A stretch of 64,000 nt of DNA, taken from a virus. Location: the IMG/VR virus record IMGVR_UViG_3300045988_085064, one strand, 5' to 3'. This document shows positions 1 through 64,000 of the stretch, piece after piece. Under the pieces are notes generated by a model, which was given only the letters and a program-made list of their open reading frames with translations, ran no database searches and had not been told where the DNA came from. Positions within the stretch are counted from its first letter, which is position 1; every line of letters starts with the position of its first letter. Both the position numbers and the translations under genes were made by a program.

Positions 1-1
1 G

Positions 2-2113
2 GGTATTCTTGTGGGATATGGGCGCGGCTCATGTAATGGCTCAGTCATTGCTTATCTGCTTGGAATTACTGAGATGGATAGCATCAAGCACGGGCTTAAT
101 TTTGAGCGATTCATGAATACGGAGCGTGTATCACTGTCTGATATTGATACAGATTTTCCTCCTAGTAGAATCAATGAGGTCAAGCAATATATATTTAACA
201 AACACGGATTACACTGTTCTGACATTGTAACATTTAATACGATTGCTCTGAAGGGCGCTATTCGTGATGTTGGTAGAGCGTTGGAAATGCCACTTGATGA
301 AGTAGGGCAAATCTGTAATACCGTAGAACAAGATGAGCACAAATGCCGCACTAAATATCCAGAGCTATTCAAATATGTCGATATTGTAAATGGTTGCGTT
401 GTATCAGTTGGCAATCATCCTTGCGGCTTAGTTGTATCACCTCATTCTATTGATGACCGTATGGGGCTATTCACCACATCAACAGACGATGTTCCAATCA
501 GTCAAATTAATATGAAAGAGGTTGATTTGCAGAATTATGTCAAGCTAGATTTACTCAAACTAGACACCATTGAACTAATCAACGAGACGTGTAAATTAGC
601 TGGTATTGAGCGCCTAACACCTGACAATGTTGATATAAATGATAAAGTCGTGTGGGATAGCATTAGAGATGATACTACGGCTATATTCCAGTGGGAAGGC
701 ATGACTGGCGATAGATATATCAAGCAACTCTTGTCTGAATCTAATATTCAGAAATTCAAGGCATTGAACCCAAATATTGACTATATGACATTGCTATCAA
801 TCGGTAATGGCGCAATTCGTCCTGCCGGTGCATCATATCGTGATGACCTTGCTAATGGTGTTATCCGCAAATCTGGAAATGCGGCGATTGATGAATTTAT
901 GAAGCCGACATTTGGCTATCTTGTATTCCAGTGTCAAATTATTCAATTCTTACATGAATATTGTGGCTATACTATGGGCGAAGCCGATGTTGTGCGCCGC
1001 CATTTTGCTAAAAAGACTGGTACAGACAAGGATATACCACAAATCAAGGCTGGTTTTGCTGAGACAATGGCAGAGCGATATAATATGAGCCAAGATGAAT
1101 CAGATAAGGTTATAGCTGATTTTATCCAAGTCATTATCGACGCTAGTAATTATCTGTTCTCTCTAAATCATAGTCAGCCATATAGCTATGAGGGATATGT
1201 ATCAGGTTGGCTTAGATACCACTATCCACTTCAATTCCTTACGGTTGCTATGAATATCAATCAAGGTAAAGAGGAAAAGACGGCGGCACTAACGGCATAT
1301 GCTCATAAAGTCGGCATTAAAATTAAATCTCCTAAATTTCGTCATTCTCGCTCAGATTATTTTTACGATATAAACGAAAATACAATCTATAAGGGGCTTG
1401 GCTCAATCAAGTATATGAGCACCGATGTAGCCGAGGCATTATATGGTATGCGCGATATGCAGTTTAAGAATTTTATTGATGTGCTATTTGCTATTCAACA
1501 GCTCAACTCTAAACCAGATGCGCGGCAACTTGATATTCTAGTTAAAATTGGTTATTTTGCAGAATTTGGACCAGCCAAGGCACTATTGCTAGGTATTGAG
1601 ATTTTTAATAAATTTTCAAAATGCAAGACAATTAAACTTGACAAATGGGTTGGAATGGGTTATAATGTAGATATGCTCAAGCCGTATGCTGGTAATCTAA
1701 CAGAGAAAACAGCTAGTCAACTTGATAATCGCGGCATCATATTATCGATTCTGCGCTCAATGAAAATGCCAAAGACAACTATTGCTGATAAACTGAAATG
1801 GCAGATTGAGTTATTAGGCTATGTGGATGGCAACGACCCCAATTCAGACCTTAATGATTGGCTAGTGCTAGATGTTAAGACAACAGGATATGGTACGATT
1901 TATTGTATGCTTTATAACCTATGCTATGGCGCAGAACGCACATATCGAGCTAATAAGAAATTCTGGACAAATCATCAATTATCAAAGGGTGATGCAATTA
2001 GAGTTGTATTGCAAGAGAAAAATAAAATGAAAAAGGATGAAAATGGTGAATGGGTAACATTATCGGAAACGTATCAGGAGATGAAAGTGTGGAAGAAGCA
2101 TGAAGAAATGTAA
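2..2113 (+). CDS. dnaE: DNA polymerase III alpha-subunit-like replicative polymerase (N-terminus outside window)
   Basis: Frame is open to the window edge. GYGRGSCNGSVIAYLLGIT and LNFERFMNTERVSLSDIDTDF match PolIII-alpha palm motifs. 700 aa lie in the window. Confidence 0.85.
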   Translation, partial: GILVGYGRGSCNGSVIAYLLGITEMDSIKHGLNFERFMNTERVSLSDIDTDFPPSRINEVKQYIFNKHGLHCSDIVTFNTIALKGAIRDVGRALEMPLDEVGQICNTVEQDEHKCRTKYPELFKYVDIVNGCVVSVGNHPCGLVVSPHSIDDRMGLFTTSTDDVPISQINMKEVDLQNYVKLDLLKLDTIELINETCKLAGIERLTPDNVDINDKVVWDSIRDDTTAIFQWEGMTGDRYIKQLLSESNIQKFKALNPNIDYMTLLSIGNGAIRPAGASYRDDLANGVIRKSGNAAIDEFMKPTFGYLVFQCQIIQFLHEYCGYTMGEADVVRRHFAKKTGTDKDIPQIKAGFAETMAERYNMSQDESDKVIADFIQVIIDASNYLFSLNHSQPYSYEGYVSGWLRYHYPLQFLTVAMNINQGKEEKTAALTAYAHKVGIKIKSPKFRHSRSDYFYDINENTIYKGLGSIKYMSTDVAEALYGMRDMQFKNFIDVLFAIQQLNSKPDARQLDILVKIGYFAEFGPAKALLLGIEIFNKFSKCKTIKLDKWVGMGYNVDMLKPYAGNLTEKTASQLDNRGIILSILRSMKMPKTTIADKLKWQIELLGYVDGNDPNSDLNDWLVLDVKTTGYGTIYCMLYNLCYGAERTYRANKKFWTNHQLSKGDAIRVVLQEKNKMKKDENGEWVTLSETYQEMKVWKKHEEM

Positions 2114-2306
2114 AGGATTCTGTGCAAATGAATGTGTGACCGGATATTGCCCGATTGCGCTTGATAGGAAATACGATTGGTATAGTGATATGGGATATGA
2201 TGTGCCAAAGAACTGCAAAGAATGTTACTACAATACATTTAATTGTGCAGATTGCATTTTCCAAAAATCAAAATATTGTATAAAATTAGAGGGGGGCGTA
2301 AAATAA
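2100..2306 (+). CDS. Small Cys-rich protein, unknown function
   Basis: 68-aa ORF overlapping the polymerase 3' end by 14 nt. It has 9 Cys in CxxxC/CxxC spacing. Confidence 0.4.
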   Translation: MKKCKGFCANECVTGYCPIALDRKYDWYSDMGYDVPKNCKECYYNTFNCADCIFQKSKYCIKLEGGVK

Positions 2307-2341
2307 TGGATGCTGTTGAATTTTTGAAACAGCTTAATTGA

Positions 2342-2665
2342 ATGTGTAAAGCATACAACGATGATGGATGTAAGGAATGTCCTGCTTATGGGTATCGTTG
2401 CGGAGAAGAATTTGATGGACAAGAAGAAGATGGTGTTTTTATTGTAGAACAATGGGCAAAAGAATACCCGGTCAAAACGAGGCAGAGCGAATTGCTCAAG
2501 CTATTTCCTAAAGCTAATATGCTATATGATGGATATCTAAGTATTTGCCCAGCTCAAATTTCAAGTGAATATCGTGATAAGGAAACTGGTGGATGTGGAT
2601 GTCGTACCCCCGGAATAGGTTGTGATAAATGCAAACGTAATTTTTGGCTAAAAGAAATTCAATGA
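2342..2665 (+). CDS. Cys-rich protein, unknown function
   Basis: 107-aa ORF with CKECP and CDKC motifs. There is no SD before ATG 2342. A strong SD (GAGGGGGG) serves an in-frame 11-codon leader (2306-2341) that ends in TGA directly before this ATG. Confidence 0.45.
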   Translation: MCKAYNDDGCKECPAYGYRCGEEFDGQEEDGVFIVEQWAKEYPVKTRQSELLKLFPKANMLYDGYLSICPAQISSEYRDKETGGCGCRTPGIGCDKCKRNFWLKEIQ

Positions 2666-2670
2666 GGTGA

Positions 2671-2835
2671 ATGATGACCAATCAAGAAGCTTCCACATTG
2701 ATAGTTAAGGAATATGGTAATTATAGAGGACTTTGCATTGAATACAAACAATTTTCTTATATCAACCCAAATCTATCTGAAGCTATTGCTATGGCTGTAG
2801 CAGCATTAAGTAAAGAAAATAATAAGGAGGATTAA
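2671..2835 (+). CDS. Hypothetical small protein (54 aa)
   Basis: ATG 2671 is preceded by GAGGTGA. It fills the gap to the next gene and is not in the ORF track because it is under 60 aa. Confidence 0.35.
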   Translation: MMTNQEASTLIVKEYGNYRGLCIEYKQFSYINPNLSEAIAMAVAALSKENNKED

Positions 2836-2843
2836 GTAAGTAA

Positions 2844-3512
2844 ATGGGCGTAGCAGTTCTTATTTTAGGTGAAAGTGGCTCTGGTAAATCAGCGTCACTT
2901 AGAAATTTCAAGCAAGAGGATGTTGGCATCCTAAATGTAGCATCTAAACCGCTACCATTCAGAAATGTAAATAAACTACAAAGTATGAATAAAGCAACAT
3001 ATGCCAGTATCAAAGGCGCGGTATGTAGCGGCAAAAAGCTAAGTTGGGTCGTAGACGATGCTCAGTATCTTATGGCTTTTGAGAGCTTTGATAAAGTAAA
3101 TGAAGTCGGATATGGCAAGTTCACTACGATGGCTAAGAACTATGAAGATATGTTGCGTGTTGTTCAGGAAGATACAAATCCAGATACGATTGTATATATC
3201 ATGCAACATATTGATACCGATGAAAATGGCAAGGTAAAGGCTAAGACGCTTGGCAAGATGCTAGACCAGCAGCTCACAGTAGAGGGACTGTTTAGCATTG
3301 TCCTGCTATGTAAAGCTGATGAGCGCAAGCATTATTTTATCACACAGTCTGACGGCTCGAATCCATGCAAGTCTCCAATGGGTATGTTTGATTCTCTTGA
3401 GATTGACAATGACCTAAAGATGGTTGATGATACAATCAGAGAATATTATGGGCTAAAGAAGGCAAGTGCGCCAAAGGCTAAACCTACTACTCCAGCTAAA
3501 AAGGCTGAGTAA
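2844..3512 (+). CDS. P-loop ATPase, Sak4/RecA-like recombination-associated AAA protein
   Basis: Walker A ILGESGSGKS at the N-terminus, about 220 aa, SD AAGGAGG upstream. It sits in a module with a DUF669-type gene, as in many phage recombination modules. Confidence 0.65.
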   Translation: MGVAVLILGESGSGKSASLRNFKQEDVGILNVASKPLPFRNVNKLQSMNKATYASIKGAVCSGKKLSWVVDDAQYLMAFESFDKVNEVGYGKFTTMAKNYEDMLRVVQEDTNPDTIVYIMQHIDTDENGKVKAKTLGKMLDQQLTVEGLFSIVLLCKADERKHYFITQSDGSNPCKSPMGMFDSLEIDNDLKMVDDTIREYYGLKKASAPKAKPTTPAKKAE

Positions 3513-3528
3513 GATATAAAAATAATAC

Positions 3529-3557
3529 TTGACAAATATATGGCAATGTGATATAAT
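3529..3557 (+). promoter_or_regulatory. Sigma70-type promoter (TTGACA-17 nt-TGaTATAAT)
   Basis: TTGACA at 3529-3534, a 17-nt spacer, and an extended -10 TGATATAAT ending at 3557. Confidence 0.6.
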
Positions 3558-3659
3558 ATAGTAGAGGTCAAAGCTGGGTTGCAAACTGGCTTAGTTTAAG
3601 AGGGTTGCCTATATCAGCCCTCTACTCTAAATAAATCTTATATAGGGAGATTGATAAAG

Positions 3660-4229
3660 ATGCACAAAACTCATAATATGTCAAATACGAGAATATATCG
3701 AATTTGGAGCGATGTTAAGGCAAGATGTTATTATGTTGGCAATGATAATTATAAATATTATGGTGAACGTGGCATAGCAATGTGTGAGGAATGGAAGGAT
3801 TCATTTGAAAATTTCTATAATTGGGCAATTAGTGCTGGATATAATGATGATTTGACATTAGATAGAATTGATACGAATAAAGGATATTACCCAGCTAATT
3901 GTAGATGGATAACCTTGACTGAACAATGTAGAAATAGGCGAAATAACGTAAGATATAAATATAATGGTGAAGAAAAAACATTAAAAGAATGGGAAGAAAT
4001 TTATGGAGTTCCTTCGGCAACATCTTGGGCACGTATAAATAAATATGGTTGGGATGTTGCAAAAGCTATTACATATAATGAAGAAGAATTATATGAATAC
4101 AATGGGAAATCTCAAATATTATCTGATTGGGCAACTGAATTAGGTATAAAATATACAACTTTAAGAGCTAGAATAAAGGCATATAAATGGCCTATAGAAA
4201 AAGCATTTAACACAAAAACATTAAAGTGA
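3660..4229 (+). CDS. Free-standing homing-endonuclease-like / DNA-binding protein
   Basis: N-terminal YRIWSDVKARC..YYGERGIAMCEEW..LTLDRIDTNKGYYPANCRW signature, common in phage proteins annotated HNH/AP2-like. It is followed by two repeats of Y.YNG....L.(D/E)W......T...R (HTH-like). The gene has its own promoter. Confidence 0.5.
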   Translation: MHKTHNMSNTRIYRIWSDVKARCYYVGNDNYKYYGERGIAMCEEWKDSFENFYNWAISAGYNDDLTLDRIDTNKGYYPANCRWITLTEQCRNRRNNVRYKYNGEEKTLKEWEEIYGVPSATSWARINKYGWDVAKAITYNEEELYEYNGKSQILSDWATELGIKYTTLRARIKAYKWPIEKAFNTKTLK

Positions 4230-4239
4230 GGTAATCAAA

Positions 4240-4863
4240 TTGAAAAGAATTGAAAATTGGGACTCTATCGTTGAAAGCACGTCTTTTAAGCGTCTAACAC
4301 CAAATGGCTATATTTGTAAGATTTTGAAGGTGGAAGATCATCCTGAGAAAGAATATCTAAAGATTTATTTTGATATTTTCAAGGGCGATGACAAGGGATA
4401 TTTCAAGAAGCAGTATGATGGAGATACACGCAAGGAAAAGAAATGGCCTAATGCTGGCACATTCATTCGCTCTTATAAGGATAGTGCGGCATCTATGTTC
4501 AAGGGCTTTACCAATGCTATTGAGCGTTCAAATAAGGGCTATCAGTGGAATTTTGATGAAAAGACACTTGTCAATAAGATCATTGGTCTAATCATTGCAG
4601 ATGAGCAGTATCAGAACCAGAAGGGTCAGGTTCGTGTCCGTAACTATGTCGCGGCTGTTCGCTCTGTTGAAACCATTGAAAAGGGCGAATATGAAATTCC
4701 TGCGCTAAAGGAACTAACAACCACTAAGACTACTACATCTACTCCTGCTAATGACCCACTACCTGATTTTGGGGATGTGTTCAATACTACGTCTACTGAT
4801 ACGTCTACTCCTGCTGAATCAGAAAATCCTTGGGATGATTCCGACGAGAATCCATTTAGCTAA
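4240..4863 (+). CDS. DUF669-type phage ssDNA-binding-like protein
   Basis: TTG start. Thr/Ser-rich linker and acidic tail WDDSDENPFS, typical of SSB C-termini. In the same module as the Sak4-like ATPase. Confidence 0.55.
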   Translation: MKRIENWDSIVESTSFKRLTPNGYICKILKVEDHPEKEYLKIYFDIFKGDDKGYFKKQYDGDTRKEKKWPNAGTFIRSYKDSAASMFKGFTNAIERSNKGYQWNFDEKTLVNKIIGLIIADEQYQNQKGQVRVRNYVAAVRSVETIEKGEYEIPALKELTTTKTTTSTPANDPLPDFGDVFNTTSTDTSTPAESENPWDDSDENPFS

Positions 4864-4880
4864 TCTATAAAAATATTAAA

Positions 4881-4907
4881 GGCGGGGCTTGACAATCCCG
4901 CCTTTTT
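4881..4907 (+). terminator. Rho-independent terminator
   Basis: GGCGGG (4881-4886) pairs with CCCGCC (4897-4902), followed by TTTTT. Confidence 0.6.
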
Positions 4908-4917
4908 ATTATATAAT
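4889..4917 (+). promoter_or_regulatory. Sigma70-type promoter whose -35 lies in the terminator loop
   Basis: TTGACA at 4889-4894, a 17-nt spacer, TATAAT at 4912-4917. Confidence 0.55.
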
Positions 4918-4936
4918 AGCTGTGAGGTGATGATGT

Positions 4937-5566
4937 TTGAATAGATTTCTATGTATATCCCAGCTACAAGAGCTGCGAATCGACATATATCAGACCCACA
5001 TGAAAGCCAGATTCAGTGTCATCACCAACAATCAATGCCTCACAATGAGCCAAACATTAAGCCGCAAATGGAATGAGGCGCAAATCAAATCATGGCTGGG
5101 TATGGCGCAATATATCCATCCACGAATAGACAGCTATATATATGTCAAAAATAAACATTATTATACAATGAAAAAATCTGATATACCTACTAGACTATTG
5201 GTATCAGGCAATATCAACGAATGGAAAAAATCATTGTATTATAATGTACAATATTGCCGCATAATTGAAGATAATACGGCTGATAGCATGAATATAGAAA
5301 TGGATGGGCAATGGGTCGATTCGAGCCGATTCCTGAACATATGCGGCGATTCACCTAGGGTATTTAATATTAAGTGTCCTGACGGCTGTGAGGGCTGTGT
5401 ATGCCGATTGCGGCTTGAATATGATGCAGGATATAGCATAGAGCAAAATCGGGTTATAACGCATCCTAGCGGTATTAGAGTGGTTGATTGTAAGAGGATA
5501 GATGCGGCTATGAGCCAAGAAGAAATTGATAAGTGGATGTTAGAATATGAGATAATTTCCTCTTGA
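4937..5566 (+). CDS. Hypothetical protein
   Basis: 209-aa ORF with a TTG start 6 nt after AGGTGA. No recognisable motif. Confidence 0.4.
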   Translation: MNRFLCISQLQELRIDIYQTHMKARFSVITNNQCLTMSQTLSRKWNEAQIKSWLGMAQYIHPRIDSYIYVKNKHYYTMKKSDIPTRLLVSGNINEWKKSLYYNVQYCRIIEDNTADSMNIEMDGQWVDSSRFLNICGDSPRVFNIKCPDGCEGCVCRLRLEYDAGYSIEQNRVITHPSGIRVVDCKRIDAAMSQEEIDKWMLEYEIISS

Positions 5567-5591
5567 CAACCTCCTATTTCTATGCTATAAT
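5563..5591 (+). promoter_or_regulatory. Sigma70-type promoter (conserved promoter-leader cassette, copy A)
   Basis: TTGACA at 5563-5568, a 17-nt spacer, TATAAT at 5586-5591. Near-identical to the cassette at 11813. Confidence 0.55.
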
Positions 5592-5625
5592 TAAGTCAAC
5601 AAATGAAACAGGAGGTTGTTTTATT

Positions 5626-5763
5626 ATGACTTGGAAAGTATGGTTTGATGGTGATGAATGCCAGAACGTGATTATTGTTCAGTGTGATTCTTTTGATGAG
5701 GCAATTAAATATGTACGAACGATTGATGAACGGTATGACACAGCACAGGTGGTAAGCAAATGA
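5626..5763 (+). CDS. Hypothetical small protein (45 aa)
   Basis: ATG 5626 lies 7 nt after AGGAGG. Confidence 0.4.
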   Translation: MTWKVWFDGDECQNVIIVQCDSFDEAIKYVRTIDERYDTAQVVSK

Positions 5764-6242
5764 GAAAGCCACCTACAATTAAATGCCGCCAATGCGGTAA
5801 ATCAACGTTAAAACAAAATGCAATTGAATATAAGCCTAAATTCTATTTTTGTTGTGAACAATGCAAGCAAGATTATATCAATACTCATACTGCTAAGTCA
5901 AAGCCAGAATCAAAAGATGATAGGCGCAAATTGTTAGATTATATACGTCAAATCTCCCCTGATGCCAATATGCGGCTTGTAGGTATACAGCTTGCTCAGT
6001 TAATGAAAGATAATCCTGATATGACATGTGGCGGCATTGCTTATACCATTAGATATATCCATAAGGAGCAAGGATTGGATATATCTAAATCACCACTTGG
6101 ACTGGTCAAATATAAATATGATGAATGTAAAAAATATTATACTTGGCTAAATCAGGTAAAGCAGAATATACAGCAATGGAAAGCTGAAGATGGGGTTGAG
6201 ACGATTATGAAAAGAAATGATGAGGAGGATGTGTTTGGATGA
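5760..6242 (+). CDS. Hypothetical zinc-ribbon protein
   Basis: ATGA overlap with the previous gene. N-terminal CRQC...CCEQC motif. Confidence 0.45.
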   Translation: MRKPPTIKCRQCGKSTLKQNAIEYKPKFYFCCEQCKQDYINTHTAKSKPESKDDRRKLLDYIRQISPDANMRLVGIQLAQLMKDNPDMTCGGIAYTIRYIHKEQGLDISKSPLGLVKYKYDECKKYYTWLNQVKQNIQQWKAEDGVETIMKRNDEEDVFG

Positions 6243-6457
6243 TTTTAATTGAATACTATCCGGGATATGATATTGGCTATGACGCTACTAAGATGTATGT
6301 TGATATTTCAAGTATTCAATATATTACTTATACTTATGTCAGAGGGCATAAGTATCTAGTTATTGGACTCAATGGGGAATCTTTTACTCTAACAGATGAG
6401 AGTGGCAAGGATTTGTTGGGTATCATGGGATTGTCTAAGGAGGATTTGATGTCATGA
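6239..6457 (+). CDS. Hypothetical protein
   Basis: 72-aa ORF coupled by an ATGA overlap. Confidence 0.4.
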   Translation: MILIEYYPGYDIGYDATKMYVDISSIQYITYTYVRGHKYLVIGLNGESFTLTDESGKDLLGIMGLSKEDLMS

Positions 6458-6705
6458 AACAATATGTCAATGAATATGATGAAGCTCTCAATGCTCTAAC
6501 TAGCGGTATGCTTGATACAAGTGATATTGAGCCATATATGGGTGCTATTGTTGGAGCATTGCAGAAACAAATCCCCATATATGCGGTTGGTGTGCGCTCA
6601 TCTGGATTGTACAAAGATAGTGGCATTTGCCAGTTATGTGGTAATGATGTCAACTCATATATGCAATATTGTGAATGTTGTGGGCAAGCGTTGAAATGGA
6701 AATGA
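6454..6705 (+). CDS. Hypothetical protein with C-terminal zinc ribbon
   Basis: ATGA overlap. Contains CQLCGN...CECCG. Confidence 0.4.
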   Translation: MKQYVNEYDEALNALTSGMLDTSDIEPYMGAIVGALQKQIPIYAVGVRSSGLYKDSGICQLCGNDVNSYMQYCECCGQALKWK

Positions 6706-6812
6706 TAATGTGTCCATATAAAGATGGTGCTAAATGTACCGCTCCTGATACAGATTGCCTGCATTGGCAAGGCACATTTTGTGAATTAGATGAATCGAGC
6801 AAGGAGGAATAA
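6702..6812 (+). CDS. Hypothetical Cys-rich mini-protein (36 aa)
   Basis: ATGA overlap with the previous stop. Ends 3 nt before the helicase start. Confidence 0.3.
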   Translation: MIMCPYKDGAKCTAPDTDCLHWQGTFCELDESSKEE

Positions 6813-6815
6813 TCA

Positions 6816-8288
6816 TTGCTCTATGACCAAAATTCTGTTAGGTTGCTATTGGGTTGTTTGCTAATTAAGTCGTCTCTTGCTATTTCCGACAAGTATCCTT
6901 TAAGCCGTGATGATTTCACGGTCGATTTCCATCTCAGATTGTGGCAAGGGTGCGTTGCTCTAGCTAAACGTGGGGCTGAATCTATATCTGCCCTAGACCT
7001 CTATATGCTATGTAAGAATAATAAGCAGGTAGAGGATATATTCAAGTTAAATCAGCTAGACGATTTTATTGATACTGTTAAGCAACTTGCTAATGTGGGC
7101 AATTTTGAGGTATATTACAACAATGTGCGCCGCGCAACATTACTCCGTTCATATAAAAATGCTGGCTATAACGTAGACAAATTTGAGCAAGACGATAAAG
7201 CAACCATAGAAGATATAGTACAATATTTTGACGCACAACAGATAGCTATAAAGAAGCAATTCTATAAAGACAAAGATATAGATGAGCTAAAAGCCGGTGA
7301 TGGATTTGAGGCGGTTAAAGAGGGTTTCAAAGCAGAACCGCTATTCGGCGCAACAACTTTTAGTGAATATCTAAACACAGCTGCTAGAGGTTGGATTCCG
7401 GGACAGCTATCTATCTATTCAGTCGGCTCAGGTGTAGGCAAGTCAACTATTGGCTTGGCTAATCTTGTGCAAGTATGTTGCCCTAGAATCTATGATATAG
7501 ACAAGGGGCAATATGTAGATAATCCATGTTATCAGCATAAGGCTGGTCTATATCTTCAATTTGAGATGGCTGGTGATACTGAAATCACGCCCAAGATTGT
7601 GGCTACAATTAGCGGCGTACCATGTTTTAGCATCTTAAATGGGCGATATGAAGAAGGTGAAGAAGAACGTGTAGATGAGGCTATTAAAATCCTGCATGAA
7701 TCTAAGCTATATATTGTCACCATGCCTAATTATACTGTTGATTTGATTGAATCATATGTAAAGGATTATGTGGTAAATAAGCAAGTAGGCTTTCTATGTT
7801 ATGATTATATCGTTGAATCATCATCCGTATCGAGTGACCTAGCTAAAAAGAACGGCGTATCTACTCGTTCAGATCAGGTGCTATCTGGTATAGCAAGTAA
7901 GCTCAAGGATTTAGCTGTTGAATATAATATAGCAGTACTTACATTTACTCAGGTCAATGCTAATGCTATGACGCAAGAAATTATGGATAGTGGTGTTGCG
8001 GCTGGTTCAAGAGCGATTCAGAACAAGGCTGATGTGGCCGGTGTAATTATGCCTTTGCGCCGTAAAGAGCAAGAGATAGCTGATATGATGATGGAGAAAT
8101 ATCCTGATAAAACAAAGCCAAATCGCGTGCTGCATCTCTATAAAATGCGCTTTTCACAGGTTGAACAGGGTATTAAGATATATTTTAATCTTGACTTGAA
8201 TACTGGACGAACAAAGGATTGTTTTGTAACGAGCAAGTTCGACAATCCAATACAGCTTCAAAGAACAAGGTTGGTGTATGCGAAATGA
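6816..8288 (+). CDS. dnaB: DnaB-like replicative helicase
   Basis: TTG start after AAGGAGG. DnaB-type N-terminal domain, Walker A SVGSGVGKST, 490 aa. Confidence 0.8.
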   Translation: MLYDQNSVRLLLGCLLIKSSLAISDKYPLSRDDFTVDFHLRLWQGCVALAKRGAESISALDLYMLCKNNKQVEDIFKLNQLDDFIDTVKQLANVGNFEVYYNNVRRATLLRSYKNAGYNVDKFEQDDKATIEDIVQYFDAQQIAIKKQFYKDKDIDELKAGDGFEAVKEGFKAEPLFGATTFSEYLNTAARGWIPGQLSIYSVGSGVGKSTIGLANLVQVCCPRIYDIDKGQYVDNPCYQHKAGLYLQFEMAGDTEITPKIVATISGVPCFSILNGRYEEGEEERVDEAIKILHESKLYIVTMPNYTVDLIESYVKDYVVNKQVGFLCYDYIVESSSVSSDLAKKNGVSTRSDQVLSGIASKLKDLAVEYNIAVLTFTQVNANAMTQEIMDSGVAAGSRAIQNKADVAGVIMPLRRKEQEIADMMMEKYPDKTKPNRVLHLYKMRFSQVEQGIKIYFNLDLNTGRTKDCFVTSKFDNPIQLQRTRLVYAK

Positions 8289-9337
8289 TTGACATTCAAT
8301 CTCTCAAATCCCAACTAACCGATGACCGCATTATAGAGCTAATGGACGCTATGGGTGCGCCATTAATGAAGGCTGATAGTAATAATTTGATATTCGGCTC
8401 AATTTGTCATTGGGGTGCTGATTGGGATAAACACAAGCCCAAATTATGGTACTATATAAAATCAGGTTCATTTCACTGTTGGAGCTGCGGCTTTTCAGGC
8501 GATACCATATCTCTAGTTCAGTACGTCAAGCATCTTGACTTCAATCAAGCTGTATCATATATCTGCTCAATCCTACATCTACAAGTAGGGCAAATAGAAC
8601 AGAATGGGCAGATTGATAATTGGGCTGAATTGCGCCGATTCTTACCTAATGCTGAGCCAGAGCCAGACAAGCTATTGACATATGACAAGTCCATATTATC
8701 TCTATTTGACCATTTATATCCGCAAGAATGGCTGGATTATGGTATTTCAGCGGATATACTTGATAAATTTGGTATAGGCTGGTATGCGCGTCAGGCGTGC
8801 ATATCAATACCTGTCGTGTTTAATGGACAACTAGTAGGTGTAAGGGGGCGATATACAAGAGAGCAGGATGTGGTTAAAGGCAAATATAGACAAATATGTA
8901 CGCTGGATGGTACAGTGCTAAAGCTGGCAACATCACAAGTCATGTATGGCTACGACCAAAATAAAGCCGCTATTGAAAAGTCGCGTCAAGTGGTGCTATT
9001 TGAATCAGAAAAAAGCGTACTCAAGTCGCCCAAATACGGTATAAATAATGCTCTAGCCGTCTTTGGCTCTAATATAAGCAAGCAGCATATACAACTATTG
9101 CTAGAGCTGGGCGTGAATGATGTGGTGCTTGCGTTTGATAGCGATTATAAGCAAGTAGGCGATGAGGAATTTAAGTTCTTTGTAGTCAAGCTGAAGAAAT
9201 TAGCGGTTAAGTTAAAGCCTTTCTTCAACTGTTCGATAGTCTATAATAATCAAGGTTATGATATGTATAAATGCAATATGATGGACATACCATATGAGCA
9301 AGCAATGAAATTATGGGAAAGTAGGGTAAAAATATGA
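8285..9337 (+). CDS. DNA primase (zinc finger + Toprim)
   Basis: ATGA overlap with the helicase stop. CHC2-type finger CHWG...HCWSCGFSGD. Toprim-like VLFESEKS and AFDSDY. Confidence 0.75.
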   Translation: MIDIQSLKSQLTDDRIIELMDAMGAPLMKADSNNLIFGSICHWGADWDKHKPKLWYYIKSGSFHCWSCGFSGDTISLVQYVKHLDFNQAVSYICSILHLQVGQIEQNGQIDNWAELRRFLPNAEPEPDKLLTYDKSILSLFDHLYPQEWLDYGISADILDKFGIGWYARQACISIPVVFNGQLVGVRGRYTREQDVVKGKYRQICTLDGTVLKLATSQVMYGYDQNKAAIEKSRQVVLFESEKSVLKSPKYGINNALAVFGSNISKQHIQLLLELGVNDVVLAFDSDYKQVGDEEFKFFVVKLKKLAVKLKPFFNCSIVYNNQGYDMYKCNMMDIPYEQAMKLWESRVKI

Positions 9338-9633
9338 GTAAACCAGTTATGGAAAAATTTCTGAATGGAGAAAAGCTAACAGAAGAAGATCGCTCTAATT
9401 TAGCATGGGGTTTTCTTGATGATGAAGGATATGAATATGTAGACCAAATTGATGGCGCATCTGGTAGATGGACACAAGAGACGCAAACTGTGTTTAAATA
9501 TAATGGTGAATATTGGGCTATTGACTGGCGCTTTGGTTTAACTGAATATCAAGAAAATGAATATCCGTCAAATCCATATCGTGTTGAGCGTAAAGAACGT
9601 GTTGTTACTGTTGTGGATTGGGTGAGAGTATGA
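9334..9633 (+). CDS. Hypothetical protein
   Basis: 99-aa ORF with an ATGA overlap with the primase. Confidence 0.4.
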   Translation: MSKPVMEKFLNGEKLTEEDRSNLAWGFLDDEGYEYVDQIDGASGRWTQETQTVFKYNGEYWAIDWRFGLTEYQENEYPSNPYRVERKERVVTVVDWVRV

Positions 9634-9756
9634 GAGGCAAATGTAAGTATGCGCATGAATGCCGTTATCAGCGATATGTGGACGGAAAATAGCGCACTGT
9701 GGTTAGAACAGAATGTTGGGCTACCAAAGAGCCGTTTATAAGGAGGCTGATTTTTT

Positions 9757-11433
9757 ATTAAGATTCATCCACTACTTGGTTCCCTTAATGAAGCCACATT
9801 TTTAAGGGATTTACTTCATACCTACGGCATATCTGATATTGACGCATATCTAAATCCAGATAAGATTGAATATCAATCGCCCGATATGTATAAGAATATG
9901 GATGTGGCTGTGAATCTATTCAATCATACCAAAGGCTCTGTTGGTATTGTTATTGATAGTGATCTTGATGGAGCTTGTTCGGCGGCTATTGCCTATATGC
10001 TATGTATTGAGAACGGGCTAGAGGACATTCGTATTTATAGTCATGCTGGTAAAGAGCATGGGTTATCAGACCTAACAGGTCAAATCACCATTGATGAATT
10101 AGATTTGTTAATTGTGCCAGATGCCGGGTCGAACGATATATATCAATGTGAAGAACTGATGTGTATGGGTATTGATGTTATAATCTTAGACCATCACATC
10201 ATTGAGAAGTCAAATAAGTATGCTACAGTAGTCAATCCATATAATAGTGCTATTATTCGACCAATGCCAGATGACCAAATGGAGTCAATCGAACACAAAT
10301 ATTGGGGCGTTGGTGGCGATGTCACATACACTTGTAATGCCGACATCAGTGGCACAGGCGTTGTAGAAAAATTTGCTTGTGCACTTGGCTCTAAGCAATC
10401 TTTCAAAGACCTAGTAGCTGTTAGCCTAATCTCTGATATTTGCAATTTGCGCTCACTTGAGAATCGCAAATATGTATATGACGGATTGACTAATCCTACT
10501 AATCCATTTATCAAATACTGCCTAGAGCATTGTTGCAATCGCGGCGTTAATCCAGAGGGTGTGGCATTTGGGATAGCGCCTCTTGCTAATGCGCTTGCTC
10601 GTAGCGATGACCAGTCTACTAAGCGGCTATTCTTTGATGCGCTGATTGGCAAGATTGAGCCAGAAGCCGCAGTAAAGGCTATGAAAGCCGTAAAATCTAA
10701 GCAGGATTATCAAGTCAAGAAGGTCGTAGATAAGCTGTCTGATGGACTTGACACATCTCATAAGGTCATTATCGGCTTTGGTGAACCTGAGAATAAGTCC
10801 TATTTAGGGCTTGTAGCCAATAAATTCTGTGGAAAATACAATAAGCCGACATTCCTATTGAGAGAACTAAATAGCACAACATGGTCTGGCTCGATGCGTA
10901 GTCCTATTGATTTACTTGAGATTATCAATAAATCAGGATTGGCTAAATGTCAAGGACATGGCGCCGCAGCTGGCATAACCGTCAAGAAAAGCAACTTAAA
11001 GAGATTTGCACGATTCTTAGACGGGCTTGATTTGGACGTAGAGCCAGATATTGAGGTGGCGGCTCAGATCGCGCCTAATAATATCACACACAATCTTGCA
11101 AATCTGTGTGTAGAAAATAATATTCTATGGGGTCAAGGTGTACCGAAGCCGCTATTCCATCTAACCCTATCATCCCCTCAAATCTATATCTATCGTAATC
11201 GCTCAACTACTGTCAAGTTGATTCAGGATGATGTTGAGTTCATTAAATTCTTTGTTAGTAATGAAGAGGCAAGCCAATTTGAATCAGCTCAAGGTAAATC
11301 TATTGAGGTGGTAGTATCGCTTGGATTGAATGAATATAATGGACAGATTAAGCCACAAGCAATTATTGAGCTATATGAAATTATTGATAAACCAAATGAT
11401 AATGAAATTGATTGGGAGGTGATTTTCCACTAA
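9757..11433 (+). CDS. RecJ-like DHH-family ssDNA exonuclease (start codon unresolved)
   Basis: DSDLDGACSAA (DHH motif I), PDAGSND, LDHH, and a GHGAAAG DHHA1-like motif. The RecJ-like N-terminal segment IHPLLGSL..FLRDLL..YGI lies upstream of the first ATG (9886). The frame opens only at 9751 with no ATG/GTG/TTG, so ATT 9757 is used provisionally. Confidence 0.7.
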   Translation: MKIHPLLGSLNEATFLRDLLHTYGISDIDAYLNPDKIEYQSPDMYKNMDVAVNLFNHTKGSVGIVIDSDLDGACSAAIAYMLCIENGLEDIRIYSHAGKEHGLSDLTGQITIDELDLLIVPDAGSNDIYQCEELMCMGIDVIILDHHIIEKSNKYATVVNPYNSAIIRPMPDDQMESIEHKYWGVGGDVTYTCNADISGTGVVEKFACALGSKQSFKDLVAVSLISDICNLRSLENRKYVYDGLTNPTNPFIKYCLEHCCNRGVNPEGVAFGIAPLANALARSDDQSTKRLFFDALIGKIEPEAAVKAMKAVKSKQDYQVKKVVDKLSDGLDTSHKVIIGFGEPENKSYLGLVANKFCGKYNKPTFLLRELNSTTWSGSMRSPIDLLEIINKSGLAKCQGHGAAAGITVKKSNLKRFARFLDGLDLDVEPDIEVAAQIAPNNITHNLANLCVENNILWGQGVPKPLFHLTLSSPQIYIYRNRSTTVKLIQDDVEFIKFFVSNEEASQFESAQGKSIEVVVSLGLNEYNGQIKPQAIIELYEIIDKPNDNEIDWEVIFH

Positions 11434-11624
11434 TGTATATCGCAAAGAGGCACATCAAACAGGCCATCATGGAGAATGGTGGAAATGCCACATTTGACAA
11501 GATTGCTGATTGGACTGAATATGAGTGTATCAATCTGAATGCCCGTATCAATGAGATGGTAAATAATGGCGAGCTGGTCAGACGTGACAATAGATATTAT
11601 TTGAAAGGAGAAAGAAGAAATTGA
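11433..11624 (+). CDS. Hypothetical small protein
   Basis: TAATG overlap with the RecJ-like stop. 63 aa. Confidence 0.4.
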   Translation: MYIAKRHIKQAIMENGGNATFDKIADWTEYECINLNARINEMVNNGELVRRDNRYYLKGERRN

Positions 11625-11800
11625 GCAGAGCAGAAAGAAATCGTCGCAAACGGACTGAGCATCCCCTAAAATATGCTCCTATCAAATGTCCAAATTGCGG
11701 CTTAATGGTAGATGAAAAATATGTAGTTGACATAAATTCTACTTGTCCTATTTGTGGCAGAGAGCTATTTGCAGAGTTAAAGAAAATGATTGAAAAATAA
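11621..11800 (+). CDS. Hypothetical zinc-ribbon protein (59 aa)
   Basis: TTGA overlap start. Contains CPNCG...CPICG. Confidence 0.4.
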   Translation: MSRAERNRRKRTEHPLKYAPIKCPNCGLMVDEKYVVDINSTCPICGRELFAELKKMIEK

Positions 11801-11812
11801 TTAAAATAATGC

Positions 11813-11841
11813 TTGACAACCTCTTGTTACTATGATATACT
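11813..11841 (+). promoter_or_regulatory. Sigma70-type promoter (conserved promoter-leader cassette, copy B)
   Basis: TTGACA at 11813-11818, a 17-nt spacer, TGaTATACT ending at 11841. Confidence 0.55.
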
Positions 11842-11874
11842 TGATTTATCAAAGAACAGGAGGTTGTTTTAATT

Positions 11875-12066
11875 ATGAAACGGGTAAAAGGTTCTATCTA
11901 CGTCAGAGCATTAGGTGAATATAATTGGGAATTTTATGTACCAGACGATGCGACAGATGACGAAATTAGAGAACAAGTTGAAGAAATCTGTAACTATGAT
12001 ATTGACTATACTGTAGAAGAGGGATATGAAGAGTACACTGAAACGCGCTATAGAAAGAAGTGGTGA
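11875..12066 (+). CDS. Hypothetical acidic small protein
   Basis: 63-aa ORF 7 nt after AGGAGG. Confidence 0.45.
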   Translation: MKRVKGSIYVRALGEYNWEFYVPDDATDDEIREQVEEICNYDIDYTVEEGYEEYTETRYRKKW

Positions 12067-12069
12067 CAA

Positions 12070-12327
12070 ATGCAAGACGTATTAACCTATGAAGCATGGC
12101 TCGAGTCTGTATGTCATATCTGTAATAGCTTGCTGAAAGCGAATGTAAGCATCATTGGTAATGAATTTAAGGTGGTAGCAAGCAAATATAGATGGATTAC
12201 ATTCATTGATGTAGCGCATATTCGTTACGCATATAGTGTCGGATTTGAGCCGGCTTGGGGAGCAACTGAGCTGATGAAGCTGATTATTGATGAATGGGAC
12301 AAATTGCTGGTTGAGGAGGATGATTGA
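12070..12327 (+). CDS. Hypothetical protein
   Basis: 85-aa ORF, tightly packed. Confidence 0.4.
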   Translation: MQDVLTYEAWLESVCHICNSLLKANVSIIGNEFKVVASKYRWITFIDVAHIRYAYSVGFEPAWGATELMKLIIDEWDKLLVEEDD

Positions 12328-13054
12328 CATAAAATACGTTGGAAGCAAGAATCGCCTGAGCAAGTACATCGCGCCTATTATCCAGTCATATATTGATAAT
12401 ATGCCTGATTGCCGTGGTTATTTAGAGCCATTTGTTGGCGGCGCTAATATGATTGATAAAATTAAATGTCCATGTAAGATTGGTAACGATATTCATAAAT
12501 ATCTGATTGCATTGCTAAATCATGTATCAGAGACAACAGATGATTTTCCTGATACCATCACAGAAGAAGAATATAATGCTGTAAGAATCAATCCATCCAA
12601 TTATCCAGATTGGTATGTAGGGTTTGTTGGATTCTGTACGTTCGGCGCAAAATGGTTTGGCGGCTATCCAAGAAGCTTCAAAGCAGATGGCGTAACGCCA
12701 AGAGATATTGCCAATGAAGCTATCCGCAATATCAAGAAGCAAGCACCTAAGCTAAAAGGCACAATTTTTGTATGCGGCGATTTCTGGAAATTGAGTGCAA
12801 GCAATATGGTTATCTATTGTGACCCGCCTTACCGTGATACAACAAAATATGCAACAAGCGATTTTGACTATGATAAATTCTATGCTTGGTGTAAAGAGAT
12901 GGCTAAAACCAATATTGTATTGGTAAGTGAATACTGGATGCCAGAGGATGGATTTGAATGTATCTGGGAAGGTAAGTTGAAATGCACATTAGATAAATCA
13001 AGCCGCATAGATAAAACAGAAAAATTATATAGGTGTATTCCATGCAAACAGTAA
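12320..13054 (+). CDS. dam: Dam-type N6-adenine DNA methyltransferase (orphan)
   Basis: KYVGSKNRL N-terminus, FVGGANM SAM-binding motif, catalytic DPPY (YCDPPYRD). No adjacent endonuclease. Confidence 0.8.
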   Translation: MIDIKYVGSKNRLSKYIAPIIQSYIDNMPDCRGYLEPFVGGANMIDKIKCPCKIGNDIHKYLIALLNHVSETTDDFPDTITEEEYNAVRINPSNYPDWYVGFVGFCTFGAKWFGGYPRSFKADGVTPRDIANEAIRNIKKQAPKLKGTIFVCGDFWKLSASNMVIYCDPPYRDTTKYATSDFDYDKFYAWCKEMAKTNIVLVSEYWMPEDGFECIWEGKLKCTLDKSSRIDKTEKLYRCIPCKQ

Positions 13055-15210
13055 AATTAACCCCAATGCGCATGATATTCAATAATCCTGAATCCAATTT
13101 CTCGATTATATCATGCAGCACTAAGGACGAATCAATAGAAGCCCATCCTAAATATGGCACAATCAGTCTAAAAGGGACTGGAATTGCTGATCTAAAAATG
13201 GGGCAATCCATTGATTGTATCATAGAGACATGCGTGGATGACAAATATAAATATAGCTATAAATTCATTGGTTTTGCTGGATTTGTAGCTAAAGATGGTA
13301 AATTCAATCTAACAGAGAAAGCCGAATTACAGACACTACGCAGCTTAATGACCAATGGGCAAGCTGAATCATGCCATGTAGCATATCCTCATTTTGTTAG
13401 TATGGTGCTGAATGGCGAAGAAGCCAAGTTGGACTATAAAAAAATTAAAGGTGTAGGCAAGGTACTATTGCCAAGATATATTGCAAAAATCAAGACAATC
13501 AACAAGCGCGTTGAATTTATGGGCGAAACATATGCTTGGGGTATTGAGAATGATGAGGATATAAACAAAATCGCCGCGACATATAAAAATGTATATGAAT
13601 TTAGCAAGGATATAAACGCTAATCCATATGCCGTTATAATTAACTTGCTTGAATGGTCATTTGATAGAGTTGATAGAGCAATAATCAATAAAACAGCAAT
13701 TTGGTTGGATAGCTATGAACGATGTGAAGCGGCTACTATATATGCTCTAAAGCATAATGAGCTGGACGGCAATACAAGAATGCAAGCCAAGATGCTATTC
13801 AATATGGTTAAGCAGAAAACGCCTCAATGCGTTCATCATCTCCTCGATGTTGTGACGAAATCGGCGCAAGTACACTATGACGCGCCTAGCCAAAATACCG
13901 CCCTACAAGCCACATATAGCGCTGAAAAGCATATTGCTGATGTCATCAAGAAAAAAATAGCCAATCCACATTATTATCCTATGGATTGGCAGAAGTTTAC
14001 AAGTGTAGACGGCTTAGAGCTTACAGATGAACAAGCGCAGATTCTTGAAATGGCTTGTAAGCAAGATGTGATGATGCTGACTGGCTCGGCTGGCGTTGGA
14101 AAATCGGCTACAACTAAGGCAATCATTGAGATGCTAGAAGCCAATGATTATAGTTATACCCTGTTATCCCCGACCGGTATAGCTACAAAGAGACTAAGAG
14201 AAGCAACGGGTCGTAAAGCAAGCACCATTCATATGTTCTTGACTTGTGACGGCAATCTAGGCGATTATGTACTAATTGATGAGATGGGCATGGTTAGCGT
14301 TCATTTACTGTCAATGCTATTCGATAAAGTAACAGACCGTACCAAAATCATCTTTATAGCCGACCCATCTCAGCTTGCATCTATTGCTTGCGGCAACATT
14401 GTGGAGGATATGCTTGATAGCGGCATCGTGCCTGTTTGTAACTTGACTAAGGTATTCAGATACAACACATCTGGCATTATTACCATAGCTACTGATGTAC
14501 GAAATGGAGTAAATGAACACCTGACAGATACTTTCACAGATTATAAGTTCATTGAAACTGATACATTAGTAATCAATCAAATTGAACAAGAATATGCGTG
14601 GCTATTAGCAAATGGGTATAGTAAAGATGATGTGCTGATTCTATCGCCATTTAATAAGGGCGAAGTTGGCTCATTGGCTATCAATGCGGCGATTCAAGCC
14701 AAATTCAATCCAAATGAATTGAGTAAGGTTGGGCATACTGTTAATAATGTGCCTATTTATTTCAAAGTTGGCGATAAGGTAATTAACAAAAAGAATGAAT
14801 ATGCTATGCCGCTTGCTGATAATGACGATACGGCTTTTGTAGCCAATGGAGATATTGGCACAGTAATGGAGATTGTGCCTGATGGAAAAGAGCCATATAT
14901 GATTGTGCGATATGATTGCGGCGATTGCATAGTAGATAAGGCGCATATTAAGAATACGCTGTTGGCATATGCAATTTCTATTCATAGCTGCCAAGGTAGC
15001 CAAGCAAAGGCTGTAATTGTGGTGATTGATAGAAGCCATGTAAGGATGTTAAGTCGTAACTTGTGCTATACAGCGGTATCACGTGCACAAGAGCGGCTAA
15101 TATTGATTGGAGATGAAGTGGCTATTCAAGAGGGATTGAGAGTACAAGAGGAAATGGAAAGGAACACAGAATTATGTGAAATGTTACTTGACAAATCAAC
15201 CAAATCGTGA
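13033..15210 (+). CDS. RecD-like SF1 helicase / exodeoxyribonuclease V alpha-like
   Basis: Walker A LTGSAGVGKSATT, Walker B LIDEMGMV, C-terminal SIHSCQGSQ and YTAVSRA motifs. Confidence 0.7.
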   Translation: MYSMQTVKLTPMRMIFNNPESNFSIISCSTKDESIEAHPKYGTISLKGTGIADLKMGQSIDCIIETCVDDKYKYSYKFIGFAGFVAKDGKFNLTEKAELQTLRSLMTNGQAESCHVAYPHFVSMVLNGEEAKLDYKKIKGVGKVLLPRYIAKIKTINKRVEFMGETYAWGIENDEDINKIAATYKNVYEFSKDINANPYAVIINLLEWSFDRVDRAIINKTAIWLDSYERCEAATIYALKHNELDGNTRMQAKMLFNMVKQKTPQCVHHLLDVVTKSAQVHYDAPSQNTALQATYSAEKHIADVIKKKIANPHYYPMDWQKFTSVDGLELTDEQAQILEMACKQDVMMLTGSAGVGKSATTKAIIEMLEANDYSYTLLSPTGIATKRLREATGRKASTIHMFLTCDGNLGDYVLIDEMGMVSVHLLSMLFDKVTDRTKIIFIADPSQLASIACGNIVEDMLDSGIVPVCNLTKVFRYNTSGIITIATDVRNGVNEHLTDTFTDYKFIETDTLVINQIEQEYAWLLANGYSKDDVLILSPFNKGEVGSLAINAAIQAKFNPNELSKVGHTVNNVPIYFKVGDKVINKKNEYAMPLADNDDTAFVANGDIGTVMEIVPDGKEPYMIVRYDCGDCIVDKAHIKNTLLAYAISIHSCQGSQAKAVIVVIDRSHVRMLSRNLCYTAVSRAQERLILIGDEVAIQEGLRVQEEMERNTELCEMLLDKSTKS

Positions 15211-15216
15211 TAGTAT
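15188..15216 (+). promoter_or_regulatory. Sigma70-type promoter inside the 3' end of the helicase gene
   Basis: TTGACA at 15188-15193, a 17-nt spacer, TGaTAGTAT ending at 15216. Confidence 0.45.
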
Positions 15217-15238
15217 ATATGACAAGGAGGTAATGTAA

Positions 15239-15421
15239 TTGAAAGTAAACCAATTTTATGGCGAGGTATATGATTGTGTTATGCAATCACCTGGCTATAT
15301 TTTCGATCAATTTGTTCGCGTCCACATTGGCAATCTACTATATGATGTTGACCACATTGACACAGTAATTGATATGGATAGCAATAAGCCAAATATTGTT
15401 ATTCATGTTAAGGAGAAGTAA
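15239..15421 (+). CDS. Hypothetical small protein
   Basis: TTG start after AAGGAGG. 60 aa. Confidence 0.4.
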   Translation: MKVNQFYGEVYDCVMQSPGYIFDQFVRVHIGNLLYDVDHIDTVIDMDSNKPNIVIHVKEK

Positions 15422-15423
15422 AC

Positions 15424-15804
15424 ATGAAAATGAATAAAGAACAATTCAAGAAAATCATTGATACTTATTACGCTCAATCGCCGCCTACTAAATTTGTATT
15501 AGCAGTGGATTTTGACCATACACTATGTTACAGCTTATATCCGCTATGTGGTGAAGAAACGCCAATTGCAGCATTTATTCGCTCTGTACAGGATTTGGAC
15601 ATGATTATCATTATTGCCACTTGTCGCGAAGGACATGTCGCCGAATTTGCTAAAGAATGGCTAAATGCGCATAATATCCGTTGGGATTATTTCAATGAAA
15701 ATGACCCAGCAAGAATTGAGATATATAAGGATTGCCGCAAGATTTATTGCGATATGCTAATTGATGATACTGCGTATTGCTTTAATATGGATGATTTTGA
15801 ATAA
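15424..15804 (+). CDS. HAD-superfamily phosphatase-like (possible nucleotidase)
   Basis: DxDxT motif in LAVDFDHTLC. 126 aa. Sits beside the nucleotide-metabolism genes. Confidence 0.45.
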   Translation: MKMNKEQFKKIIDTYYAQSPPTKFVLAVDFDHTLCYSLYPLCGEETPIAAFIRSVQDLDMIIIIATCREGHVAEFAKEWLNAHNIRWDYFNENDPARIEIYKDCRKIYCDMLIDDTAYCFNMDDFE

Positions 15805-15819
15805 AAGGAGGACGATTTA

Positions 15820-18084
15820 TTGTTTGTTGAAGAGTGGCTAGGTAAAGAAAATCAGCTTGGTATTGACATCTGGAATAAGAAATATCAACGTAATAATGAA
15901 TCTTTTGAAGATTGGCTTGATCGTGTAAGTGGTGGCGATGCAGATGTAGCAGAGCTTATTGCTGATAAGAAATTCTTGTTTGGTGGGCGCATCTTGAGCA
16001 ATCGAGGTATTGATGATGAAAAGGTAACATATAGCAACTGTTATGTGATTGCGCCTCCAGAAGATAATATTGAGTCAATTTATGATACCGCTAAAAAGCT
16101 GGCTCGTACTTATAGTTATGGAGGAGGCTGCGGCATTGACATCAGTAAACTTGCTCCATGTGGTGCAAAGGTAAATAATCAAGCCAAATCAACATCAGGT
16201 GCAGTCAGCTTTATGGACACATTTGGTCAAGTAACAGAGCAGATTGGTCAGAATGGTAGACGTGGCGCATTGATGATTAGCATTGATTGTACCCATCCAG
16301 ACCTAGAAAAATTCATTACGGTCAAATCCGACTTGAATAAAGTAACATCTGCTAATATCTCAGTTCGCGTCACAGACCGTTTTATGGTAGCAGTCAAAAA
16401 TAATGAAGATTGGGAATTGTACTATAAGCGTAATGAAACAGGCGAAGAAATCAAAAAGACTGTAAAAGCACGAGATATTTTTGACCTGTTATGCCGTAAT
16501 AATTGGGATTATGCTGAACCGGGTATTCTCTATTGGGATAGAATTACCAACTGGAATTTGGTAAGTAATGATAAGGATTTTGAATATGCTGGTGTAAATC
16601 CATGCGCAGAAGAACCACTACCGGCAGGAGGCTCATGCCTACTTGGTGCAATCAATCTAGCTGCATTTGCCGATAACGGCAAGTTTGATTGGGATGATTT
16701 TAACAGAACTGTAAAGATTTCCGTTAGAGCATTGAATGATGTATTGGATGAAGGGCTTGAACGCCATCCGCTTGCTGAACAGCGCAAAACAGTAAGAGAT
16801 TGGCGGCAGATTGGGCTTGGAATCATGGGTTTAGCCGATATGCTAATCAAATTAGGTATTGAATACGGCTCTCCTGATTCTATTACTCTATGCGATGCTA
16901 TTGGCTATTCTATGGCTAGAAATGCCATTGTAGCTAGTGCTAGAGTAGCTAAGGATAAGGGATGCTATGATAGGTATAGTCAAGATACAGTAGTATCATC
17001 TCCATTCTTTACTGAACATATTAAAGAGGATGATTTTGAGTCAATTGACCTTATTCAAGTAAACGGGCTAAGAAATAGCCAGCTATTGACAATCGCGCCA
17101 ACTGGCTCTATTAGCACCATGATTGGTGTATCAGGCGGTATTGAGCCAATCTTTGCTAACTACTACGAACGTACTACAAAATCCCTGCATGGGCATGATG
17201 AGGTATATAAGGTATATACAGCAATTGTCAAGGAATATATGGATGCTCATGATATTAAAGACGAACTTGGGCTACCATCCTATTTTGTCACATCTGCGAC
17301 CATTCCCATTAAGCGGCGCATTGATATGCAGTCAGTATGGCAGAAACATATTGATGCGAGTATTAGCTCAACTGTTAATCTACCAAATGAGGCGACAGTA
17401 GATGATGTGAAAGACCTATATATGTATGCTTGGGAAAAGCATCTAAAGGGCATCACAGTATATCGTGCAGGATGTAAAAGAGCTGGGATTCTCAATGCTG
17501 ATACAAAGAAAGACGCTGAGCATAAGTTAGAATGTGCATCTACTATTCTCCCTCGCGGCTCAATCATCGAACCAAGTAATGACCTGATTGGCAAAAAGCG
17601 CAAAATCCAGACAGGATGTGGCTCACTTCATGTTCTAGCATTCTTTGACCCTATTGACGGTAATCTACAAGAGGTATATTTTAACAAAGGCTCGACAGGC
17701 GGATGCGCTAATTTTATGACAGGTCTAAGCCGAATGGTCAGCCTACTATGCCGTGCAGGTGTAGATATTATGACAATTAAAGACCAGCTTGATTCAACTG
17801 GGGTATGCCCATCATATGCTACTAGAAAGGCAACTCACCACGATACTAGTAAAGGCTCATGTTGTCCTATGGCTATTGGTAATGCTCTAATAGATATGTA
17901 TAATGAGATGCAAGCAGAACTAGATGATAAAGACGAGGAAGAAAAGCCAGCTAAGAAAATCGATATGAAGTCTAAAGTTGCCAAAGTAAAAGAAGCTCAG
18001 ACTTGTCCCGAATGTGGCGAACCTTTAGTATTTGAGGGAGGTTGCTGCACCTGTAAATCCTGTGGATATACAAAATGTGAATAA
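15820..18084 (+). CDS. nrdJ: Ribonucleotide reductase, class II (B12-dependent) type
   Basis: Active-site finger NPCAEEPLPAGGSCLLGAINL. 754 aa. C-terminal CPECG...CTCKSCG zinc ribbon. No NrdF-like partner gene nearby. Confidence 0.75.
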   Translation: MFVEEWLGKENQLGIDIWNKKYQRNNESFEDWLDRVSGGDADVAELIADKKFLFGGRILSNRGIDDEKVTYSNCYVIAPPEDNIESIYDTAKKLARTYSYGGGCGIDISKLAPCGAKVNNQAKSTSGAVSFMDTFGQVTEQIGQNGRRGALMISIDCTHPDLEKFITVKSDLNKVTSANISVRVTDRFMVAVKNNEDWELYYKRNETGEEIKKTVKARDIFDLLCRNNWDYAEPGILYWDRITNWNLVSNDKDFEYAGVNPCAEEPLPAGGSCLLGAINLAAFADNGKFDWDDFNRTVKISVRALNDVLDEGLERHPLAEQRKTVRDWRQIGLGIMGLADMLIKLGIEYGSPDSITLCDAIGYSMARNAIVASARVAKDKGCYDRYSQDTVVSSPFFTEHIKEDDFESIDLIQVNGLRNSQLLTIAPTGSISTMIGVSGGIEPIFANYYERTTKSLHGHDEVYKVYTAIVKEYMDAHDIKDELGLPSYFVTSATIPIKRRIDMQSVWQKHIDASISSTVNLPNEATVDDVKDLYMYAWEKHLKGITVYRAGCKRAGILNADTKKDAEHKLECASTILPRGSIIEPSNDLIGKKRKIQTGCGSLHVLAFFDPIDGNLQEVYFNKGSTGGCANFMTGLSRMVSLLCRAGVDIMTIKDQLDSTGVCPSYATRKATHHDTSKGSCCPMAIGNALIDMYNEMQAELDDKDEEEKPAKKIDMKSKVAKVKEAQTCPECGEPLVFEGGCCTCKSCGYTKCE

Positions 18085-18102
18085 GATAAGGAGTAAACTA
18101 AA

Positions 18103-18327
18103 ATGACAGAAAATCGTATCAATTTCTATCTAGGCAGACTAGGTAATGAGGACTGGATTTGTTCATGTGATGAACTAGACCTGATGGGCGAACCAAATAA
18201 GGACGATTTGGTATGGCTACCACTAGATGCGCCGGATGAAGAGCGTGAAATGTATGTGGTCATGCAGAAATATATCTCAGATGATGAACTTAGCTATTTC
18301 TGTAAACTATATAATTGGGAGGATTGA
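18103..18327 (+). CDS. Hypothetical protein
   Basis: 74-aa ORF after AAGGAG. Confidence 0.4.
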   Translation: MTENRINFYLGRLGNEDWICSCDELDLMGEPNKDDLVWLPLDAPDEEREMYVVMQKYISDDELSYFCKLYNWED

Positions 18328-18331
18328 GCGA

Positions 18332-18580
18332 ATGGAATTTCTGCTAAGATATTTTATTGATGATAGTGAAAGCTGTGAAGGGCATGAATGGTCATACACC
18401 CATGCCGCACGTATGATTATCCCTCGCATTGGTGAGCGCGTATGGGTCGATGATGACACTTGTGTAGAGGTTGATATGGTCACATATTATCCTAATCGCC
18501 ATGATGATGACAAGTTATATTTTGTGGATATTGAATGCCATGATATTACGGAGGAAAAATGTGATGAGGAGGACTACTAA
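18332..18580 (+). CDS. Hypothetical acidic protein
   Basis: ATG 18332 (MEFLLRYF...) chosen within the 18227 ORF to avoid overlap. Confidence 0.4.
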   Translation: MEFLLRYFIDDSESCEGHEWSYTHAARMIIPRIGERVWVDDDTCVEVDMVTYYPNRHDDDKLYFVDIECHDITEEKCDEEDY

Positions 18581-19198
18581 TTGCCTAATGTATCTAATGT
18601 TCGTGTATATGGACTAGATGAGGCGATTAGAGCAGCTAAGTACCCAAAGGCGGTTGAGCTTGACGGCTTGACCGCCGAGCTTACTAAGGGTATTAAGGCT
18701 TGCTTGAATTGCCCGACAGGTGAAGGACATGATAATGCTCTGAATGGAATTATCGTACAATTTGACCTTACATTCAGCCAGAAAGCATGGGTAGAATTGC
18801 AAAGATACCACTTCATTGATTTTGTTTCATCTTGCTCTACAATGCACAAGTTACAGAATATGAACCCCAGACTACAATGTAACCGTTATGTAGACCCAAG
18901 AACTATTAACATCCTACAAGAAAAGATTAACCGCTATAATTGGCTAGTTGCTATGAATAAGAAGCCAGAATATAACATCAGCTCAAATGAGCTAAAGCAA
19001 GCACGACTTGAGATGCTATATAATATCCCTAGCGGTTTTGAGCTTACAGCTGCAATGACCACAAATTATAGGCAACTCAAGACAATCTATCAGCAGAGAC
19101 GGCATCACGCCCTTCCTGACTGGCAGATGTTCTGTGACTTTTGCGAGACACTACCTCGATTTCTTGAACTGACACAAAAGGAGAAAAACAATGCTTAA
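18581..19198 (+). CDS. ThyX-like protein with a degenerate signature motif
   Basis: GHDNALNGIIVQFDLTFSQKAWVELQRYHFIDFVSSCS parallels the ThyX block GH.S.LEH..F.F.I.G.SR....QL.RHR..S...S.R. RHR is replaced by RYH and the serine/arginine positions are altered. 205 aa, next to dUTPase. Confidence 0.35.
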   Translation: MPNVSNVRVYGLDEAIRAAKYPKAVELDGLTAELTKGIKACLNCPTGEGHDNALNGIIVQFDLTFSQKAWVELQRYHFIDFVSSCSTMHKLQNMNPRLQCNRYVDPRTINILQEKINRYNWLVAMNKKPEYNISSNELKQARLEMLYNIPSGFELTAAMTTNYRQLKTIYQQRRHHALPDWQMFCDFCETLPRFLELTQKEKNNA

Positions 19199-19670
19199 CG
19201 TTAAAATCAAGCGGTTGTCTGTTAGTGCTTGCATTCCCACCTATGGTTCTAATAAGGCCGCTGGGCTTGACCTATATGCTAATATTGGTTGTGAATACGC
19301 CCGTACTACAGATGGTATGCGTCTTTTCCCAAAGTCCATTGATATTGCCCCTCATACCACAGTAAAAGTAGGCACTGGTTTGGCAATTCAGCCCCCGGAA
19401 GGCTATTGTGGACTTATCTTTGCCCGTTCTGGACTTGCTACTAAACAGGGTCTAAGACCAGCCAACTGTGTTGGCCTTTGTGATGAGGATTATACAGGTG
19501 AGTATATTGTTGCTCTGCACAACGATACAGACGAAGCTCAAATCGTCTATCATGGAGAACGCATTGCACAGCTTGTATTTATGCCCTATGAACGGGTGTC
19601 CTTTACCGAAGTAGATGAACTTGATTCTACTGAACGTGGTGATAGAGGCTTTGGCTCTAGTGGCGTATGA
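19191..19670 (+). CDS. dut: dUTP diphosphatase
   Basis: Motifs AAGLDLYA, ARSGLATKQG, GVCDEDYTGE and GDRGFGSSG. Confidence 0.85.
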   Translation: MLNVKIKRLSVSACIPTYGSNKAAGLDLYANIGCEYARTTDGMRLFPKSIDIAPHTTVKVGTGLAIQPPEGYCGLIFARSGLATKQGLRPANCVGLCDEDYTGEYIVALHNDTDEAQIVYHGERIAQLVFMPYERVSFTEVDELDSTERGDRGFGSSGV

Positions 19671-19888
19671 TTCTACCACGGCTACAAATCAATCAAGAAG
19701 GAAAATGTAAACTAGAATTATATTATCCAGATGAGACTTGTGATGAAACAGTATTTAGTATATCTGGAGCAGATAAGCCAATTTGTGAGATGTTCCTAAA
19801 CATTTTATACATGTCTTTAGATAATTACGATGAAGGCTATAATGACGGCTATATTGACGCCATGAATGACATGAATCCTCTAGAGTAA
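19667..19888 (+). CDS. Hypothetical protein
   Basis: 73-aa ORF with an ATGA overlap. Last gene of the plus-strand block. Confidence 0.4.
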   Translation: MILPRLQINQEGKCKLELYYPDETCDETVFSISGADKPICEMFLNILYMSLDNYDEGYNDGYIDAMNDMNPLE

Positions 19889-19892
19889 AAAA

Positions 19893-19927
19893 TAGGGTAG
19901 TATAGATTTAATTTCTATACTACCCTA
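19893..19927. terminator. Bidirectional terminator between convergent blocks
   Basis: Perfect 14-bp stem TAGGGTAGTATAGA / TCTATACTACCCTA with a 7-nt loop, flanked by A-run and T-rich sequence. Confidence 0.7.
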
Positions 19928-19933
19928 TAATTA

Positions 19934-20974
19934 TTATGCTCTAGCTGTATATTTTAGATAAATCCAGCCATTACGATTATTAGAATATGCTTTGAGTAGC
20001 CCCCATCCATTTTGTTCTTCGACGATAGTATAGCCACCGCCATATGGAATCGATTGTACAATACTGTAGCCAGTACCTGGTCCACTACGGACGTTTAACC
20101 CACTCTTAGCTGTAATTCGAACAACATAGCTAGTCTTGTTTGTATTTGGTTGGGTATCAGGCTTCACCGCTTCCAGTGCAGCCCAAGTGAGCTTCCCACA
20201 GATGCCGTCGGAACTCAGACCTGACTTGCACTGGAAAGCTCGAACAACACTATCCGTATAGTCGCCCCAAATACCATCAGCACCCCAAGGACTAAAACTA
20301 TATCCAGCCTTGATGAGCAACTTTTGCATTCTTGCCACAGCCTCGCCTCTGTCGCCCTTACGAAGCGTCGGATGATTTGAGGATGTAGGAGTAGAAGGAG
20401 TTGCCGGAGTAGAACTACTGCCACCCATCTCTGCCGCGACATCCTTACGGAGCTTTGCAATATCATAGCCCAGGCCCAGGCCGTCCCAGAGGTGCTGCGG
20501 GTCCACATGGTCCGTATTGCTAAGACCCCGCCGGGTGATATCATAGTGTGTTTCTACTGCTGTATATGGGTCCCAGCCGTACTTCTTACACAGTTGCGCA
20601 ATCAGCCAAACGGCATTTTTATATGTGGCCTTGGCGTAATTCTGCGCGGAGGCTAGGTCGGAAACAGTAAACCGAGCGCCTGACGTGTAATGAATCTGAC
20701 GAGGTTCACCCATTTCAATGCCAAGATACTGAGCATTGCCAGGACTACCAATGTGCCAGCATTTATAATTGTCTGGCATACAATGCAAAATAGTTGCATC
20801 ATCCACCATATAATGAACTACATATTGTGAGCCATTATTTTGCCAATAATTATATAGTGCCTTAGCACTTGGTTGTGGTGTACCAATAGAATGTAGCACA
20901 ACGCCTCTAGGTGTAAATTTTTGAGCTGCCTTGTATCGACTGTTCCCAGTACAAATTGCTTCTGTAATGACCAT
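19934..20974 (-). CDS. Endolysin: N-acetylmuramoyl-L-alanine amidase + PG-binding + SH3 domains
   Basis: Amidase_2/PGRP-like N-terminal domain. Ser/Thr/Pro linker. PG_binding_1-like GDRGEAVARMQKLLIKAGY...DGIWG. C-terminal SH3b-like GLNVRSGPGTGYSIV. Confidence 0.8.
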   Translation of the reverse strand: MVITEAICTGNSRYKAAQKFTPRGVVLHSIGTPQPSAKALYNYWQNNGSQYVVHYMVDDATILHCMPDNYKCWHIGSPGNAQYLGIEMGEPRQIHYTSGARFTVSDLASAQNYAKATYKNAVWLIAQLCKKYGWDPYTAVETHYDITRRGLSNTDHVDPQHLWDGLGLGYDIAKLRKDVAAEMGGSSSTPATPSTPTSSNHPTLRKGDRGEAVARMQKLLIKAGYSFSPWGADGIWGDYTDSVVRAFQCKSGLSSDGICGKLTWAALEAVKPDTQPNTNKTSYVVRITAKSGLNVRSGPGTGYSIVQSIPYGGGYTIVEEQNGWGLLKAYSNNRNGWIYLKYTARA

Positions 20975-21022
20975 TCAATATCCCTTCCTTTTCTTTATCA
21001 AATATAAAATTTCATCTATCTA

Positions 21023-21553
21023 TTAGCCACCAACAGCTTCTTGCATTACAATAGTAAACGTCTGGTCGCCTGTATTCTTGACCTGTTTAGCCTCAGTAGT
21101 ATATCCTTCTCTAGTAGCTGTAACGGTATATGTATCGCCAATGCCACTCAGTATGAATTGCTTAGCATTGCCACTAACTGGGTCAACCTCTGTACCATCA
21201 ACATCAGTCACAGTGATAAGAGCATCCTTTGGCGTTACATCAACAGTAAGCAGAAAGCCTTCTTGTAGAGTAACAGCGCCCTTAACTACCTTGAAAAAAC
21301 GTCCATCAAGACCAACGCCGCAATTGCCCCTACTCATAATAGGCGCACCAATTCCCTCGCCTTCAGAACCATGCAAAGTGATATAGCCAGCACCACCAAT
21401 TTTGGCTACGGTAAATAATGCGCCATCCCAGAGCTGACCGCAAGTAGATACTGCTTTACTCTTATCAACGGTTGTTGCATTTACATCACAAATTACACCA
21501 TCAATAATCTTGAGTCCATCGCCTAAGCGGATGCCACCACAAAAATTAGCCAT
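21023..21553 (-). CDS. Hypothetical structural-like protein
   Basis: 176-aa ORF with a beta-rich, Ig-like C-terminal half. No motif recognised. Confidence 0.35.
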   Translation of the reverse strand: MANFCGGIRLGDGLKIIDGVICDVNATTVDKSKAVSTCGQLWDGALFTVAKIGGAGYITLHGSEGEGIGAPIMSRGNCGVGLDGRFFKVVKGAVTLQEGFLLTVDVTPKDALITVTDVDGTEVDPVSGNAKQFILSGIGDTYTVTATREGYTTEAKQVKNTGDQTFTIVMQEAVGG

Positions 21554-21573
21554 ATTTTATTCCCCTCTCTATA

Positions 21574-22386
21574 TTATGCTTTAGCGACCCATGCTAATGC
21601 GCCATTTACAATGCCTAGCACCTTGTCATTGTCGGCAGCCGTGAATGGTGGCAGAATAGCGTCAACATATGCCTTATCAACTGCGTCATTATCTTCAGTT
21701 GGTTCGGCAGTTAGCTTGAGCTTACCTACCATAGTACCACCCGATTTAAGGATTGCACTAGCTTGAATTGCACCTGTCTTGCCATCTACATATTCTTTAG
21801 TAGTAGCATGATTTGTTGATGTTGGCACACCTACACTAACAGGTACATAAGTAGACTGTGTATCAGCCTTAACAAATGCCGCTGTGCCATCATTTGAGCT
21901 AGTCAATCTAGGCGCATTTGTGCCGGTTGGTTCAATAGTTGATCCAATATATAATAGAGCTGGACCGTCCGTGCTAATTCTATGCGCATTAACAATACCA
22001 TGCTCATTCATATTTAGGTCACTATCAATCTTGCCATCATCGCCAAGTAGGCTATGCCCATCTACATATGCCTTAGTTGCCGCGTCTTGGTCTGTAACTG
22101 GGTCGAGCAGGTCAGTGATTTTATGATTGTTCAAGCTGACCTCTGATTCAATAGCCATGCCACTATCTGTATTGCTAATGGACTTAACGCCCATAATATT
22201 ATTGCCGTTCATGTATAGGTTGCCACTCATAGGCACTGTGCCATCCGACTTAAAATCGCCTGATGCGCCATCAGCACCAGTTGTACCCTTTATATTAAGC
22301 ACGGGTCTGCCCTGTGCATCCTTGGTATAATTAAATTGATCTGAATTTAATAGATAACCACCATCTGCGGCTCTGATTGTTGCCAT
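21574..22386 (-). CDS. Tail-fibre-like protein
   Basis: Repeated (T/D)KAYVDG / KEYVDG motifs and Gly/Thr-rich beta-type sequence. Confidence 0.4.
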   Translation of the reverse strand: MATIRAADGGYLLNSDQFNYTKDAQGRPVLNIKGTTGADGASGDFKSDGTVPMSGNLYMNGNNIMGVKSISNTDSGMAIESEVSLNNHKITDLLDPVTDQDAATKAYVDGHSLLGDDGKIDSDLNMNEHGIVNAHRISTDGPALLYIGSTIEPTGTNAPRLTSSNDGTAAFVKADTQSTYVPVSVGVPTSTNHATTKEYVDGKTGAIQASAILKSGGTMVGKLKLTAEPTEDNDAVDKAYVDAILPPFTAADNDKVLGIVNGALAWVAKA

Positions 22387-22458
22387 ATATTATCACATCC
22401 CTTTCTGAAATAATAATAGAGCACCCTAAATAAAAGGATGCTCTATTATTATGTGATA

Positions 22459-22722
22459 TTACTCTTGTTTTAGTTGCTTGAACACCTGATTTACACCAGT
22501 AGCGGCCAAGCCAGAAACAATACCTACAGCTACAGCCGTAATCATATCTTGCGCAGGATAATCGGGCATGACACGCATAGCAACAGCACCTAAAATGCCA
22601 CCTAGAACACCACAGATAGCTGGTAGCCACTTGTTATCCAATGCTGTTGCTTTTAAACCAAGAGCCAATAGATAACATATAACCGTAATTGCCGCGATTG
22701 AACTAATACCTAGAATTTCCAT
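22459..22722 (-). CDS. Holin
   Basis: 87 aa with predicted TM segments (ISSIAAITVICYLLALGL, LPAICGVLGGILGAV, AVAVGIVSGLAATG) and a charged C-terminus KQLKQE. Confidence 0.6.
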   Translation of the reverse strand: MEILGISSIAAITVICYLLALGLKATALDNKWLPAICGVLGGILGAVAMRVMPDYPAQDMITAVAVGIVSGLAATGVNQVFKQLKQE

Positions 22723-22744
22723 ATTATTTTACCTCCATTATTTT

Positions 22745-23698
22745 TTAAGATGCTGTACCACGAACATAAATTTTTAATGCGCCACTGACTGCTAAGTTGG
22801 TAGGCCGAACAATGGCAATTTGTCCTGGATTTTGCATTGATGCACCAGTCCCGGAATACGAAACCGCCCATGCTCCGGCAGTTGTATTTGTGTTACACAT
22901 AAATGAATATTGTATATTCGGCCATGTTGTAAATGTAATGGGATAGTTTGGGACCGTTACTGGGAGTACATATAAATTACTCCATTGTTCAGATGGATTG
23001 CCAGAGACAGATAGACTACCCCAACATTCCGCAATCCCATCTCTATATTTCTTATAAGACCAAATGCCAGAAGACCCTTCTTCTATTAGGGATTCTACTT
23101 TTCTCCATCCTGGCTCAGCAAATGTGGAAGAACTTCTTCCATAGAACATTCGATTATATTCATCAATATAAATATGTAAGGCATACTCAGCCTTAAAAAT
23201 TACAAGAACGCCGTAGTTCCCGTGGGTGAACGAAAGGTTCTTGAAAATATCCGTCCCGACGGTCCGATAAATACCTGGAGATGTTGGATATGTCGTAACA
23301 GATTGCCAGCTTCCATATCGCTCACCAAATACCGTATGGATAAGGCCCTCTAGTGTTTGCGTTCCAGTACCACCACTTTCAAGGGGTACTGGATTAGTAA
23401 ATGATGGTAAACAATCAAACAGAAGTTGTCCTGCTTGTTGCTCAATAATACGCGATGTGAAATTACTTGTATTACCAGCATAGTGAAAATCAACATAGCC
23501 ACCATTAGTAGTCTCATCCATGCCAAGTTCAATACCTGAATCAAATGAATTAACCTTAACCTCGCCACTATTGTTAGGCATTGCCCCGTTTACAGAGGTA
23601 ACCCCGCCTTCAACTTGAGAAACTTTCGTTTTTGGATATAATGTATCATAATCCGACCCATTATATTGTTTCATTGTAATATTTTTATTTTCAGCCAT
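22745..23698 (-). CDS. Tail fibre / receptor-binding-like protein
   Basis: N-terminal GVTSVNGAMPNNSGEVKV, a degenerate copy of the fibre repeat. 317 aa in the tail-distal region. Confidence 0.4.
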   Translation of the reverse strand: MAENKNITMKQYNGSDYDTLYPKTKVSQVEGGVTSVNGAMPNNSGEVKVNSFDSGIELGMDETTNGGYVDFHYAGNTSNFTSRIIEQQAGQLLFDCLPSFTNPVPLESGGTGTQTLEGLIHTVFGERYGSWQSVTTYPTSPGIYRTVGTDIFKNLSFTHGNYGVLVIFKAEYALHIYIDEYNRMFYGRSSSTFAEPGWRKVESLIEEGSSGIWSYKKYRDGIAECWGSLSVSGNPSEQWSNLYVLPVTVPNYPITFTTWPNIQYSFMCNTNTTAGAWAVSYSGTGASMQNPGQIAIVRPTNLAVSGALKIYVRGTAS

Positions 23699-23710
23699 TT
23701 CTTACCTCTA

Positions 23711-23989
23711 TCATCCTGTTAATTCAAAATAAACTTGACCAGATTGCAAAGTTGGAGCCGTAGTCGCCACTTGAATTCTATCAGCCTTAAATGTTGCGTC
23801 GTTTAGATTTTCGGTCGCTTCGATCTCAGATGCAACATGATTAATGTTGACCGCAATCAATGCCTTTGGAGACATTGCGTCAGCCGTTACAATAGCATGA
23901 GCTGTAGTATAATTTCCAGCTTCAACATCTGCAATAAACTCATCTCGCTTATTTACATCAGAAATTCTAATATCCTGATATTTCAACAT
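23711..23989 (-). CDS. Hypothetical tail-associated protein
   Basis: 92-aa ORF, coupled (ATG overlaps the upstream stop). Confidence 0.35.
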   Translation of the reverse strand: MLKYQDIRISDVNKRDEFIADVEAGNYTTAHAIVTADAMSPKALIAVNINHVASEIEATENLNDATFKADRIQVATTAPTLQSGQVYFELTG

Positions 23990-24303
23990 TATGCTGTCAC
24001 CTCAAACCAAAAATCACCATTTTCTTGAGATACTGGTTTAGTTGATGACACCACATATGCTGGGCTATATCTTGCTGCAAAATAATCCTGTACGGCCTCA
24101 ATCGTATCATTCATATCGTTGAGGTAGTTTGCTTGAATAATCTTTCTCGCATAGTTTGGAATTTGAACAAGAATTTGTCTCGCCAACGCATAATCTTTAT
24201 TTTTCATTGCTGTCTGGTATTGATTAACAAGCTGCAAATCAGATTGCTCAATATCCATCATCCTAGGAAATGTCTGCGTTGACTCTGGGAATGTAGTTGC
24301 CAT
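23989..24303 (-). CDS. Hypothetical tail-associated protein
   Basis: 104-aa ORF in the tail module. Confidence 0.35.
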   Translation of the reverse strand: MATTFPESTQTFPRMMDIEQSDLQLVNQYQTAMKNKDYALARQILVQIPNYARKIIQANYLNDMNDTIEAVQDYFAARYSPAYVVSSTKPVSQENGDFWFEVTA

Positions 24304-24306
24304 TTA

Positions 24307-25740
24307 TCATCCCTCCTTATAGTAAGGGTAGTATTTACTTGTTGTTATAGTCATTGAATTTGATTCTCCATAATCTGCCTTGATACTCTGTATCATATAT
24401 TTATCGGATGCTGATTGATTTGACAGTGTGTATGATATAATATAGTTTACATCGAGCCATGGAATAGGAATACACCCAAGCGACATAGCATCATTTAGGC
24501 GGCATCTCCAGTATAATTCAATGTCGGCCCGTTGTTTTGCCAGATTATCTGACATGATGTTATCATATTCACCACCGTATAGAGCAATCCGAATAATGCC
24601 AATATCGCCGTTAATATAAAATGGGCTATCAGGGTTTGTATCAGAAGCAATGGCCTGAGCCTGATTATGTCCAAGAAACAGCCATGTGTTATTGCTTTGA
24701 TATACTGCAACATAATATTCATTGGCTTTGAGCATTTTGATTTGTACTCCACTTTCATCTACAAGTTTATGAAAACCAGATATGTTGTTGATTCCAATAG
24801 CTACAGGGGAATTGATATCTGTTGTAAGCGTGAATCCTATCATCGTATTTGCTTTAATGGTTGTCTCTGTAATAGAGCCATATGCCAATCTAATATTGCC
24901 GCCGCTGACTGTTGCCGTAGATGAATAATGTTGAACATCATGACTACGCCCATATACCTCTATATAGTTCTTGACGCTCTCAAAATCTGTGTCTACGCTC
25001 TCCGATGTAGTAATGCGGCTCAAAATATCATCATCTAATATAACAGGCGCATCATATCCAAACGGAATTTGCTCATAATGGAATACACCATCCACATCGA
25101 AATACATTTGATATTGAGGCAAGATATCTCGCAACTCAGATAGAATATTGTATATAGTTCCGCCTTGATTTATAGTAATATCATATGGAACGTTTTGAAT
25201 AGCTCCATCAGTATTGACACACTCAGATACAATATACTTGTTCATATTAGCCAGCTTTAACGTGGCAATAATAGCTTGGCGAACATTTGACCCAGTTGTA
25301 ATCACCGTAGGAATACTAGGAAGATTACCGTTGCGTAAACCAGTCAATTTGGACATCATATCCAACCCTTGTAATTGCAATGTTCGACTTGCCCCATCAT
25401 ATGAAAACGACGGAGCATTGATTAAATACGTGCCCTGATTATACCATTGAATTTCTTTAGTATGAATATTTTCATAGCCGATATATGGTTGAATATACTT
25501 ATCTAGCCAAATTTTACCGCCAGGCTGAATATCAAATGAGCTGTTCTGAACGACTAAGTTTACAGTACATGAACGTCGCAAGTCGCTATTGGCATCTATG
25601 GACACCTCAAGTCCAATTAAATCTCCACTAATCTCATCGACGATATTTAACTGAAAATTTAACAAATATAGCTTGATATATTTTTTGATATATGATTGCT
25701 TCAGGATAGAATAATCATTTGCCCCAATATTAAAGCCCAT
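24307..25740 (-). CDS. Tail tip / baseplate structural protein
   Basis: 477-aa ORF. Called by position in the distal tail module only. Confidence 0.35.
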   Translation of the reverse strand: MGFNIGANDYSILKQSYIKKYIKLYLLNFQLNIVDEISGDLIGLEVSIDANSDLRRSCTVNLVVQNSSFDIQPGGKIWLDKYIQPYIGYENIHTKEIQWYNQGTYLINAPSFSYDGASRTLQLQGLDMMSKLTGLRNGNLPSIPTVITTGSNVRQAIIATLKLANMNKYIVSECVNTDGAIQNVPYDITINQGGTIYNILSELRDILPQYQMYFDVDGVFHYEQIPFGYDAPVILDDDILSRITTSESVDTDFESVKNYIEVYGRSHDVQHYSSTATVSGGNIRLAYGSITETTIKANTMIGFTLTTDINSPVAIGINNISGFHKLVDESGVQIKMLKANEYYVAVYQSNNTWLFLGHNQAQAIASDTNPDSPFYINGDIGIIRIALYGGEYDNIMSDNLAKQRADIELYWRCRLNDAMSLGCIPIPWLDVNYIISYTLSNQSASDKYMIQSIKADYGESNSMTITTSKYYPYYKEG

Positions 25741-25742
25741 GT

Positions 25743-26651
25743 TTAATCCTCCGTTGGAATCATATTTGTATCATATAAGTCGGACTTAGAATCCATAGAA
25801 CCAATCTCTGTCCAATCAGCAGACACATCCATAATACCCATTCCATATTCATTACTATACGTCACAGATGGGTTACCCGTAATATATACGAGCCAAGCAT
25901 TACCATTCCAGTCCTTGATGATTTTCGGCTCTTTATTTGTCAAATAATCAAGTAATGCCGTCTTTTCTTGCTGAATGGCATTTCTATCGATTTTACCTGT
26001 TTTCTCAAATGATTTGTTTATAATCTTACCACTAATATTCCCCGTCTCGTAATTCAACAGCCCATTGCTAACCACAACTGGCATACGCCGCCCAAATGGG
26101 GTAAATACACCGACCTGTTGGACGCGGTCATTTGAATTGTAGGCTACACCATACTTGAATTTATAGATTGTATTAGCATCACAAATATATATACCCTTAA
26201 AATTTGATACTACATCATCCGTAATATAATTTCCTTCCACGCCTTCCATTACTGGAACAAACGCATACTCATATTCTTTAAAGTTGACGTTTAGCCTATC
26301 AATATAAGAAAATGATAAATCGTCCAGACTATTGACAGTAGTCTCATATAGCGTAACCCATTCAAAAGCGCCCTTCTCCCGACGCTTGACTCGAACAGAT
26401 GTAATCTGCGAACCAATCTCAGCCAAAGAGCCGCCATTCAGATTCCCATTAAATCCAGCGTTGATAATTGTAGAGAAATCCCAAGATGCTGGGATTGTAT
26501 CGTCAAAATCCATGGAACCGTTAGAACTTAAATTGAAATGATTAACTACACCACTTGAAATCTTAGTTCGTTGAATATTCGTAATTCCAGTCGGAGATGG
26601 GTCTAAAGCGTTGACATCTCCGCAAAAATTATATCCAATCAATCCAATCAT
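25743..26651 (-). CDS. Tail structural protein
   Basis: Start moved to ATG 26651 (MIGLIGYNF), 8 nt after AGGAGGTGG. Called by position only. Confidence 0.35.
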   Translation of the reverse strand: MIGLIGYNFCGDVNALDPSPTGITNIQRTKISSGVVNHFNLSSNGSMDFDDTIPASWDFSTIINAGFNGNLNGGSLAEIGSQITSVRVKRREKGAFEWVTLYETTVNSLDDLSFSYIDRLNVNFKEYEYAFVPVMEGVEGNYITDDVVSNFKGIYICDANTIYKFKYGVAYNSNDRVQQVGVFTPFGRRMPVVVSNGLLNYETGNISGKIINKSFEKTGKIDRNAIQQEKTALLDYLTNKEPKIIKDWNGNAWLVYITGNPSVTYSNEYGMGIMDVSADWTEIGSMDSKSDLYDTNMIPTED

Positions 26652-26667
26652 ATTAGACCACCTCCTT

Positions 26668-27738
26668 TTAGGTTGTCTTACCGATGGTAACATCATATAT
26701 ATTATTTCGTTTCTGTATAAAAATACACAGATTAGTTGTGCTCGTTACGTTTGACACCTCGTCACCTTTTATAGCGTAATAATATGCAACCCCAGCATTC
26801 CTTGCCGTTAGCTCAGGCCATATCGTATTGCCAGTATGCCGTAACGCTACAGTCACAATATCCCCTGATACTGTTGAAAATGTTATTAAGTCGCCATTTG
26901 TATCAAAGTCATAACCCCAAATTCTTGCCGTAAAATCATCAGTAACCGTATATCCTTCATTGAATGCTACGTAGTCGCCATCACCACGTAGGTCAATGGC
27001 CGTATTATCAATATAAATAGGGTCTTTTGGAGTCTCACCATCAATGACTGTTACATTTGATTGGAACACAATATATCCATTTTCACAATCATTGACCAAC
27101 ACAATGTTTGAAAATACTTCTGGAATATCAAATGCTGTCAAAAAATGAACTTTGCCAGTATCAACTTGAACGCCAGCATCAGATACCCCAATACATTCAA
27201 TATAATATTTGGTATTATTTCTAAACCCAGCGAATGTATAGCTCATCGTATATGGCAATGTCTTATCTTGAATATATATTTCATTACTGGTTGATAACAA
27301 AATTTGAGCATCGCTATATAAATTAAATATGCAACTATTCAATGCGTCCTTCTCTTCTTGATTATACATCACAGAGAATGAATATGATGCATTATTTACT
27401 TTTGCTCCACTTGAGATATTGTTAAACCCGAATGTCGCCGCAGTCAAACATTGAAAAGATATCGTATTTGAAGCAATAGATATGTCGCCAGTTGCGTTGA
27501 TAGTTTGAATATAAGCTAGATATTGCGTTCCATTAGTCAACGTTCCAGATGGTAACATATGCTCATACCTAAACGTGGTGGTTTCTACACTATATACAAT
27601 AGCCAACGTATCAGCATTTTGTATTGTCAATTTGTTTTTTACGACTTGGTCCCCACCAATAACCGTAAATACAAACGTGTGTGATGTGGATGCGTCAAAT
27701 GGCATTGTTGAATATAAAATTGGTTGAGTTAAAGCCAT
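26668..27738 (-). CDS. Tail structural protein
   Basis: 356-aa beta-rich ORF after GGAGGTGAAGAA. Called by position only. Confidence 0.35.
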   Translation of the reverse strand: MALTQPILYSTMPFDASTSHTFVFTVIGGDQVVKNKLTIQNADTLAIVYSVETTTFRYEHMLPSGTLTNGTQYLAYIQTINATGDISIASNTISFQCLTAATFGFNNISSGAKVNNASYSFSVMYNQEEKDALNSCIFNLYSDAQILLSTSNEIYIQDKTLPYTMSYTFAGFRNNTKYYIECIGVSDAGVQVDTGKVHFLTAFDIPEVFSNIVLVNDCENGYIVFQSNVTVIDGETPKDPIYIDNTAIDLRGDGDYVAFNEGYTVTDDFTARIWGYDFDTNGDLITFSTVSGDIVTVALRHTGNTIWPELTARNAGVAYYYAIKGDEVSNVTSTTNLCIFIQKRNNIYDVTIGKTT

Positions 27739-27781
27739 TTCTTCACCTCCAGTATAATTAACTAAAACAAATATTTTTTAA

Positions 27782-27880
27782 TTACTTTAGATTTTCCCTT
27801 ACGGCCTCCCGGTATTTTGCGGGTACCTGGGCCAGGGTGATGCGCCCCAGCCGCACCTGCAAGGTCAAAAACTGCACCAT
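27782..27880 (-). CDS. XkdX-like small protein downstream of the fibre (32 aa)
   Basis: MVQFLTLQVRLGRITLAQVPAKYREAVRENLK. TAAATG junction with the upstream ORF. Lies in the GC-rich patch. Resembles short fibre-adjacent proteins of Clostridia prophages, from memory. Confidence 0.4.
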   Translation of the reverse strand: MVQFLTLQVRLGRITLAQVPAKYREAVRENLK

Positions 27881-28045
27881 TTACTCCGTGCCTCCCATCA
27901 CAAGCTCCAGCATCGCCGCCTCCAGCGCCTCCAGTCGCTCCTCCGCCGTCGGCCCCGGCTCCGGCTGCGCGGCCAGCATGGCGTTGTATTCCGCCTCTTC
28001 TTCCGGCGTCATGTTCCGGATGACCCCGTTGTCGCTGATCCTCAA
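27881..28045 (-). CDS. Small fibre-associated protein (54 aa)
   Basis: TTG start 5 nt after GGGGTGA. Sequence ...NMTPEEEAEYNAMLAAQPEPGPTAEERLEALEAAMLEL... Lies in the GC-rich patch. Confidence 0.35.
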   Translation of the reverse strand: MRISDNGVIRNMTPEEEAEYNAMLAAQPEPGPTAEERLEALEAAMLELVMGGTE

Positions 28046-28050
28046 TTTGC

Positions 28051-29292
28051 TCACCCCATTTTGTAAATGTTGACGGTCGTCCCGCTGATGATTTTGACGC
28101 CGGATGTTTGGGAGTAGATGTATATTTTGTTTGCTTTATATTCTGCATTTTGTGGGACGTTTTGGGAGTTTTGTGTCCTGTCCGACACCGAGTGGATCGT
28201 CCCTCCCAACACAAAAAAGGTCCACCTGGATTGTATGACCGAGTATTTGTATTGTCCGGTGACCGTCCCCACCATCATACCGGTGTATGTGTTTCCTTCC
28301 GACCCGATCCTGACGTTTACAACAGGTGTTGTAACGTTGGCGGTCAAATCTCCGTTGTTCGGTACAATCGTCTCACAAAAATACAGCTTGCCCGGCTCAA
28401 TCGTCAGATCGTTTATTGCCGACATGGTCGTCCCGTCTGCGGTCCAGGTATACACCAGCTCGATGCCGCTTGAGCTTCCACCGCCCCCCGGCGCGGTCCA
28501 CAGCTTGCCGTCTGTGTCCATGCCCACGGTCTTGGTCATGTCATCTGTTTTACTATCAGGTCCAGGAATTTTTTGTAACACACGCGAAACATTGCCGTTA
28601 GACATAACGGTGAACTGGGATATGCTATTATTAAAAGTTAGTCCAGAGAAGAATGCAACCTGCGGTCCTTGTGCCCCAGCAAGATTGTGCATGATAGTAA
28701 CGTACTGCGCAACCACCCGTTTCCCGGCCTGTATCGCAGCCCAGATTTCTGTCGTAGTTTTGTTGCAAACATACGGAGATGCCGTTGTGCCGATCCCGGT
28801 AATCATGCAAACGAGAACCCCTGGACTATGGTTTGCCACATAATCTGCAATACCACCCGAATTGGCAACATTATTATCTGGATCATATACAGATTTAAGC
28901 ATATCACCAGCTCCAGCTGCCGATAATGCGTCAGAAACAGCCTTTTCAGATGGAACTTTTGTTGTAGATACACCTAGTGTCTGAGACATATCACTTGTAC
29001 TAATAGCCCCAATATCAGATGCATTCAGCACCACAGCACCAGTTTTTGAATTGACGCTAGTAACTGGGGCGGATGTTAATGGCGTAATCGTCTTATCACC
29101 AAGCGTAATCACGCCATTATCAATCTTAGCATCAGTAATACCATAACCAACTATTGTGGTAGGTTTATTTTTTACATTATCCCATTCAACATCACTAGCT
29201 GTGCCGCCTCCTGATTTTACGGCGGCAATTAATTCATCCATTTTCCCTACATAGGATGAATTTTTTAGTAAGTCGATAGTAGTATCTGCCAT
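28051..29292 (-). CDS. Tail fibre with a compositionally foreign C-terminal domain
   Basis: Start ATG 29292 after GGAGGG. N-terminal roughly 150 aa carries VTSVNSKTGAVVLNASDIGA. G+C rises sharply from about 28850 to the stop. Confidence 0.55.
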   Translation of the reverse strand: MADTTIDLLKNSSYVGKMDELIAAVKSGGGTASDVEWDNVKNKPTTIVGYGITDAKIDNGVITLGDKTITPLTSAPVTSVNSKTGAVVLNASDIGAISTSDMSQTLGVSTTKVPSEKAVSDALSAAGAGDMLKSVYDPDNNVANSGGIADYVANHSPGVLVCMITGIGTTASPYVCNKTTTEIWAAIQAGKRVVAQYVTIMHNLAGAQGPQVAFFSGLTFNNSISQFTVMSNGNVSRVLQKIPGPDSKTDDMTKTVGMDTDGKLWTAPGGGGSSSGIELVYTWTADGTTMSAINDLTIEPGKLYFCETIVPNNGDLTANVTTPVVNVRIGSEGNTYTGMMVGTVTGQYKYSVIQSRWTFFVLGGTIHSVSDRTQNSQNVPQNAEYKANKIYIYSQTSGVKIISGTTVNIYKMG

Positions 29293-29310
29293 ATATCCCT
29301 CCAAGTAATT

Positions 29311-30081
29311 TTACTCACTCCATACTAAGTTTAGACTATTATCTTCATTTTTTGTCAGTTTATAATTTATCCCTATATCATTTGGGGTTAATACAACTAC
29401 GCCTGTTTTACCATTAACTGAATCAACATTGCCGCCAGTAGATATTGTCACATCACCAGTCTGCCCGTTTACAGATGTTACAGGATATGGAGGTGGATTA
29501 CTTATACTATATTGTTTAACATTATCAACATTCCCAAGCCCAACATCAGTTTTCCCAATCACCACCGTGCCAGTCTTGCTATTAACGCTCTGAACCGGAG
29601 CGGCATTCTTAGCAGCTGTAATATCTACATATTCACTATCGTTCTCAAGTTGACTCGTTTTAGTCGGAACAGCGGATTCCGTGATATAGCCACTATCATT
29701 GGTAAGGTCTGACGTTTTATTAGGAATTTTTGTCCCAGACGGCAACGCTCCAACATCTGCCGCTGTCAAAACCACATCTCCTGTTTTGCCATTAACCGAC
29801 TGCACCCCAGATTCACCAGTGCTTGTATCTGCAAATATGAGCGTAAACGCTTGAGACATATTACCAAATGGAACAAATACTCTATAGGCATTGCCAACAA
29901 TAGGCGTACCACCATAATAAGCAATATTGCTATATGTGTTGCCATTTATTTTCATCGTACAGACGCTAGTTGATATCTCTGTAACTATGCCACTATATAT
30001 CACGGCATTATTCTTTGCCGATTTCTCTGCTAAAATTTCAATAGCATCTAGTAGTTCATTTGCTTCGTTAATGTTGTACAC
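29311..30081 (-). CDS. Tail-fibre-like protein with four SVN(G/S)KTG repeats (start uncertain)
   Basis: Repeats VQSVNGKTGDVVLTAADVGA, VQSVNSKTGTVVIGKTDVG, VTSVNGQTGDVTIS and VDSVNGKTGVVVLTPNDIG. The ORF is open to 30138, but that part contains a terminator hairpin. GTG 30081 is used provisionally. Confidence 0.45.
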   Translation of the reverse strand: MYNINEANELLDAIEILAEKSAKNNAVIYSGIVTEISTSVCTMKINGNTYSNIAYYGGTPIVGNAYRVFVPFGNMSQAFTLIFADTSTGESGVQSVNGKTGDVVLTAADVGALPSGTKIPNKTSDLTNDSGYITESAVPTKTSQLENDSEYVDITAAKNAAPVQSVNSKTGTVVIGKTDVGLGNVDNVKQYSISNPPPYPVTSVNGQTGDVTISTGGNVDSVNGKTGVVVLTPNDIGINYKLTKNEDNSLNLVWSE

Positions 30082-30092
30082 CTCTATTCTTA

Positions 30093-30129
30093 TAAAAATC
30101 CGGGTCAACACCGTGGTATCAACCCGGAT
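30093..30129 (-). terminator. Hairpin + U-run directly after the tape-measure stop
   Basis: On the minus strand, ATCCGGGT...ACCCGGAT (8 bp) is followed by TTTTT. Confidence 0.4.
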
Positions 30130-30134
30130 ATATA

Positions 30135-33100
30135 TCAACGTCTGCTAAAAGCTCTCTGGTATGCTAATGCTTTTACATTTTCTACAAATTTCCTTGCATC
30201 TGCCGCAGTCTGAATATTCGGGAATGACATAGTAGTATTATTAAATTCCATACTCATACCCGCTGGATTTCTATTTGATATAGCAATACCTTTATTATCT
30301 ATAACAGACCTACCCAGATTCCAAAGATTCTTTGTGATATTGCTTGGAATAATTCCATCACCAGAGTTAAGTACCCTAAGTTCTGGGCCATTTTCACCAA
30401 CCATATGAAGCCCACTTGTGCTAGATAATGTTCCATTTGCATATCCAGTAATAGAACTTAGTTTCTTATTGATTTCGTCCTGTTGCTTGATTACCTTGGC
30501 AAGTTCAGCGTCGCGTTTTGCCTCAATCACAGATTTCTTTGCTTCAAGGCTCTTGCTACGATTGTATTCATTTAGAGCTTCTTGCGCCGTGGCAATTGCA
30601 TCATAATCTTGAGCGTATTGATATCGTCCATCCTTAAAAGTATACACCCGCTTAGAACGAGCCTCTGCTAGGTTCTTTAGCAACCCCTCATATTTAATTT
30701 GGTCTTCTAACTTATTGTTTGTATCTTCAAGCGCCTTAATCTCTGCATTATACTTATCATTGATTGCGCTCTGAGTCTCTTTGAGGGCTTTAAGCTGCGC
30801 ATTCAAATTATCCTTTATCTGGGATTTTTCCCATTTGTATATCTCCTCTTGATATTTCCAATATTCCTTTTGATACTCTTGCCGCCCTTGGAAATATTTT
30901 TTATTCATCTCTTCAAGCTCTTTATAATATTGAGCTTCAGAAATTTCATCCATTGCCAAAGCGTGTTTCTTGGCGTCTAACCAAGCATCAAATTCATCTT
31001 TCCAAATATCTTTAGAACTCTTACTAGAACCTGAAGATGAAGATGAACTTGAACCAGATGAGCCAGAACTACTAGCAGAAGAATAAGACGAAGTAGGATA
31101 TGAGCCACTTGTTTCCCTGCTTTTAGACGTTTTAGGGATTTTGCCCTTAGCCGTAATAGGCGTTAGTCTCGAAACAAGGTCGAACGAAACTCTTGGGATG
31201 TATCCAAGTCTATGTGCTTGAATCGCGCCATGTAATTTTTTCCCATTTAGAATAGCTCTAGTCTCTTCTGCCGTATACACATAATCTCCATCGTGCATCT
31301 GAGTAATTGTCGGCATACCATTACCAGCGATATATGCCTCATTACCACTTTGGATAAGCTCAGGGCCTTCCTCATTTACAAGAGATGGCCCTTCTTTTGT
31401 TCTACCGCCATCTGCATTGACTTGGTATCTTGTGTCGCCAAGATTCTGAATGTTATTCTTTGCGTTTTGCGCTTGATTGGACACTCTAAGTAGTTGATCG
31501 CCAAGAGACCTAACCTGACTCGTAATACCCGACAGAGACGTACTATTCAAATCTTCCAACTCAGATGTCATCTCTGCCGTTGCAGATTCCGTCTCACCAG
31601 CTTTTTTGATAATATCGTCTATGCTCTCAGGTACATTTGTCAATCTTACATTATCCGCATCTTCCAAAGAACGCTTCATGTCTAAGATGGCATCCTTAGA
31701 ATAACCAACCTCAGATAACCCCTCTACAACCTTAGTAAAATCGATTTCATTAACGCCATTTTTGACTGTAACAATAGAACTATCAAGATTGCTAAATGCA
31801 GATATGAGCGCATCAATGTTCCAATCAACATCCGCTCCATATACCTTGCCAGCCTCAATAAGTGCCCAAAGCTGAGATGTTGTCAGCCCCATAGAATTGG
31901 CAAGTTGGTCAAAATCAGTAATATTATAGGATATAGAGTCTCCCGTTGTATCTAATGTCGCGCCAACAAGCTCTCCAGCATCTGCCAATTCTTGCATAAC
32001 TGTAACAAATCCAAGCCCGCCCGATTCAGCGTCAGAATACAAGGTTGACAATCTATCCATAATACCGGCCATATACTCAGCCTTATCAGAAGCGTTGTCA
32101 AATCTAGTTAAAATGTCATCCCCGACAAGTTGAGATAAGGCATTTCTGAATGTTAGAGAGCCAATTTGCCCAGCTTCAAATTCGTCATTAAGAGTTGAGA
32201 ACACAGATGCAAGCCCCTTAAAAGCATCATCATAGTCGCCCGTTTGGGACATGGCATTGTCAAAATTCGTTTTAGCATCTGTCGCGCCTTGAATCATGTC
32301 GGCCCATCTTAGAACCGTTTCAGCAGACGATTTGAATTTAGAATCCATATCGCTGGTCGCATCGCCTATACTACCAGCTAGATCGCTAAACCTCTTATAT
32401 AGCTCATAGACTTCATCCTTGGTAATAGATAATCTTTGAGCAATAGTATCAGCAACATCAGAAAACGACCGCCCCTCAGAATTAGCAACCGTTTGTACCA
32501 CTACCAATTGCTGATAACTATTATATTCATCCATCAAAGCATCAGATACTTGATTCCCAGCATCTATCTGTTGCTTGATGATTTCATAATATTGTTTGCC
32601 GCTTTGAATCGCATTGTCAACATCTTCGGCCCAGCGCTTAGTTTGTGCTCTGGGACTATCAAATATATTCTTAGACATCCCAGAATAGGTATATAAAGAT
32701 TTGTAATATTCAGCATTGGACTTTGCGGCCTCGTTCTGAGATACAGTATTTTCCTTAATGGCAATTCCATATTTCTTAGCGGCTTTGGCAAGAGCCTCGG
32801 TATCTGCCTCATAATCGCCTGTTACCTCAATAAGGTCAATCAATTTGGCCTTTTGAGCAATTATAGTTTGGCTATTTGTAGCGGACGCTATCGTAACAGT
32901 GATCTCGGCATCAGCAATATCCCATAGAGCATCAGACATATCTTTGTATACCTTAGTATTATCAATACCAGATATATTAATATTTGAATTCTTGGTGCCA
33001 ACAGATACACCTTCAACCCTATCCTTGCTAAGGATTGACGCGCCTTCAGCAATTTGAGCTTTCTGTTGGATATCTAGCAACTTTTCATAATATGCAATGA

Positions 33101-33978
33101 CGTGCTCTAGGTATTCCGCTTCTTTATCAATATCAGCGGTCCTGTCCTCCCATGGCGTTGCATTGATTTCCTGAAGACTGGACTTAGCATCATCGTATTT
33201 GCCGCTAATTTCTTGGACTTTATCTCCAAGTTCATTATATTCATCAATATGCTCTTGGATGGATTTATTTGCTTCGGCAATAAGCCCAGATATGCCTCTA
33301 AACACCTCGGCTAATCCAGCCACAGCCACAGCAACAGCAGCTATAATTACCAATGTTTTCGGAGCTAATAATGTTGCAAGTAAGCCACCGCCACCAGCAG
33401 TTGCCGCTAATGTGGCACTCAATTTAGCCATAGCCGCAATTATAGTGCCAACAATGCCAACTAATGCAGTTAATGCCGCAGCAAATCCACCTACACGGGC
33501 GATAACAGCCACAACATCATTATTGGCAAAACTAAGCATTGTATGCCCAGCATCAAGGAAACCGCTTACTAAATCCTTTGATAAGACACGATTGGAAAAA
33601 TCCTCAAATTCAGCCTTGAGCAGTTGTTCTTTAGCTCCAAGACTTTCCATATACCGCTCATTTTCTTTCATGGCCGAGCCATTGGATTCTAGTGCTGTAT
33701 TAGTTGCATTGATAGCTGTTTGGTAATTCTTTAAAAGAGCGGCTAGATTTTGAGTTTGAGTGGTTCCTGCTTGCTGTTGCAGATAATACATCTGCTCATT
33801 CTTAGTTAATGTCGGCCAGATTTTTGCTACATCAGTCAATACATCATATAGACTGCGAATCTGACCTTCGTCATCTTTTATCGCAATTTCGTGTTCTTGA
33901 TACCATTTTGTAAGCGCCTTACCAGTGTCAGATGATTCATCTACGACTTGGTTTAAGCGGGCTTGTACAGTGATAAGT
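30135..33978 (-). CDS. Tape measure protein, third segment (putative exon 3)
   Basis: 1280 codons. Frame is open from 33977. Begins (R)LITVQARLNQVVD..., continuing the TMP core. Long coiled coil, Ser-rich linker, C-terminal region. Confidence 0.7.
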
Positions 33979-35554
33979 CAATGTATTAACTCGGATTCGT
34001 CACATCCGATAAGGAGAATTTATTTATAAAATCAGTTAACAAGACATCGTGCTCGTCTTTTTCTAACACCCAAAATGGAACCCGCAATAACGGAATGTTA
34101 TTATCTTCACAGTATTTAGTTTTTATCTCGTCATTCTCTTTCACTGTCTCATATTTCTTTTCTGCTTGTTCTCTATATTTTTTACCACCAAATGAAACTG
34201 GCCTATAATGTCCTATTCCATCAACCTCAATGCAAGCATTAAAATCTGTTAAATAAAAATCAAATGGTAATGCTCTTTTATTGACACATCTATCAAATGT
34301 TTTTTCTTTTTCATATAGTATATTATTATTATTTAGCCACAGCTCTACTTTTGCAGAAATAGCAGATTGTTTCATTCTACATTCATTGCATTGATACTTT
34401 CCATCTGCGAAATGATATGCATCAACCTTAAAGTCGTTGCCACAAGAGCATTGAACAATAAATGGCGATTTTACACCATTGTATTCTTGATTATAAATGG
34501 TACAATCCCAATCTTTTAGAAAAGCATATATCCTTAAATTATCAAGAGCGTATGGGTTTGATTTGCCGAATCTCTCAAATGAACACCCGTTATATAGCGA
34601 GGTAACACTAATAAGCCCACGATAACCGTTTTTGTCCTGAACAACAACATTATCTTTTGACCTTATCGTTGAATCATTCAAAATACACAATCCAGATTTC
34701 CTAGCAATTTCATGATATTTGTTAGAATCAATATGGTTTGTATTGACTTCTCCCCTACTTCTTTTTATCTTGTAACATCTATTGCAGCATTTATCATCTT
34801 TTGAATAATATTTATGCCATGTTGATGTAAATTCACCGCCACATATTCCGCACTTAAACATGATTGGCATATCAATGTTTGATATATCTTCTTTTTTTGT
34901 TAATAAAATAGTACCATACTCATTTGTCTTTTTGATATATAACATCATATTGTCATAAAAATATGGGTTTTTTGTGCTAAATGTATGCTCTACATCCACA
35001 GAGTAACGTTTTTTATATGTTAAAGTGTGTTTACAAGTGTGGTAGCTTCTTTTGTATTTATATCCATCAGAATCAACACAGTCATATTTATAATCTACGC
35101 CACGCGCAATATCTTCCAATAACGTTAATCCAACTTGTTCAAATAATTTCCTTGTTTCTTCTATTGTTATTTTTTTCGACATAAATTCTCCTTCTTGCAT
35201 TTTCATGCAATGTTTAGACTATTTCTTCATCTCATAGTATTGAGAGTCTATCATTTCGATTTAAGGGAATCTCACCCACAAGCTTAGACGTACTTGCCCT
35301 ACTCCTATTGTGATATAGTCACCAATGGGATAGTCGTTTGACTCACTCCTATTCGGAGCTTTGCGCCCAAACATCCATTATAAAATACTTAGGTGTTTCC
35401 ACCATATATCATCTCTATCGTTTTTAATACTTTCGCACATTCACGCTTGTCAATCTTTCAAGACTACGTTGTAGTGATAGAGCTTTAGGAATTACTGGGT
35501 TTAGATAGATATCATGAGGCATATTACTATACCTCTAGGCACTTATTGTTTGCC
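33979..35554 (-). mobile_element. Intervening sequence 2 in the tape-measure gene (group-I-intron-like, carries endonuclease ORF); ends +/-15 nt
   Basis: It separates two TMP fragments that lie in different frames. Its 5' roughly 330 nt is paralogous to intervening sequence 1, with compensatory helix changes. The terminal base is G in the splice model. Confidence 0.55.
33986..35182 (-). CDS. Intron-encoded endonuclease candidate: zinc-ribbon repeats + PD-(D/E)xK/Vsr-like C-terminal domain
   Basis: ATG 35182 after AAGGAG. Contains CGICGG..CCNRC and CSCGN..CNEC modules. C-terminal LPFDFYLTDFNACIEVDGIGHY...NIPLLRVPFW. Confidence 0.5.
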   Translation of the reverse strand: MSKKITIEETRKLFEQVGLTLLEDIARGVDYKYDCVDSDGYKYKRSYHTCKHTLTYKKRYSVDVEHTFSTKNPYFYDNMMLYIKKTNEYGTILLTKKEDISNIDMPIMFKCGICGGEFTSTWHKYYSKDDKCCNRCYKIKRSRGEVNTNHIDSNKYHEIARKSGLCILNDSTIRSKDNVVVQDKNGYRGLISVTSLYNGCSFERFGKSNPYALDNLRIYAFLKDWDCTIYNQEYNGVKSPFIVQCSCGNDFKVDAYHFADGKYQCNECRMKQSAISAKVELWLNNNNILYEKEKTFDRCVNKRALPFDFYLTDFNACIEVDGIGHYRPVSFGGKKYREQAEKKYETVKENDEIKTKYCEDNNIPLLRVPFWVLEKDEHDVLLTDFINKFSLSDVTNPS

Positions 35555-35915
35555 CTACTTCCCTTGGCGGCGTTCCTCGTGATTTCAGTCATAGCCGTAA
35601 GCATACCAAGGGATTGTTCAAATGTATTATTGCCTGTTGCCATAGCAGCAGACATATTACCTAGGTTCTGTGCTAATTGCCCAGATGAAACAGCATAATT
35701 ATTTGATACAGCATTAACCGCATCGATAATATGCTCAGCATTATCCGCTTCAATATTGAACGCCTTCATCTGCGCAACAATAAATGATGCGCTATCTGCC
35801 GCAGAAACCGATTCATCCGCTACGTTCTGAAAAGTAGTCGCAACTTTAGCTAGAGTTGCCGAGTCAGAATCATTAAAGCTGTTTTTACGGAATTGAGTTG
35901 CGGCCTCAACCATCT
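35555..35915 (-). CDS. Tape measure protein, second segment (putative exon 2)
   Basis: TMP-core-like ...SSGQLAQNLGNMSAAMATGNNTFEQSLGMLTAMTEITRNAAKGS. Frame is closed 9 nt upstream of its first ATG and 27 nt after the proposed junction. Confidence 0.6.
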
Positions 35916-35940
35916 CTGACGGTTATAAATTATCCAATGC

Positions 35941-36027
35941 TTACTTGCCCTTCCAGCAAGCAACTGTATATGCAATCATAAATGTAAACCAGCCAACAAT
36001 GAAAATTGTAGCGTAGAAATCTCCCAT
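35941..36027 (-). CDS. Mini membrane peptide (28 aa)
   Basis: MGDFYATIFIVGWFTFMIAYTVACWKGK, a single TM segment. Its ATG overlaps the upstream stop (TAATG). Confidence 0.4.
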   Translation of the reverse strand: MGDFYATIFIVGWFTFMIAYTVACWKGK

Positions 36028-36257
36028 TACAGCTTCCCCCATCTTTCATCGTCACACCCATATTCAGCCGTTCTTTTCTGCTCTTCTTCAGCGGTTTCAT
36101 AATGAATGTTGTACTGTTCATCATCAGGCTCTTTTTTAATAAGCCCATGGTCGTGGTTGTTACGAATACCATACACAATCATCTTGATTAGTGTAACCAG
36201 TCCAACAATAAAGAACGCTGGAACAACAAAAATAAAAACCATAATTGAGAGAATCAT
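36027..36257 (-). CDS. Small membrane protein (76 aa)
   Basis: N-terminal TM ILSIMVFIFVVPAFFIVGLVTLIKMIV, then an acidic tail. Has its own promoter 34 nt upstream of the ATG. Confidence 0.45.
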   Translation of the reverse strand: MILSIMVFIFVVPAFFIVGLVTLIKMIVYGIRNNHDHGLIKKEPDDEQYNIHYETAEEEQKRTAEYGCDDERWGKL

Positions 36258-36290
36258 AATGTAACATCCTTTCTTTTATTTGGTGTCTAC

Positions 36291-36319
36291 ACTATAACAC
36301 ATATTAGATAATTTGTCAA
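36291..36319 (-). promoter_or_regulatory. Sigma70-type promoter inside intervening sequence 1
   Basis: Minus strand: TTGACA (36319-36314), a 17-nt spacer, TATAGT (36296-36291). Confidence 0.5.
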
Positions 36320-36676
36320 GGGGTTTTTAATCCCTTCCTGAATATTTCTTCGCCCTATTTTATTGGAGGGTCGCCCTGTATATTCGATTGACACATCCCT
36401 CATCAGGACTTCGCGCCCAATTTGCCCTTTTGTCCCAAATATTATACATTATTTGTGACAGATTCTTTAGGTTTTTCAACCATGGAATCATCCTTATCGT
36501 CTTTCTGCTTTCGCACTAATTGTTCATTACTAATGAACATATCACACTCAGGCATATCTCATCCTCATGTTGTAGTGATAAGGCTCTTGAGGCTTTCAAG
36601 GGTTTAGGGGCTGTTCTCTATGCTGCTTTACCATCGCAACATACCGGCTCAGACCGATTTGGTTTACCGGTTCGTC

Positions 36677-37037
36677 CTACTTCCTTGCCCATATTGGCAA
36701 GTTTCTGCGTATATGAATCAAGCGCCGCGCCAGTTAAATCCGACACCTTTTTAAATTCTGTTTGTGCCGTGTCAAGCGCTTTAACTTGAGTATACATTTT
36801 GCTTGTAACATCCACAACGGCATCGAATACTTGTCGTAATTGTTGATACGTTATAGATAGCTCTTTTGTGGCGTTATCAAGCGATTGCGTTGCACCAGTT
36901 GTTTCTTTTATTCCTTTACCATTTACGGTTGTTTCAACGTCAACGCTATATTTCCTAGAGCTTAGGTTTCTTTGTATTTTTTCAAGATCGAGTACAGCAT
37001 CGAGAACTATACTATAATTACTATTTGTTCCAGCCAT
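36677..37037 (-). CDS. Tape measure protein, first segment (putative exon 1)
   Basis: N-terminal coiled-coil ...TSKMYTQVKALDTAQTEFKKVSDLTGAALDSYTQKLANMGKEV. The ORF tail beyond this point (GRTGKPNRSEPVCCDGKAA) is not TMP-like. Confidence 0.6.
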
Positions 37038-37542
37038 TCATCACACTCCCTTTTTTTATTTGTGAGTAGGCTATAAGGATTCCTTCTGCGCAATCATCCT
37101 CATTCTTTTTGCTACTTGGGGCAACCCATGCCAATTCGAGGCCAAATTCTTCATTCGCCATCTCTATAGCTTTTTTCTTCAGAACATCTCTTTGTAAACC
37201 AGCTCTTGTACCATCAAAGAGATTAAGGTCGCCACGCCATTTACTTGGCATCAAGAAGCATGGCTTTATCTTGAAGCCAGCGCATAATGCTAATATCACA
37301 CCCTGTACTGCGCCCAATTTCTCTATGGTAGACGCGCCTTTCTTTAATGGTACTTCTTCAGCATAGAGAATTGTCGGTTTATACTGTTTAAATATACTTG
37401 ACAATTCCATAGTAAGCCCCATTACCCTATCGTGCCAATCATCGCCCTTTGGCTTAATTGTACCATATGCAATGAGTTCTCCATTATCAAATATGGACCA
37501 TCCTGTAGAAGATGTGCTAGCGTCCAATCCGGCTATAATCAT
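37021..37542 (-). CDS. RuvC-like Holliday-junction resolvase
   Basis: MIIAGLDASTSSTGWSIF (catalytic Asp) and ILYAEEVP (catalytic Glu). 173 aa. Its 3' end overlaps the TMP start by 17 nt. Confidence 0.65.
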   Translation of the reverse strand: MIIAGLDASTSSTGWSIFDNGELIAYGTIKPKGDDWHDRVMGLTMELSSIFKQYKPTILYAEEVPLKKGASTIEKLGAVQGVILALCAGFKIKPCFLMPSKWRGDLNLFDGTRAGLQRDVLKKKAIEMANEEFGLELAWVAPSSKKNEDDCAEGILIAYSQIKKGSVMNGWNK

Positions 37543-37545
37543 ACA

Positions 37546-38103
37546 TCAATTCTCTGTGACTTGAATAGCCGTATTATGCATTTGTACTGTAAGCCCAGCC
37601 ATCTCAAGCCCCTCTTTCATCCATTGTTTAACCTTACGTCTTCCAATACGCTCGTTAAGCTCTTTCCAAGCGTTCCTTGCCTTTTGCCAATATCCATTGC
37701 CAAACGCATCACCAGCACCGCCGCAACCGTTCATATGATAAATAATGTCAGCCAAATATGATCTTGCATCTTCGCCTTCATATGGGCTTGCAACACCTAT
37801 ATGTTGCCCAAAATTATCATCACCAAGAATCATGCTACCTACAGACATTGAATTTGGATTGTAATAAAATTCGCTTCGTGCATCATGCCCATGCGTCAAA
37901 TTATGCTTTCCTTGAGTATAATTCCAAGCATTCAAAAACCCGTATGTTCTTTTATATTCTTGAGGCAACCCGGTCTCATATACCACGACACGAACAATTT
38001 CACGGTTCTCATTCCATATTTTTTGAATGACATAATCACAGGCTTTTTGAATAGCAGGCTGAAGAAGACTCTTCAACTCATCTTTACTTTTTGCTTGTGG
38101 CAC
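37546..38103 (-). CDS. Hypothetical protein; candidate -1 frameshift extension (T) of the tail chaperone
   Basis: Its GTG start overlaps the last 20 nt of the chaperone gene in the -1 frame. CAAAAAG lies just before the chaperone stop. Confidence 0.35.
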   Translation of the reverse strand: MPQAKSKDELKSLLQPAIQKACDYVIQKIWNENREIVRVVVYETGLPQEYKRTYGFLNAWNYTQGKHNLTHGHDARSEFYYNPNSMSVGSMILGDDNFGQHIGVASPYEGEDARSYLADIIYHMNGCGGAGDAFGNGYWQKARNAWKELNERIGRRKVKQWMKEGLEMAGLTVQMHNTAIQVTEN

Positions 38104-38473
38104 TCTTCATCACCGCATCGACCTTCTTATTGAATTCAGGGATTTCCTTAGCAAGTTGTAGCAAAATACGAACTGGCGATTCCTCATATTTAAGAGCGTC
38201 TTCAATCTGAATATAATTCTTAATGTGTTGTTCTACATCTGGAATCAATCCAATTGTCAGCCAATAATCATGGTTGTGCGCGTCTAGTTCCTCTTTAGAG
38301 ATATCCGTAGCAAATGCAAGAACCAACATATCGATACACTGCTGTCTATCTGCCCAAGATTCAAATTGCCGCGCTTGATTAACAATGCTCTGAATCTGTG
38401 CATATGTTAAATACTGATTGACGTTAATGTTATAATCGCCAAGATGAATCTTAATTGTTTCAAGTTTCTCCAT
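38084..38473 (-). CDS. Tail assembly chaperone (gpG-like)
   Basis: 129 aa, acidic and helical. Lies between the major tail gene and the TMP. Confidence 0.4.
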   Translation of the reverse strand: MEKLETIKIHLGDYNINVNQYLTYAQIQSIVNQARQFESWADRQQCIDMLVLAFATDISKEELDAHNHDYWLTIGLIPDVEQHIKNYIQIEDALKYEESPVRILLQLAKEIPEFNKKVDAVMKSATSKK

Positions 38474-38783
38474 TTTCTTTATTCTCCTTTACTACCTTAT
38501 AATTTCCTTTATATTTCCTTAGTTGTACATTCTCCGGAATGTAATCGTATGGGTTTTCTACCTTGATAATTTGATTGCCAACTTGTACATATAGATAGCC
38601 ATGCCGCGCCATCTTGACATTACCCTGTCTCCTACGAATTGGACAATTTAACATAGCGTCTAATTGCTTCCAAATTTGAAGTTTGGCGCATCTATATACA
38701 TGGGGACAAATTGGAGCGCCTTCTTGCTTGGTGCATTTACAAAAATCCATATATGCACCTACTTTGCAATATGGACAATCCAT
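38460..38783 (-). CDS. Cys-rich hypothetical protein
   Basis: 107 aa. N-terminus MDCPYCKVGAYMDFCKC...CPHVYRC. Confidence 0.35.
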   Translation of the reverse strand: MDCPYCKVGAYMDFCKCTKQEGAPICPHVYRCAKLQIWKQLDAMLNCPIRRRQGNVKMARHGYLYVQVGNQIIKVENPYDYIPENVQLRKYKGNYKVVKENKENGET

Positions 38784-38851
38784 AAATATCGCCTCCGTAA
38801 TAAAATGGGGTAGCCGAAACTACCCCATTATTTTAATTTATTTAATTGTAA

Positions 38852-39919
38852 TTAAGCTGGCGTGACGTTAGCATAACCAACCTTATCGGTAGGCTTGCCA
38901 GCAGCGTCTTTTAGAGTTGCAGAAATAACAGTGACCCCAGTGCCATCTGCCTTAGTGACAACGCCAGTGCTTGCATCAACAGTTGCAGAAGTGCCAGATT
39001 CAACCGCAAAAGTAAAGTTGCTATTGTCCATCAGACGAGAAGCAACAGAACCGCCGAAGACGGCGTAAACCTGAAGAGCTTCGGAAGTAGCACCGATCTC
39101 AAGGTCTGCATTACCAATAGCAATAGCTTTAACTTCATCCTGCCACTTAGTGCCAAAGATTTCCTGAGTCATAGTACCGTAAATGGAGTTCTCCTCGCAG
39201 GATAGTTCATCGTCAACTGCTAGAGCAGAGCCATTCAGAGAAACGGTTGCCGCAGAAGTAGCAGACCATGCTAGATTCTGTTCACCAGAAAGCTGGAACT
39301 GAGGAATATCAGTAATGAGACGGCCATACTTGGAAGTAGAAGCGGCAACATTAGCAACATCACCAGAGTATAGGTCGTTAATCAGAACAAGGTGCAGGGT
39401 CTTAGGCACATACTGAGCCTTAATAGTGATAGACTTAGCATTTAGATTCTGATAGAAATACTTAACGCAGTAATGGTCGCCAACAACTGCGCCAGGGACA
39501 GTAATTGCATTTTGAGAAACAGATGCAACAGTCCAATCATCATCTGCTGGCTTTTTGTACCATGCGAGAATGGAACCGTCAAATGCTACAGCAGTCTCGG
39601 TCAGAGCAATCTTGCCACCAGCCGCAACAGTTTCACCAGCCTTTGCAGACTCATACAAGGATAGTCCACCCTGCTCAACATCAACACCTAGAGATGCAGC
39701 AACATACTGGAGGTTGAACATTGCATCAGTGATGGAAATGTTCAGAGAAGAATCGTGGAAATACTTACCGTATAGAAGATTACCAGGGCCGCCACGGACT
39801 TCTTCACCAGTGATTGTAGAATCAAACGTACTATCGGATAGGGTGCGACCAACACCAATTAGTTGCTGGCCGTAGAAGAATAGTGCTCTTGCAGGGCCAG
39901 CCGTAAAAATATTAGCCAT
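38852..39919 (-). CDS. Major tail (tube) protein candidate with C-terminal Ig-like domain
   Basis: 355 aa. Composition looks like a highly expressed gene. C-terminal Big_2-like ...TVDASTGVVTKADGTGVTVISATLKDAAGKPTD. Lies upstream of the chaperone and TMP. Confidence 0.45.
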   Translation of the reverse strand: MANIFTAGPARALFFYGQQLIGVGRTLSDSTFDSTITGEEVRGGPGNLLYGKYFHDSSLNISITDAMFNLQYVAASLGVDVEQGGLSLYESAKAGETVAAGGKIALTETAVAFDGSILAWYKKPADDDWTVASVSQNAITVPGAVVGDHYCVKYFYQNLNAKSITIKAQYVPKTLHLVLINDLYSGDVANVAASTSKYGRLITDIPQFQLSGEQNLAWSATSAATVSLNGSALAVDDELSCEENSIYGTMTQEIFGTKWQDEVKAIAIGNADLEIGATSEALQVYAVFGGSVASRLMDNSNFTFAVESGTSATVDASTGVVTKADGTGVTVISATLKDAAGKPTDKVGYANVTPA

Positions 39920-39936
39920 ATATTTTCATTTCCTCC

Positions 39937-40797
39937 TCAATCATTTTGAGTTGTATTCATATTATACATAGCATCTAAAGCTGCCCCATCTTGAGGCACA
40001 TTCTTCGATGCTCTAAATTTTCCATCAGCGACTTTACCATCACCGCCCATAGATTTATTATAATCCTCAATCGTCATGATATAATCGCTATATTTGTCTT
40101 TCTTCTTCTTATAAATCCATTCTATTTCATTTGCTTTACCAGCATATAGAGCAATTGGTCGAGTTGTAGTATAATTGATTTCTGCCACGCATTCTTCAAA
40201 TAATGATTCATGCGCTCTCATAGTCATAGCCATCTGATCCTTTTTAGATAAACCGCAATGCGCCGTTATAATAGACATTTTACGTTCGATAGACGGTAGT
40301 TCGATATCCCTTAACCGTAGCTTATCAGTTTCCTCTATTGATTTTTTTAAGTCAGGATCAATATATTCATCTGTGTACCCTAGTAAATTTTGATATAATA
40401 TAATACGTTTAATATCATCAAAATCCTTAGCAGATATGATATCGCTGTTGTCAGTATTTATGATAAATGGTTTATTCGTGCTATCAAAGCTAACGCTCCA
40501 ATTATCCCATTTTAAACACAACGACATTATATTACGAACCTTATCTGCCATCGCCTCGTTTTTATCTATCTGTAAGATGACGCCCATAAGAAATTCTAGA
40601 TAGGACATCTGTATAATTTCAACAGATGAAGACGAATTTTTATCAAATTGCAATATATCTACACTCGACATAAATATTTCATAATCAGAAACAAACACAG
40701 GATATATAGGTATCGTCTTTTTTTTGCGAGTTATATATAAAACTGGCTTATCAAAATAGAAATACGCCTTTTCCAAAAATGCAATGTCAACGGCCAC
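39937..40797 (-). CDS. Hypothetical head-tail/tail protein
   Basis: ORF with GTG 40797 6 nt after GAGGAGG. Called by position only. Confidence 0.3.
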   Translation of the reverse strand: MAVDIAFLEKAYFYFDKPVLYITRKKKTIPIYPVFVSDYEIFMSSVDILQFDKNSSSSVEIIQMSYLEFLMGVILQIDKNEAMADKVRNIMSLCLKWDNWSVSFDSTNKPFIINTDNSDIISAKDFDDIKRIILYQNLLGYTDEYIDPDLKKSIEETDKLRLRDIELPSIERKMSIITAHCGLSKKDQMAMTMRAHESLFEECVAEINYTTTRPIALYAGKANEIEWIYKKKKDKYSDYIMTIEDYNKSMGGDGKVADGKFRASKNVPQDGAALDAMYNMNTTQND

Positions 40798-41365
40798 AGC
40801 CAACCTCCTCGCCAGTGTCGCCTACGTTGACTGCCATATATAACTGTACTCCTGTAAAAGTCTTGTTGTTACCAATGATTGAACGTGCCGCGCTATATCG
40901 GCTCATATCATCCAAGAATGTCAGCTTGCCTACCCCGCCGACCTCTACTCCATTCAATAGAGTAAGGATGCAATGGATAAATAAATCACCGCGATTGACA
41001 GGAACACCATTATATTCAACTAGGCTCATTTGACCGCCATATAGACAATCGAACGCATAGACTACTGTGCTAGTATACAGCTCAGAGGCATGGATATAAT
41101 ATTGATATATCTTAACAATCTGCTTAGATTCAGCCATAGCGTCCTCAATTAGATTAGTTAAAAATACACTATATGTGTCCTGCTTGCCCTGCGCCCATAC
41201 TAACTTCATCTTCTGTTGAAATGTAAGCGGCTCATGGCTCAATGTCTTGTAGTCCTTATATGCTAGCATTTTCCAAAAAACATCAGCAATAGGGTCGGTC
41301 GATTTTGCTAGATATACCATAATATTATATGGTATTGTCGGTAAACGACTTAATGAATTATACAT
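40787..41365 (-). CDS. Hypothetical head-tail/tail protein
   Basis: 192-aa ORF. Called by position only. Confidence 0.3.
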   Translation of the reverse strand: MYNSLSRLPTIPYNIMVYLAKSTDPIADVFWKMLAYKDYKTLSHEPLTFQQKMKLVWAQGKQDTYSVFLTNLIEDAMAESKQIVKIYQYYIHASELYTSTVVYAFDCLYGGQMSLVEYNGVPVNRGDLFIHCILTLLNGVEVGGVGKLTFLDDMSRYSAARSIIGNNKTFTGVQLYMAVNVGDTGEEVGCGR

Positions 41366-41379
41366 CTAACCGCCCTCCT

Positions 41380-42132
41380 TTAGCCCATTGGAAATGGCTC
41401 GTTTTCATCCATTGGATAATCAATAGAGCTGTTATCCGCAAGCTGATTAACGAGGTCATCACCAGCATGAGCCTCATCAAAATATAGCTCAAGAGTAAGT
41501 AGCGTCGGCTTGTTATCGCCATATGCGTTGATTGCATTTTGATAAGCCAACAGCTTGAATGGTCTGCCACCTAAAATATATCTGGTATTTAACTTAAATA
41601 GCCTATATACGTCCTCATTACCCTGAACCATAACAACGGCATGATTGTTTGGCGTAATAATAGGCGTACTTACCTTTGCTGATGGTGATTGCGTATTATA
41701 TTCAATAACGCATGGTGCGCTAAAGATTACGTCATTGACCCCATCTTTAATCCGCATCACATTATTGCAACGGCGCACACCAACACCACGGGGCAAGCCA
41801 TCAAATTTACCTGAATCGTGGACAATCCACACATTATTATCGAACTTGTAATACAGTCCACGCACAACAAAATGGTCAATATCTCTAAATATTAGCTGTA
41901 AAAAATCAATCGTATCTTTTTGTCCGGTCGATGTAGTTGCCACAGTAGGAGCAACCCATGCCTCTACAACATTATATTCATTAGACCCTATTCCATTTTG
42001 TTCTAACAATTCACCGCCATTCTCAGGTGTTTTAGCAGACGTGTTATCCCACTGCGCGTTTATATATTCCTGTGTCAAATCGCGGTAATAATCATTGGGG
42101 TTTGATTGATATTGAAACATCTCATATACCAT
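41380..42132 (-). CDS. Hypothetical head-tail/tail protein
   Basis: Start moved to ATG 42132 (MVYEMFQYQ), after an SD-like GAAAGGATGGGTGA. Called by position only. Confidence 0.3.
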   Translation of the reverse strand: MVYEMFQYQSNPNDYYRDLTQEYINAQWDNTSAKTPENGGELLEQNGIGSNEYNVVEAWVAPTVATTSTGQKDTIDFLQLIFRDIDHFVVRGLYYKFDNNVWIVHDSGKFDGLPRGVGVRRCNNVMRIKDGVNDVIFSAPCVIEYNTQSPSAKVSTPIITPNNHAVVMVQGNEDVYRLFKLNTRYILGGRPFKLLAYQNAINAYGDNKPTLLTLELYFDEAHAGDDLVNQLADNSSIDYPMDENEPFPMG

Positions 42133-42133
42133 A

Positions 42134-42400
42134 TCAATCACCCATCCTTTCAATCCTGTTCGTCATGCGTAGTACGCATGAACGAATAATAGGATGAGTA
42201 AGCTCAAGCCCCATCTTACTTAGTCCTGCTAATGTATCAGCGATTTCACCATCAACCGCCCTAAATCGCACAGATAGCCGCTTACAATATGCTGTATAGT
42301 CGGCTTCTTCGATTGTTGGCTCAAGACTGGTCAAATCTTCAAACAGCAACAAGACTTTATATAAAGCATGAATTTTATCTCGTTTATCTGTTCTACTCAT
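42134..42400 (-). CDS. Hypothetical protein
   Basis: 88-aa ORF in the head-tail joining region. Confidence 0.3.
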   Translation of the reverse strand: MSRTDKRDKIHALYKVLLLFEDLTSLEPTIEEADYTAYCKRLSVRFRAVDGEIADTLAGLSKMGLELTHPIIRSCVLRMTNRIERMGD

Positions 42401-42414
42401 ATATCCACCCCTCT

Positions 42415-42855
42415 TTAATAATTATAGGAGGATAGATATAAGAGCTGGTATTTATCATGAATGAGCCTATCTACATCTTCTTCTAGCTTATCAATGACGT
42501 TCTGTTTTTCTTTGAAATTCTGTGAGGATACGCCATCCATCTGAAAAGAGGATGGAACTTTAAGTTTTTGTGCAATCTGTGTTGCTACGTCCGTCTCGCC
42601 GCGCCACCAGTAAATTACCCAATATTCGGCAAGAATCTGAATCTCTAAATTTGTTAAATCTTCGTCAAATTGTCTAAGCTCTGAATCATATGTTAATGGT
42701 TGCTCACATTCTATAAACTTCGCGGCTGAACTAATGACCCATCCATCAATCTTGTCATGAAATAAGGCGATATTCGCGTCATATAGCTTGCGCAGTTTAT
42801 AGTCATCAATTACACTTAATGCTCTTTGCCCAATAACATCAAATGATGTTGCCAT
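42415..42855 (-). CDS. Head-tail connector/adaptor candidate
   Basis: 146 aa. Size and position after the capsid genes resemble gp6/gp15-type adaptors. No motif verified. Confidence 0.3.
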   Translation of the reverse strand: MATSFDVIGQRALSVIDDYKLRKLYDANIALFHDKIDGWVISSAAKFIECEQPLTYDSELRQFDEDLTNLEIQILAEYWVIYWWRGETDVATQIAQKLKVPSSFQMDGVSSQNFKEKQNVIDKLEEDVDRLIHDKYQLLYLSSYNY

Positions 42856-42861
42856 AATTTA

Positions 42862-43509
42862 TCACTCCTCTTCGAGGGGTTCAATATCAATTAGATTTTT
42901 ACCACTAAGCTCACCAAGTTTTACTAGAACATTGGCGTCAACGTGCTTTCCGTCCATAACTGAATTTGCAATCATATCTGTAATAATTTTCTTCTGTTGA
43001 TCTGAACATTGTTTGTAAATTTCACAAATATCATCCACATTCTTAGTAAGAAGGTTTTTTAGTTGCTCATCACTTAGAATATTACGATAAATTTCATCCA
43101 AATCACAATCATCAACGAATTTTTTGTCTGCAATATATACCATGCCGCTAGATATAGTTTCTGGCATATTATTAACAACAGCAAGTGCTTCAGACTCAGG
43201 AATCATTTTATATTTAAATTGTCCTTCAATTCTATGGAATCTAGTACCACGCAAATTCAAATTGCCAGAACACAGATTGATAAATTTAATATTGCGAATG
43301 GATTTTTCAGACTTCTGCTCATCTAATTTTTTACCATCTGCTTGAGCTTGCATGAGAACTTTCATCTGTACCATCATTTCAGACATCTGCTTCTGTTGTT
43401 CTGCAAGTTGTGCTCTTAGCTGTTCCTTTTCGGCATCAACGACAGGTGTTTCAGTCTGCTTGATTGTCTTGGTAGTCGTAGTGGATTTAGTGTTTGTAGT
43501 ATTTGCCAT
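42862..43509 (-). CDS. Hypothetical protein with N-terminal coiled coil
   Basis: 215 aa. Thr-rich N-terminus and a Gln/Met-rich coil. Confidence 0.3.
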   Translation of the reverse strand: MANTTNTKSTTTTKTIKQTETPVVDAEKEQLRAQLAEQQKQMSEMMVQMKVLMQAQADGKKLDEQKSEKSIRNIKFINLCSGNLNLRGTRFHRIEGQFKYKMIPESEALAVVNNMPETISSGMVYIADKKFVDDCDLDEIYRNILSDEQLKNLLTKNVDDICEIYKQCSDQQKKIITDMIANSVMDGKHVDANVLVKLGELSGKNLIDIEPLEEE

Positions 43510-43578
43510 TCCTTTTATTTTCCTTTCTAATTTCCAATTTTAAATAGAGAGGGGCTATTAACCCCTCTCAGAAAAATA

Positions 43579-44670
43579 TTATTCAGTGATGGTATAGCAA
43601 CCAGCAAACTGAGCACCAACAAATTCCATACCATAATTCTTACGCATGGTGAAATTCTGAGTAAGATCAGCATTCTCATAGAACTGGTTGCTATTGGTTA
43701 GAGTCGTAGACATTGCGCCCACAACTAGCTTGGAGCCAACAGGAGACACGACATATAGCTTATTGTCAGCAAGAGCTAGACCATAATCAGAGCCAGTTGG
43801 CATCTGGGGTAGCTCATAAAGAGCAAAGCCATAGAAATCACGGAGAACGTGAACAGCGCCACCATTGGCATCATAAGTGCCACGATAGCCCATAGTGCTA
43901 TCAGGTAGAACATTGGATAGAGCAGCAGCAGTACCCATGATAATTGGCTTAATGCCATTGTTATAAGCCTGAACGCGTTGTGCTAGAGCAATGAGCTTCT
44001 TGGCATCAAACGCAGCATTTTCAAGGAACGCCTGGGGATAAGATGCGCCAGCTAGACCAGCATCAAGAGCAGATACTGCCATCTTCTGCATATCAATCTC
44101 AATGGAAAGAACAATAGCGCGAACGAAATCAGCAATATCTTCCTTGCCAGCCATTACACGGTACATATCTACATAAGTAGTGATGATGCGCTCCTGCATA
44201 GGAATGATTACATCGCCAGCAAACTTTTTCTGACGGAAAGTGGTACGCTCACCGGTGCCGCCAGCAGATACAGTGTAAAGAGTACGAGGCAGAACCTTTA
44301 CCTTTACAATATCACCAATACCAGCCATCCGAAGATCAACAAATGGAGCAAGAGACTCAGTGACATATGCAGGAAGAACTGCATTAACTAATGCGTTGAT
44401 GACGGCGAAGTTTGCCCAGCGAACCATAGGATTGGCAGACCAAGCGTCGGTATTGTCAGCGTTACGAACACAATTAGAAAGACGCTCAACCTCTGCAAAA
44501 TATGCCGCATTGACCTTATCATGCTTTTCAGACAGAAGAATGCTAGAATCATAAGCCCCTAGCTTACGACCCTGCTCGACATCAGACTTGTGGAAATGAT
44601 AATCCATGAACTGCTCATAGAACTTAGTGTTGCCAGCAGAAAAAGCAACAATCTCTTTACTTAGATTCAT
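43579..44670 (-). CDS. Major capsid protein candidate
   Basis: 363 aa. Composition looks like a highly expressed gene. Lies after the scaffold-like gene and before the connector genes. Confidence 0.5.
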   Translation of the reverse strand: MNLSKEIVAFSAGNTKFYEQFMDYHFHKSDVEQGRKLGAYDSSILLSEKHDKVNAAYFAEVERLSNCVRNADNTDAWSANPMVRWANFAVINALVNAVLPAYVTESLAPFVDLRMAGIGDIVKVKVLPRTLYTVSAGGTGERTTFRQKKFAGDVIIPMQERIITTYVDMYRVMAGKEDIADFVRAIVLSIEIDMQKMAVSALDAGLAGASYPQAFLENAAFDAKKLIALAQRVQAYNNGIKPIIMGTAAALSNVLPDSTMGYRGTYDANGGAVHVLRDFYGFALYELPQMPTGSDYGLALADNKLYVVSPVGSKLVVGAMSTTLTNSNQFYENADLTQNFTMRKNYGMEFVGAQFAGCYTITE

Positions 44671-44705
44671 AATATATATCTCCTTTACTTATTTATTAAA
44701 TTTAA

Positions 44706-45227
44706 TTAGTTACGGGCGCACTTGAGAATCCAAGTAGGAACAGCTTCAATACCAATATCAACGGTATGCTCAGCCTCAATGGTAAAATAAGTACCAGAAG
44801 CAGGAGCACTAGCAGCTGCAACCAGACGGCCATCAGTACCAACAGAGGCAACAGTAGCACTGGCAACAGTCTTGGGGTCCTTAGAAACGGCAAACGCAGA
44901 AGCGGGAACCTCAATGAAAGTGCGGCCAGCAGTTAGACCCTTGATGGAAAATGCGCTGCCCTTGGGGTTATAGAAATAACGGGGGTCGCTCATCTCCTGC
45001 ATTTCAACAGTAGAGCCAACAGGAGGAATTTCGACAAGCCATAGATCGGTAGCATTAGCAACGGGTAGTGCGCAAGCAAATTCATAGCCGCCATCGGTCT
45101 TTAGACCAAGAGCGCCACGAGTAACAAACTGACCATTGTCTAGGTCAACAGTAGCAACGCCAGCACAGTTGATGGCGTCATTCTGCCAATCATCAAGAGT
45201 GCGGATAACAAAAGAGTGATTATTCAT
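44706..45227 (-). CDS. Head-associated protein (decoration/auxiliary?)
   Basis: 173 aa, between the scaffold-like and capsid genes, with composition similar to the capsid gene. Confidence 0.3.
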   Translation of the reverse strand: MNNHSFVIRTLDDWQNDAINCAGVATVDLDNGQFVTRGALGLKTDGGYEFACALPVANATDLWLVEIPPVGSTVEMQEMSDPRYFYNPKGSAFSIKGLTAGRTFIEVPASAFAVSKDPKTVASATVASVGTDGRLVAAASAPASGTYFTIEAEHTVDIGIEAVPTWILKCARN

Positions 45228-45262
45228 AATATATTTGTCTCCTTTTTAATCAATTTTAGTTT

Positions 45263-46762
45263 TTAGTCCCATAGACTAGTTCTTTTCTTGCCCTCGATTG
45301 GGGCCGCAAATGAAAACACGTCAGATTTTTCTTTCTTATTTACTTTCTTAGCCACAGAGAAACAACACGCTTTAACCTTATTGCTCCAAGCGTCAACTTC
45401 TTCAAACTTACATTCAAGACCCTCTTGACGAAGCTGCTTATATGCGTCATCCGCTAGATAATCCTTGCATTCTGTCATTACGGATTCTACACAAATAGCC
45501 TTTTCCTTGTCCTCTACATCTTTCTTAAACTGACGTAGCGTCTCAAGCTCAGAATTTTGACCCATGATGATATTGTCTCTATCTTCAATATCTTTTTCAA
45601 GTTGCGCAATACGAGCCTTCATTTCGTCCGCAGACATTTCTTCCTCATGCACATCATCGTCATGCTCGTCACAATCGTCACAGTTCGGTTCTTCCGCCTT
45701 AACCTCAATCTCTGGCTCGGCCATTTCTTCTTTCTTTTCTTCAAGAGTGGATTCAGCCTCAACCTCGGTAGCGGCAAGTTCTTTAATCTCTTCCATTTTA
45801 GCCTCCTCCTTTCTTTCAGAATCGTCATCAAGGTCTAACTTCTTATAGATAGCCTTAATTTTATTTACAACCTCAGTCTCATCATTCTGCTTTGCATATG
45901 CTAGCGCAGATGATAGAGCGTTTCGGTTATAGATGAATTTGTCACCATCAAGCATCATAACTGGGTACTTGAGGTGTTCAGATGGCACATCTTTCCAACC
46001 ATCTTCTACAAGTAGATATACAGATTTTACAAGTGTGTCACGATTCTTAGCTTCCATGATCTTATCTCTCATAGCTGCCTTGTCGTAATCGCCCCAATCA
46101 GCCGTAGACATGACTTCTTTTGACTTGTCAATCTTGTATGTTTTCTTTTCAGCCATTGATTGTTTCCTTTCTTCGACAAATTGCTTTAGATTAGATAGAG
46201 AATCAGATTTAGCAAAATAAGCATCCGCATCTTCAGTAGAAAATCTAACCATTTTAATATCTGCATCTGGGCAACTGCCGTTTATGGCCTTCCCAAGTAC
46301 AGTTAGCCCAAAAATGTCTAGCGCTACTACCTTGCCTTCATCCTCATCATTATCTGTTGTTACTGTCATTTCGACAGAGCTATTGCGAAGATTATCAAAC
46401 TCAAAGATATTGTTTAGTTCCTTGCTATAGTGTTTACTTACAACCGCATAAGCATATGCTTTAGTAACGCCATCTTCCTCAACAAACTCAATCTCTTGTT
46501 CGCGTGGAAAATAGCCATATTGAATTTCTGATGGTAGGTGCGTAGTTGCATCGCCATTCTGTATTTTCGCCACAAGCATATTGCCAAGAATAGATTGAGC
46601 GTCGCGCCGCAGTACATCATTGCTAATATCTAATTTATGTGAATTTGGCTTAGTGCTTAGAAAGCAACACTTAAACACAGTAAATTTATGCTCTGGATAA
46701 TTATCACACCATTCAGGATATTCAACAGCGTCTTCAAGCTGAAATTTTACATCTTTCTGCAA
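45263..46762 (-). CDS. Scaffold / prohead-maturation protein candidate
   Basis: TTG start after GAAGGAGGAAG. 499 aa with a long acidic coiled-coil C-terminal half (EE/KE-rich). Confidence 0.35.
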   Translation of the reverse strand: MQKDVKFQLEDAVEYPEWCDNYPEHKFTVFKCCFLSTKPNSHKLDISNDVLRRDAQSILGNMLVAKIQNGDATTHLPSEIQYGYFPREQEIEFVEEDGVTKAYAYAVVSKHYSKELNNIFEFDNLRNSSVEMTVTTDNDEDEGKVVALDIFGLTVLGKAINGSCPDADIKMVRFSTEDADAYFAKSDSLSNLKQFVEERKQSMAEKKTYKIDKSKEVMSTADWGDYDKAAMRDKIMEAKNRDTLVKSVYLLVEDGWKDVPSEHLKYPVMMLDGDKFIYNRNALSSALAYAKQNDETEVVNKIKAIYKKLDLDDDSERKEEAKMEEIKELAATEVEAESTLEEKKEEMAEPEIEVKAEEPNCDDCDEHDDDVHEEEMSADEMKARIAQLEKDIEDRDNIIMGQNSELETLRQFKKDVEDKEKAICVESVMTECKDYLADDAYKQLRQEGLECKFEEVDAWSNKVKACCFSVAKKVNKKEKSDVFSFAAPIEGKKRTSLWD

Positions 46763-46799
46763 TTATCTTCCTCCTTTCTTCAAGGATGGTAATATATGG

Positions 46800-47219
46800 T
46801 TAATTGACATCTTGTGAATCAACACCAGTATAGTCAACAGACCACGTTTTCATTTCCTCAATAAGCCCCTTAGTATAATGATTCTTTTGCAGCTTATTGA
46901 CATAAATATCCTCAATCTGTAGCATGTGCATCTTTTCATAATATGGTAGTGTCTTGGTGCCCATATATCTATAGAATATATTCTTAATTTCACCACGACA
47001 CGCCTCGGTTGTATATGCTACAGTTGCATCTAGCTTACTCTCAATTCTCTTGAGCGTCGCTTTGAGGGCATTTTGCTTTAATTTATCATCTTGTTCGCTC
47101 TGATATTTTTTTAGAGCATTCGCAATATATAGTTTAATAGGTTTGCAACATAGGGTAATAACCGCTGCCAAAGAAAGGATTGCTCCTAAAATTGCGGCAA
47201 TGTTCTTGACTGTTTCCAA
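46800..47219 (-). CDS. Membrane-anchored hypothetical protein
   Basis: TTG start. N-terminal TM IAAILGAILSLAAVITLCC. Confidence 0.35.
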   Translation of the reverse strand: METVKNIAAILGAILSLAAVITLCCKPIKLYIANALKKYQSEQDDKLKQNALKATLKRIESKLDATVAYTTEACRGEIKNIFYRYMGTKTLPYYEKMHMLQIEDIYVNKLQKNHYTKGLIEEMKTWSVDYTGVDSQDVN

Positions 47220-47244
47220 TCATAGACACCTCCTTTCTAGCGTA

Positions 47245-47421
47245 TTATCCTTCTATTCCGTTCTTATTTAACCATTTTAGCAATTTTGCGTTTCGCTTAT
47301 AATAATGCGCGTCCTCATCTAGGTATTTAGCAGAAAATCCAGCTCTATCTAATTCCCAAGCAAGGGTATCATCAGCAATAAAATAATCTTCTGGATTCTT
47401 TGGGATTCCAAGGATAATCAT
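47245..47421 (-). CDS. Hypothetical small protein
   Basis: ATG 47421 after GGAGGA, with an ATGA overlap with the upstream stop. Confidence 0.35.
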   Translation of the reverse strand: MIILGIPKNPEDYFIADDTLAWELDRAGFSAKYLDEDAHYYKRNAKLLKWLNKNGIEG

Positions 47422-47930
47422 TGATAATCCTCCAAGCCAACAATTCCCCAACTATCAATATGACGGTCATATTCGTCATATTCTGTTGGCATTTGTTTGG
47501 CTTTGTCATCCAATAGAATAATCTGCGCTACAACTTTATTCATATCCTGCATAAGCTCTTGTAGCATAGCATTGGCGTTAAAATCTTTTTCTTCTTTTGC
47601 GATATAATACGTCTGCTTAATAACTTGATATAGGTCAACCGTTTCTCTAAGCATAGTATCCATCATTTGCTCAAGATTATCATACTCGCGCTTATCGCCG
47701 CGAGTCTCAGGATAATATGTAGTAATATTCCACTGATGCTTAAAATCGCTTACAGCATCAGCCATAAGCGGCCAGAGATGCGCTAATTTGTGATGGATAA
47801 TATTTGCCGCATTTGGCATAGCAAATTTTACTTCCATCCACGATACGCAACGATCAAACGTGCGGTTCAACTGAAAATACTGCCCAACTAGAATATCTAG
47901 AGCTTCACTTGTTCTTTCTGATAACATCAT
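47418..47930 (-). CDS. Hypothetical helical protein
   Basis: 170-aa ORF after the portal gene. No motif verified. Confidence 0.35.
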   Translation of the reverse strand: MMLSERTSEALDILVGQYFQLNRTFDRCVSWMEVKFAMPNAANIIHHKLAHLWPLMADAVSDFKHQWNITTYYPETRGDKREYDNLEQMMDTMLRETVDLYQVIKQTYYIAKEEKDFNANAMLQELMQDMNKVVAQIILLDDKAKQMPTEYDEYDRHIDSWGIVGLEDYQ

Positions 47931-47941
47931 AATATTTCACC

Positions 47942-49519
47942 TTATTCTAATGAATCTCGGCTTGCTTCGCCCGATTCGGTAAGTGCGGTCGAATTTTCTC
48001 TGGGTCTACCACCCTCATTATCTGAGCCACCCTTAGTTGTATTGGTATTTTTCAAGAGCTGTGTATATTTATCAATCCAACCAGTATATTTACTCTCAGC
48101 CATCATTGCTTCAAATACCTGTGGCTGATAGCCAGATACAGACGCCCACGTCTGCATAGGTAGAACAATGCCAGAATCGGCCATTTTCTTCACTTTATCA
48201 AATCGAGCCTCGCGCTCAAATGGATAATTAGACCCGTCAAAAATAAATTTCCACTTGTATTTCTTTGTTAATTTATTTGCATAATATTCTACAAAATTAG
48301 CAAATTGATGATACATAGGGTGCATAGTCTGATACATATCATTAAGTCCAGCCTCAATCTCAGCATTGGACTGTCTATCAGAACTATAAATAACGCGGCT
48401 AATACCAGAACCAACACCAGCAGATGTGGCTAGTTGCGTTGAATACATATCCGTATTCTTATCCTCAAATTGATAAAATTTTAAATTTTCAGTAGGCATT
48501 GCAGCAAGTCTAATTAAACTACCTAGTCCAGTTTTAGCTTTCTGCATAAATCCGCCCAGGGTTTTTGGATCAATAGCAAACTGATTGGATTTAGTGCCAG
48601 ATTTTGCATTGTCAAATAGACGAATTTCACCAGCCAAAATAGCATAAGCTGAAGCCATATCTTTGTTATATTGAAGTTGCGCAATTTCATCATTTTGAAT
48701 AGCATTCTTTAAGAATGGAGCAAGATATGGTGTTGTATTAAAGTTGGAAGAATCAAATTTAAATGCCCATGCCCCATCCTCAGGCGATGTCTGCGCCCAT
48801 GTCGAATATGCACCATCACGCTTCCAAAGCGGGTTTGTAGGACGATAATTTTTAATGGAATCTTCTTGAACCCCAAAAACACGCTGAAAATATTTCTTAA
48901 ATGCTGGGTCATACGCATCAATATCAACACCAGCTTGTAAGAAATAGTTCATATCAAAATCAAATAATAGACCCTTTTCCCAATATCCGGTTAGCAAACA
49001 TCTGTCTTGAGGCAAAATTTGCAATGCAAATTTCATGCCCTTATTTCCCCATTTAGTTTTTCTAAACCATGTGAAATAAACCTCATGAGACATAATCTGT
49101 TGAATAACTTTTCTAAATTCATATTTATAATTAAATTTATTCAAAAAATCATAGATGCGCTTTTTATCTTCTTGATATCCATTTGATTCATAATCTGATT
49201 GTGTAAACGCATTGATGCAAACCGGCTCTAAATCAAAAGCAAGCGCATTTGCATAAGATTGTAATGTTCTAGCAAATATCATATCGAAAAACTTCATATA
49301 TTCCATGTAGCCATGAATATTTTCTCCACTTTCACGATATGTACTCAATGCTTTTCTAATAGATTCTGATGTCGGTAGTCTTGGATTATTATTTAAACCT
49401 TGTAGCAACTCATTACTTGTATATGGCGACCAAAAACCAATTTGGTCATACGCATATAATGCTGTTGCAAAGTCAACAACATCTTTACTTTGTTCAAATG
49501 AAATTAGCGGTTCTGCCAA
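47942..49519 (-). CDS. Portal protein candidate
   Basis: 525 aa. TTG start after AGGAGGG. Lies immediately downstream of the terminase large subunit. Confidence 0.5.
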   Translation of the reverse strand: MAEPLISFEQSKDVVDFATALYAYDQIGFWSPYTSNELLQGLNNNPRLPTSESIRKALSTYRESGENIHGYMEYMKFFDMIFARTLQSYANALAFDLEPVCINAFTQSDYESNGYQEDKKRIYDFLNKFNYKYEFRKVIQQIMSHEVYFTWFRKTKWGNKGMKFALQILPQDRCLLTGYWEKGLLFDFDMNYFLQAGVDIDAYDPAFKKYFQRVFGVQEDSIKNYRPTNPLWKRDGAYSTWAQTSPEDGAWAFKFDSSNFNTTPYLAPFLKNAIQNDEIAQLQYNKDMASAYAILAGEIRLFDNAKSGTKSNQFAIDPKTLGGFMQKAKTGLGSLIRLAAMPTENLKFYQFEDKNTDMYSTQLATSAGVGSGISRVIYSSDRQSNAEIEAGLNDMYQTMHPMYHQFANFVEYYANKLTKKYKWKFIFDGSNYPFEREARFDKVKKMADSGIVLPMQTWASVSGYQPQVFEAMMAESKYTGWIDKYTQLLKNTNTTKGGSDNEGGRPRENSTALTESGEASRDSLE

Positions 49520-49639
49520 ATTTCGCCCTCCTTTCTTTGTTTTATATTTTGAGTATTTTTATTTTCTAGTTGGAACTTATAATCCTAATAATATCTCCAC
49601 GGCAACACACCATCATAGTTGCCGCTCCATAGATAAATA

Positions 49640-51322
49640 CTAATATACTAATTGAATGGAATCTATATCAAACTCATCTTCTTGTAACTGTTGTTGCCAT
49701 GCGTTCTCAATCAAATCGATAATATGATTCCCATACATAATAGTTACAATTCTATCCTTTGTGCCATTTCGTGGTTCTTCTAGCTTGATTTTATCTTGCT
49801 TGATAACCGTCTTTAGGTTGACCGCCTCTATGATTGTCATATCTGTTTGACCATATGGCTCAAGCTGATTAGCTAATTCCTCAGCTGTATATTTATAATA
49901 TTCACCACTATCTGTTAGCTCGTTCTGATAATCTTGCATAGAAATAAGAAATTTCATATTGTTAGTCTCAAGCTGTTTGCGCAATGACAACCAACCAGTA
50001 GAGTTTAGCTCTGGTGTGCCTATCACGGGTATAATAGCTGGAACTGCATCTTTGTCAACGACACGACTTCTGTAATCATCCAATTTTGCTTGTGGAACCA
50101 TCTGGTATTTATCTGCAAGACCTAGTCCGTGCTTATTCCACCTCAACCCTAATTCTGGCCAAGATAATGGCTCTGTCATATGGTTAAATAGAACTTCGCC
50201 ACCTGAACGTCCATCAGGACATAGATAATCCGCATCATATACCCACCATAAGTATCTTGCTCTGTCAGACGCGCCGATGGTATCAGATGCGTCATGACCT
50301 TCTATGTAATCAATATGACGCTCAAACCGATTTTTCTTTTTATCCCAATGCGCCGACATAAGCGTAATAATGGTATTGTCGTTCTTTGTACAACCAGTAG
50401 TGTTGGAAAATGCGTAGTCAACCACAACAAGCCGCACTTCATCTTCCTTTTTCTCTGGAAAATCAACCTGCTCACCAGAGAAAAAATCAAGGTAAGTAAG
50501 AGGTCTAAAACAATGCTGTAAAATTTGTGCCGTCTTGAATTGTTCATATGTGAAAAACGCATCTTCAGCCTCACCAATCATTTGATTGAGGTCTTCCATT
50601 TTCCAGTCCATCTCAGACTCCGCTTTATCTTTACGATAATCAGCCCATGTTTTCAAGCGATTGTCTATTGCCATAAATATATCACCGGCAAACACATTAT
50701 GATTAACACGCTTATCTACAAAATGCTGAGTGAACACATTCTTGAAAGAACGCCAAAACCATTCGTATTTGTATCTTGCAGACGTAATATAAATACGTTG
50801 ACATTCTTCAATCCATCGTTTATTATTCCCATAAACAGGATTATCCATGTATTTAGCCTGTCTTGGATGTGGCATCTTTTCAAATACTGCATCAAGAATT
50901 GTCTTTTTAAGCAAACGCACCTCTTCATAAATAAGTAATGTTGCACGTTCACCACGGCTTGCCTCAGTACACGGCAACACAACAATAGTTGAGCCATTCA
51001 GCTTATTTTCTATCTTTGTGCCATCATCTGGCTTTGTTATGACTATATACTCATGCTCGTACATATATAGCAAATAGCTTGAGAGCTTTTTAATTATTTC
51101 ATCACGTATCTTTTTATCAGCCAATTTATTAGCCTGTTGAACAGTAGATGACGTAATAACAATCTCACTATACGGATATAGATTCATCTTGCATATTGCT
51201 CCAAGCCCAGCCATAAATGATTTTGACAAACCTCTGGAGCAGATTGCGTAAAAGAATGGCGATATACCCATTAGATATATCATAACCATCTGGAACGGCC
51301 TCAGCTTAATGCCAAGTACCAT
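49640..51322 (-). CDS. terL: Terminase large subunit (as delimited by the first ATG after an in-frame TAG)
   Basis: LGIKLRPFQ, Walker A-like CSRGLSKS, Walker B-like LLIYEEV, C-terminal nuclease-type VVVDYAFS. No good SD before ATG 51322. Confidence 0.75.
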   Translation of the reverse strand: MVLGIKLRPFQMVMIYLMGISPFFYAICSRGLSKSFMAGLGAICKMNLYPYSEIVITSSTVQQANKLADKKIRDEIIKKLSSYLLYMYEHEYIVITKPDDGTKIENKLNGSTIVVLPCTEASRGERATLLIYEEVRLLKKTILDAVFEKMPHPRQAKYMDNPVYGNNKRWIEECQRIYITSARYKYEWFWRSFKNVFTQHFVDKRVNHNVFAGDIFMAIDNRLKTWADYRKDKAESEMDWKMEDLNQMIGEAEDAFFTYEQFKTAQILQHCFRPLTYLDFFSGEQVDFPEKKEDEVRLVVVDYAFSNTTGCTKNDNTIITLMSAHWDKKKNRFERHIDYIEGHDASDTIGASDRARYLWWVYDADYLCPDGRSGGEVLFNHMTEPLSWPELGLRWNKHGLGLADKYQMVPQAKLDDYRSRVVDKDAVPAIIPVIGTPELNSTGWLSLRKQLETNNMKFLISMQDYQNELTDSGEYYKYTAEELANQLEPYGQTDMTIIEAVNLKTVIKQDKIKLEEPRNGTKDRIVTIMYGNHIIDLIENAWQQQLQEDEFDIDSIQLVY

Positions 51323-51352
51323 ATCTACATATATATGCCAATTCCTACGGAA

Positions 51353-51484
51353 CTAGAAAAGAGTCAACCACTCTATTGCGTTTTGCTCTTTCTCTTCCGA
51401 TTTGCTTTTACCAGACCATGCCTCTGTCGTGATTAAGTGGTTGGACATAAACTTTCTGCGAAGTCCGCCCATTTGACTCTTCAT
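51353..51484 (-). CDS. 43-codon ORF in frame with terL, separated from it only by TAG 51355-51353
   Basis: ATG 51484 after GGTGGTGA. Ends ...AIEWLTLF-TAG-FRRNWHIYVD-M(51322). Confidence 0.4.
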   Translation of the reverse strand: MKSQMGGLRRKFMSNHLITTEAWSGKSKSEEKEQNAIEWLTLF

Positions 51485-51500
51485 CTCATATCACCACCAA

Positions 51501-52325
51501 TCATCGCTCATCAACGGGGATGTCTGGATAATCTTTTGATCCAGCGCATAGATTTTTCAAGCTTCTCATAATATGATTCCAAGTAGACTCAAACCCACTG
51601 AAATCCTTATATTTATTCAAATCCTCGCATTCACATGGTTTTATATTCTCAATATTCCATGCCATGCGCTCTATGAATTTTTCAGTATCGCTCTGCTTGT
51701 TTTCCTTAAATTGATCTAGTTTTAGTACCTTCATCAATTTAAGAATTTCATCGCCAGCGTCTTTATCTGTAGGGTCTTTGAATTTGCGTAGGTTGGCTTG
51801 ACACAGATTTCTATATGTCATCTCTTTGGCTGTGTCCATATCAAGAATTTCTTCTGTATATCGTTCAAATATGTCATCGAGCCACTGATATTCCCATTCT
51901 TCATAATCAGCACCCCACTGACGATTCCATCTTGCTTTAAGCGCTACCTTGTCAGTTTCGCCTTTAGCTACATCGCCCAAATCCTTGAAATTAGACAACT
52001 CCATATCACTATCCCATACTCCTGTTAGTTTATCAGGCGATGTTGATAAGTATGTATGATACAACATAAATAAACTAGGCTTTTTACCTTTAGCCGCTTT
52101 TTCTAGTGTTTCAAGACAAGCAGTATATTCAGCACGTCTCATAGGAATGCCAATCTGCATACAGGTTGACCATAATGCCGCGCCTTGGTCTTTAGTGGAT
52201 TCAAGAGCTTGTTTATATAGCTCAGTCACACATGATTTGCATGGCTTAATATATTCGCCCGTTTTGATTGGGCTTTTATAGAATTGGCTATCTTGCTTTT
52301 CTTTGCCACAATATGGGCAAAACAT
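51501..52325 (-). CDS. Terminase small subunit candidate (zinc-ribbon N-terminus)
   Basis: 274 aa directly upstream of terL. Contains CPYCG...CKSC. Called by position only. Confidence 0.3.
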   Translation of the reverse strand: MFCPYCGKEKQDSQFYKSPIKTGEYIKPCKSCVTELYKQALESTKDQGAALWSTCMQIGIPMRRAEYTACLETLEKAAKGKKPSLFMLYHTYLSTSPDKLTGVWDSDMELSNFKDLGDVAKGETDKVALKARWNRQWGADYEEWEYQWLDDIFERYTEEILDMDTAKEMTYRNLCQANLRKFKDPTDKDAGDEILKLMKVLKLDQFKENKQSDTEKFIERMAWNIENIKPCECEDLNKYKDFSGFESTWNHIMRSLKNLCAGSKDYPDIPVDER

Positions 52326-52583
52326 ATTCTCATTCCTTTCTGTTCCGTTTATTTTCCTATAAATATGACGAAGCAGCCAAGATTACTCTTAGCTGCTTCA
52401 TATTTGTCAAAGTTCAATATTCAATTAAACAACAGTTCCCATTGAGTTGGGCTTATTGTAGATATGAGCCGATTGGCTCCGATCACCTCCTTCTCAATTA
52501 TGCTTCGGATAAACCAGTGGATAATTCAAGAGAATAGTGACCTCCTTTCGGATATTTCTAAACTTGCTATTGCAAGGATAGAT

Positions 52584-53783
52584 TTAATTCAAAATGTATT
52601 TCTTAGTCCATGTCTTTTGCCCATCTTCAAATAGCATAAGTAATGCACCAGCTCTTGACAACTTACGACATCTCTTGCTATAATCATCGATACCAACAAT
52701 AGATGGACATTTAATTACCTCTTTCTCTGTATTCAATCCAATACCAACAGACTGCTGTTCAAGATGATGAAAATGACCAAGTAGCAGAATATCAATATCA
52801 ATCTGGTGATAGTCCTCAAAGAACGCAATTTCTCTAGTTGCATCCTTAGTATCATCGCCATGATATGCTAGGATATTCACGCCCTGAATTGTCTTAAACC
52901 CACATTCAGCATATGGCGCAATCTCAATGTTTGGATTATCCTTTAGCCGCAACTGAACAATCTGTGTGATAATCTTAGCAATATTATCTTCTGGGAAATC
53001 GCCCTTTTTACCATTGAGCAATCTAAGTTCACTATGATTGCCACCAACTGCAATATATTCAATCGGAACTTGTAGGCGTTCGCTCAACTCAACTAGCCAT
53101 TGGCTGATATATTCAGCATACTGCATGGCGCTATCTACAATCCCAGCCTTGAGCTTCATAAGGTCTGATAGCCTCAACGCACCTTGAATGGAATCCCCCA
53201 TATCGAACACCACAAGGCGACTAAATGATGATACGGAATATGCGTCATCCTCGATATTGTTCATCAGCTTTTCCATTCGCGCCTTGAATACATCAGAATT
53301 ATACACATTGACCTTTTCACCAAACAATGAATCCATGTCAATCATTGTGCCATAATGCTCATCTCCAATGCACAATACGCCGGCTTGCTCTTTGATTGGG
53401 TCTGGCTCGAATTTGCGACTGAACTTGATGGGCTCAAGCCGATTAATGGCGGCAACAATTTCTTCATTGAGCATATCATGTCGTGCCACTTCTCGTCTGT
53501 TCGCCGCATATTCAAGATTTTCTGTGCGCAGTTTTAGACGTGATTTCTCTAGCTCCTGCTTAGCCTCTCTGAGTTGTGATAAAATATTAGCGTCTTTTTC
53601 GTCTGATTCACAATCGTCTGCGCCGTTCAGCATATTGCGGACAAATACAGCACAACGACGTAAATATTCCTCTGACCAGACGCCCCTATAATCTTCACCA
53701 AGACAACGAGCCGTCCATTCCTGCAAGTCAATTAACTTGCTATCCAGCAGCTCAGTCGCTTGTCGTATCTTCTGTAGATTCAT
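52584..53783 (-). CDS. Calcineurin-like metallophosphoesterase
   Basis: Motifs VFDMGDSIQG, GGNHSE, YHGDD and LLGHFHH. Confidence 0.65.
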   Translation of the reverse strand: MNLQKIRQATELLDSKLIDLQEWTARCLGEDYRGVWSEEYLRRCAVFVRNMLNGADDCESDEKDANILSQLREAKQELEKSRLKLRTENLEYAANRREVARHDMLNEEIVAAINRLEPIKFSRKFEPDPIKEQAGVLCIGDEHYGTMIDMDSLFGEKVNVYNSDVFKARMEKLMNNIEDDAYSVSSFSRLVVFDMGDSIQGALRLSDLMKLKAGIVDSAMQYAEYISQWLVELSERLQVPIEYIAVGGNHSELRLLNGKKGDFPEDNIAKIITQIVQLRLKDNPNIEIAPYAECGFKTIQGVNILAYHGDDTKDATREIAFFEDYHQIDIDILLLGHFHHLEQQSVGIGLNTEKEVIKCPSIVGIDDYSKRCRKLSRAGALLMLFEDGQKTWTKKYILN

Positions 53784-54315
53784 TCAATTCCTGTTCCTTT
53801 TCCTTCTTTTTCCGTTCATAATCTTCTTTTTTCTTGTTAATTACATTGATAAAATCATCATAGCTCTGTTGCTTTGCTTTTTCCATGCGCTCTTGCGCAA
53901 TTTGCTCAAGCGATTTTCGCGCAGTACGTTCCATCTCCGCTTGAGTTATCAACTTGAGATCATTTGGCGTCAACTTGCGTTCACGAACGCGCTTACGATA
54001 TTTCTTTGTAACGCCGCGCCCATTTACATTATTTAGAAAATCCTCATTCACGGTATATAGTATCTTAAACCATGCAGGATTGATACGTTCAACAAGTTCT
54101 CCTGCATCGTTCTTAGCTGTTACTCTATACTCAGGTATTTCTTTCAAATCAAATCTACCTATACTGGGCATTTGGCATTTGCCATCAAAATGAAGAATAT
54201 GAATAATAGTATCAACAAAGCCAATCCAGTATTTCTTGGCGGTCTGTGGTGATACATTAAGCAATCCACCAGCATAGGCATAAAATTCCTGATTCAGTTT
54301 ATTGCACTCAGCCAT
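53752..54315 (-). CDS. HU/IHF-like DNA-binding protein with Lys/Glu-rich C-terminal extension
   Basis: DNABII-like pattern ...VDTIIHILHFDGKCQMPSIGRFDLKE...FKILYTVNEDF. Second of two adjacent paralogue-like genes. Confidence 0.4.
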   Translation of the reverse strand: MAECNKLNQEFYAYAGGLLNVSPQTAKKYWIGFVDTIIHILHFDGKCQMPSIGRFDLKEIPEYRVTAKNDAGELVERINPAWFKILYTVNEDFLNNVNGRGVTKKYRKRVRERKLTPNDLKLITQAEMERTARKSLEQIAQERMEKAKQQSYDDFINVINKKKEDYERKKKEKEQELNESTEDTTSD

Positions 54316-54727
54316 CTTCTTCTTCCTTCATAAACTTGGGATTATCAGGATAATTTTCTAATACCCAAGCATCCCATTCTTCTTTGGTTGTTCTTTTCCC
54401 ATACAATGTGCCACCTTTAACAGCACTTGCCATATGTTTCTCGGCTTTGAAATTCAGCCTATAATAACCCTGCCTGTCAGGATAATACATACGCCGCTTT
54501 TGAAATCCATTCCAATATTCACCGGCTGGCTTTGGTGGGTAGTCACGAAATGTAATAACACCAATATCAGGCAGTGAATACTCCACGCCATGCTGTAGTG
54601 TCTCACGGATAATATCGTGATAATTTCTTAAAACAAGTTCAATTATCTTAGAATCAACACCTGTGCGCCGTCGTAACTCTTTGTTCATATCGGCCTTACC
54701 AAGCCGAGGATATTTATTGTTATGCAA
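54308..54727 (-). CDS. HU/IHF-like DNA-binding protein
   Basis: MNKELRRRTGVDSKIIELVLRNYHDIIRETLQHGVEYSLPDIGVITFRD...FKAEKHMASAVKG follows the HU fold pattern. Confidence 0.5.
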   Translation of the reverse strand: MHNNKYPRLGKADMNKELRRRTGVDSKIIELVLRNYHDIIRETLQHGVEYSLPDIGVITFRDYPPKPAGEYWNGFQKRRMYYPDRQGYYRLNFKAEKHMASAVKGGTLYGKRTTKEEWDAWVLENYPDNPKFMKEEEDG

Positions 54728-54804
54728 TTATATCGTTCCTTTCCCTATTAGTCTACCACAATATATTATGGTAAGTTCATTTTGTCTATATATTTCCTAC
54801 CGTT

Positions 54805-57369
54805 TTAACATATCCCCGTGCGGACAGGTGGGGCTTCCCGTGATTCAACGCGCCGCCGATTATCTGCTTTTTTGTAGCATTCCTCTGAGCAATAATGCTG
54901 ACATATATCTCGTGGCTTAAACCGCTTGCCGCAAATAGGGCAGATTGGATTAAATTGTGCTGTATTGATTCTCAAATTTTCTACAATCGTCCAACCAAAA
55001 CAAGCCCATAGCATTTTCTTATTACTTGATTTTTTGACCGTATATAGATAAGCTACCAAGCTATTAACCACAACATCTATCGGCTCATTGCTATATTCCA
55101 CTATATCTTGTCCAATGCGACGATATTTATACAAATCATCCTCATTGATATGCGGGTCATCGCCATAATCAAATCTACGCTGGTTCCATATCCACCAATT
55201 ATACCTCTCTATAATGGGTGAATTTTCTCTAGTGGTATAATCAACTGATTTATTTATCAGCATCGTCCAGTCGAATTTCCCAATCTTGTTATTATAACGA
55301 ATTCGGGAAGCAGGAATTTTTGCCGATATGCGATTCATCGTGGAATTGTTCGGTGGCTCTACTTGTGTATCCGGGTCTTTGTCTTTGGCATATTGGAAGA
55401 AATTTGGAACACGGGCTTTTGTATATTGTTTGATTGTGTTGTTGATTTGTTTCGGTCGTTCTGGTAGCCATTGTGTTTTAGCACAATCTATAACAGCGTT
55501 GTTCTCGAAACAAAGCCATTTAACTACGTTTAGTTCTTCCTGTGTGATTTCACCACTATTCCATATTTTTGTAATGTTATTACTAACCGGGCCAATATTG
55601 CCCTTGGTATAAGCATTAACCATTCCATTGTACATACTGTCTGGATTTAATAAACCGCCCTTGGCTTTTTTGAGGTCATATGCCAAAGGGACTATATCTT
55701 GCATATTGCGTTTGGCGCAGTTTGTCAATGCTCTATCTTTTATCACTAGAGCCTTATCCCCATCTACGTCGAACATAAGATAACGTGAAATAAGATCATG
55801 ACAACTAGTATATATACACTTAGTTCCACCAAACCAATAATCAAGCTCTAAACTGCGACGATTTGTCCTGATTGCCCATTCTCGATATAGATGCGGTGAA
55901 CGTAGACAAGCCAATGTTTCTTCATCTCGATATTGGTTTGTATATACATCGCCATCTGCAAGCAATCCCTGTGGGTTTTGTTCACCTAAGAACAACCATT
56001 CGCAGAACGCATATAGATCAGGTGATAAGAATAAATATTTCCCGTTTACTCTAAGCCGTCCACCCTTGGCTTGTTTTACTAGGCTCTTTTTAGTCTGTTT
56101 CAGAATTTCTCGGTTATACGAATCTTTAAACAGCTCAGGATATATCAACAACGCCTCTTGCATAGCTGATTTATATCGGTTATTCTCTGCCGCTCCAAGT
56201 AACCGCATAGTAACTTGATAATCCTTGCCAACATCATCAATCTCTTGCACCGTCTTAGAGATGATGCGGTCTATCTCATTATCAGTCATATCGCTCAATG
56301 TCTGTAGCATCTGATAATTGATGCGGCTCTTTGGGATATATAGTTCTTCAATATTGCAATAGCAAGCATTGCATCCAAAATTTTTGAATCGCGCCTTATA
56401 ACATTCCCACGAATCATAAAATTTCCATAGCTTGAATTGGCTCTTTGTAAATATATACCGTATATCTTCCTCTATGATTTTGTGCTCGTTTCCATAAATA
56501 TCTGTTACTATTGCCTCACCACCGCATTTTTCTTTGATAAATTTATCAAATGGAAATGTAACAAGTAATCCCTTTACCCATGGCATACGCACCATTCTTG
56601 TTGTCTCATCAAGCATGATACCGCATCCGTCCATATGAGGAATAATCGTCTCTGTCATTTCGCGCCGAATCTCATATGACACGCCATCAATATGGTCAAC
56701 CAATCCTGGGACAGCCGTTTCCCAATCGTCTACTACAATTGATTTGTCAATATCGAAATTTTGCCAAACGTCTGTGGCCGAGTTCATAAGTGCCAAATAT
56801 GCAAGGAATTTATTTTGATTCATACCTCCCCGCTCATTGATTTCATCTATAGTCAAGCCGCACATCAATTTTTGCTCAATGCGCTTAAATGACGATTCTT
56901 TAACGAATATGGCTCGTTTCGTCCTTATCTGTCCAGCGGATGCAGTGAGAAACACATATTTTTCACCATTGTAGATAAATCCTTGATGAACTAGATTGTT
57001 AAATACCTGAAAGAAAAATACGTTGATTATGAACAGCTTATCAGTCAACTTGAACGGCTCAAGCCCTAAGCTGCGCGTTAGATCGGATTCAAACAAATTA
57101 ACAACCGTCTTATCTGTCACAGCATCTTGACGCAATTCTCTAGTTACATTTCGGCTCACCGCATCGTCTAGCAATTCAGATAGCCGCGCCTTTTCTTTTT
57201 TGAGCAAACGATTTGCTGACTTAATGCGCCAATCTGGCTTATTGTCATCTTTCCAATGCTTACGCAACGAATATAACCGAACGAGCCGTCTATGCAGCGT
57301 CATTTCGTTATCATCATAAAAACATGACGTGTCCACTGAATGCAAATAAATTTGCGTCTGTAGTCTCAA
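54805..57369 (-). CDS. YonO-like single-subunit two-barrel DNA-dependent RNA polymerase
   Basis: 854 aa. LRSPHLYREWAIR followed 36 aa later by MFDVDGDKALV parallels the beta-prime NRAPTLHR...NADFDGD double-psi beta-barrel. TTG start after GAGGTG. HU-like genes lie immediately downstream, as with yonO-yonN in SPbeta. Confidence 0.65.
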   Translation of the reverse strand: MRLQTQIYLHSVDTSCFYDDNEMTLHRRLVRLYSLRKHWKDDNKPDWRIKSANRLLKKEKARLSELLDDAVSRNVTRELRQDAVTDKTVVNLFESDLTRSLGLEPFKLTDKLFIINVFFFQVFNNLVHQGFIYNGEKYVFLTASAGQIRTKRAIFVKESSFKRIEQKLMCGLTIDEINERGGMNQNKFLAYLALMNSATDVWQNFDIDKSIVVDDWETAVPGLVDHIDGVSYEIRREMTETIIPHMDGCGIMLDETTRMVRMPWVKGLLVTFPFDKFIKEKCGGEAIVTDIYGNEHKIIEEDIRYIFTKSQFKLWKFYDSWECYKARFKNFGCNACYCNIEELYIPKSRINYQMLQTLSDMTDNEIDRIISKTVQEIDDVGKDYQVTMRLLGAAENNRYKSAMQEALLIYPELFKDSYNREILKQTKKSLVKQAKGGRLRVNGKYLFLSPDLYAFCEWLFLGEQNPQGLLADGDVYTNQYRDEETLACLRSPHLYREWAIRTNRRSLELDYWFGGTKCIYTSCHDLISRYLMFDVDGDKALVIKDRALTNCAKRNMQDIVPLAYDLKKAKGGLLNPDSMYNGMVNAYTKGNIGPVSNNITKIWNSGEITQEELNVVKWLCFENNAVIDCAKTQWLPERPKQINNTIKQYTKARVPNFFQYAKDKDPDTQVEPPNNSTMNRISAKIPASRIRYNNKIGKFDWTMLINKSVDYTTRENSPIIERYNWWIWNQRRFDYGDDPHINEDDLYKYRRIGQDIVEYSNEPIDVVVNSLVAYLYTVKKSSNKKMLWACFGWTIVENLRINTAQFNPICPICGKRFKPRDICQHYCSEECYKKADNRRRVESREAPPVRTGIC

Positions 57370-57509
57370 AAAATCACCTCTAATTCATTCTCTGAACTAC
57401 CATATATCCAAAGCGCCCAATCGCGCTCAGTTGGCTCATATTTATCATCCCATACTTCTGGTTCTGTATCTTCCGATACATACCAGTTATAACTCATTTC
57501 GCTCCACAA
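57366..57509 (-). CDS. Hypothetical acidic mini-protein (47 aa)
   Basis: TTG start after AAGGAGGTGG. Its stop overlaps the RNAP start (TTGA). Confidence 0.35.
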   Translation of the reverse strand: MWSEMSYNWYVSEDTEPEVWDDKYEPTERDWALWIYGSSENELEVIF

Positions 57510-57591
57510 TTTATTACCACCTCCTTGAGCTTAATGCTATTATATCATATAATTGTATAAGTAAATACTAACGTATTTACTTATTTACTAT

Positions 57592-57620
57592 ATTATACCA
57601 TATATTTATCACTTTGTCAA
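57592..57620 (-). promoter_or_regulatory. Sigma70-type promoter for the RNAP operon
   Basis: Minus strand: TTGACA (57620-57615), a 17-nt spacer, TATAAT (57597-57592). Confidence 0.55.
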
Positions 57621-57644
57621 GTAGTAAAATAAAAAATTTTTCTA

Positions 57645-57673
57645 TTGACATTACATACTTTCTATGCTATAAT
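57645..57673 (+). promoter_or_regulatory. Sigma70-type promoter (divergent, upstream copy)
   Basis: TTGACA at 57645-57650, a 17-nt spacer, TGcTATAAT ending at 57673. Confidence 0.55.
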
Positions 57674-57691
57674 ATCTAGTATATATAATTA

Positions 57692-57742
57692 CAATTTAAC
57701 TATTATCTACTTCATATTCATTCGTAGATAATAGTTAAATTG
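57692..57742. repeat. Perfect 19-bp inverted repeat with 13-nt spacer
   Basis: CAATTTAACTATTATCTAC (57692-57710) and GTAGATAATAGTTAAATTG (57724-57742). Confidence 0.8.
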
Positions 57743-57773
57743 ATGTGAAAAATCAATTTGTTAAAAATTATGC

Positions 57774-57802
57774 TTGACAAGTGCAAATTGATGTGATATA
57801 AT
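57774..57802 (+). promoter_or_regulatory. Sigma70-type promoter for the 57.8-61.3 kb block
   Basis: TTGACA at 57774-57779, a 17-nt spacer, TGaTATAAT ending at 57802. Confidence 0.6.
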
Positions 57803-57823
57803 CATAGCGTGAGGTGAAAATAA

Positions 57824-58015
57824 ATGAAAAAATATGATAAGGTGTTAAATGCGGTAAAAGAAATTGTTGACTTTTGTAAGAAGCAACCAGGATACCAAAA
57901 TTGCATATTTAGAGAATTTGGTGCAGATAGCTGGAATTGTCATATTTATGCTTTTGATATACAAGAAGTTTTGAGAAATATTGAAGCAAAAAAGAGAAAT
58001 AATGGGTACTTGTAA
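57824..58015 (+). CDS. Hypothetical small protein
   Basis: 63-aa ORF after GAGGTGA. Confidence 0.4.
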   Translation: MKKYDKVLNAVKEIVDFCKKQPGYQNCIFREFGADSWNCHIYAFDIQEVLRNIEAKKRNNGYL

Positions 58016-58224
58016 TGCCAAGAACAAAGAAAATTAACGCCGTAGTCCAATATGGTAATACTGGTTGGATTATCAATGATTGCGGCAATGGGAAATTTGA
58101 GCTATATAATACCAGCATCAAGCAGATTTTAGCAAAGAGCAATAATCCATTGGATTTTGATAAGCATATAGATAAAATTTTTGGTAAGGAGGCAGCTAGG
58201 CGTGTTCGATATTTTCAGACTTAA
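58015..58224 (+). CDS. Hypothetical small protein
   Basis: 69-aa ORF with a TAATG-type junction. Confidence 0.4.
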   Translation: MPRTKKINAVVQYGNTGWIINDCGNGKFELYNTSIKQILAKSNNPLDFDKHIDKIFGKEAARRVRYFQT

Positions 58225-59362
58225 TAAGAAGAAAGCGGCGATTGAAGAAAATATTGCTCTACTTGAAGCCAAGCAAAAAGCAATGCAAGAAAAAATCAAA
58301 GCACTGGATGAACTAACTACAGTTAGACAGAATAAAGCTAATTGTGCTGAAATTGCTGCAAAAGAAGCCCAATCTGTTCTTAATGCTCTAAAGGGTCAAA
58401 TCCATACCATTGAAGAAATGCAGGATTATAATATTCCATATTATCAAGATTCTCTAGATGAGCTTGAGCATAGACGATATAATCTACAGAGCAAAATTGA
58501 ATCTGCTGTAAACGCTGGATTATATCGCATTAAGCAAGGATATACACTAAACGGCTCGGATAAGCGCGGTAAGGAAATGCAGGATGTGTATGGGCGTGGA
58601 TTGATTTACAGTTGCAACGCATATATTGACAACAAAGAAAAATCCGTAACAATAGGCAATATTGCTAAGAGCAAAGAATTGATTAAAAATAAATTTAATT
58701 CTTATCAATCTAAGGCAAATAAAGTCGGATTGGCGCTTAATGCCGAATATGTAAAGGCGCGGCTTGATATGCTTGATATCAACTTAGCTATCAAAGTAAA
58801 GCAGAAAGAAGAAAAGGCGCGAATCCGTGAAGAAAAGCGCAGATTGAGAGAACAAGAACAACTGCTTGCTGATATTGCTAGAGAACGAGCCAAGTTGCTA
58901 GAAGAAAAGAAGGCAATGAATATTGCGTTTGATAAAGCATTGACAGATGATGAGCGTAATAGGATTAAATCTCAATTAGCTAGTATTGACAAACGGCTTG
59001 ATTCTATTGCTTATCGTGAGTCACATAGCAAGGCTGGTTGGCTATATGTTATTAGTTCTCCTAGTCTGCCCGGATTGGTGAAGCTAGGTTGCACCAGAAG
59101 ATTGAATCCCACATTGAGGGTGCGCGAACTTAGCTCAAGCAGCTTGCCAGAGCCATATCATGCTCATTGCTTTGTGTTCAGTGATGATTGCTTTGAGCTG
59201 GAAAATAATATTCATAAATATTTTGACAAAGAACGGGTCAACCCAGATAGAGAATTTTTTAGAATTGAGCCCAAAGAAGCTATTGATGTACTGCGTAAAG
59301 AATTTCATGTAGATGTCCATTTTGTAGATGAAGATTGTGATGAAAATGAGGAGGATGAATAA
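58202..59362 (+). CDS. DUF4041-like coiled coil + T5orf172 (GIY-YIG-related) domain protein
   Basis: Long coiled coil, then GWLYVISSPSLPGLVKLGCTRRLNPTLRVRELSSSSLP..F..ENNIHKYF...REFF. GTG 58202 after AAGGAGG is used as the start. Confidence 0.55.
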   Translation: MFDIFRLNKKKAAIEENIALLEAKQKAMQEKIKALDELTTVRQNKANCAEIAAKEAQSVLNALKGQIHTIEEMQDYNIPYYQDSLDELEHRRYNLQSKIESAVNAGLYRIKQGYTLNGSDKRGKEMQDVYGRGLIYSCNAYIDNKEKSVTIGNIAKSKELIKNKFNSYQSKANKVGLALNAEYVKARLDMLDINLAIKVKQKEEKARIREEKRRLREQEQLLADIARERAKLLEEKKAMNIAFDKALTDDERNRIKSQLASIDKRLDSIAYRESHSKAGWLYVISSPSLPGLVKLGCTRRLNPTLRVRELSSSSLPEPYHAHCFVFSDDCFELENNIHKYFDKERVNPDREFFRIEPKEAIDVLRKEFHVDVHFVDEDCDENEEDE

Positions 59363-59364
59363 AT

Positions 59365-59904
59365 ATGACAAGAAAAGAAAAGGTTGATGTACTTGAACGG
59401 TATTGCGACCATTGTGGTGACACTTGTGATAAATGTGAATTAAAAAATATGTACGATAAAGAAACGGACGAATTTACAAATAACTATACTTGTGAATTTA
59501 ATGAAATGGATGATAAGATGCTTGATAAAATCTATGATTGGTATAAAGAATTAGACTCAGTTGCTTGTGAAAATGCTGAGGTTGAATGGTGTGAGAAAGA
59601 ACCTGATGACCTCAAGTTGCATATTGAGCCAAAAGTAATACGACATCGTGCAATCTGCCAGAAGCTAAATCAGGTATATAAAGCAAAGAATCATGACTAT
59701 GGCGATTCATTTAGTGATACATATAAAAAGCTCGGTATTATTAGTGCTGTGACCCGTCTTAGTGATAAGATGAATCGGCTCATGTCGCTTGCTGTATCAC
59801 ATGATGCTCAGGTTAAAGATGAGAAGATTGAGGACACGTTACTCGATATGGCTAATTATGCTATTATGACATTGATAGAATTGGGATATGAGGTGGACGA
59901 ATGA
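59365..59904 (+). CDS. Cys-rich N-terminal domain + DUF1599-type domain protein
   Basis: KAKNHDYGDSFSDTYKKLGIISAVTRLSDKMNRLMSL...IEDTLLDMANYAIMTLIEL matches the DUF1599 pattern (KN.DYG...R..DK..R...L...D...Y). Confidence 0.5.
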   Translation: MTRKEKVDVLERYCDHCGDTCDKCELKNMYDKETDEFTNNYTCEFNEMDDKMLDKIYDWYKELDSVACENAEVEWCEKEPDDLKLHIEPKVIRHRAICQKLNQVYKAKNHDYGDSFSDTYKKLGIISAVTRLSDKMNRLMSLAVSHDAQVKDEKIEDTLLDMANYAIMTLIELGYEVDE

Positions 59905-60218
59905 TGGCTGAATATATCGGATGCAGAGAATGCGACTCTCCTTATTGCAAAGGTTGTAATCTTAAAAATTTGGAAACGATGCTTCGCAACGGAAAGTTTG
60001 ACTGCATAATGAATGGAAACCGTTGCATCAATACAGCCGCCGATGTTGCGCCGGTGAGGCACGGGAAGTGGGAATGGCTTGGACCAAACATGCTTGTACG
60101 AGGATGTATGTGTGGTACGTGTTCTGCCTGCAAAGTAAGGAGCAAGTACATCGTCAACACGGCACTTTGCCCTCACTGCGGCGCGAAGATGGACGAATGT
60201 AATGAATCAGAGAACTAA
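59901..60218 (+). CDS. Cys-rich hypothetical protein
   Basis: 105 aa with an ATGA overlap and multiple CxxC motifs. Confidence 0.4.
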   Translation: MMAEYIGCRECDSPYCKGCNLKNLETMLRNGKFDCIMNGNRCINTAADVAPVRHGKWEWLGPNMLVRGCMCGTCSACKVRSKYIVNTALCPHCGAKMDECNESEN

Positions 60219-60618
60219 GCGCGGTATTGAATCGGCTTGTAGAGCGAGTAAAGAATCTGAATTTCCAAGATACCATCTTGGCGCAGCTCTGTACTATAAG
60301 GGCGTGTTGCTTGCTACAGGATGTAATAGTACAAAAACAAGCCCATTGCAAAAACGGCTTAATGCAGAGCGTGAATTTGACCCTAATCAGAGCGGCGTAG
60401 TAAATTCGCTCCATGCTGAAATCAGGGCATTGAGCAAAGTAAAATATCTGGATATTGATTTTAGCAAATCAACGCTCTATGTATATCGTGAATATGCAAA
60501 TGGAAATAAGGCAATGGCGCGTCCATGTCCTGCTTGTATGAAATATATAAAAGAATTGGGAATTAAGCATATTTGCTATAGTACGGCCGATGGAATTGCT
60601 GAAGAAAGGATTGATTAA
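60202..60618 (+). CDS. dCMP (deoxycytidylate) deaminase
   Basis: Zinc-binding motifs HAEIRAL and PCPACMKYI. 138 aa. Confidence 0.75.
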   Translation: MNQRTKRGIESACRASKESEFPRYHLGAALYYKGVLLATGCNSTKTSPLQKRLNAEREFDPNQSGVVNSLHAEIRALSKVKYLDIDFSKSTLYVYREYANGNKAMARPCPACMKYIKELGIKHICYSTADGIAEERID

Positions 60619-61290
60619 ATGGGAACTGATATTAACATGATTGCCGAGGTGCGGCGTAATGGTGTATGGGAGCTATCAACTGCAAAAGTCTTTAAGAATC
60701 CATACTATGAACCAGCTTCGGACAAGAAATGGGCTATGGAAGAATATGTGAGTCAACCTGATGATAGTCGAAATTATGATTTGTTTGCTATTCTTGCAGG
60801 AGTTAGAAATGGCGAAGGATTTGGTGGATGTAGAATTGGTGAACGATTCAAGCCAATTGCTGAGTTAAAGGGATATCCTGATGATATGTCTAAAAATGAT
60901 ATGTGGTTTGGCGGTGCATATGGTTCTTGGCTCACACTGAGAGAGTTGCACGAATATGATTGGGAACAGCTGCATAGAAAATATGGTTATGTTGATAAAG
61001 CCACATATCGTGATTATATCATGAAAGGAAAGCAACCAAATTTCTATAGTGGTGATGTAGGGGGATGCAATATTGTCAAGCTAACCGAGCCAGAAATGGT
61101 TGATTTAATCAATGACGAATATCCAAGAGATGAATCGAAAAAATATTATACCGCTTGTTATTTTGCGCCAATCACATATAGAGAATGTGCGGGTTGGTTC
61201 TATGATGAAACAATGGAAGGGCTGAGACGGCTTATTCCAGATAATGGTACAGAAGATGATGTGCGTATCGTATTTGAATTTGATTGCTGA
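60619..61290 (+). CDS. Hypothetical protein
   Basis: 223-aa ORF. No motif recognised. Confidence 0.4.
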   Translation: MGTDINMIAEVRRNGVWELSTAKVFKNPYYEPASDKKWAMEEYVSQPDDSRNYDLFAILAGVRNGEGFGGCRIGERFKPIAELKGYPDDMSKNDMWFGGAYGSWLTLRELHEYDWEQLHRKYGYVDKATYRDYIMKGKQPNFYSGDVGGCNIVKLTEPEMVDLINDEYPRDESKKYYTACYFAPITYRECAGWFYDETMEGLRRLIPDNGTEDDVRIVFEFDC

Positions 61291-61320
61291 AAAGATTGAT
61301 TGATACAATTGAATAAAATG

Positions 61321-61371
61321 AAATCTGCCCCAAGACCCTATATATGTAGGGAATAAATTGGGGGCAGATTT
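61321..61371. terminator. Bidirectional terminator between convergent genes
   Basis: AAATCTGCCCC (61321-61331) pairs with GGGGCAGATTT (61361-61371). Inner CCCTA/TAGGG pair. T-run follows. Confidence 0.65.
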
Positions 61372-61372
61372 T

Positions 61373-62413
61373 TTATTGTTTGCACTTTTCACTAGCAACT
61401 AAATCCTTGAGCTTGTCGCTCTGCTTATTGTTCATATTGATGTCAACAAATTCGCGCCGCTGCTTACCTGTAATGCAACTAAGCTGACTGGTTTGAATAA
61501 TCTTAGCGCACGCCTCTTTATTGATTTTCTCAAAGCTGGGATAATGCTCATAGACATCTAAGAGCCGATTAGCAATCCATTCCTTTGTAGCTGGCTTGAT
61601 GATATAGACCTCTTTGACTTTGATATATTCGCCACCAAATGCCTCTTGGGTTAATTGAGCAAGCCGCGCCTCAAACGCCTTATATTGCTCTGTAGACACA
61701 TATGGCTTGTAGACCCTATTGTCTATGACTTTGCCCCAATTCGGCGGCATTATCTCATTGACGGCTTTAGAATAGATAGATAGGCAAGTCTGATGATCTG
61801 CGCTATCTTCTGGCACATCGTAGGTTTCGAGCCATGTTTCTTTGCCTTCTGGATTGAACCGCTGCTTATAGAGCCGATAGCCTCTATTCAGGTCAATAAC
61901 ATAGCGGTTCTTCATGGTTAGCAATTTGCGCCTTGTCCATTGAGCTAGGATATTATATACAATGCCATTGACTAAGCTCATATATCCATAATGCTCTGAA
62001 TTTTCTACGGCTTGGCTATATGTATAGCTGAAATTATCATTGACCTCTTGAAACATTCTGAGCAGATTGCTGGTTGATGCATATATGGTGGCGCAGTTTG
62101 TCTTGAGAAATATTTGATAAAGGGCGGCTTCAAATGCGGCTTGATATGAATCTTTATCTAGCTCATTGATAAGGGCATCTGCTTCAGGATAGACCTCTTG
62201 GACGATATAGCGAGTGGGATGCTCTAGAGCATCTAGTTGGCAATAATTTCGAACTTTATCTAGTTGGGAAATCTTTGTATTACCAGATCTAGTTGGAATG
62301 TCTAATGCACAACATAGTTCACGATATTTCAATTTGCGCCCTTCTATTTTAATAAGTGCATCGACTAGTTTGCCATCTTCATTGGATGGCAGATATTTTA
62401 TTTTGTTTGGCAT
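61373..62413 (-). CDS. Hypothetical protein (possible regulator; unknown family)
   Basis: Start moved to ATG 62413 (MPNKIKYLPS), after AAAGGAGAA. 346 aa. Repeats and a palindrome lie upstream. Confidence 0.4.
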   Translation of the reverse strand: MPNKIKYLPSNEDGKLVDALIKIEGRKLKYRELCCALDIPTRSGNTKISQLDKVRNYCQLDALEHPTRYIVQEVYPEADALINELDKDSYQAAFEAALYQIFLKTNCATIYASTSNLLRMFQEVNDNFSYTYSQAVENSEHYGYMSLVNGIVYNILAQWTRRKLLTMKNRYVIDLNRGYRLYKQRFNPEGKETWLETYDVPEDSADHQTCLSIYSKAVNEIMPPNWGKVIDNRVYKPYVSTEQYKAFEARLAQLTQEAFGGEYIKVKEVYIIKPATKEWIANRLLDVYEHYPSFEKINKEACAKIIQTSQLSCITGKQRREFVDINMNNKQSDKLKDLVASEKCKQ

Positions 62414-62430
62414 ATTATTCTCCTTTTCTA

Positions 62431-62519
62431 TTTTTGTACTTTGAGGTAAAATTTTTGTACTTTGCGTGACACTATAATAATACTGACGTATTATATTAGT
62501 GTCAGCGAAAGTACAAAAA
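62431..62519. promoter_or_regulatory. Operator-like repeats and palindrome upstream of the 61373-62413 gene
   Basis: TTTTTGTACTTTG at 62431-62443 and 62452-62464, with an inverted near-copy at 62507-62519. An imperfect 17-nt-arm palindrome TGACACTATAATAATAC/GTATTATATTAGTGTCA lies between them and contains TATAAT on the minus strand. Confidence 0.45.
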
Positions 62520-62605
62520 TTTATCATCATCTTATTATACCATATTTCAATCAGCTATTTGTTAACAAATTGTAAATTATTAAAATGTAAATGGTATTAT
62601 GAGTT

Positions 62606-62722
62606 GTTTGATTTGTTGTGTGAATAATGATATAGTTATAGTATGTGCGGTTTGATGAAATATACGAAGCTGTAGTTTGATATTTGGATAATGATATATT
62701 GTTACGGGTTGTGTGGTTTGAT
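62606..62722. repeat. Four GTTTGAT repeats within two longer degenerate direct repeats
   Basis: GTTTGAT at 62606, 62650, 62675 and 62716. (G)ATAATGATATA recurs at about 62626 and about 62688. GTTGTGTG occurs at about 62615 and about 62709. Confidence 0.6.
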
Positions 62723-63223
62723 GTGCTACAACCGAGAATTTACCGGTTAGCTTTGGCTAATCCATAACCTACCCCCGGGGCTAGTTTTAATACGCTAAAG
62801 CGGTTAAAAACGCCTGAAAATAGCACTTTTCTACCGTAGTTTGAACATTTTAGGAACAATTACTATTTTAGGGCTTTTCCCTGGGGCTGAGCTGATCGGA
62901 TCGGAACAGCTACGTTCATTATATCGGCAGGCGATATATTCAAGCGATACGCGTTAGGTGTATCACGCTTTTTACACAACACACTCTGACACACATATAG
63001 ACACACTCTCCAACACATCTTTCACCCCTACACAATAAAATAATAACTATATCTATTACAATACTAAACATAATAGTATAACTACTATAATATATAACTA
63101 TATATACAAAATGTACAAAACCAACATAGAAAATTTATGCAGTATGTCAATAGATAAATAGCATATAATCTGCTATAGTATAGGCAAGCTGCAAGGCGAT
63201 AATATTATATGGAGGTTATCACG

Positions 63224-63385
63224 ATGAAAAACAATTGTAAAAGCTATGACCCCGAAACCGGGCTGTACGCCTCCCGGTATTACGCGCAAAAGGACGCGAC
63301 CGGAGACGAAGTTGTAGTCAAGGTTTGCGGCGGATATAAGATCATATCTGCCAACGATTATAACATATGGCGCAAACAAAGATAA
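63224..63385 (+). CDS. Hypothetical small protein (53 aa)
   Basis: ATG 7 nt after GGAGG. Visibly higher G+C than the bulk of the window. Not in the ORF track because it is under 60 aa. Confidence 0.45.
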   Translation: MKNNCKSYDPETGLYASRYYAQKDATGDEVVVKVCGGYKIISANDYNIWRKQR

Positions 63386-63391
63386 CACTTT

Positions 63392-63430
63392 TCCCGGCTG
63401 GCCGTCATAGCTGGTCGGGATTTTTATTTT
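63392..63430 (+). terminator. Rho-independent terminator
   Basis: TCCCGGCTGG...CTGGTCGGGA stem (with G-U pairs) followed by TTTTTATTTT. Confidence 0.55.
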
Positions 63431-63487
63431 GTCAATCTGCATAAAATCAGCTGCGCTTTTTTGTGCAATATTTTTATAATGGGCGGG

Positions 63488-63516
63488 TTGACTTTTCCGG
63501 AATTATGCTGTATCAT
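63488..63516 (+). promoter_or_regulatory. Sigma70-type promoter
   Basis: TTGACT at 63488-63493, a 17-nt spacer, TATCAT at 63511-63516. Confidence 0.45.
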
Positions 63517-63542
63517 ATAGCCATGCAAGGGAGGTGAACGAC

Positions 63543-63677
63543 TTGCAAGAACAGTACAAAGGATTTACAATCCAGGAATCCGAAAGTGTCTATTATATCC
63601 GAGACGCAAGTGGCAAAATTATAGCAAAGGTCGAGACAGAGAACGCCGCGCGTGAATGGGTGGACGAACACAAGTAA
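63543..63677 (+). CDS. Hypothetical small protein (44 aa)
   Basis: TTG start 9 nt after GGGAGG. Followed by the hairpin GGCGGGA-GAAA-TCCCGCC. Confidence 0.4.
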   Translation: MQEQYKGFTIQESESVYYIRDASGKIIAKVETENAAREWVDEHK

Positions 63678-63735
63678 ATAGCAAGGCGGGAGAAATCCCG
63701 CCAAACTATAAAACAGAAGGGTATAAAGATAAAAA

Positions 63736-63945
63736 ATGATTTTGATCGAATTTCTTAATATGTTCTATCAATTGGGAACTGATATTAATAAAATTGTACT
63801 TTGGCAAAATGGAAAATGCCTGAGTAATAAAGACGTTGGGGATATAAGATACATCCGCCAAAGATACAGAAATGCAAAAGTTAAAAAGTTCTCTTTCCCC
63901 AAAAAATCCCATGCGTTATATGTAATTTTGGAAAATGACAACTAA
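63736..63945 (+). CDS. Hypothetical small protein
   Basis: 69-aa ORF. No motif recognised. Confidence 0.3.
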   Translation: MILIEFLNMFYQLGTDINKIVLWQNGKCLSNKDVGDIRYIRQRYRNAKVKKFSFPKKSHALYVILENDN

Positions 63946-64000
63946 AGAATTTCGCAGACAGTTTGAAAATTAACATATGTTAGGGAGGAACAAAAAAAAT

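Follow-up and report, generated by a model that had tools for sequence, protein, structure and literature searches.

The tape-measure protein (TMP) gene at 37037-30135 on the minus strand of IMG/VR virus record IMGVR_UViG_3300045988_085064 is, with high probability judging from comparative sequence analysis, a single gene with two paralogous group I introns in it. The window, meaning the whole stretch of 64,000 nucleotides that was analysed, belongs to an SPbeta-like phage. Two details of the introns are unusual, namely that intron 2 follows a C and that intron 1 carries genes for small membrane proteins instead of a nuclease.

Tape-measure exons and the predicted spliced product

The list of open reading frames (ORFs) contains three minus-strand pieces (37037-36618, 35913-35527, and 33977-30135) that match, in order, the single TMPs of relatives in protein alignment, as the initial annotation had proposed. 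That annotation also placed the pieces in three different frames, which is incorrect, as pieces 1 and 3 share a genomic frame (starts modulo 3 of 2, 0, and 2). The Pfam family PhageMin_Tail is matched by piece 2 over positions 20-135 of its 201 (E 2.9e-11). Uninterrupted homologues, read against the conceptually spliced protein as had been suggested, are colinear across both joins, and many other homologues begin at query residue 122 or end at residue 241, as expected of gene calls cut at the same two sites. Unbroken homologues read ..V[G/A]RT[G/A]SEMVEAAT.. at join 1 and ..KGSR[A/G]L[I/V][T/S]VQ.. at join 2. An intron-less allele (L151), 84% identical, spans join 2 as AGGGC/GCTTATCAC (a slash marks the junction here and below) and reads ...GGTAGTAGGGCGCTTATCACGG... 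around the site. The resulting gene structure is as follows.

36666-37037, minus strand: TMP exon 1, 124 codons, ending ...GKEVGRTG with the U of GGU as last base; from the ORF and homologues
35920-36665, minus strand: intron 1, group I, 746 nt, starting AAACCAAAU and ending ...AUAACCG; junctions from homologues
35552-35919, minus strand: TMP exon 2, starting UCAGAG AUG... and ending ...AAGGGAAGUAGGGC; PhageMin_Tail core
33979-35551, minus strand: intron 2, group I (subgroup IA-like), 1573 nt, starting AAACAAUAAGUGCCU and ending ...UACAUUG; junctions from homologues and L151
30135-33978, minus strand: TMP exon 3, starting A CUU AUC..., with 1281 codons after the third base of an Ala codon that is split at the junction

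Every exon is open and conserved, and conceptual splicing of both introns gives a TMP ORF of 1527 aa, roughly 168 kDa, with 0 internal stops, reading ...GKEVGRTG/SEMVEAAT... at join 1 and ...AAKGSR(A)LITVQARL... at join 2, where the Ala codon is split GC/A. The predicted ligated-exon mRNA is ...GAACCGGU/UCAGAGAUGG... at join 1 and ...AGUAGGGC/ACUUAUCACU... at join 2, with predicted junction reads of ...GACGAACCGGU/UCAGAGAUGGUU... and ...GGAAGUAGGGC/ACUUAUCACUGU..., respectively. The predicted spliced peptides over the joins are VGRTGSEMVEAATQFR (join 1) and GSRALITVQAR (join 2).

Genes can also be split without splicing, as in T4-like phages, where nrdA and topoisomerase genes are fragmented. 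The spacers would then be decayed intron remnants or endonuclease insertions and three TMP polypeptides would assemble, an arrangement judged very improbable here. An ATG is present in both piece 1 and piece 2, which appear as ORFs of their own, and the gene callers behind public data also separate the pieces. However, where piece 2 has its ATG, uninterrupted homologues have a conserved internal Met, that of ..SEMVEAAT.., and piece 3 lacks an in-frame start over its first 46 codons, which are conserved with homologues (no in-frame ATG, GTG, or TTG before 33839).

Some other mechanism, be it a group II intron, an intein, bypassing during translation, or a chimera of the assembly, is hardly credible, and nothing was found in its favour. 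Reverse transcriptase and GUGYG...AY ends are both absent, which argues against group II introns; inteins are excluded because the spacers, with in-frame stops in both and neither length a multiple of three, cannot be read in frame with the flanking exons. The spacer lengths, 746 and 1573 nt, far exceed known cases of bypassing, and the intron-split TMP architecture recurs in many independent assemblies, which speaks against a chimera.

Splice sites and guide pairing

In both of the proposed group I introns, pairings of the internal guide sequence fall exactly at the junctions defined by homologues. The P1 helix of intron 1 pairs exon ACCGGU with guide GCCGGU, placing a U.G pair at the splice site, and is contiguous with a 5-bp P10 between guide UCUGA and 3' exon UCAGA. 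In intron 2, exon GGGC pairs with guide GCCU, placing C(35552)-G(35540) at the splice site, and a contiguous 6-bp P10 joins guide AUAAGU to 3' exon ACUUAU. Compensatory changes occur in P1 (C-G to U-A in L042) and in P10 (A-U to U-A in L005). A terminal G ends both introns (...AACCG/UCAGAG and ...CAUUG/ACUUAU) and those of all relatives examined.

The initial annotation had cut both introns after GTAG, with a terminal intron G. Its model restored the frame arithmetically, and the true junctions lie within the margin of +/-15 nt that it allowed, but the sites themselves were not right. Compared with every uninterrupted homologue, a product cut after GTAG lacks GRTGS at join 1 and a single residue at join 2; these sites also disagree with the guide pairings, and the exon-terminal G of that model gives way to U before intron 1 and C before intron 2. 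The motif AAGG(G)AAGTAGG, which had been noted at both upstream junctions, does occur, but the true 5' splice sites are 12 nt and 3 nt downstream of it. The motif was rejected as a recognition element because it differs in about 20 relatives with the same intron 1, and for want of conservation in these relatives it is most likely a coincidence.

The base preceding the intron is the canonical U for intron 1 and C for intron 2. From work on the Tetrahymena ribozyme, a Watson-Crick C-G pair at the splice site should slow the first step of splicing. A U.G pair at the 5' splice site is found in virtually all group I introns, according to an account of Bacillus introns (PMC2504315). A canonical U for intron 2, with the site after GGAAGU, was tried and rejected, as the in-frame TGA at 33980-33978 leaves the invariant R[A/G] unencodable. 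Among relatives, the splice-site pair in the intron 1 family is UG in 20 members and GC in 2; in the intron 2 family it is GC in four, CG in three, UG in one, and unpaired in one, so that seven of nine members have G or C before the splice site and a matching guide base. A literature search found nothing specific on natural introns that do not follow U.

Ribozyme folds and covariation

A full P1-P9 fold with a P3/P7 pseudoknot, backed by covariation among relatives from other contigs, was assigned to each intron as listed below.

36318-36671, minus strand: intron 1 ribozyme core, P1-P9 including P2, P4, P5, P5a-d, P6, and P8; P7.1/P7.2 absent
36671-36666/36648-36643, minus strand: intron 1 P1, with the P10 guide UCUGA at 36653-36649 (alignment A3)
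36611-36608/36376-36373, 36385-36380/36345-36340, and 36336-36332/36322-36318, minus strand: intron 1 P3, P7, and P9
36583-36577/36498-36492 and 36481-36478/36473-36470, minus strand: intron 1 P5a and P5c, which covary
35195-35555, minus strand: intron 2 ribozyme core, P1-P9 including P2, P4, P5, P5a-c, P6, P7.1, P7.2, and P8
35555-35552/35540-35537, minus strand: intron 2 P1, with the P10 guide AUAAGU at 35546-35541 (alignment A2)
35509-35504/35252-35247 and 35335-35330/35222-35217, minus strand: intron 2 P3 and P7
35210-35205/35200-35195, minus strand: intron 2 P9, with a GAAA loop
35482-35476/35419-35413 and 35403-35400/35395-35392, minus strand: intron 2 P5a and P5c, which covary

The two covarying helices named in the initial annotation are real and correspond to P5a and P5c, with one coordinate off by one (35482, not 35483). 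Relatives overturned two by-eye assignments for intron 2, namely CCAGU/AUUGG for P3/P4 and CCUAAA/UUUGGG for P5.

In the alignment of the intron 2 family (A2), 93.3% of cells are paired and 43 of 80 pairs changed on both sides, counts that come from related sequences and structures partly drawn on the window sequences, which somewhat favours the structure. None of 500 shuffles scored equally high, and slid partners were 36-47% paired. P3 has compensatory changes in five of six pairs and P7 in two, both helices with 100% pairing. The intron 1 family (A3), to which the same qualification applies, has 91.3% of cells paired and two-sided changes in 19 of 73 pairs, where sliding the partners gives no more than 4. 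On four of five measures both alignments outscore each of the 500 shuffles, and they outscore every slid control. RNAalifold independently recovers P6, P7, P7.1, P7.2, P8, and P9. Persistence of the guide pairing, terminal G, and compensatory changes across diverged relatives argues against an unspliced split gene and disfavours decayed remnants in particular, since a dead remnant would not remain under selection for RNA structure.

The two folds differ in detail. Intron 2 has P7.1 and P7.2, with covariation, between P7 and P3', a subgroup IA feature, and intron 1 and its family have only AC at this position. P4 of intron 1 is weak, with three Watson-Crick pairs and two U-U, and is 62% paired across the family.

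Covariance-model searches

A covariance model (R1), built from eight relatives only, without window sequences and with a structure derived by RNAalifold, finds just two places in the 64 kb, which are the two introns: intron 2 at 35373-35192 (171.6 bits, E 1e-42) and intron 1 at 36423-36316 (47.4 bits, E 9e-11). Because its structure was derived by RNAalifold, this model offsets the concern over structures drawn on the window.

Rfam gave no group I match in the whole window at the gathering threshold, and none in an E-value search of 33800-36800. Only when about 400 nt were searched did RF00028 match intron 2, at 37.0 bits (E 4.8e-8), below the threshold of 50, and it gave no match to intron 1 searched as a short stretch; absence at default settings is therefore uninformative. 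The Rfam search suggested at the outset was thus sub-threshold for one intron and empty for the other, whereas two introns of relatives pass, one of Enterocloster phage CB457P2 (L003) with 95.9 bits and one in the TMP gene of another relative (L006) with 52.3 bits. Two further introns in the L006 TMP gene score 49.7 and 33.0 bits, with the 33.0-bit intron sitting at the intron 2 site. The low scores are likely due to the large P5 extension and, for intron 1, also to the loss of P7.1/P7.2. Guide pairing, terminal G, covariation, the R1 model, and RF00028 matches on relatives together uphold the initial description of a paralogous, group I-intron-like pair.

One or both introns might instead have been inactivated recently, leaving a TMP pseudogene in a defective phage or prophage, but this is very unlikely. 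The missing terminal U in the 5' exon of intron 2 (a C-G splice-site pair), the poorly paired P4 and absent P7.1/P7.2 of intron 1, and its lack of an Rfam match would all fit loss of function. Against this, the same features occur in many independent relatives with intact exons: seven of nine members of the intron 2 family have G or C before the splice site with a matching guide base, and 20 members of the intron 1 family share an identical weak P4. In the window, moreover, the exons are all open and conserved.

Paralogy and spread among phages

Reciprocal matches of family profile HMMs confirm that the two spacers are related, as had been noted by eye. The intron 1 family HMM matches spacer 2 at 35504-35329 (E 7e-17), the intron 2 family HMM matches spacer 1 at 36609-36318 (E 6e-24), and neither has another match anywhere in the 64-kb window. 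A motif scan of viral contigs gave many chance matches and was filtered by blastn. Megablast against phage records gave no match, and a distant-mode search found only short matches.

Intron 1 moves between diverged phages. More than 20 contigs carry it at the same gene site with 87-94% identity, and the flanking TMP exon 1 in these contigs is only 38-59% identical in protein. The Enterocloster phage intron is 71% identical to intron 2 over 163 nt, and positions 7862-8232 of L006 are the same intron as intron 2 at the same TMP site. Relatives have at least four intron insertion sites in the TMP gene, which makes it a recurrent target, or hot spot, for introns.

The putative intron 2 endonuclease

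The layout given in the initial annotation, with the ribozyme core at the 5' end and the ORF after it, holds in both introns. In intron 2 the ORF is a putative nuclease gene.

33986-35182, minus strand: homing endonuclease gene, 398 aa, within intron 2 after P9; ribosome-binding site GAAGGAG at 35194-35188

The protein combines two zinc-ribbon modules in its N-terminal half with a C-terminal Vsr-like nuclease domain, in which E319, D321, H325, D351, and K354 are invariant. It matches PHROGs 559 (E 1e-39), 9084, "homing endonuclease" (E 7.5e-29), and 7140, "intron encoded nuclease"; it matches nothing in Pfam or NCBIfam and has no detectable sequence similarity to PDB chains. An identical 398-aa protein is present in the database (P0121), and homologues were found in many intron loci. 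An AlphaFold2 model (pLDDT 90) has as its top Foldseek matches Vsr (1cw0, 1vsr) and the catalytic domain of I-Bth0305I (3r3p), with probability 1.0 and E values of only 7e-3 to 2e-2, and the C-terminal domain superposes on 3r3p with a TM-score of 0.69 (normalised to 3r3p). The enzyme would presumably cut TMP alleles that lack the intron and drive homing.

Cargo of intron 1

Intron 1 has no nuclease gene. The region after its core contains the following features.

36291-36319, minus strand: promoter-like site TTGACA-17-(TG)TATAGT, just after P9; consensus match only
36027-36257, minus strand: ORF76, 76 aa, with a transmembrane helix near the N terminus and WGKL at the end of its acidic tail
35941-36027, minus strand: putative second hydrophobic ORF, 28 aa, MGDFYATIFIVGWFTFMIAYTVACWKGK, whose start overlaps the ORF76 stop (TAATG)

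The putative sigma-70-like promoter is the best such site in the region, with 11 of the 12 positions matched and a TG that extends the -10 element, and its TTGACA is unchanged in nearly all of 22 aligned relatives, the others being cut at the alignment edge. ORF76 matches nothing above threshold in Pfam, PHROGs, or NCBIfam. Its family profile collects 1243 protein clusters, and all five members with surroundings read beyond the intron 1 loci lie inside this TMP intron. Relatives have the small ORF in one to three copies arranged in tandem. A literature search found nothing specific on non-nuclease intron cargo in phages.

Proposed mechanism and significance

As inferred from its anatomy, each intron would fold into a P1-P9 ribozyme encoded in its first ~350 nt. 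The guide sequence would pair with the last four to six bases of the upstream exon (P1), a free guanosine would attack the 5' splice site, and the guide would then pair with the first five to six bases of the downstream exon (P10). The last G of the intron would enter the G-binding site in P7 and the exons would be ligated. Splicing itself, like endonuclease activity and promoter use, is something we infer.

There is about an even chance that this intron lineage routinely splices after C or G, paired Watson-Crick with a co-varying guide base, and that intron 1 has exchanged its homing endonuclease for a promoter-driven family of small membrane-protein genes. If true, the former would represent an exception, natural and maintained by evolution, to a rule regarded as critical in the choice of 5' splice site, and the latter a "moron"-like cargo from which the phage or the intron could draw a selective advantage. 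Automatic gene callers split the TMP gene into two to five small ORFs in this phage group; because gene calls are fragmented and Rfam at default settings misses the introns, TMP annotation and inferences of tail length would be wrong for many metagenomic phages.

Comparison with known systems

The T4 nrdD (sunY) intron with I-TevII has a 5' core, an ORF after P9, and a distant 3' splice site. Its layout is like that described here, and its host gene, endonuclease family, and canonical U at the 5' splice site differ. With introns that fit the RF00028 consensus, those of L003 and L006, the pair shares the R/S core elements ..UCAAACGACUAU.. and ..GAAGAAAUAGUCU.. and the P9 GAAA hairpin. In its model the putative intron 2 nuclease shares its fold with I-Bth0305I, which is also encoded in a phage group I intron; it differs from I-Bth0305I and Vsr in its motif, E-x-D-x3-H...D-x2-K rather than EDxHD, and in its two N-terminal zinc-ribbon modules.

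Introns in phage tape-measure genes were already described in 2008, and the present pair is of the same kind. Tourasse and Kolsto reported group I introns TMP-IVS1, IVS2, and IVS3 at three sites of the TMP gene in prophages of the Bacillus cereus group (PMC2504315). The systems are compared here by published description, and the present hosts differ in being SPbeta-like metagenomic phages. An intron after C and a cargo of small membrane-protein genes with a promoter are features of the window that the available part of the Bacillus account does not include (PMC2504315). The two systems are alike in having group I introns at several insertion sites of a siphophage TMP gene, of the IA type there and IA-like for intron 2 here, two paralogous introns per gene that differ mainly in site-adapted P1 and guide, endonuclease genes in some copies only, and spread between unrelated phages (PMC2504315).

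A split tape-measure gene

Three open reading frames (ORFs) make up the gene for the tail tape-measure protein (TMP):

37037-36618, minus strand, TMP ORF piece 1, from the ORF listing, with a weak tape-measure match
35913-35527, minus strand, TMP ORF piece 2, matching Pfam PhageMin_Tail (positions 20-135 of 201, E 2.9e-11)
33977-30135, minus strand, TMP ORF piece 3, from the ORF listing

Searching with the three pieces conceptually joined gave 153 homologous proteins. Some cross join 1 unbroken (e.g., P0004, P0008, and P0044), some cross join 2 (P0001, P0002, and P0005), and the continuity of P0004 and P0008 over both bears out the proposal of the initial annotation that the three ordered pieces are one TMP. 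The three different frames it assigned to them were incorrect, as pieces 1 and 3 have a common genomic frame. Many other homologues start exactly at query residue 122 or stop exactly at residue 241, the pattern that would be expected of gene calls cut by insertion at those two sites. Because homologues cross the joins unbroken and others begin or end exactly at both join residues, the comparison indicates that the gene is truly split, at positions recurring among relatives. Conceptual splicing gives an ORF of 1527 aa with no internal stops.

Immediately upstream of the TMP start codon, and overlapping it, is a RuvC-like gene (37542-37021, minus strand; Pfam RuvC, E 7.5e-6), which has the same placement in relatives L005, L006, L009, and L150; the interior of a tail module is an unusual place for a resolvase.

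Predicted splice junctions

Uninterrupted homologues read ...G.EV[G/A]RT[G/A]SEMVEAAT... at join 1 and ...A.K.SR[A/G]L[I/V][S/T]VQ.RLNQ... at join 2. In the window, piece 1 closes with GKEVGRTG, and the codons for SEMVEAAT start shortly upstream of piece 2 and run on into it, which fixes intron 1. An in-frame TGA (33980-33978) restricts the exon 3 start to 33978 or later, and ...GSRALITVQ... is reproduced only by exon 2 ending ...AGGGC (35552) with exon 3 starting A CUU AUC (33978), which together fix intron 2:

36665-35920, minus strand, intron 1, 746 nt, homologue-defined; exon 1 ends GGU and the intron ends G
35551-33979, minus strand, intron 2, 1573 nt, homologue-defined, with a terminal G

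An intron-2-less contig, 84% identical, reads ...AGTAGGGC/GCTTATCAC... at join 2. Relative to these junctions, the sites first proposed were displaced by 12 and 5 nt for intron 1 and by 3 and 0 nt for intron 2. The AAGG(G)AAGTAGG motif then reported at both 5′ sites does occur near each, as CAAGG(G)AAGTAGG at 36685-36672 and 35566-35552 (minus strand), but 12 nt upstream of the intron 1 site and only 3 nt upstream of the intron 2 site, and its presence there is probably chance because relatives with the same intron 1 do not conserve it.

Ribozyme fold and covariation

Both introns begin AAAC and carry a contiguous internal guide sequence at the homologue-defined junctions. The intron 1 guide, 5′-UCUGA/GCCGGU-3′, pairs with the ligated exons ACCGGU/UCAGA, giving a 6-bp P1 with U.G at the splice site and a 5-bp P10, and the intron 2 guide, 5′-AUAAGU/GCCU-3′, pairs with GGGC/ACUUAU, giving a 4-bp P1 with C-G at the splice site and a 6-bp P10. 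P2, P3, P4, P5 with a large extension (P5a-c), P6, P7, P8, and P9 could be placed in both introns, and P7.1/P7.2 are additionally present in intron 2. The two helices originally noticed in the spacers correspond to P5a and P5c, and two strands of the core, ..UCAAACGACUAU.. and ..GAAGAAAUAGUCU.., agree with the classical R and S elements in the Rfam consensus. By eye, P5c of intron 2 (35406-35388, UAUGG...CCUAAG) resembles the 11-nt GAAA-tetraloop receptor, and the P2 and P9 loops are GUAA (35527-35524) and GAAA (35204-35201), all on the minus strand; these motifs suggest tertiary tetraloop-receptor contacts.

Relatives came from blastn searches, from scanning viral contigs for motifs, and from contigs with genes for TMP homologues. 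The alignment of the intron 2 family (nine sequences, 72-80% identical) has 93.3% of its cells paired and both partners altered in 43 of 80 pairs, values reached by none of 500 shuffles, and slid partners were only 36-47% paired. P3 has compensatory changes in five of its six pairs with 100% pairing, and P7 in two pairs. In the intron 1 family (22 sequences) pairing is 91.3%, and both partners have changed in 19 of 73 pairs compared with at most four when slid; the changes are located in P1, P2, P3, P6, P7, P8, and P9. A compensatory change in P10 distinguishes the window type from that of contig L005. Selection on intron RNA structure argues against expression of the split gene as three separate polypeptides, as does an exon 3 devoid of a start codon over its first 46 conserved codons, making that alternative unlikely.

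According to Tourasse and Kolsto (PMC2504315), virtually all group I introns follow U. The last 5′ exon base of intron 2 is C (35552), paired with guide G (35540, minus strand), an unusual candidate feature. The pair of splice-site base and guide partner covaries across relatives instead of being a fixed U.G: in the intron 2 family (columns 28/40) it is G-C in four sequences, C-G in three, and U.G in one, and in the intron 1 family (columns 12/30) U.G in 20 and G-C in two. For L006, L044, L048, L005, and L148 the junctions were checked against the reading frame and the terminal G. U is not available at the residue-241 site because the intron there interrupts a Gly or Ala codon after its second base. 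Such odd features could be taken for marks of inactivated introns, an unlikely reading since they are common to many relatives with intact exons.

Covariance and profile models

Rfam searches of the window at gathering score, and of 3 kb by E-value, returned no group I matches. The Rfam group I intron model RF00028 (gathering threshold 50 bits) gave intron 2 37.0 bits (E 4.8e-8) when a 396-nt stretch was searched, and a short-stretch search gave no match for intron 1. Both introns thus remain below gathering score, but relatives match: an Enterocloster phage intron sharing 71% identity with intron 2 scores 95.9 bits, and the TMP gene of contig L006 contains three introns lacking ORFs, which score 52.3, 49.7, and 33.0 bits; the last is inserted exactly where intron 2 is and shares 73% identity with it. 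A covariance model built from eight relatives only, with an RNAalifold consensus structure that recovered P6, P7, P7.1, P7.2, P8, and P9, gave exactly two matches when both strands of the whole window were searched:

35373-35192, minus strand, intron 2, 171.6 bits, E 1e-42
36423-36316, minus strand, intron 1, 47.4 bits, E 9e-11

Family HMMs detect only the same two places in the window, and each detects the other intron, confirming that the two spacers are related. Colinearity, fold, and homology of the introns are demonstrated, and standard group I splicing of both, by catalysis that we infer, is the best-supported explanation; the data do not fit a group II intron, an intein, or bypassing.

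Intron cargo

The cargo region of intron 1 (36319-35941, minus strand) contains no nuclease or endonuclease. It holds instead a promoter-like site and small membrane-protein ORFs:

right after P9, minus strand, promoter-like site TTGACA-17-(TG)TATAGT, a near-consensus match
downstream of that site, minus strand, 76-aa ORF whose product combines a transmembrane helix with an acidic tail that finishes in WGKL
overlapping the 76-aa ORF, minus strand, hydrophobic 28-aa ORF

One to three such small ORFs, ending W-G-x-[L/I], occur in every intron 1 relative. Their profile matches 1243 unnamed protein clusters; two members that were sampled also sit between TMP exons 1 and 2, and all members whose surroundings were read sit in this TMP intron. 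A non-nuclease gene with a candidate promoter would be unusual cargo.

The cargo of intron 2 is:

35182-33986, minus strand, 398-aa putative endonuclease ORF with ribosome-binding site GAAGGAG, after the P9 hairpin

The listed ATG at 35206 falls inside P9 (35206-35183 stretch), and the real start is likely ATG 35182, behind GAAGGAG; an identical 398-aa protein is in the database. The stop is only 6 nt from the terminal G of the intron. The ORF has PHROG matches in families named HNH, homing, or intron-encoded nuclease; it also contains two zinc-ribbon modules, and its residues E319, D321, H325, D351, and K354 are invariant. Its confident AlphaFold2 model (pLDDT 90) best matches Vsr endonuclease and the catalytic domain of the homing endonuclease I-Bth0305I. 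Homologues occur in many related introns, among them the one at the same TMP site in contig L044 and the annotated intron of Staphylococcus phage MarsHill.

Relatives and comparison with known systems

The phages with homologous TMP genes are SPbeta-like because the neighbours of these genes carry YomX, YomW, YomU, and YomN domains. Introns occupy at least four positions in the relatives' TMP genes (query residues 120/121, 241/242, about 312, and about 356), with group I introns at:

L006, 7870-9583
L005, 6298-9154
L009, 8041-8618
also in L148, L131, and L136

L006 has three consecutive introns without ORFs, and public gene calls list the exons as separate small proteins. Intron 1 occurs at the same site in more than 20 viral contigs with 87-94% identity, and the flanking exon 1 protein is just 38-59% identical, a contrast that would be expected of a horizontally moving element. 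Two deposited Staphylococcus phage genomes have unannotated gaps that are 72-75% identical to the intron 2 core: vB_SepM_BE25 (L001, 2501-2607), where the gap is upstream of an 'intron encoded nuclease' gene, and PT1-4 (L002, 2501-2662). Both gaps are probably group I introns of structural genes that have escaped annotation.

The split TMP is useful for annotation, though not surprising in kind, and it offers two testable oddities, a 5′ exon not ending in U and non-nuclease intron cargo. Introns in TMP genes are already known: the B. cereus-group prophages described by Tourasse and Kolsto (2008, PMC2504315) have group I introns (IA1 and IA2) at three TMP-gene sites, including two paralogous introns with P1 and guide sequences adapted to different sites. 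As far as that description extends, the window presents the same phenomenon in another phage lineage.

Follow-up and report, generated by a model that had tools for sequence, protein, structure and literature searches.

The common view of group I introns in phages is that of selfish units, each combining a ribozyme with a homing endonuclease. The tape measure protein (TMP) gene of IMG/VR record IMGVR_UViG_3300045988_085064, a 64,000-nucleotide stretch of viral DNA (the window), contains two introns, of which the shorter, intron 1, raises the question of what else such an element may carry and why it would be kept. An earlier sequence-only reading had described intron 1 as bearing its own promoter and two coupled small membrane-protein genes where its paralogue, intron 2, has an endonuclease, had likened this cargo to a moron without known precedent, and had proposed superinfection exclusion, a toxin/antitoxin-like pair or a lysis modulator as its role. 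The features on which the present analysis rests are collected in Table 1.

Table 1. Positions of features in the window (numbering as in the window; (-), minus strand)
Feature	Position	Strand	Description
Amidase endolysin	19934-20974		
Canonical holin	22459-22722		Phage_holin_5_2, 85 bits
TMP exon 3	30135..33978	(-)	
Intron 2	33979..35551	(-)	Paralogous group I intron, 1573 nt, without promoter of its own
Homing endonuclease gene of intron 2	35206..33986	(-)	406 aa, directly after P9 hairpin; phrog_559 HNH endonuclease, E = 1e-39
TMP exon 2	35552..35919	(-)	368 nt; Pfam PhageMin_Tail positions 20-135, E = 2.9e-11
Intron 1	35920..36665	(-)	Group I-type, 746 nt, interrupts TMP gene
3′-terminal omega-G of intron 1	35920	(-)	Intron end reads ...AACCG
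Long-range helix (P9.1-like), 3′ strand	35927..35938	(-)	AUUGGAUAAUUU, followed by AUAACCG to omega-G 35920
Expression cassette of intron 1	36319..35941	(-)	
ORF-B	35941..36027	(-)	28 aa, single-TM micro-protein; UAAUG overlap with ORF-A stop
ORF-A	36027..36257	(-)	76 aa; TM helix at about residues 2-35, acidic tail, C-terminal EYGCDDERWGKL motif
Start-codon hairpin	36253..36298	(-)	5′ arm, -10/start-site region; 3′ arm, ORF-A AUG
Sigma-A/sigma-70 type promoter	36291..36319	(-)	-35 TTGACA 36319..36314; 17-nt spacer; -10 TATAGT 36296..36291
Long-range helix (P9.1-like), 5′ strand	36302..36313	(-)	AAAUUAUCUAAU, inside promoter spacer
Catalytic core (P1-P9) of intron 1	36665..36318	(-)	First 348 nt of intron
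P9 hairpin	36318..36336	(-)	AAGGG-AUUAAAAAC-CCCUU; final core element
P7-P3′-P8 region	36340..36385	(-)	P7, GAAUAU 36385..36380 with AUAUUC 36345..36340
P8	36370..36367 with 36356..36353	(-)	CCCU with AGGG, enclosed by P7
P3, 3′ strand	36376..36373	(-)	Enclosed by P7
P2 hairpin	36620..36642	(-)	AUGUUGC, loop GAUGGUAAA, GCAGCAU
TMP exon 1	36666..37037	(-)	Ends ...ACC GGU; weak Pfam TMP_3 match

Intron 1 and its catalytic core

Judging from its sequence and that of its relatives, intron 1 is probably a self-splicing intron of the group I type that holds an autonomous expression cassette in a terminal loop. The 5′ splice site is placed by the uninterrupted TMPs of four contigs (L005, L006, L007 and L010, which read ..VAKTG/TEMV..) and of Enterocloster phage PMBT24; removal of the intron leaves an open frame, ...VGRTG/SEMVEAATQ..., that matches the same proteins. 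By sequence reading, P1 is formed by exon ACCGGU, of which U36666 is the last base, with GCCGGU (36648..36643), so that U.G is the pair found where the exon ends, and P10 by UCUGA (36653..36649), directly 5′ of the P1 guide, with UCAGA of exon 2 (35919..35915). The same reading of intron 2 gives a P10 of UAAGU with ACUUA and a C-G pair at the 5′ splice site; in introns of the L012 type, inspection by eye found no convincing P10 pairing. The region of the junction between exons 2 and 3 is contiguous in L001, L002 and L004 (KGSRA/LITVQ).

The core helices are supported by covariation among relatives. P2 shows compensatory changes in L001 (ACA/UGU), L002 (CGC/GCG) and L004 (AUA/UAU), and P3 changes from GCCC/GGGC to GCUC/GAGC. 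Across P6, P7 and P8, 94.4% of cells are paired compared with 84.7% in shuffles, and seven pairs are changed on both sides, a number matched by none of 500 shuffles; controls in which the strands were slid were at most 52% paired. J8/7 reads GAAGAA, and an R-like element (GUGUCAAUCGAAUAU) and an S-like element (GAAGAAAUAUUC) are present, while P4/P5 can be assigned only tentatively in a region that is partly solved. The position of P9 is occupied in every lineage by a hairpin with a GAAA-type loop, the stems of which show compensatory changes and are unrelated in sequence (e.g. AUAAAUAU/AUAUUUAU and CAAAG/CUUUG), and at the 3′ terminus of the intron GAUAAUUUAUAACCG is conserved in L001-L003. 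All core helices lie 5′ of 36319, in agreement with the earlier placement of the cassette downstream of the RNA core, and the -35 box has its first two bases in common with the 3′ strand of P9. The idea that the promoter had replaced the 3′ strand of P7 was rejected; it came from a misaligned 3′ core in the comparison of introns 1 and 2, and the covarying P7 (GAAUAU/AUAUUC) lies upstream.

With the Rfam group I model (RF00028), a search of 1.5 kb left intron 1 unmatched at thresholds as loose as E <= 10, and its relatives were unmatched at E <= 0.1; another intron, present in L066, reaches 79.6 bits with this model, and intron 2 gives an Intron_gpI match at 35194-35396 (37 bits, E = 1.9e-7) that falls short of the gathering score, which is 50. 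The endonuclease that the sequence-only reading had seen at the equivalent place of intron 2 is borne out by the 406-aa gene listed in Table 1, and neither Pfam nor PHROGs gave a nuclease match for the cargo of intron 1. Searches of the INPHARED phage records with the region (megablast and blastn) retrieved nothing related, the sole match being 100 bp in exon 1.

The intron lineage in other phages

A search with core motifs located the lineage of intron 1 on 59 other IMG/VR contigs. The 73 intron copies analysed, some of which come from the same contig read twice, all lie at one TMP site (RTG/SEM) wherever the downstream exon is readable; the lineage has the same site in divergent phages and is absent from others. 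One to three small membrane-protein genes are present in all copies but two, both of which are cut off by contig ends, and because promoter and membrane-protein genes recur in every complete copy, they appear to represent an undescribed kind of intron cargo. What had been noticed in a single intron, a promoter-equipped pair of membrane peptides in place of an endonuclease, is in this respect the design of a whole lineage. The window and L001 share 92% identity in the core and 50% in the ORF-A protein, which is taken here as diversification of cassette types under purifying selection, a pattern that in our judgement may be associated with conflict loci.

The promoter

The TTGACA-17-TATAGT element reported earlier is present at its place, with 11 of 12 consensus matches and a TGn extension (TG at -15/-14), and its predicted start site falls near 36284. 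It is the top promoter-like site between 33000 and 38000. Sites with at least 9 of 12 matches are at chance level in this 5-kb scan (20 found, 18.5 expected), so a single 11/12 match would by itself be weak evidence. Over the whole window, sites with at least 11 of 12 matches number 15, compared with 3.3 +/- 1.7 in shuffles, and TG-extended consensus promoters number nine against 0.27 expected, mostly upstream of replication and early genes. The promoter is found at the same place in 73/73 analysed copies, which fall into 14 unrelated spacer classes; across these classes the -35, the TG and the -10 are near invariant, with 16-18 nt between the hexamers, while the spacers themselves differ. Sequence conservation of this kind supports the view that intron 1 carries an internal promoter that would be independent of the late operon. 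From 35941 to the 3′ splice site (35920), no terminator-like site was found.

RNA structures around the cassette

The promoter spacer can pair with the 3′ end of the intron, which would place the cassette in the loop of a peripheral helix and draw the remote 3′ splice site close to the core again. In the window this long-range helix has 12 bp, including one G.U, and equivalent helices covary in relatives (L012, AAUUGUCUAUUG/CAAUAGACAAUU; L065, UUGACAA/UUGUCAA; L042, UUUAAUCUUUU/AAAAGAUUAAA), with a mean z of -2.3 across the lineage and a z below -2 in 21 of 41; the helix of the window itself has z = 0.0, the same as shuffles. Its 3′ side is made up of the last codons or the 3′ UTR of the cargo. 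The -35 box frequently lies within this helix, and RNA constraint could account for part of its conservation. A single segment of DNA would be in double use as promoter and as intron helix, and since the promoter DNA would double as the RNA helix that closes the loop, cassettes might be exchangeable between conserved flanks.

A second structure, the start-codon hairpin, can form only on read-through (pre-mRNA) transcripts. Its minimum free energy is -12.2 kcal/mol (z = -1.6) in the window, against a comparison value of -2.9 kcal/mol, and the stretch from the Shine-Dalgarno site to the AUG has a computed accessibility of 0.27 on the long RNA and of 0.56 when the RNA begins at the promoter. In the family, z averages -1.6 and falls below -2 in 12 of 28, whereas L012, L022 and L065 lack the hairpin. 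These values, modestly better than those of shuffles, are suggestive of a hairpin that may occlude the ORF-A start in the fashion of T4 I-TevI.

The frequent inclusion of the -35 box in a covarying helix and the chance-level number of promoter-like sites in the 5-kb scan would suit a reading in which there is no gene cassette, the promoter motif and the ORFs being by-products of an AT-rich structured intron tail kept for RNA folding. Such a reading is very improbable, given that both hexamers, the TG and a spacing of 16-18 nt are fixed while the helix partners covary freely, that protein motifs are conserved outside the helix, that Shine-Dalgarno-equipped reading frames are retained in every complete intron copy, and that the pattern of synonymous substitution in these frames, set out below, already contradicts it. 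The sequence-only reading had set required RNA structure against coding capacity; both appear to hold here, with a covarying helix between spacer and 3′ end and protein-level selection on the ORFs, and the opposition between them does not stand.

The cargo genes and their products

Both ORFs were recovered as first described. ORF-A, which is preceded by a Shine-Dalgarno site after the promoter, is modelled by AlphaFold2 as a helix over residues 2-35 (pLDDT about 90), a disordered linker and two short helices, and its translation has 13 D/E against 6 K/R in the tail, as expected of the acidic tail and N-terminal TM helix noted earlier. The start of ORF-B overlaps the stop of ORF-A (TAATG) in a translationally coupled arrangement, its Shine-Dalgarno sequence, GGGGGA, lies within the final ORF-A codons, and the 3′ splice site of the intron follows 21 nt past its stop codon.

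Homologues of ORF-A with 30-50% identity occur at the same place in related introns, and the cargo families have dN/dS values of 0.02-0.27; non-conservation of the ORFs, which had been named as an outcome that would speak against the proposal, was not what was found. On these sequence data the cargo genes are under purifying selection. In L095, a gut-metagenome copy 98% identical to the intron of the window, ORF-A differs by 11 base changes in 10 codons, three of which alter amino acids, and ORF-B by two changes, both synonymous, with no non-synonymous change. The case for constraint on ORF-B is weaker than that for ORF-A: one clear orthologue is known (L001, 26 aa, about 42-45% identity) along with a weak partial match in L035, and comparison of the window with L001 over 26 codons gives a pN/pS of about 0.67. 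The similar length of the L001 orthologue led to rejection of the idea that ORF-B is a truncated relic of a longer gene.

The ORF-A family comprises 105 clusters, all of 50-76 aa and some with hundreds of member sequences, and has no name, Pfam domain or PHROG family. A phmmer search of ORF-A against 1.8 billion representatives gave five true relatives and one fragment; P0003 and P0008, repetitive, eukaryotic-looking proteins of 1084 and 1123 aa, were rejected as compositional matches. In each of the two ORF-A relatives whose contigs were examined, a PhageMin_Tail fragment follows directly downstream. The cargo proteins have no meaningful match in Pfam, PHROGs, PADLOC or PDB sequences and, in the libraries searched, no similarity to exclusion proteins, holins, toxins or defence components already known. 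What the cargo proteins do share is a C-terminal aromatic-Gly motif, [DEN]-[YWF]-G-x-[ILD]-[DE], which is kept outside the segment that forms the RNA helix (e.g. EYGIID in L022 and EEYG in L012). By positive-inside reasoning, an N-out/C-in topology is predicted whether one, two or three TM helices are present.

Possible functions of the cassette

The elements described above can be joined in a model. A promoter of the sigma-A class predicts early expression of the cargo, and host RNA polymerase would fire it early, alongside the other consensus sigma-A promoters of the phage. Transcripts from this promoter would start inside the hairpin that on the late pre-mRNA pairs the -10 region with the start codon, so that good translation would be expected only from promoter-initiated RNA. 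On the late pre-mRNA, ribosomes would be kept off the cassette and the intron would be spliced, by the logic of T4 I-TevI. The cargo proteins would then insert N-out/C-in, with a cytoplasmic acidic tail ending in the conserved aromatic-Gly motif. Because the ribozyme would remove it, the cassette could reside in an essential late gene without harm to that gene.

As to what the proteins do, early superinfection exclusion or some other protection at the level of the membrane is proposed as the most likely option, a tentative choice that stays well short of an even chance; HK97 gp15 and T4 Imm/Sp would be its analogues. A benefit of the cargo to the phage would account for the persistence of an intron that lacks an endonuclease, and its spread may have been aided by co-conversion with neighbouring endonuclease-bearing introns. 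The predicted cytoplasmic tail is unlike the surface-exposed exclusion proteins of the Ltp type, which counts against an exclusion role.

The proteins could instead be anti-defence or host-takeover effectors, in which a tethered, acidic and partly helical tail would capture or inactivate a host protein early in infection by way of the aromatic-Gly motif; the target may be envisaged as a component of defence or abortive infection at the membrane, or as a factor in division or repair. The predicted topology keeps the tail cytoplasmic with any number of TM helices from one to three, the motif is maintained where the RNA helix imposes nothing, the sigma-A promoter implies early expression, and the cassette types are strongly divergent, each under purifying selection. 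The topology is itself a prediction, though, no partner can be named, and no similarity to a known anti-defence protein or defence component was detected, and this reading, for the effector and its targets alike, is considered rather unlikely.

Lysis timing, in which holin-, antiholin- or pinholin-like cargo would tune the lysis clock, is improbable. The size of the proteins (60-117 aa), their one to three TM helices and their charged C-terminal tails do recall the three holin classes, but the window already encodes a canonical holin, which weakens this reading, as well as an amidase. The cargo has no match to the holin families of Pfam or PHROGs, a host-type promoter that acts early runs counter to the time at which holins are needed, and the tails of the cargo are acidic, those of holins being typically basic.

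Similarly low is the probability that the cassette serves the intron rather than the phage, as type I toxin-like peptides or weapons that punish loss of the intron or harm intron-less co-infecting phages; equally doubtful is the corollary that such a module would take the place of homing as the means by which the intron persists. An intron without endonuclease that nevertheless occupies one site in divergent phages and is missing from others could be explained in this way, ORF-B is a 28-aa hydrophobic peptide, and the intron endonuclease of PhiPA3 demonstrates that an intron-borne function can drive competition between phages (PMC11620839). Against this, no antitoxin and no antisense promoter above chance was found in the region, the spliced TMP is identical with or without the intron and so offers no obvious target by which competitors could be told apart, and trans-homing by neighbouring endonucleases would already account for the spread.

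It is a fair question whether an endonuclease-less group I lineage has become a vehicle for accessory genes, with the benefit of the cargo, by exclusion or anti-defence at the membrane, replacing homing and with cassettes that can be swapped within an essential late gene; this is considered possible, at somewhat less than an even chance. If true, introns would join the sites at which phages store accessory or conflict genes, the lineage would offer a testable case of an intron that may pay its way by a cargo other than a nuclease, and the proteins with the aromatic-Gly motif would form a family for the study of phage-host and phage-phage conflict in gut Bacillota.

Comparison with known systems

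Group I introns with cargo other than endonucleases include the IStrons of Clostridioides difficile, with an IS200/IS605-type transposase, and the mL2449 intron of fungal mitochondria, with rps3. Unlike intron 1, these are not known to be phage-borne or to have a dedicated host-type promoter or membrane proteins. Membrane proteins as the cargo of a group I intron were not described in the literature covered, which included few subscription journals. The cargo of intron 1 therefore seems to be of a kind that has not been described before: an abundant intron lineage of gut phages consistently carries an unannotated family of membrane proteins with a host-type promoter of their own.

Small membrane-anchored proteins that are expressed early from host-recognised promoters and block the entry of further phage DNA include Imm and Sp of T4 and Llp of T5, the last a surface lipoprotein. 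The cargo of intron 1 has no homology to these, and none of their genes is known to be borne by an intron. HK97 gp15 is a small exclusion protein of the inner membrane, encoded beside the TMP gene under its own promoter, that prevents an incoming phage from delivering its genome, an effect dependent on the tail region of that phage (PMC3594210). Like gp15, the cargo of intron 1 consists of small membrane proteins encoded among the tail genes and preceded by a predicted promoter, without sequence similarity between them. While gp15 is intergenic, has its own terminator, is expressed from a prophage and belongs to the YebO family, the cargo of intron 1 is intragenic and has no terminator, and the phage looks virulent, since the window encodes a complete set of replication genes and the ORFs searched, which covered part of the window, did not include an integrase. 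The likeness to a moron drawn by the sequence-only reading therefore holds, on sequence evidence, for the promoter, and fails for the terminator and for intergenic insertion; the lack of a terminator and the position in an intron within a gene deny it strict moron status.

That the cargo of an intron can benefit its carrier phage is known from PhiPA3, in which an intron endonuclease mediates competition between phages (PMC11620839); unlike the cargo of intron 1, it is still a homing endonuclease that acts on the DNA of the competitor.

The closest parallels are in T4. The ORFs of intron 1 begin only after the core is complete on its 3′ side, as does the ORF of T4 nrdD (sunY). Intron 1 also shares with the T4 introns its group I type, its location in a gene essential to the phage, an ORF that loops out from a peripheral element and, as predicted, an internal promoter. 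The td, nrdD and nrdB introns have internal promoters, which drive the ORF independently of the host gene, together with a hairpin that sequesters the ribosome-binding site on read-through RNA and that is only partly contained in promoter-initiated transcripts (PMC2988022). Promoters within phage group I introns are accordingly not without precedent, while the type of cargo does appear to be new: the T4 ORFs encode homing endonucleases of the GIY-YIG or HNH type, whereas intron 1 and its relatives carry one to three membrane proteins and no nuclease. The promoters differ likewise, being middle or late in T4, whereas that of intron 1 is of the host sigma-A type with an extended -10, from which early expression is predicted.

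The tape measure gene and its introns

Splice junctions in the tape measure protein (TMP) gene were set by alignment to related TMP genes taken from IMG/VR. The first site is uninterrupted in four related loci (L005, L006, L007 and L010; ...VAKTG↓TEMV..., the arrow marking the site) and the second in three (L001, L002 and L004; ...KGSRA↓LITVQ...), and in the cultured relative, Enterocloster phage PMBT24, the TMP is a single uninterrupted gene; these comparisons give the boundaries of intervening sequences 1 and 2 (see table). Exon 2 alone matches positions 20-135 of the 201 in Pfam PhageMin_Tail (E = 2.9e-11), so the rest of the domain lies in other exons. A RuvC-like Holliday junction resolvase gene lies directly upstream, overlapping the start of exon 1 by 17 nt, and the same gene order is found in the related contig L099 and in PMBT24. 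The nearest cultured phages are ~100-kb Enterocloster bolteae phages, with 53-56% identity over exon 2. MAG bins containing related TMPs belong to gut Bacillota (Coprobacillaceae, Erysipelotrichaceae, RF39-like groups, "Tenericutes"), which may include the host.

Coordinates of tape measure exons, introns, cassette genes and other genes discussed
Feature	Position	Strand	Remarks
RuvC-like resolvase	37021-37542	minus	
TMP exon 1	37037..36666	minus	
Intron 1	36665..35920	minus	746 nt
ORF-A	36257..36027	minus	76 aa
ORF-B	36027..35941	minus	28 aa
TMP exon 2	35919..35552	minus	368 nt between introns 1 and 2
Intron 2	35551..33979	minus	1573 nt
Intron 2 endonuclease ORF	35206..33986	minus	406 aa
TMP exon 3	33978..30135	minus	
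Holin, Phage_holin_5_2 (Hol44)	22459-22722	minus	87 aa, three TM, E = 4e-24
Amidase endolysin	19934-20974		
Exonuclease-like gene	52584-53783		

Introns abound in the TMP genes of this clade, where they occupy several sites and mostly carry endonuclease genes; some of these TMP genes, those of L024 and L021 for example, are interrupted three or four times, and most of the spacers contain an endonuclease ORF. In L066, and also in L041, L046, L064, L073 and L082, a second group I intron lies only nine codons past the first site (SEMIEAATK↓). The endonuclease that the sequence-only reading placed in intron 2 matches PHROG HNH/homing-endonuclease families (E = 1e-39). The 5' splice site of this intron (35551-35552, minus) follows C, not the usual U, and the C pairs with guide G12 (GGGC/GCCU); P10 at its 3' junction (33978-33979) is a perfect 5 bp (UAAGU/ACUUA). 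Two relatives of intron 1, L028 and L068, likewise have a C-G pair at the cleavage site (ACCGGC↓AAACC, guide GCCGGA).

Fold and distribution of intron 1

Read from the sequence, the end of exon 1 (ACCGGU) pairs with GCCGGU (intron nt 18-23) to form P1, in which the splice-site pair is U.G; UCUGA, the five bases just 5' of the P1 guide, pairs with UCAGA at the start of exon 2, forming P10, and the last intron base is G. P2 shows compensatory changes in L001, L002 and L004, and P3 covaries from GCCC/GGGC to GCUC/GAGC. P7 is formed by an R-like element, GUGUCAAUC-GAAUAU, and an S-like element, GAAGAA-AUAUUC, with the P3 3' strand and P8 inside it. Across 19 diverse lineage members, pairing in P6/P7/P8 is 94.4%, against 84.7% in shuffles; seven pairs are changed on both sides, a number reached by 0 of 500 shuffles, and slid controls are at most 52% paired. 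In every lineage P9 forms a hairpin capped by a GAAA-type loop, on stems of unrelated sequence. The P4/P5 region, assigned in part, holds a peripheral insertion of ~160 nt. The Rfam Intron_gpI model did not match intron 1 even at E <= 10, nor its relatives; it gave 37 bits for intron 2, below threshold, and 79.6 bits, above threshold, for a different intron in L066 (1975-2237). Intron 1 is therefore filed as group I-type on structural grounds, not model membership, and is predicted to splice. The exon 1 frame continues 15 codons into the intron through P1 and P2 to a UAG stop right after P2 (36618-36620, minus), so ribosomes translating exon 1 would unwind both helices before terminating.

IMG/VR was searched with a 20-base core motif from the P6-J6/7 region, independent of the cargo, which gave 60 stretches on 59 contigs of 15-115 kb. 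Together with TMP loci fetched earlier and the window, 73 copies were analysed; these are not 73 independent phages, since some contigs were fetched both ways. Every copy with a readable downstream exon sits at the same TMP site (G↓UC(A/G)GA(A/G)AUG, encoding ...TG↓SEM...). In all 73 a promoter motif begins 0-15 nt after P9, its -35 and -10 boxes separated by 16-18 nt. An SD (Shine-Dalgarno) site and between one and three small ORFs, whose N-termini are hydrophobic, come next in all but two copies, which are cut off by their own contig ends. L040 and L047 have a tandem of three membrane-protein genes (64, 66 and 89 aa), all with the WG motif at their ends. In L001 (5091-6003) the third gene seems frameshifted, ending ...TTKRKIQMII-stop in one frame and ...DIAQVKAQEKYDNDWGYIR-stop in another; this could reflect a pseudogene, an assembly error or programmed frameshifting.

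Cargo genes and proteins

The two overlapping ORFs proposed as cargo were recovered as described, the ATG of ORF-B overlapping the TAA of ORF-A. ORF-A homologues of 30-50% identity occupy the same position in L001, L035, L050 and others. Within cargo families, pairwise dN/dS is 0.02-0.27 at dS 0.04-1.1. L095, a 98%-identical copy of the intron from a human gut metagenome, differs from the window by three substitutions in the 324 nt of core covered, none from promoter to start, 11 changed bases in 10 codons of ORF-A (three altering the amino acid) and two in ORF-B, both synonymous. Each cassette type stays under purifying selection, and the cargo ORFs are, by their substitution pattern, genes; that pattern contradicts the view of the cassette as an artefact, which is very improbable. 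ORF-B is less certain than ORF-A: it has a 26-aa orthologue in L001 and a weak partial match in L035, and its pN/pS of 0.67 (window versus L001, 26 codons) is not decisive. Comparison of the window with L001 gives 92% identity for the core DNA and 50% for the ORF-A protein; the cassette thus either evolves far more quickly than the sequence on either side of it or is swapped between those flanks. A profile search gathered 105 ORF-A clusters, all of 50-76 aa and on contigs up to ~100 kb, with no Pfam domain and "hypothetical protein" as the sole name; in both distant relatives whose contigs were examined, the gene is followed directly by a PhageMin_Tail fragment.

Cargo proteins have one to three TM helices and then a charged, mostly acidic tail, and gave no match in Pfam, PHROGs, PADLOC or the PDB. 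For ORF-A of the window, AlphaFold2 (50-sequence alignment) predicted residues 2-35 as a helix with confidence, 36-55 as a disordered linker, and 56-66 and 69-72 as short helices. In every architecture the last TM helix is followed by basic residues, which by the positive-inside rule would make the tail cytoplasmic whatever the helix number. An aromatic-Gly motif at the C-terminus is common to all types (EYGCDD..RWGKL, NEWGLDDDWRWGKL, KYDNDWGYIR, EEYGPIDN, NEYGIIDSHDKEK, ENFGTIDYWEDK). The WG codons of ORF-A double as the SD of ORF-B, and the last cargo codons often lie inside a long-range RNA helix; in several lineages the motif falls outside such segments, which makes it, at least in part, a feature of the protein. 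A cytoplasmic tail with a conserved motif would suit the tethering of a host factor, in the service of anti-defence or host takeover; we rank this reading second among the possible roles and consider it rather unlikely.

Promoters and RNA pairings

The claimed promoter, TTGACA-17-TATAGT, is present at 36319-36291, with TG at -15/-14. Over 14 spacer classes mutually unrelated in sequence, the -35 box is TTGACA in 12 (TTGACT and TTGATA in the others), TG is kept in 12 and the -10 box reads TA...T throughout; hexamer and TG positions carry ~2 bits of information each, spacer positions 0.1-1.0. The motif is conserved as expected of a working promoter. In the window, 15 sites match the consensus at 11 or more of its 12 positions (dinucleotide shuffles give 3.3 +/- 1.7), and nine of these are TG-extended (0.27 expected); most lie upstream of plus-strand DNA polymerase, helicase, primase and ribonucleotide reductase genes. 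This enrichment and placement suggest that the phage's early genes use the host sigma-A polymerase, the intron promoter being of the same class.

Perfect or near-perfect TTGACA-17-TATAAT sites, mostly TGn-extended, lie at 1638, 3529, 4889, 5563, 11813, 57645 and 57774 (plus) and at 57620 and 5901 (minus), 57620 and 57645 forming a divergent pair between two gene clusters. A perfect TTGACA-18-TATAAT with TG at 52655-52684 (plus), inside or beside the exonuclease-like gene, points antisense into the minus-strand cluster and could yield antisense RNA. A 10/12 site, TTGATA-16-GATAAT at 35703-35730 (plus), faces antisense towards the cassette from exon 2; it would matter for a type I toxin/antisense reading, and sites of this grade occur at chance level in this AT-rich region.

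The promoter region (AAAUUAUCUAAU, 36313-36302) pairs with the intron 3' end (AUUGGAUAAUUU, 35938-35927), which would make the cassette the loop of a peripheral helix returning the distant 3' splice site to the core. The same looped-out ORF layout is found in the T4 nrdD/sunY intron. Partners change together in L012 (AAUUGUCUAUUG/CAAUAGACAAUU), L065 (UUGACAA/UUGUCAA), L042 (UUUAAUCUUUU/AAAAGAUUAAA) and L083 (UUUAGUCUUGA/UCAAGACUAAA); measured against shuffled partners, z averages -2.3 and is below -2 in 21/41, and the window's own helix alone is no better than shuffles (z = 0.0). The -35 hexamer often lies within this helix yet does not covary: it stays TTGACA and its partner adapts, which we regard as the best evidence for an additional constraint on it as a promoter element.

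A predicted hairpin at 36298-36253 (-12.2 kcal/mol, z = -1.6) could join the -10/start-site region to the start-codon region. RNA begun at the predicted start site lacks its 5' arm, and predicted SD-to-AUG accessibility rises from 0.27 to 0.56 in the window and from 0.40 to 0.60 as the family mean. Significance is modest (family mean z -1.6; z < -2 in 12/28), and the hairpin is missing from some lineages. Occlusion has a plausible rationale: ribosomes on the pre-mRNA cassette would open the closing helix by unwinding its 3' strand, and splicing would suffer.

Expression model and possible role

Reading and computation establish the intron-cassette architecture, the conserved promoter motif, protein-level selection on the cargo and the RNA pairings; onto these we place a model in which host polymerase would fire the intron promoter early. 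The resulting RNA would be translated and, because the core is missing, could not splice. It would probably continue into exon 2 and intron 2, and might also express the promoter-less intron 2 endonuclease gene. Late in infection, TMP pre-mRNA would be made, cassette translation damped and the intron spliced out. Without an endonuclease, intron 1 could persist through a benefit from its cargo, or by co-conversion with nearby endonuclease-bearing introns, intron 2 being the closest. T4 introns reportedly offer a precedent for trans-homing.

A part in lysis timing is improbable for the cargo, as the window already holds a canonical holin gene, in the gap between two tail-fibre-like genes, and an amidase gene ~1.5 kb away with two other genes between. 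A selfish toxin or interference module has a comparably low probability, no antitoxin or discriminating target having been seen. Our tentative reading is early superinfection exclusion or membrane-level protection. The analogy is with gp15 of HK97: this small protein of the inner membrane is encoded beside the TMP gene under its own promoter, and the exclusion it causes depends on the incoming phage's tail region (PMC3594210); T4 Imm and Sp are also taken as analogues.

Comparison with known systems

Group I introns in TMP and other phage genes, T4 intron-internal promoters and a single example of phage competition mediated by an intron endonuclease are already in the literature. No report of membrane-protein cargo in a group I intron was found in the full-text literature searched, whose coverage leaves out most subscription journals. 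Neither the ribozyme nor the concept of an intron ORF driven by an internal promoter is new; as far as we can tell, the cargo class, the host-type early promoter, the constancy of the arrangement across the lineage and the doubling of promoter DNA as an intron helix are new.

Follow-up and report, generated by a model that had tools for sequence, protein, structure and literature searches.

A YonO-family single-subunit RNA polymerase gene followed by two HU-fold genes in an uncultured human-gut phage

Late transcription in the Bacillus phage SPbeta requires YonO (PMC5467207, PMC8270828), and deletion of yonO silences 37 late genes, which are read as one operon (PMC5467207). The late start site was mapped downstream of yonN, within a 1.7-kb gap, and a triple D-to-N mutant of YonO, with the residues identified via the mutagenic primer, is inactive (PMC5467207). 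The two-barrel family is already known and widespread, with 1240 YonO-type clusters at 50% identity, and the ORF described here adds one relative of YonO. It lies in a 64,000-nt stretch of DNA, referred to as the window, from an uncultured human-gut metagenomic phage of ~77-100 kb that is distantly collinear with SPbeta and has no DNA-level similarity to any GenBank phage. Taken as a whole, the locus is quite probably explained by a YonO-type polymerase whose gene is transcribed by the host and which then reads the structural/lysis block, with a pair of HU-fold proteins assisting.

The polymerase gene, its predicted fold and its motifs

A sequence-only reading of the window had proposed a YonO-like two-barrel polymerase encoded by ORF 57369-54805, and both the ORF and its identity held up. 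The gene (54805..57369, minus strand) is uninterrupted, starts with TTG and encodes 854 aa. SPbeta YonO, put at about 840 aa in that reading and 839 aa by actual length, matched it at 44% identity (tblastn, aa 3-827, 97% of length, E=0), and the homologue from C. botulinum phage D-1873 matched at 47% (tblastn). The Pfam RdRP family PF05183 scored 41.8 bits, above its gathering score of 23.8 bits, and phrog_8308 spanned the whole ORF (E=2.6e-244). These results support the assignment of the ORF, as a full-length YonO homologue, to the YonO-family single-subunit two-barrel DNA-dependent RNA polymerases.

Structure prediction against QDE-1, the check suggested for this ORF, pointed the same way. 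The AF2 model (pLDDT 85, pTM 0.76) had QDE-1 and RDR2 as all of its 21 best PDB matches in Foldseek (E 7e-19 to 6e-12), followed by the Thermus phage P74-26 gp62 (8f5m, E=1.5e-5), and its best BFVD matches were phage proteins labelled RdRP. As modelled, the fold fits two-barrel polymerases only.

Conserved residues were mapped on 16 diverse homologues. In the N-terminal beta-rich region, the basic motif SAGQIRTKR (aa 144-152, 56914..56940, minus strand) has G146, Q147, I148, R149 and K151 invariant; a plant RDR, found as a weak PDB profile match, aligned over this motif, and the region may be the beta-like first barrel. The segment LRSPHLYREWAIR (aa 489-501, 55867..55905, minus strand), with L489, R490, P492, H493, L494 and E497 invariant, holds the RxPHLY motif and is the counterpart of beta-prime NRAPTLHR, a correspondence taken from published family analyses (PMC5467207). 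It is followed by MFDVDGDKALV (aa 532-542), and both motifs are present as first read, with a gap of 30 residues between them rather than 36. Within the latter, the catalytic metal-binding aspartate triad DVDGD (aa 534-538, 55756..55770, minus strand) aligns with YonO DNDGD: D534, D536, G537 and D538 are invariant in these 16 and in a set of 48 homologues, and the three aspartates align with the YonO triad inactivated by D-to-N substitution. At the C-terminus, the predicted CPICG...CSEEC is indeed present as a zinc-ribbon-like CxxC-13-CxxxC motif (aa 810-831, 54877..54942, minus strand) with C810, C813, C827 and C831 nearly invariant; it is not an extra, as had been supposed, because it is conserved family-wide, occurring in 15 of the 16 aligned homologues and in SPbeta YonO (CCICGKAF...YCQSCG).

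Two HU-fold genes downstream of the polymerase gene

Two HU-like genes had been placed directly after the polymerase gene, and their coordinates proved exact. The first, HU1 (54308..54727, minus strand), encodes 139 aa; its product is a divergent DNA-binding protein of the HU/IHF family whose C-terminal tail is acidic. It matched Pfam Bac_DNA_binding at 25.3 bits (cutoff 22.4 bits) and phrog_379 (E=4.4e-8), and its family profile aligned over the full length with the solved HU 5eka (E=2.9e-6); besides solved HU/IHF structures it also matched TF1, weakly. Pairwise BLAST found no similarity between HU1 and SPbeta YonN. The second, ORF187 (53752..54315, minus strand), has an HU-fold N-terminal domain (aa ~2-97) by predicted fold, and its C-terminal part forms a long, charged helix (aa 117-179). 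The ORF shares 8 nt with the end of HU1 and 32 nt with the beginning of the exonuclease gene. It had no match in Pfam or PHROG; the best PDB matches of its profile were all HU (E=0.0085), the Foldseek PDB top 50 of its AF2 model (pLDDT 67) were all HU/IHF (best 6e-5), and a 164-aa homologue gave a faint Bac_DNA_binding match. ORF187 homologues are retained down to 26-32% identity. Both genes 3' of the polymerase encode an HU fold, HU1 as shown by Pfam and ORF187 by predicted fold only. The sequence-only reading had called them a duplicated pair, a description that did not stand: by sequence they are not recognisable as duplicates of one another (hhalign E=0.015, probability 3%).

The third gene encodes a YonJ-like exonuclease of calcineurin-type phosphoesterase fold (52584..53783, minus strand; phrog_284, E=1.7e-47), 32% identical to SPbeta yonJ. 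HU1 and ORF187 would be translationally coupled to each other, and the pair is most likely DNA-bending, possibly as an IHF-like heterodimer, and may aid late transcription or DNA packaging; a role in transcription is suggested by adjacency to the polymerase gene. HU1 and ORF187 are conserved alongside the polymerase throughout its clade. The alternative, that the pair is unrelated to transcription and either condenses or bends DNA with the exonuclease during replication, recombination or packaging, or displaces host nucleoid proteins, has a serious chance of being correct, somewhat below even. There are overlaps among HU1, ORF187 and the exonuclease gene, co-translation of the three is probable, terminase and portal genes come shortly after, and PMC3258159 presents SPbeta YonN as a non-specific HU-type DNA-binding protein, all of which would suit such a role. 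However, in 17 of 24 diverse loci the gene immediately behind the polymerase codes for an HU protein, including cases in which the exonuclease gene is missing or located elsewhere, and the discoverers of YonO left open its need for accessory promoter-recognition factors (PMC5467207).

Transcription signals and the late block

The consensus promoter reported at 57620-57592 was recovered as a sigma70/sigmaA-type TTGACA-17-TGgTATAAT (57592..57620, minus strand; TTGACA-17-TATAAT at 12/12, with the TG extension) that faces orf47 and the polymerase gene, and it is the sole 12/12 sense promoter within the 37.6-kb minus-strand block. A 12+12 nt palindrome (57557..57584, minus strand; ATAAGTAAATAC / GTATTTACTTAT, 100% complementary) sits downstream of the promoter's -10 box, ahead of the ribosome site of orf47, and is a candidate operator-like site or 5' leader hairpin (leader RNA fold z = -3.6). 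The gene orf47 (57366..57509, minus strand; 47 aa) has a strong ribosome site, AAGGAGGTG, starts where the range marked by the sequence-only reading ends, and overlaps the polymerase start with its stop (TTGA). It is 89-98% conserved in close relatives and 54-57% in a 64%-identity clade; similarity to SPbeta yonP was not detectable, though the position is equivalent. Farther upstream, two perfect sigma70-type promoters, divergent (57645-57673 and 57774-57802), flank a 19-nt perfect inverted repeat (57692-57742), and together these form a rightward early control region (57645..57802, plus strand).

Starting from 57620-57592, host sigmaA-type RNA polymerase would transcribe orf47 followed by the polymerase gene. 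The 77-nt gap that separates the polymerase gene from HU1 showed no RNA structure or terminator on RNA folding (z = -1.6), so read-through into HU1, ORF187 and the exonuclease gene is probable, and transcription would run on to a terminator-like 15-bp hairpin followed by the U-rich tract CAUAUUUAUA (52368..52401, minus strand; dG -25.2 kcal/mol, z = -5.8). Four clades keep a hairpin and U-rich tract at this position with unrelated stem sequences, and the terminator-like element marks off the structural genes from the unit of polymerase, HU and exonuclease genes before them. The 77-nt gap also holds a conserved non-coding element, GTAGACTAATAGGGAAAGGAA (54736..54765, minus strand), which occurs once in the window and recurs across loci: 31 of 37 loci have TAA?GGG[AG] <=300 nt past the polymerase stop (8% expected), and the element 3' of the polymerase gene reads TAAGGGA/AATAGGGA. 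This element may serve as a promoter or leader. A dyad, CCATAATATATTGTGG, or CCACAATATATTGTGG in relatives (54756..54771, minus strand), overlaps the -10 box of a weak sigma70-like site, TAGACA-17-TATATT at 54788-54760, and an equivalent ACAA..TTGT dyad occurs in diverged clades.

The run of minus-strand genes spans about 37.6 kb (57509 to 19934), in line with the 37-kb strand described earlier. The polymerase gene had been taken to head this strand as a late unit; by analogy with SPbeta it is probably host-transcribed and precedes, without belonging to, the late unit that depends on the polymerase. The late structural/lysis block itself (19934..52325, minus strand; PHROGs and tblastn) comprises a YonG-like gene, terminase, portal, virion proteins, tape measure, tail and endolysin genes, with portal, structural protein, tape measure, tail and endolysin assigned by PHROG and SPbeta yonF, yomU, yomI and yomC found collinear by tblastn. 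Accumulated phage polymerase would then read this ~32-kb block processively, as in SPbeta, the one phage on which the assignment of the late genes to the phage enzyme is modelled. Sigma70-like elements had been reported as sparse in the structural genes, and they are: the 35-kb late block has no 12/12 sense sigma70 promoter and two 11/12 matches only, and four 12/12 sense promoters lie in the 20 kb of the replication block. Both elements singled out earlier exist, an intergenic 11/12 match with TG at 36319-36291 and a weak TTGACA-17-TAATCT near 52412 (~52.4 kb). Host polymerase could use the weak sites at 54788-54760, ~52.41 kb and 36319-36291.

It is unlikely that the structural block is instead transcribed mainly by the host, from weak or activator-dependent sigmaA-type promoters, and that an active phage enzyme has a narrower task, such as making a non-coding RNA, a single short transcript, or primers that replication or packaging would use. 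Such a reading could draw on the three weak sites, the first of which lies under a conserved operator/activator-like dyad, and on the phage-polymerase late promoter, which was not located in the window: there is no counterpart of the 1.7-kb yonN-yonK gap in which the SPbeta start site lies, so the arrangement differs from that of SPbeta and the promoter could not be placed. Against it stand the silencing of 37 late genes, one operon, in the SPbeta yonO deletion (PMC5467207), the seven 12/12 promoters of the early regions versus none in the late block, and the rank of the polymerase as the protein best conserved with SPbeta, at 44% against 23-32% for structural proteins. Transcription of the late block by the phage polymerase remains the preferred reading.

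Comparison with known systems

The model shares its two-barrel fold with QDE-1 and RDR2 (Foldseek TM 0.41-0.52 over about 800-950 columns), but identity is only 10-13%, and those enzymes act in gene silencing on RNA templates, unlike the strictly DNA-dependent YonO (PMC5467207). That the gut-phage enzyme is an RNA-dependent RNA polymerase copying RNA, in small-RNA amplification or RNA-level conflict, rather than transcribing phage DNA is very improbable, even though its sole Pfam match is RdRP PF05183, its closest solved structures are these eukaryotic RNA-dependent enzymes, and homologues in Psychrobacillus phage Perkons and in Enterocloster and Thomasclavelia phages are annotated as RNA-dependent RNA polymerases, since YonO is 44% identical over its full length, is DNA-dependent and needed for late-gene transcription (PMC5467207), and the conserved gene place heading the structural module suits a transcriptase.

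The Thermus phage P74-26/P23-45 gp62 is likewise phage-encoded, sigma-less and built on double-psi beta-barrels; its similarity is far weaker (P74-26 gp62, TM 0.28-0.38) and does not extend to a match in sequence. The crAss-like phage virion polymerase is another phage-encoded, sigma-less, double-psi beta-barrel enzyme. With T7-like single-subunit RNA polymerases the analogy is functional only, a host-transcribed polymerase gene followed by polymerase-dependent late genes, whereas their right-hand Pol I-like fold is unrelated; no T7-like polymerase was matched by the ORF in any search, Pfam and Foldseek PDB included.

Among HU/IHF proteins (YonN, SPO1 TF1, IHF alpha/beta), the predicted domain of ORF187 shows the topology of HU, with HU/IHF structures as its only matches, and the presence of adjacent genes for two distinct HU-fold chains is reminiscent of the IHF heterodimer, a candidate parallel. 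Unlike classical HU, HU1 has a longer arm and the acidic tail, and ORF187 lacks the RNPxT arm proline in the window (KNDAGE) and adds a C-terminal helix of ~60 residues.

SPbeta differs in having one canonical HU where the gut phage has two divergent HU-fold genes, and in the yonN-yonK gap (1.7 kb), with its late start site and DUF3800-VIII RNA, where the gut-phage HU genes abut the exonuclease gene; the gut-phage polymerase gene also has no hairpin terminator directly 3'. Each of the two phages encodes a single polypeptide of about 840-855 aa with the DxDGD triad, an RSPHL motif, N-terminal SAGQIRTKK and C-terminal CxxC...CxxC. In each, a small ORF precedes the polymerase gene and an HU gene comes next, the yonO-yonN adjacency given for SPbeta in the sequence-only reading being correct. 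The order yonP, yonO, yonN(HU), yonJ, yonG, yonF is matched, and exonuclease, yonG, terminase, portal, tape measure and endolysin follow the polymerase in identical order.

A YonO-family polymerase and its relatives

All lines of evidence agree in supporting the 854-aa ORF at 54805-57369 (minus strand) as a YonO-family single-subunit two-barrel RNA polymerase, with the fold taken from a predicted model. The gene lies where the sequence-only reading had placed it, runs without interruption from a TTG start codon behind a GAGGTGA ribosome site, and encodes one polypeptide within the ~800-900 aa of the one-chain YonO type. In a tblastn search of GenBank phages, the protein was 44.3% identical to SPbeta YonO over aa 3-827 of 854 (E=0), and matches of a similar level were found to ~20 SPbeta-like phages, with Clostridium botulinum phage D-1873 at 47%. 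PHROGs family phrog_8308 spans aa 3-836 (E=2.6e-244), and the Pfam RdRP model PF05183 matches aa 117-476 with 41.8 bits, as compared to a gathering cutoff of 23.8 (E=8e-11). YonO, the closest characterised homologue of this Pfam RdRP-matching protein, uses a DNA template (PMC5467207).

An AlphaFold2 model built with 48 homologues (pLDDT 85, pTM 0.76) was compared to the PDB using Foldseek, and the 21 best matches were all either RDR2 from maize and Arabidopsis or QDE-1 from Neurospora and Thielavia (E 7e-19 to 6e-12, TM 0.41-0.52). The next match was gp62 of Thermus phage P74-26 (E=1.5e-5), and no unrelated fold appeared at E<1e-3. A lack of similarity to double-psi beta-barrel polymerases would tell against the sequence-only reading; since the predicted fold matches QDE-1 and RDR2, that objection does not apply. 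Identity as a cellular beta-prime subunit was rejected, with no significant sequence or structural similarity found beyond the barrel motifs: the ORF had no Pfam or PDB sequence match to a multisubunit RNA polymerase beta-prime, and bacterial beta-prime and eukaryotic Rpb1 appeared in Foldseek only at E >=0.2 and TM ~0.07. Searches of the PDB by sequence, single-sequence or with a profile, yielded nothing significant, the best match being a plant RDR (E=1.4); of the PDB comparisons, that by fold alone was informative.

Both members of the motif pair first noticed in the sequence are present (LRSPHLYREWAIR at aa 489-501 and MFDVDGDKALV at aa 532-542), but they are separated by 30 residues, not 36. 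Sixteen homologues with tblastn identities of 33-68% to the window protein were aligned, and in this alignment the beta-prime-like R-x-P-x-L-H/Y motif (LRSPHLYRE, aa 489-497) and the basic motif of the putative beta-like N-terminal barrel (SAGQIRTKR, aa 144-152) are invariant or nearly so. Invariant positions are G146-Q-I-R149, K151, H245, D247-G248, R261, P263 and K266-G-L268, as well as L489-R490, P492-H-L494, E497, D534, D536, G537 and D538. The D534/D536/D538 triad is unchanged in both the 16 and the 48 homologues and aligns with DNDGD of YonO, in which a published D-to-N mutagenic primer pinpoints the equivalent residues; the resulting YonO mutant forms elongation complexes and is devoid of activity (PMC5467207). 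The C-terminal zinc ribbon, CPICGKRFKPRDICQHYCSEEC (aa 810-831), had been counted as an extra, but SPbeta YonO ends in the same motif. CxxC...CxxC is found at this place in 15 of the 16 aligned homologues, with C810, C813, C827 and C831 nearly invariant.

An exhaustive search of 1.84 billion representatives placed at least 1240 clusters (at 50% identity) in the polymerase family at E<=1e-3 and 335 at E<=1e-30, and a word-indexed search returned >4100 family proteins. The YonO-type family already figures in the literature (e.g. PMC2919709), and its member YonO was characterised in 2017 (PMC5467207). Numerous representatives in the databases are fragments and stop at residue 534 or 628.

The polymerase gene is intact in the window, as opposed to interrupted in several relatives. 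Insertions of 0.3-1.1 kb split the gene in many of the compared loci (6603-7572 in L027 and 6885-7919 in L017, and also L018, L028, L029, L034, L037, L032, L060, L063 and L066), at two fixed points, one directly behind D534 (within the catalytic DVDGD) and the other behind D628. In the larger insertions there is an ORF of 215-233 aa that, to judge by its position, probably encodes a homing endonuclease. Inteins were rejected because the part downstream of the insertion is out of frame, so the insertions look like introns; no Rfam intron model matched them at gathering level.

HU-fold proteins beside the polymerase

The two minus-strand ORFs downstream of the polymerase gene, HU1 (54308-54727) and ORF187 (53752-54315), were found exactly as reported from the sequence. 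HU1 matches Pfam Bac_DNA_binding (PF00216) with 25.3 bits, against a cutoff of 22.4, and its family profile matches the solved HU structure 5eka over the full domain (aa 9-104, E=2.9e-6), as well as IHF-alpha and the ASFV histone-like protein. No pairwise similarity was found between HU1 and SPbeta YonN.

ORF187 is a real conserved gene, present in every relative of the clade down to 26-32% identity. It has no Pfam match at E<=1 and no PHROG match, so that membership in HU/IHF was not recognised at the level of sequence; the best PDB matches of its family profile are all HU, at only E=0.0085, and a 164-aa homologue from another metagenome carries a faint precomputed Bac_DNA_binding match. Structure prediction gives its N-terminal domain an HU fold, consisting of two helices, a beta-sheet with an extended arm, and a short helix. 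The AlphaFold model, of moderate confidence (pLDDT 67), follows the HU order of helices and strands over aa 2-97 (H2-19, H23-44, E46-49, E53-60, E63-68, E74-79, E82-89, H91-97) and continues with a helix at 117-179, and its 50 best Foldseek matches in the PDB are all HU/IHF (best E=6e-5, target TM 0.5-0.6). The tip of the arm reads KNDAGE in the window and DPKTG in some relatives, the intercalating-proline motif of HU/IHF being RNPxT; the beta-arm of HU1 is longer and contains PPKPAG. The description of the pair as duplicated did not hold, as HU1 and ORF187 are not recognisable duplicates (hhalign E=0.015, probability 3%).

HU1 overlaps ORF187 by 8 nt, and ORF187 overlaps the YonJ-like exonuclease gene (52584-53783, minus strand) by 32 nt; the three are therefore probably translated as a single unit. 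The arrangement had been likened to the yonO-yonN adjacency of SPbeta, and this likeness extends beyond the two phages: in 17 of 24 diverse loci, a Bac_DNA_binding match was obtained for the ORF directly 3' of the polymerase gene. Adjacency is therefore a trait of the family and not a peculiarity of SPbeta.

Genome context and probable transcription units

The window comes from a human metagenome contig of 76.8 kb. No DNA match among GenBank phages turned up in a megablast search with 24 kb of sequence, and IMG/VR includes many 80-100 kb relatives with polymerases 89-97% identical, further clades at 64-67% and others at 42-50%. A host search in genome contigs returned only polymerase homologues of <=46% identity (Paenibacillus, Lachnospiraceae, Ruminococcus) and one short contig at 60%. 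Replication genes occupy 1-19.9 kb of the plus strand (DNA polymerase, Sak4, DnaB, RecJ, an ExoV/Dda helicase and ribonucleotide reductase), and the minus-strand block holds the YonJ-like exonuclease, a YonG-like protein, terminase, portal, virion proteins, tape measure, tail protein and endolysin. The tape-measure gene (30135-35913, minus strand) looks split: an ORF at 35527-35913, 31% identical to part of SPbeta YomI, is followed by an HNH/homing-endonuclease ORF at 33986-35206 and the main tape-measure ORF at 30135-33839, all on the minus strand, and this may be another mobile insertion. Divergent from the polymerase operon lies a T5orf172/MUG113 (SNIPE-type nuclease) gene (58181-59362, plus strand), which also neighbours the polymerase gene in a relative at 66% identity from Hadza gut metagenomes.

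The host-type promoter proposed at 57620-57592 was borne out as a 12/12 match (TTGACA, 17 nt, TATAAT, with a TG extension), and the upper end of the reported range, 57509, proved to be the start of a 47-aa ORF (orf47, 57366-57509, minus strand) whose stop codon overlaps the polymerase start codon. In a scan of the whole window, seven sense-strand sigma70-type promoters matched at 12/12, four in the replication block and three at 57.59-57.80 kb, and none was found in the 35 kb downstream of the polymerase. Two 11/12 sites were the only ones in that region, one inside a gene (50058-50031) and one in a gap (36319-36291), in agreement with the sparse sigma70-like elements noted at the outset. The polymerase gene heads a structural and lysis block (19934-52325, minus strand) where such promoters are few, and this scarcity fits, but does not prove, a transcription of late genes by the phage enzyme.

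The 77-nt gap after the polymerase gene contains no significant RNA structure (z = -1.6), and in the 258-nt gap after the exonuclease gene a hairpin with a perfect 15-bp stem (dG -25.2, z = -5.8) precedes a U-rich tract; hairpin and tract are kept there in four clades with unrelated stem sequences. Together, these features suggest that orf47, the polymerase, HU1, ORF187 and the exonuclease would form one host-transcribed unit ending at 52368-52401. The polymerase operon had been placed at the head of the late strand, and its position relative to the late unit needed correction. In SPbeta, the published primer-extension primers bracket a 243-bp interval starting ~260 nt downstream of yonN, which places both yonO and yonN upstream of the unit that depends on YonO. 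In the window, the late unit would start at the YonG-like gene. The sequence that follows the hairpin at 52.4 kb, CATATTTATAGG (in L030 and L038, CATTTATGAGGAG), is similar to CATTTATGAGGGTG inside the mapped SPbeta interval; this likeness was not relied on because the pattern was shaped after both sequences had been seen, and in relatives such sequences read equally well as a terminator U-tract plus a ribosome site.

Several further features were observed around this unit. Two sequences resembling strong ribosome sites, GAAAGGAGGT and GAAGGAGGTGATC, are present in the gap that separates the exonuclease gene from the YonG-like gene (52326-52583, minus strand), and neither is followed by an ORF, however short; in close relatives the length of this gap varies between 258 nt and about 1.5 kb. 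A sigma70-type promoter with a perfect 12/12 match and a TG extension (52655-52684, plus strand) is located within the 3'-terminal part of the exonuclease gene, antisense to it and directed back towards the HU genes, with no notable ORF behind it. Within 230 bp, the dense divergent control region at 57510-57823 combines three perfect sigma70-type promoters (one leftward, two rightward) with a perfect inverted repeat of 19+19 nt (57692-57742) and a perfect palindrome of 12+12 nt (57557-57584); it is likely a repressor-controlled early switch.

A conserved non-coding element and comparison with SPbeta

Between the polymerase gene and HU1 lies a conserved non-coding element (54736-54765, minus strand), whose window copy, GACTAATAGGGAAAGG, occurs once in the window. 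The pattern TAA?GGG[AG] was found within 300 nt of the polymerase stop codon in 31 of 37 loci, as compared to an expectation of 8% from the rest of those loci, and in 18 of the 23 loci left out of the pattern definition. Over 25 lineages, the consensus is ..TAAT..CT(C/T)TAAGGGA(G/A)A, with AATAGGG, CTAAGGG and ATTAGGG among the variants; k-mer enumeration downstream of polymerase genes was swamped by AT-rich noise. The SPbeta copy, CGTCATAAGGGAGACAG, is situated between the yonO terminator stem-loop and yonN, with CATAAGGGAGAC about 120 nt upstream of yonN.

The candidate roles for the element are a polymerase-specific promoter or a control element of the HU gene. A transcript starting at the GGG and stabilised by a 5' hairpin was rejected, as element sites (19 of 24) and control sites (165 of 261) show no real difference in how often the GGG pairs as a 5' arm, and RNAalifold found no consensus structure between the element and the HU start. 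Also rejected were a canonical sigmaA promoter (no properly spaced -35 box in the loci inspected by eye), a ribosome site in Bacillus-type loci (100-120 nt upstream of the HU start) and a described Rfam family (no match at permissive thresholds). A sequence profile of the element, weak at 0.5 bit per position, identified no further convincing copy in either the window or SPbeta, and it did not score inside the interval bracketed by the SPbeta primers, which rules the element out as the mapped SPbeta start site. That it is nonetheless the promoter or start site of YonO-family polymerases, with the adjacent HU-fold proteins as architectural cofactors, is a proposal we regard as rather improbable. 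If it were true, HU1, ORF187, the exonuclease and the entire structural block would be a polymerase-dependent unit, a transcript start would be expected at or near the GGG of AATAGGGA, and a promoter consensus and candidate cofactors would be testable in vitro for an enzyme that lacks a defined promoter.

To our knowledge, no relative of cellular RNA polymerases is smaller than the YonO-type enzymes, and we are aware of SPbeta YonO as the sole such enzyme studied so far. They matter for the evolution of transcription machinery and as compact orthogonal polymerases. YonO is a strictly DNA-dependent, highly processive polymerase (Forrest et al., PMC5467207), deletion of its gene silences 37 late genes in SPbeta, and its promoter and any cofactors were left undefined (PMC5467207). 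Comparison of loci offers two testable leads: an HU-family gene as the nearly constant direct neighbour of the polymerase, and a short conserved DNA element between both in most lineages, SPbeta included.

Gene order in the window is collinear with SPbeta yonJ, yonG, yonF, yonE ... yomI ... yomC, and of the proteins shared by the two phages the polymerase is conserved best (44%, as compared to 23-32% for others). In SPbeta, yonN and yonK are separated by a 1.7-kb gap, where Forrest et al. mention an unannotated non-coding RNA (PMC5467207) and where the Rfam DUF3800-VIII RNA is located; this gap is absent entirely from the window, which carries neither that RNA nor drum RNA. According to Rfam, a close relative has DUF3800-VIII RNA downstream of its exonuclease gene and ahead of the YonG-like gene, and another relative has drum RNA at that place; the RNAs of SPbeta and of these relatives are at 10381-10446 in L001, 11216-11283 in L027 and 10947-11044 in L017. 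The window polymerase adds one member to a known family and leaves the current picture of YonO enzymes unchanged; particular to this clade is the pair of divergent HU-fold proteins abutting the exonuclease.
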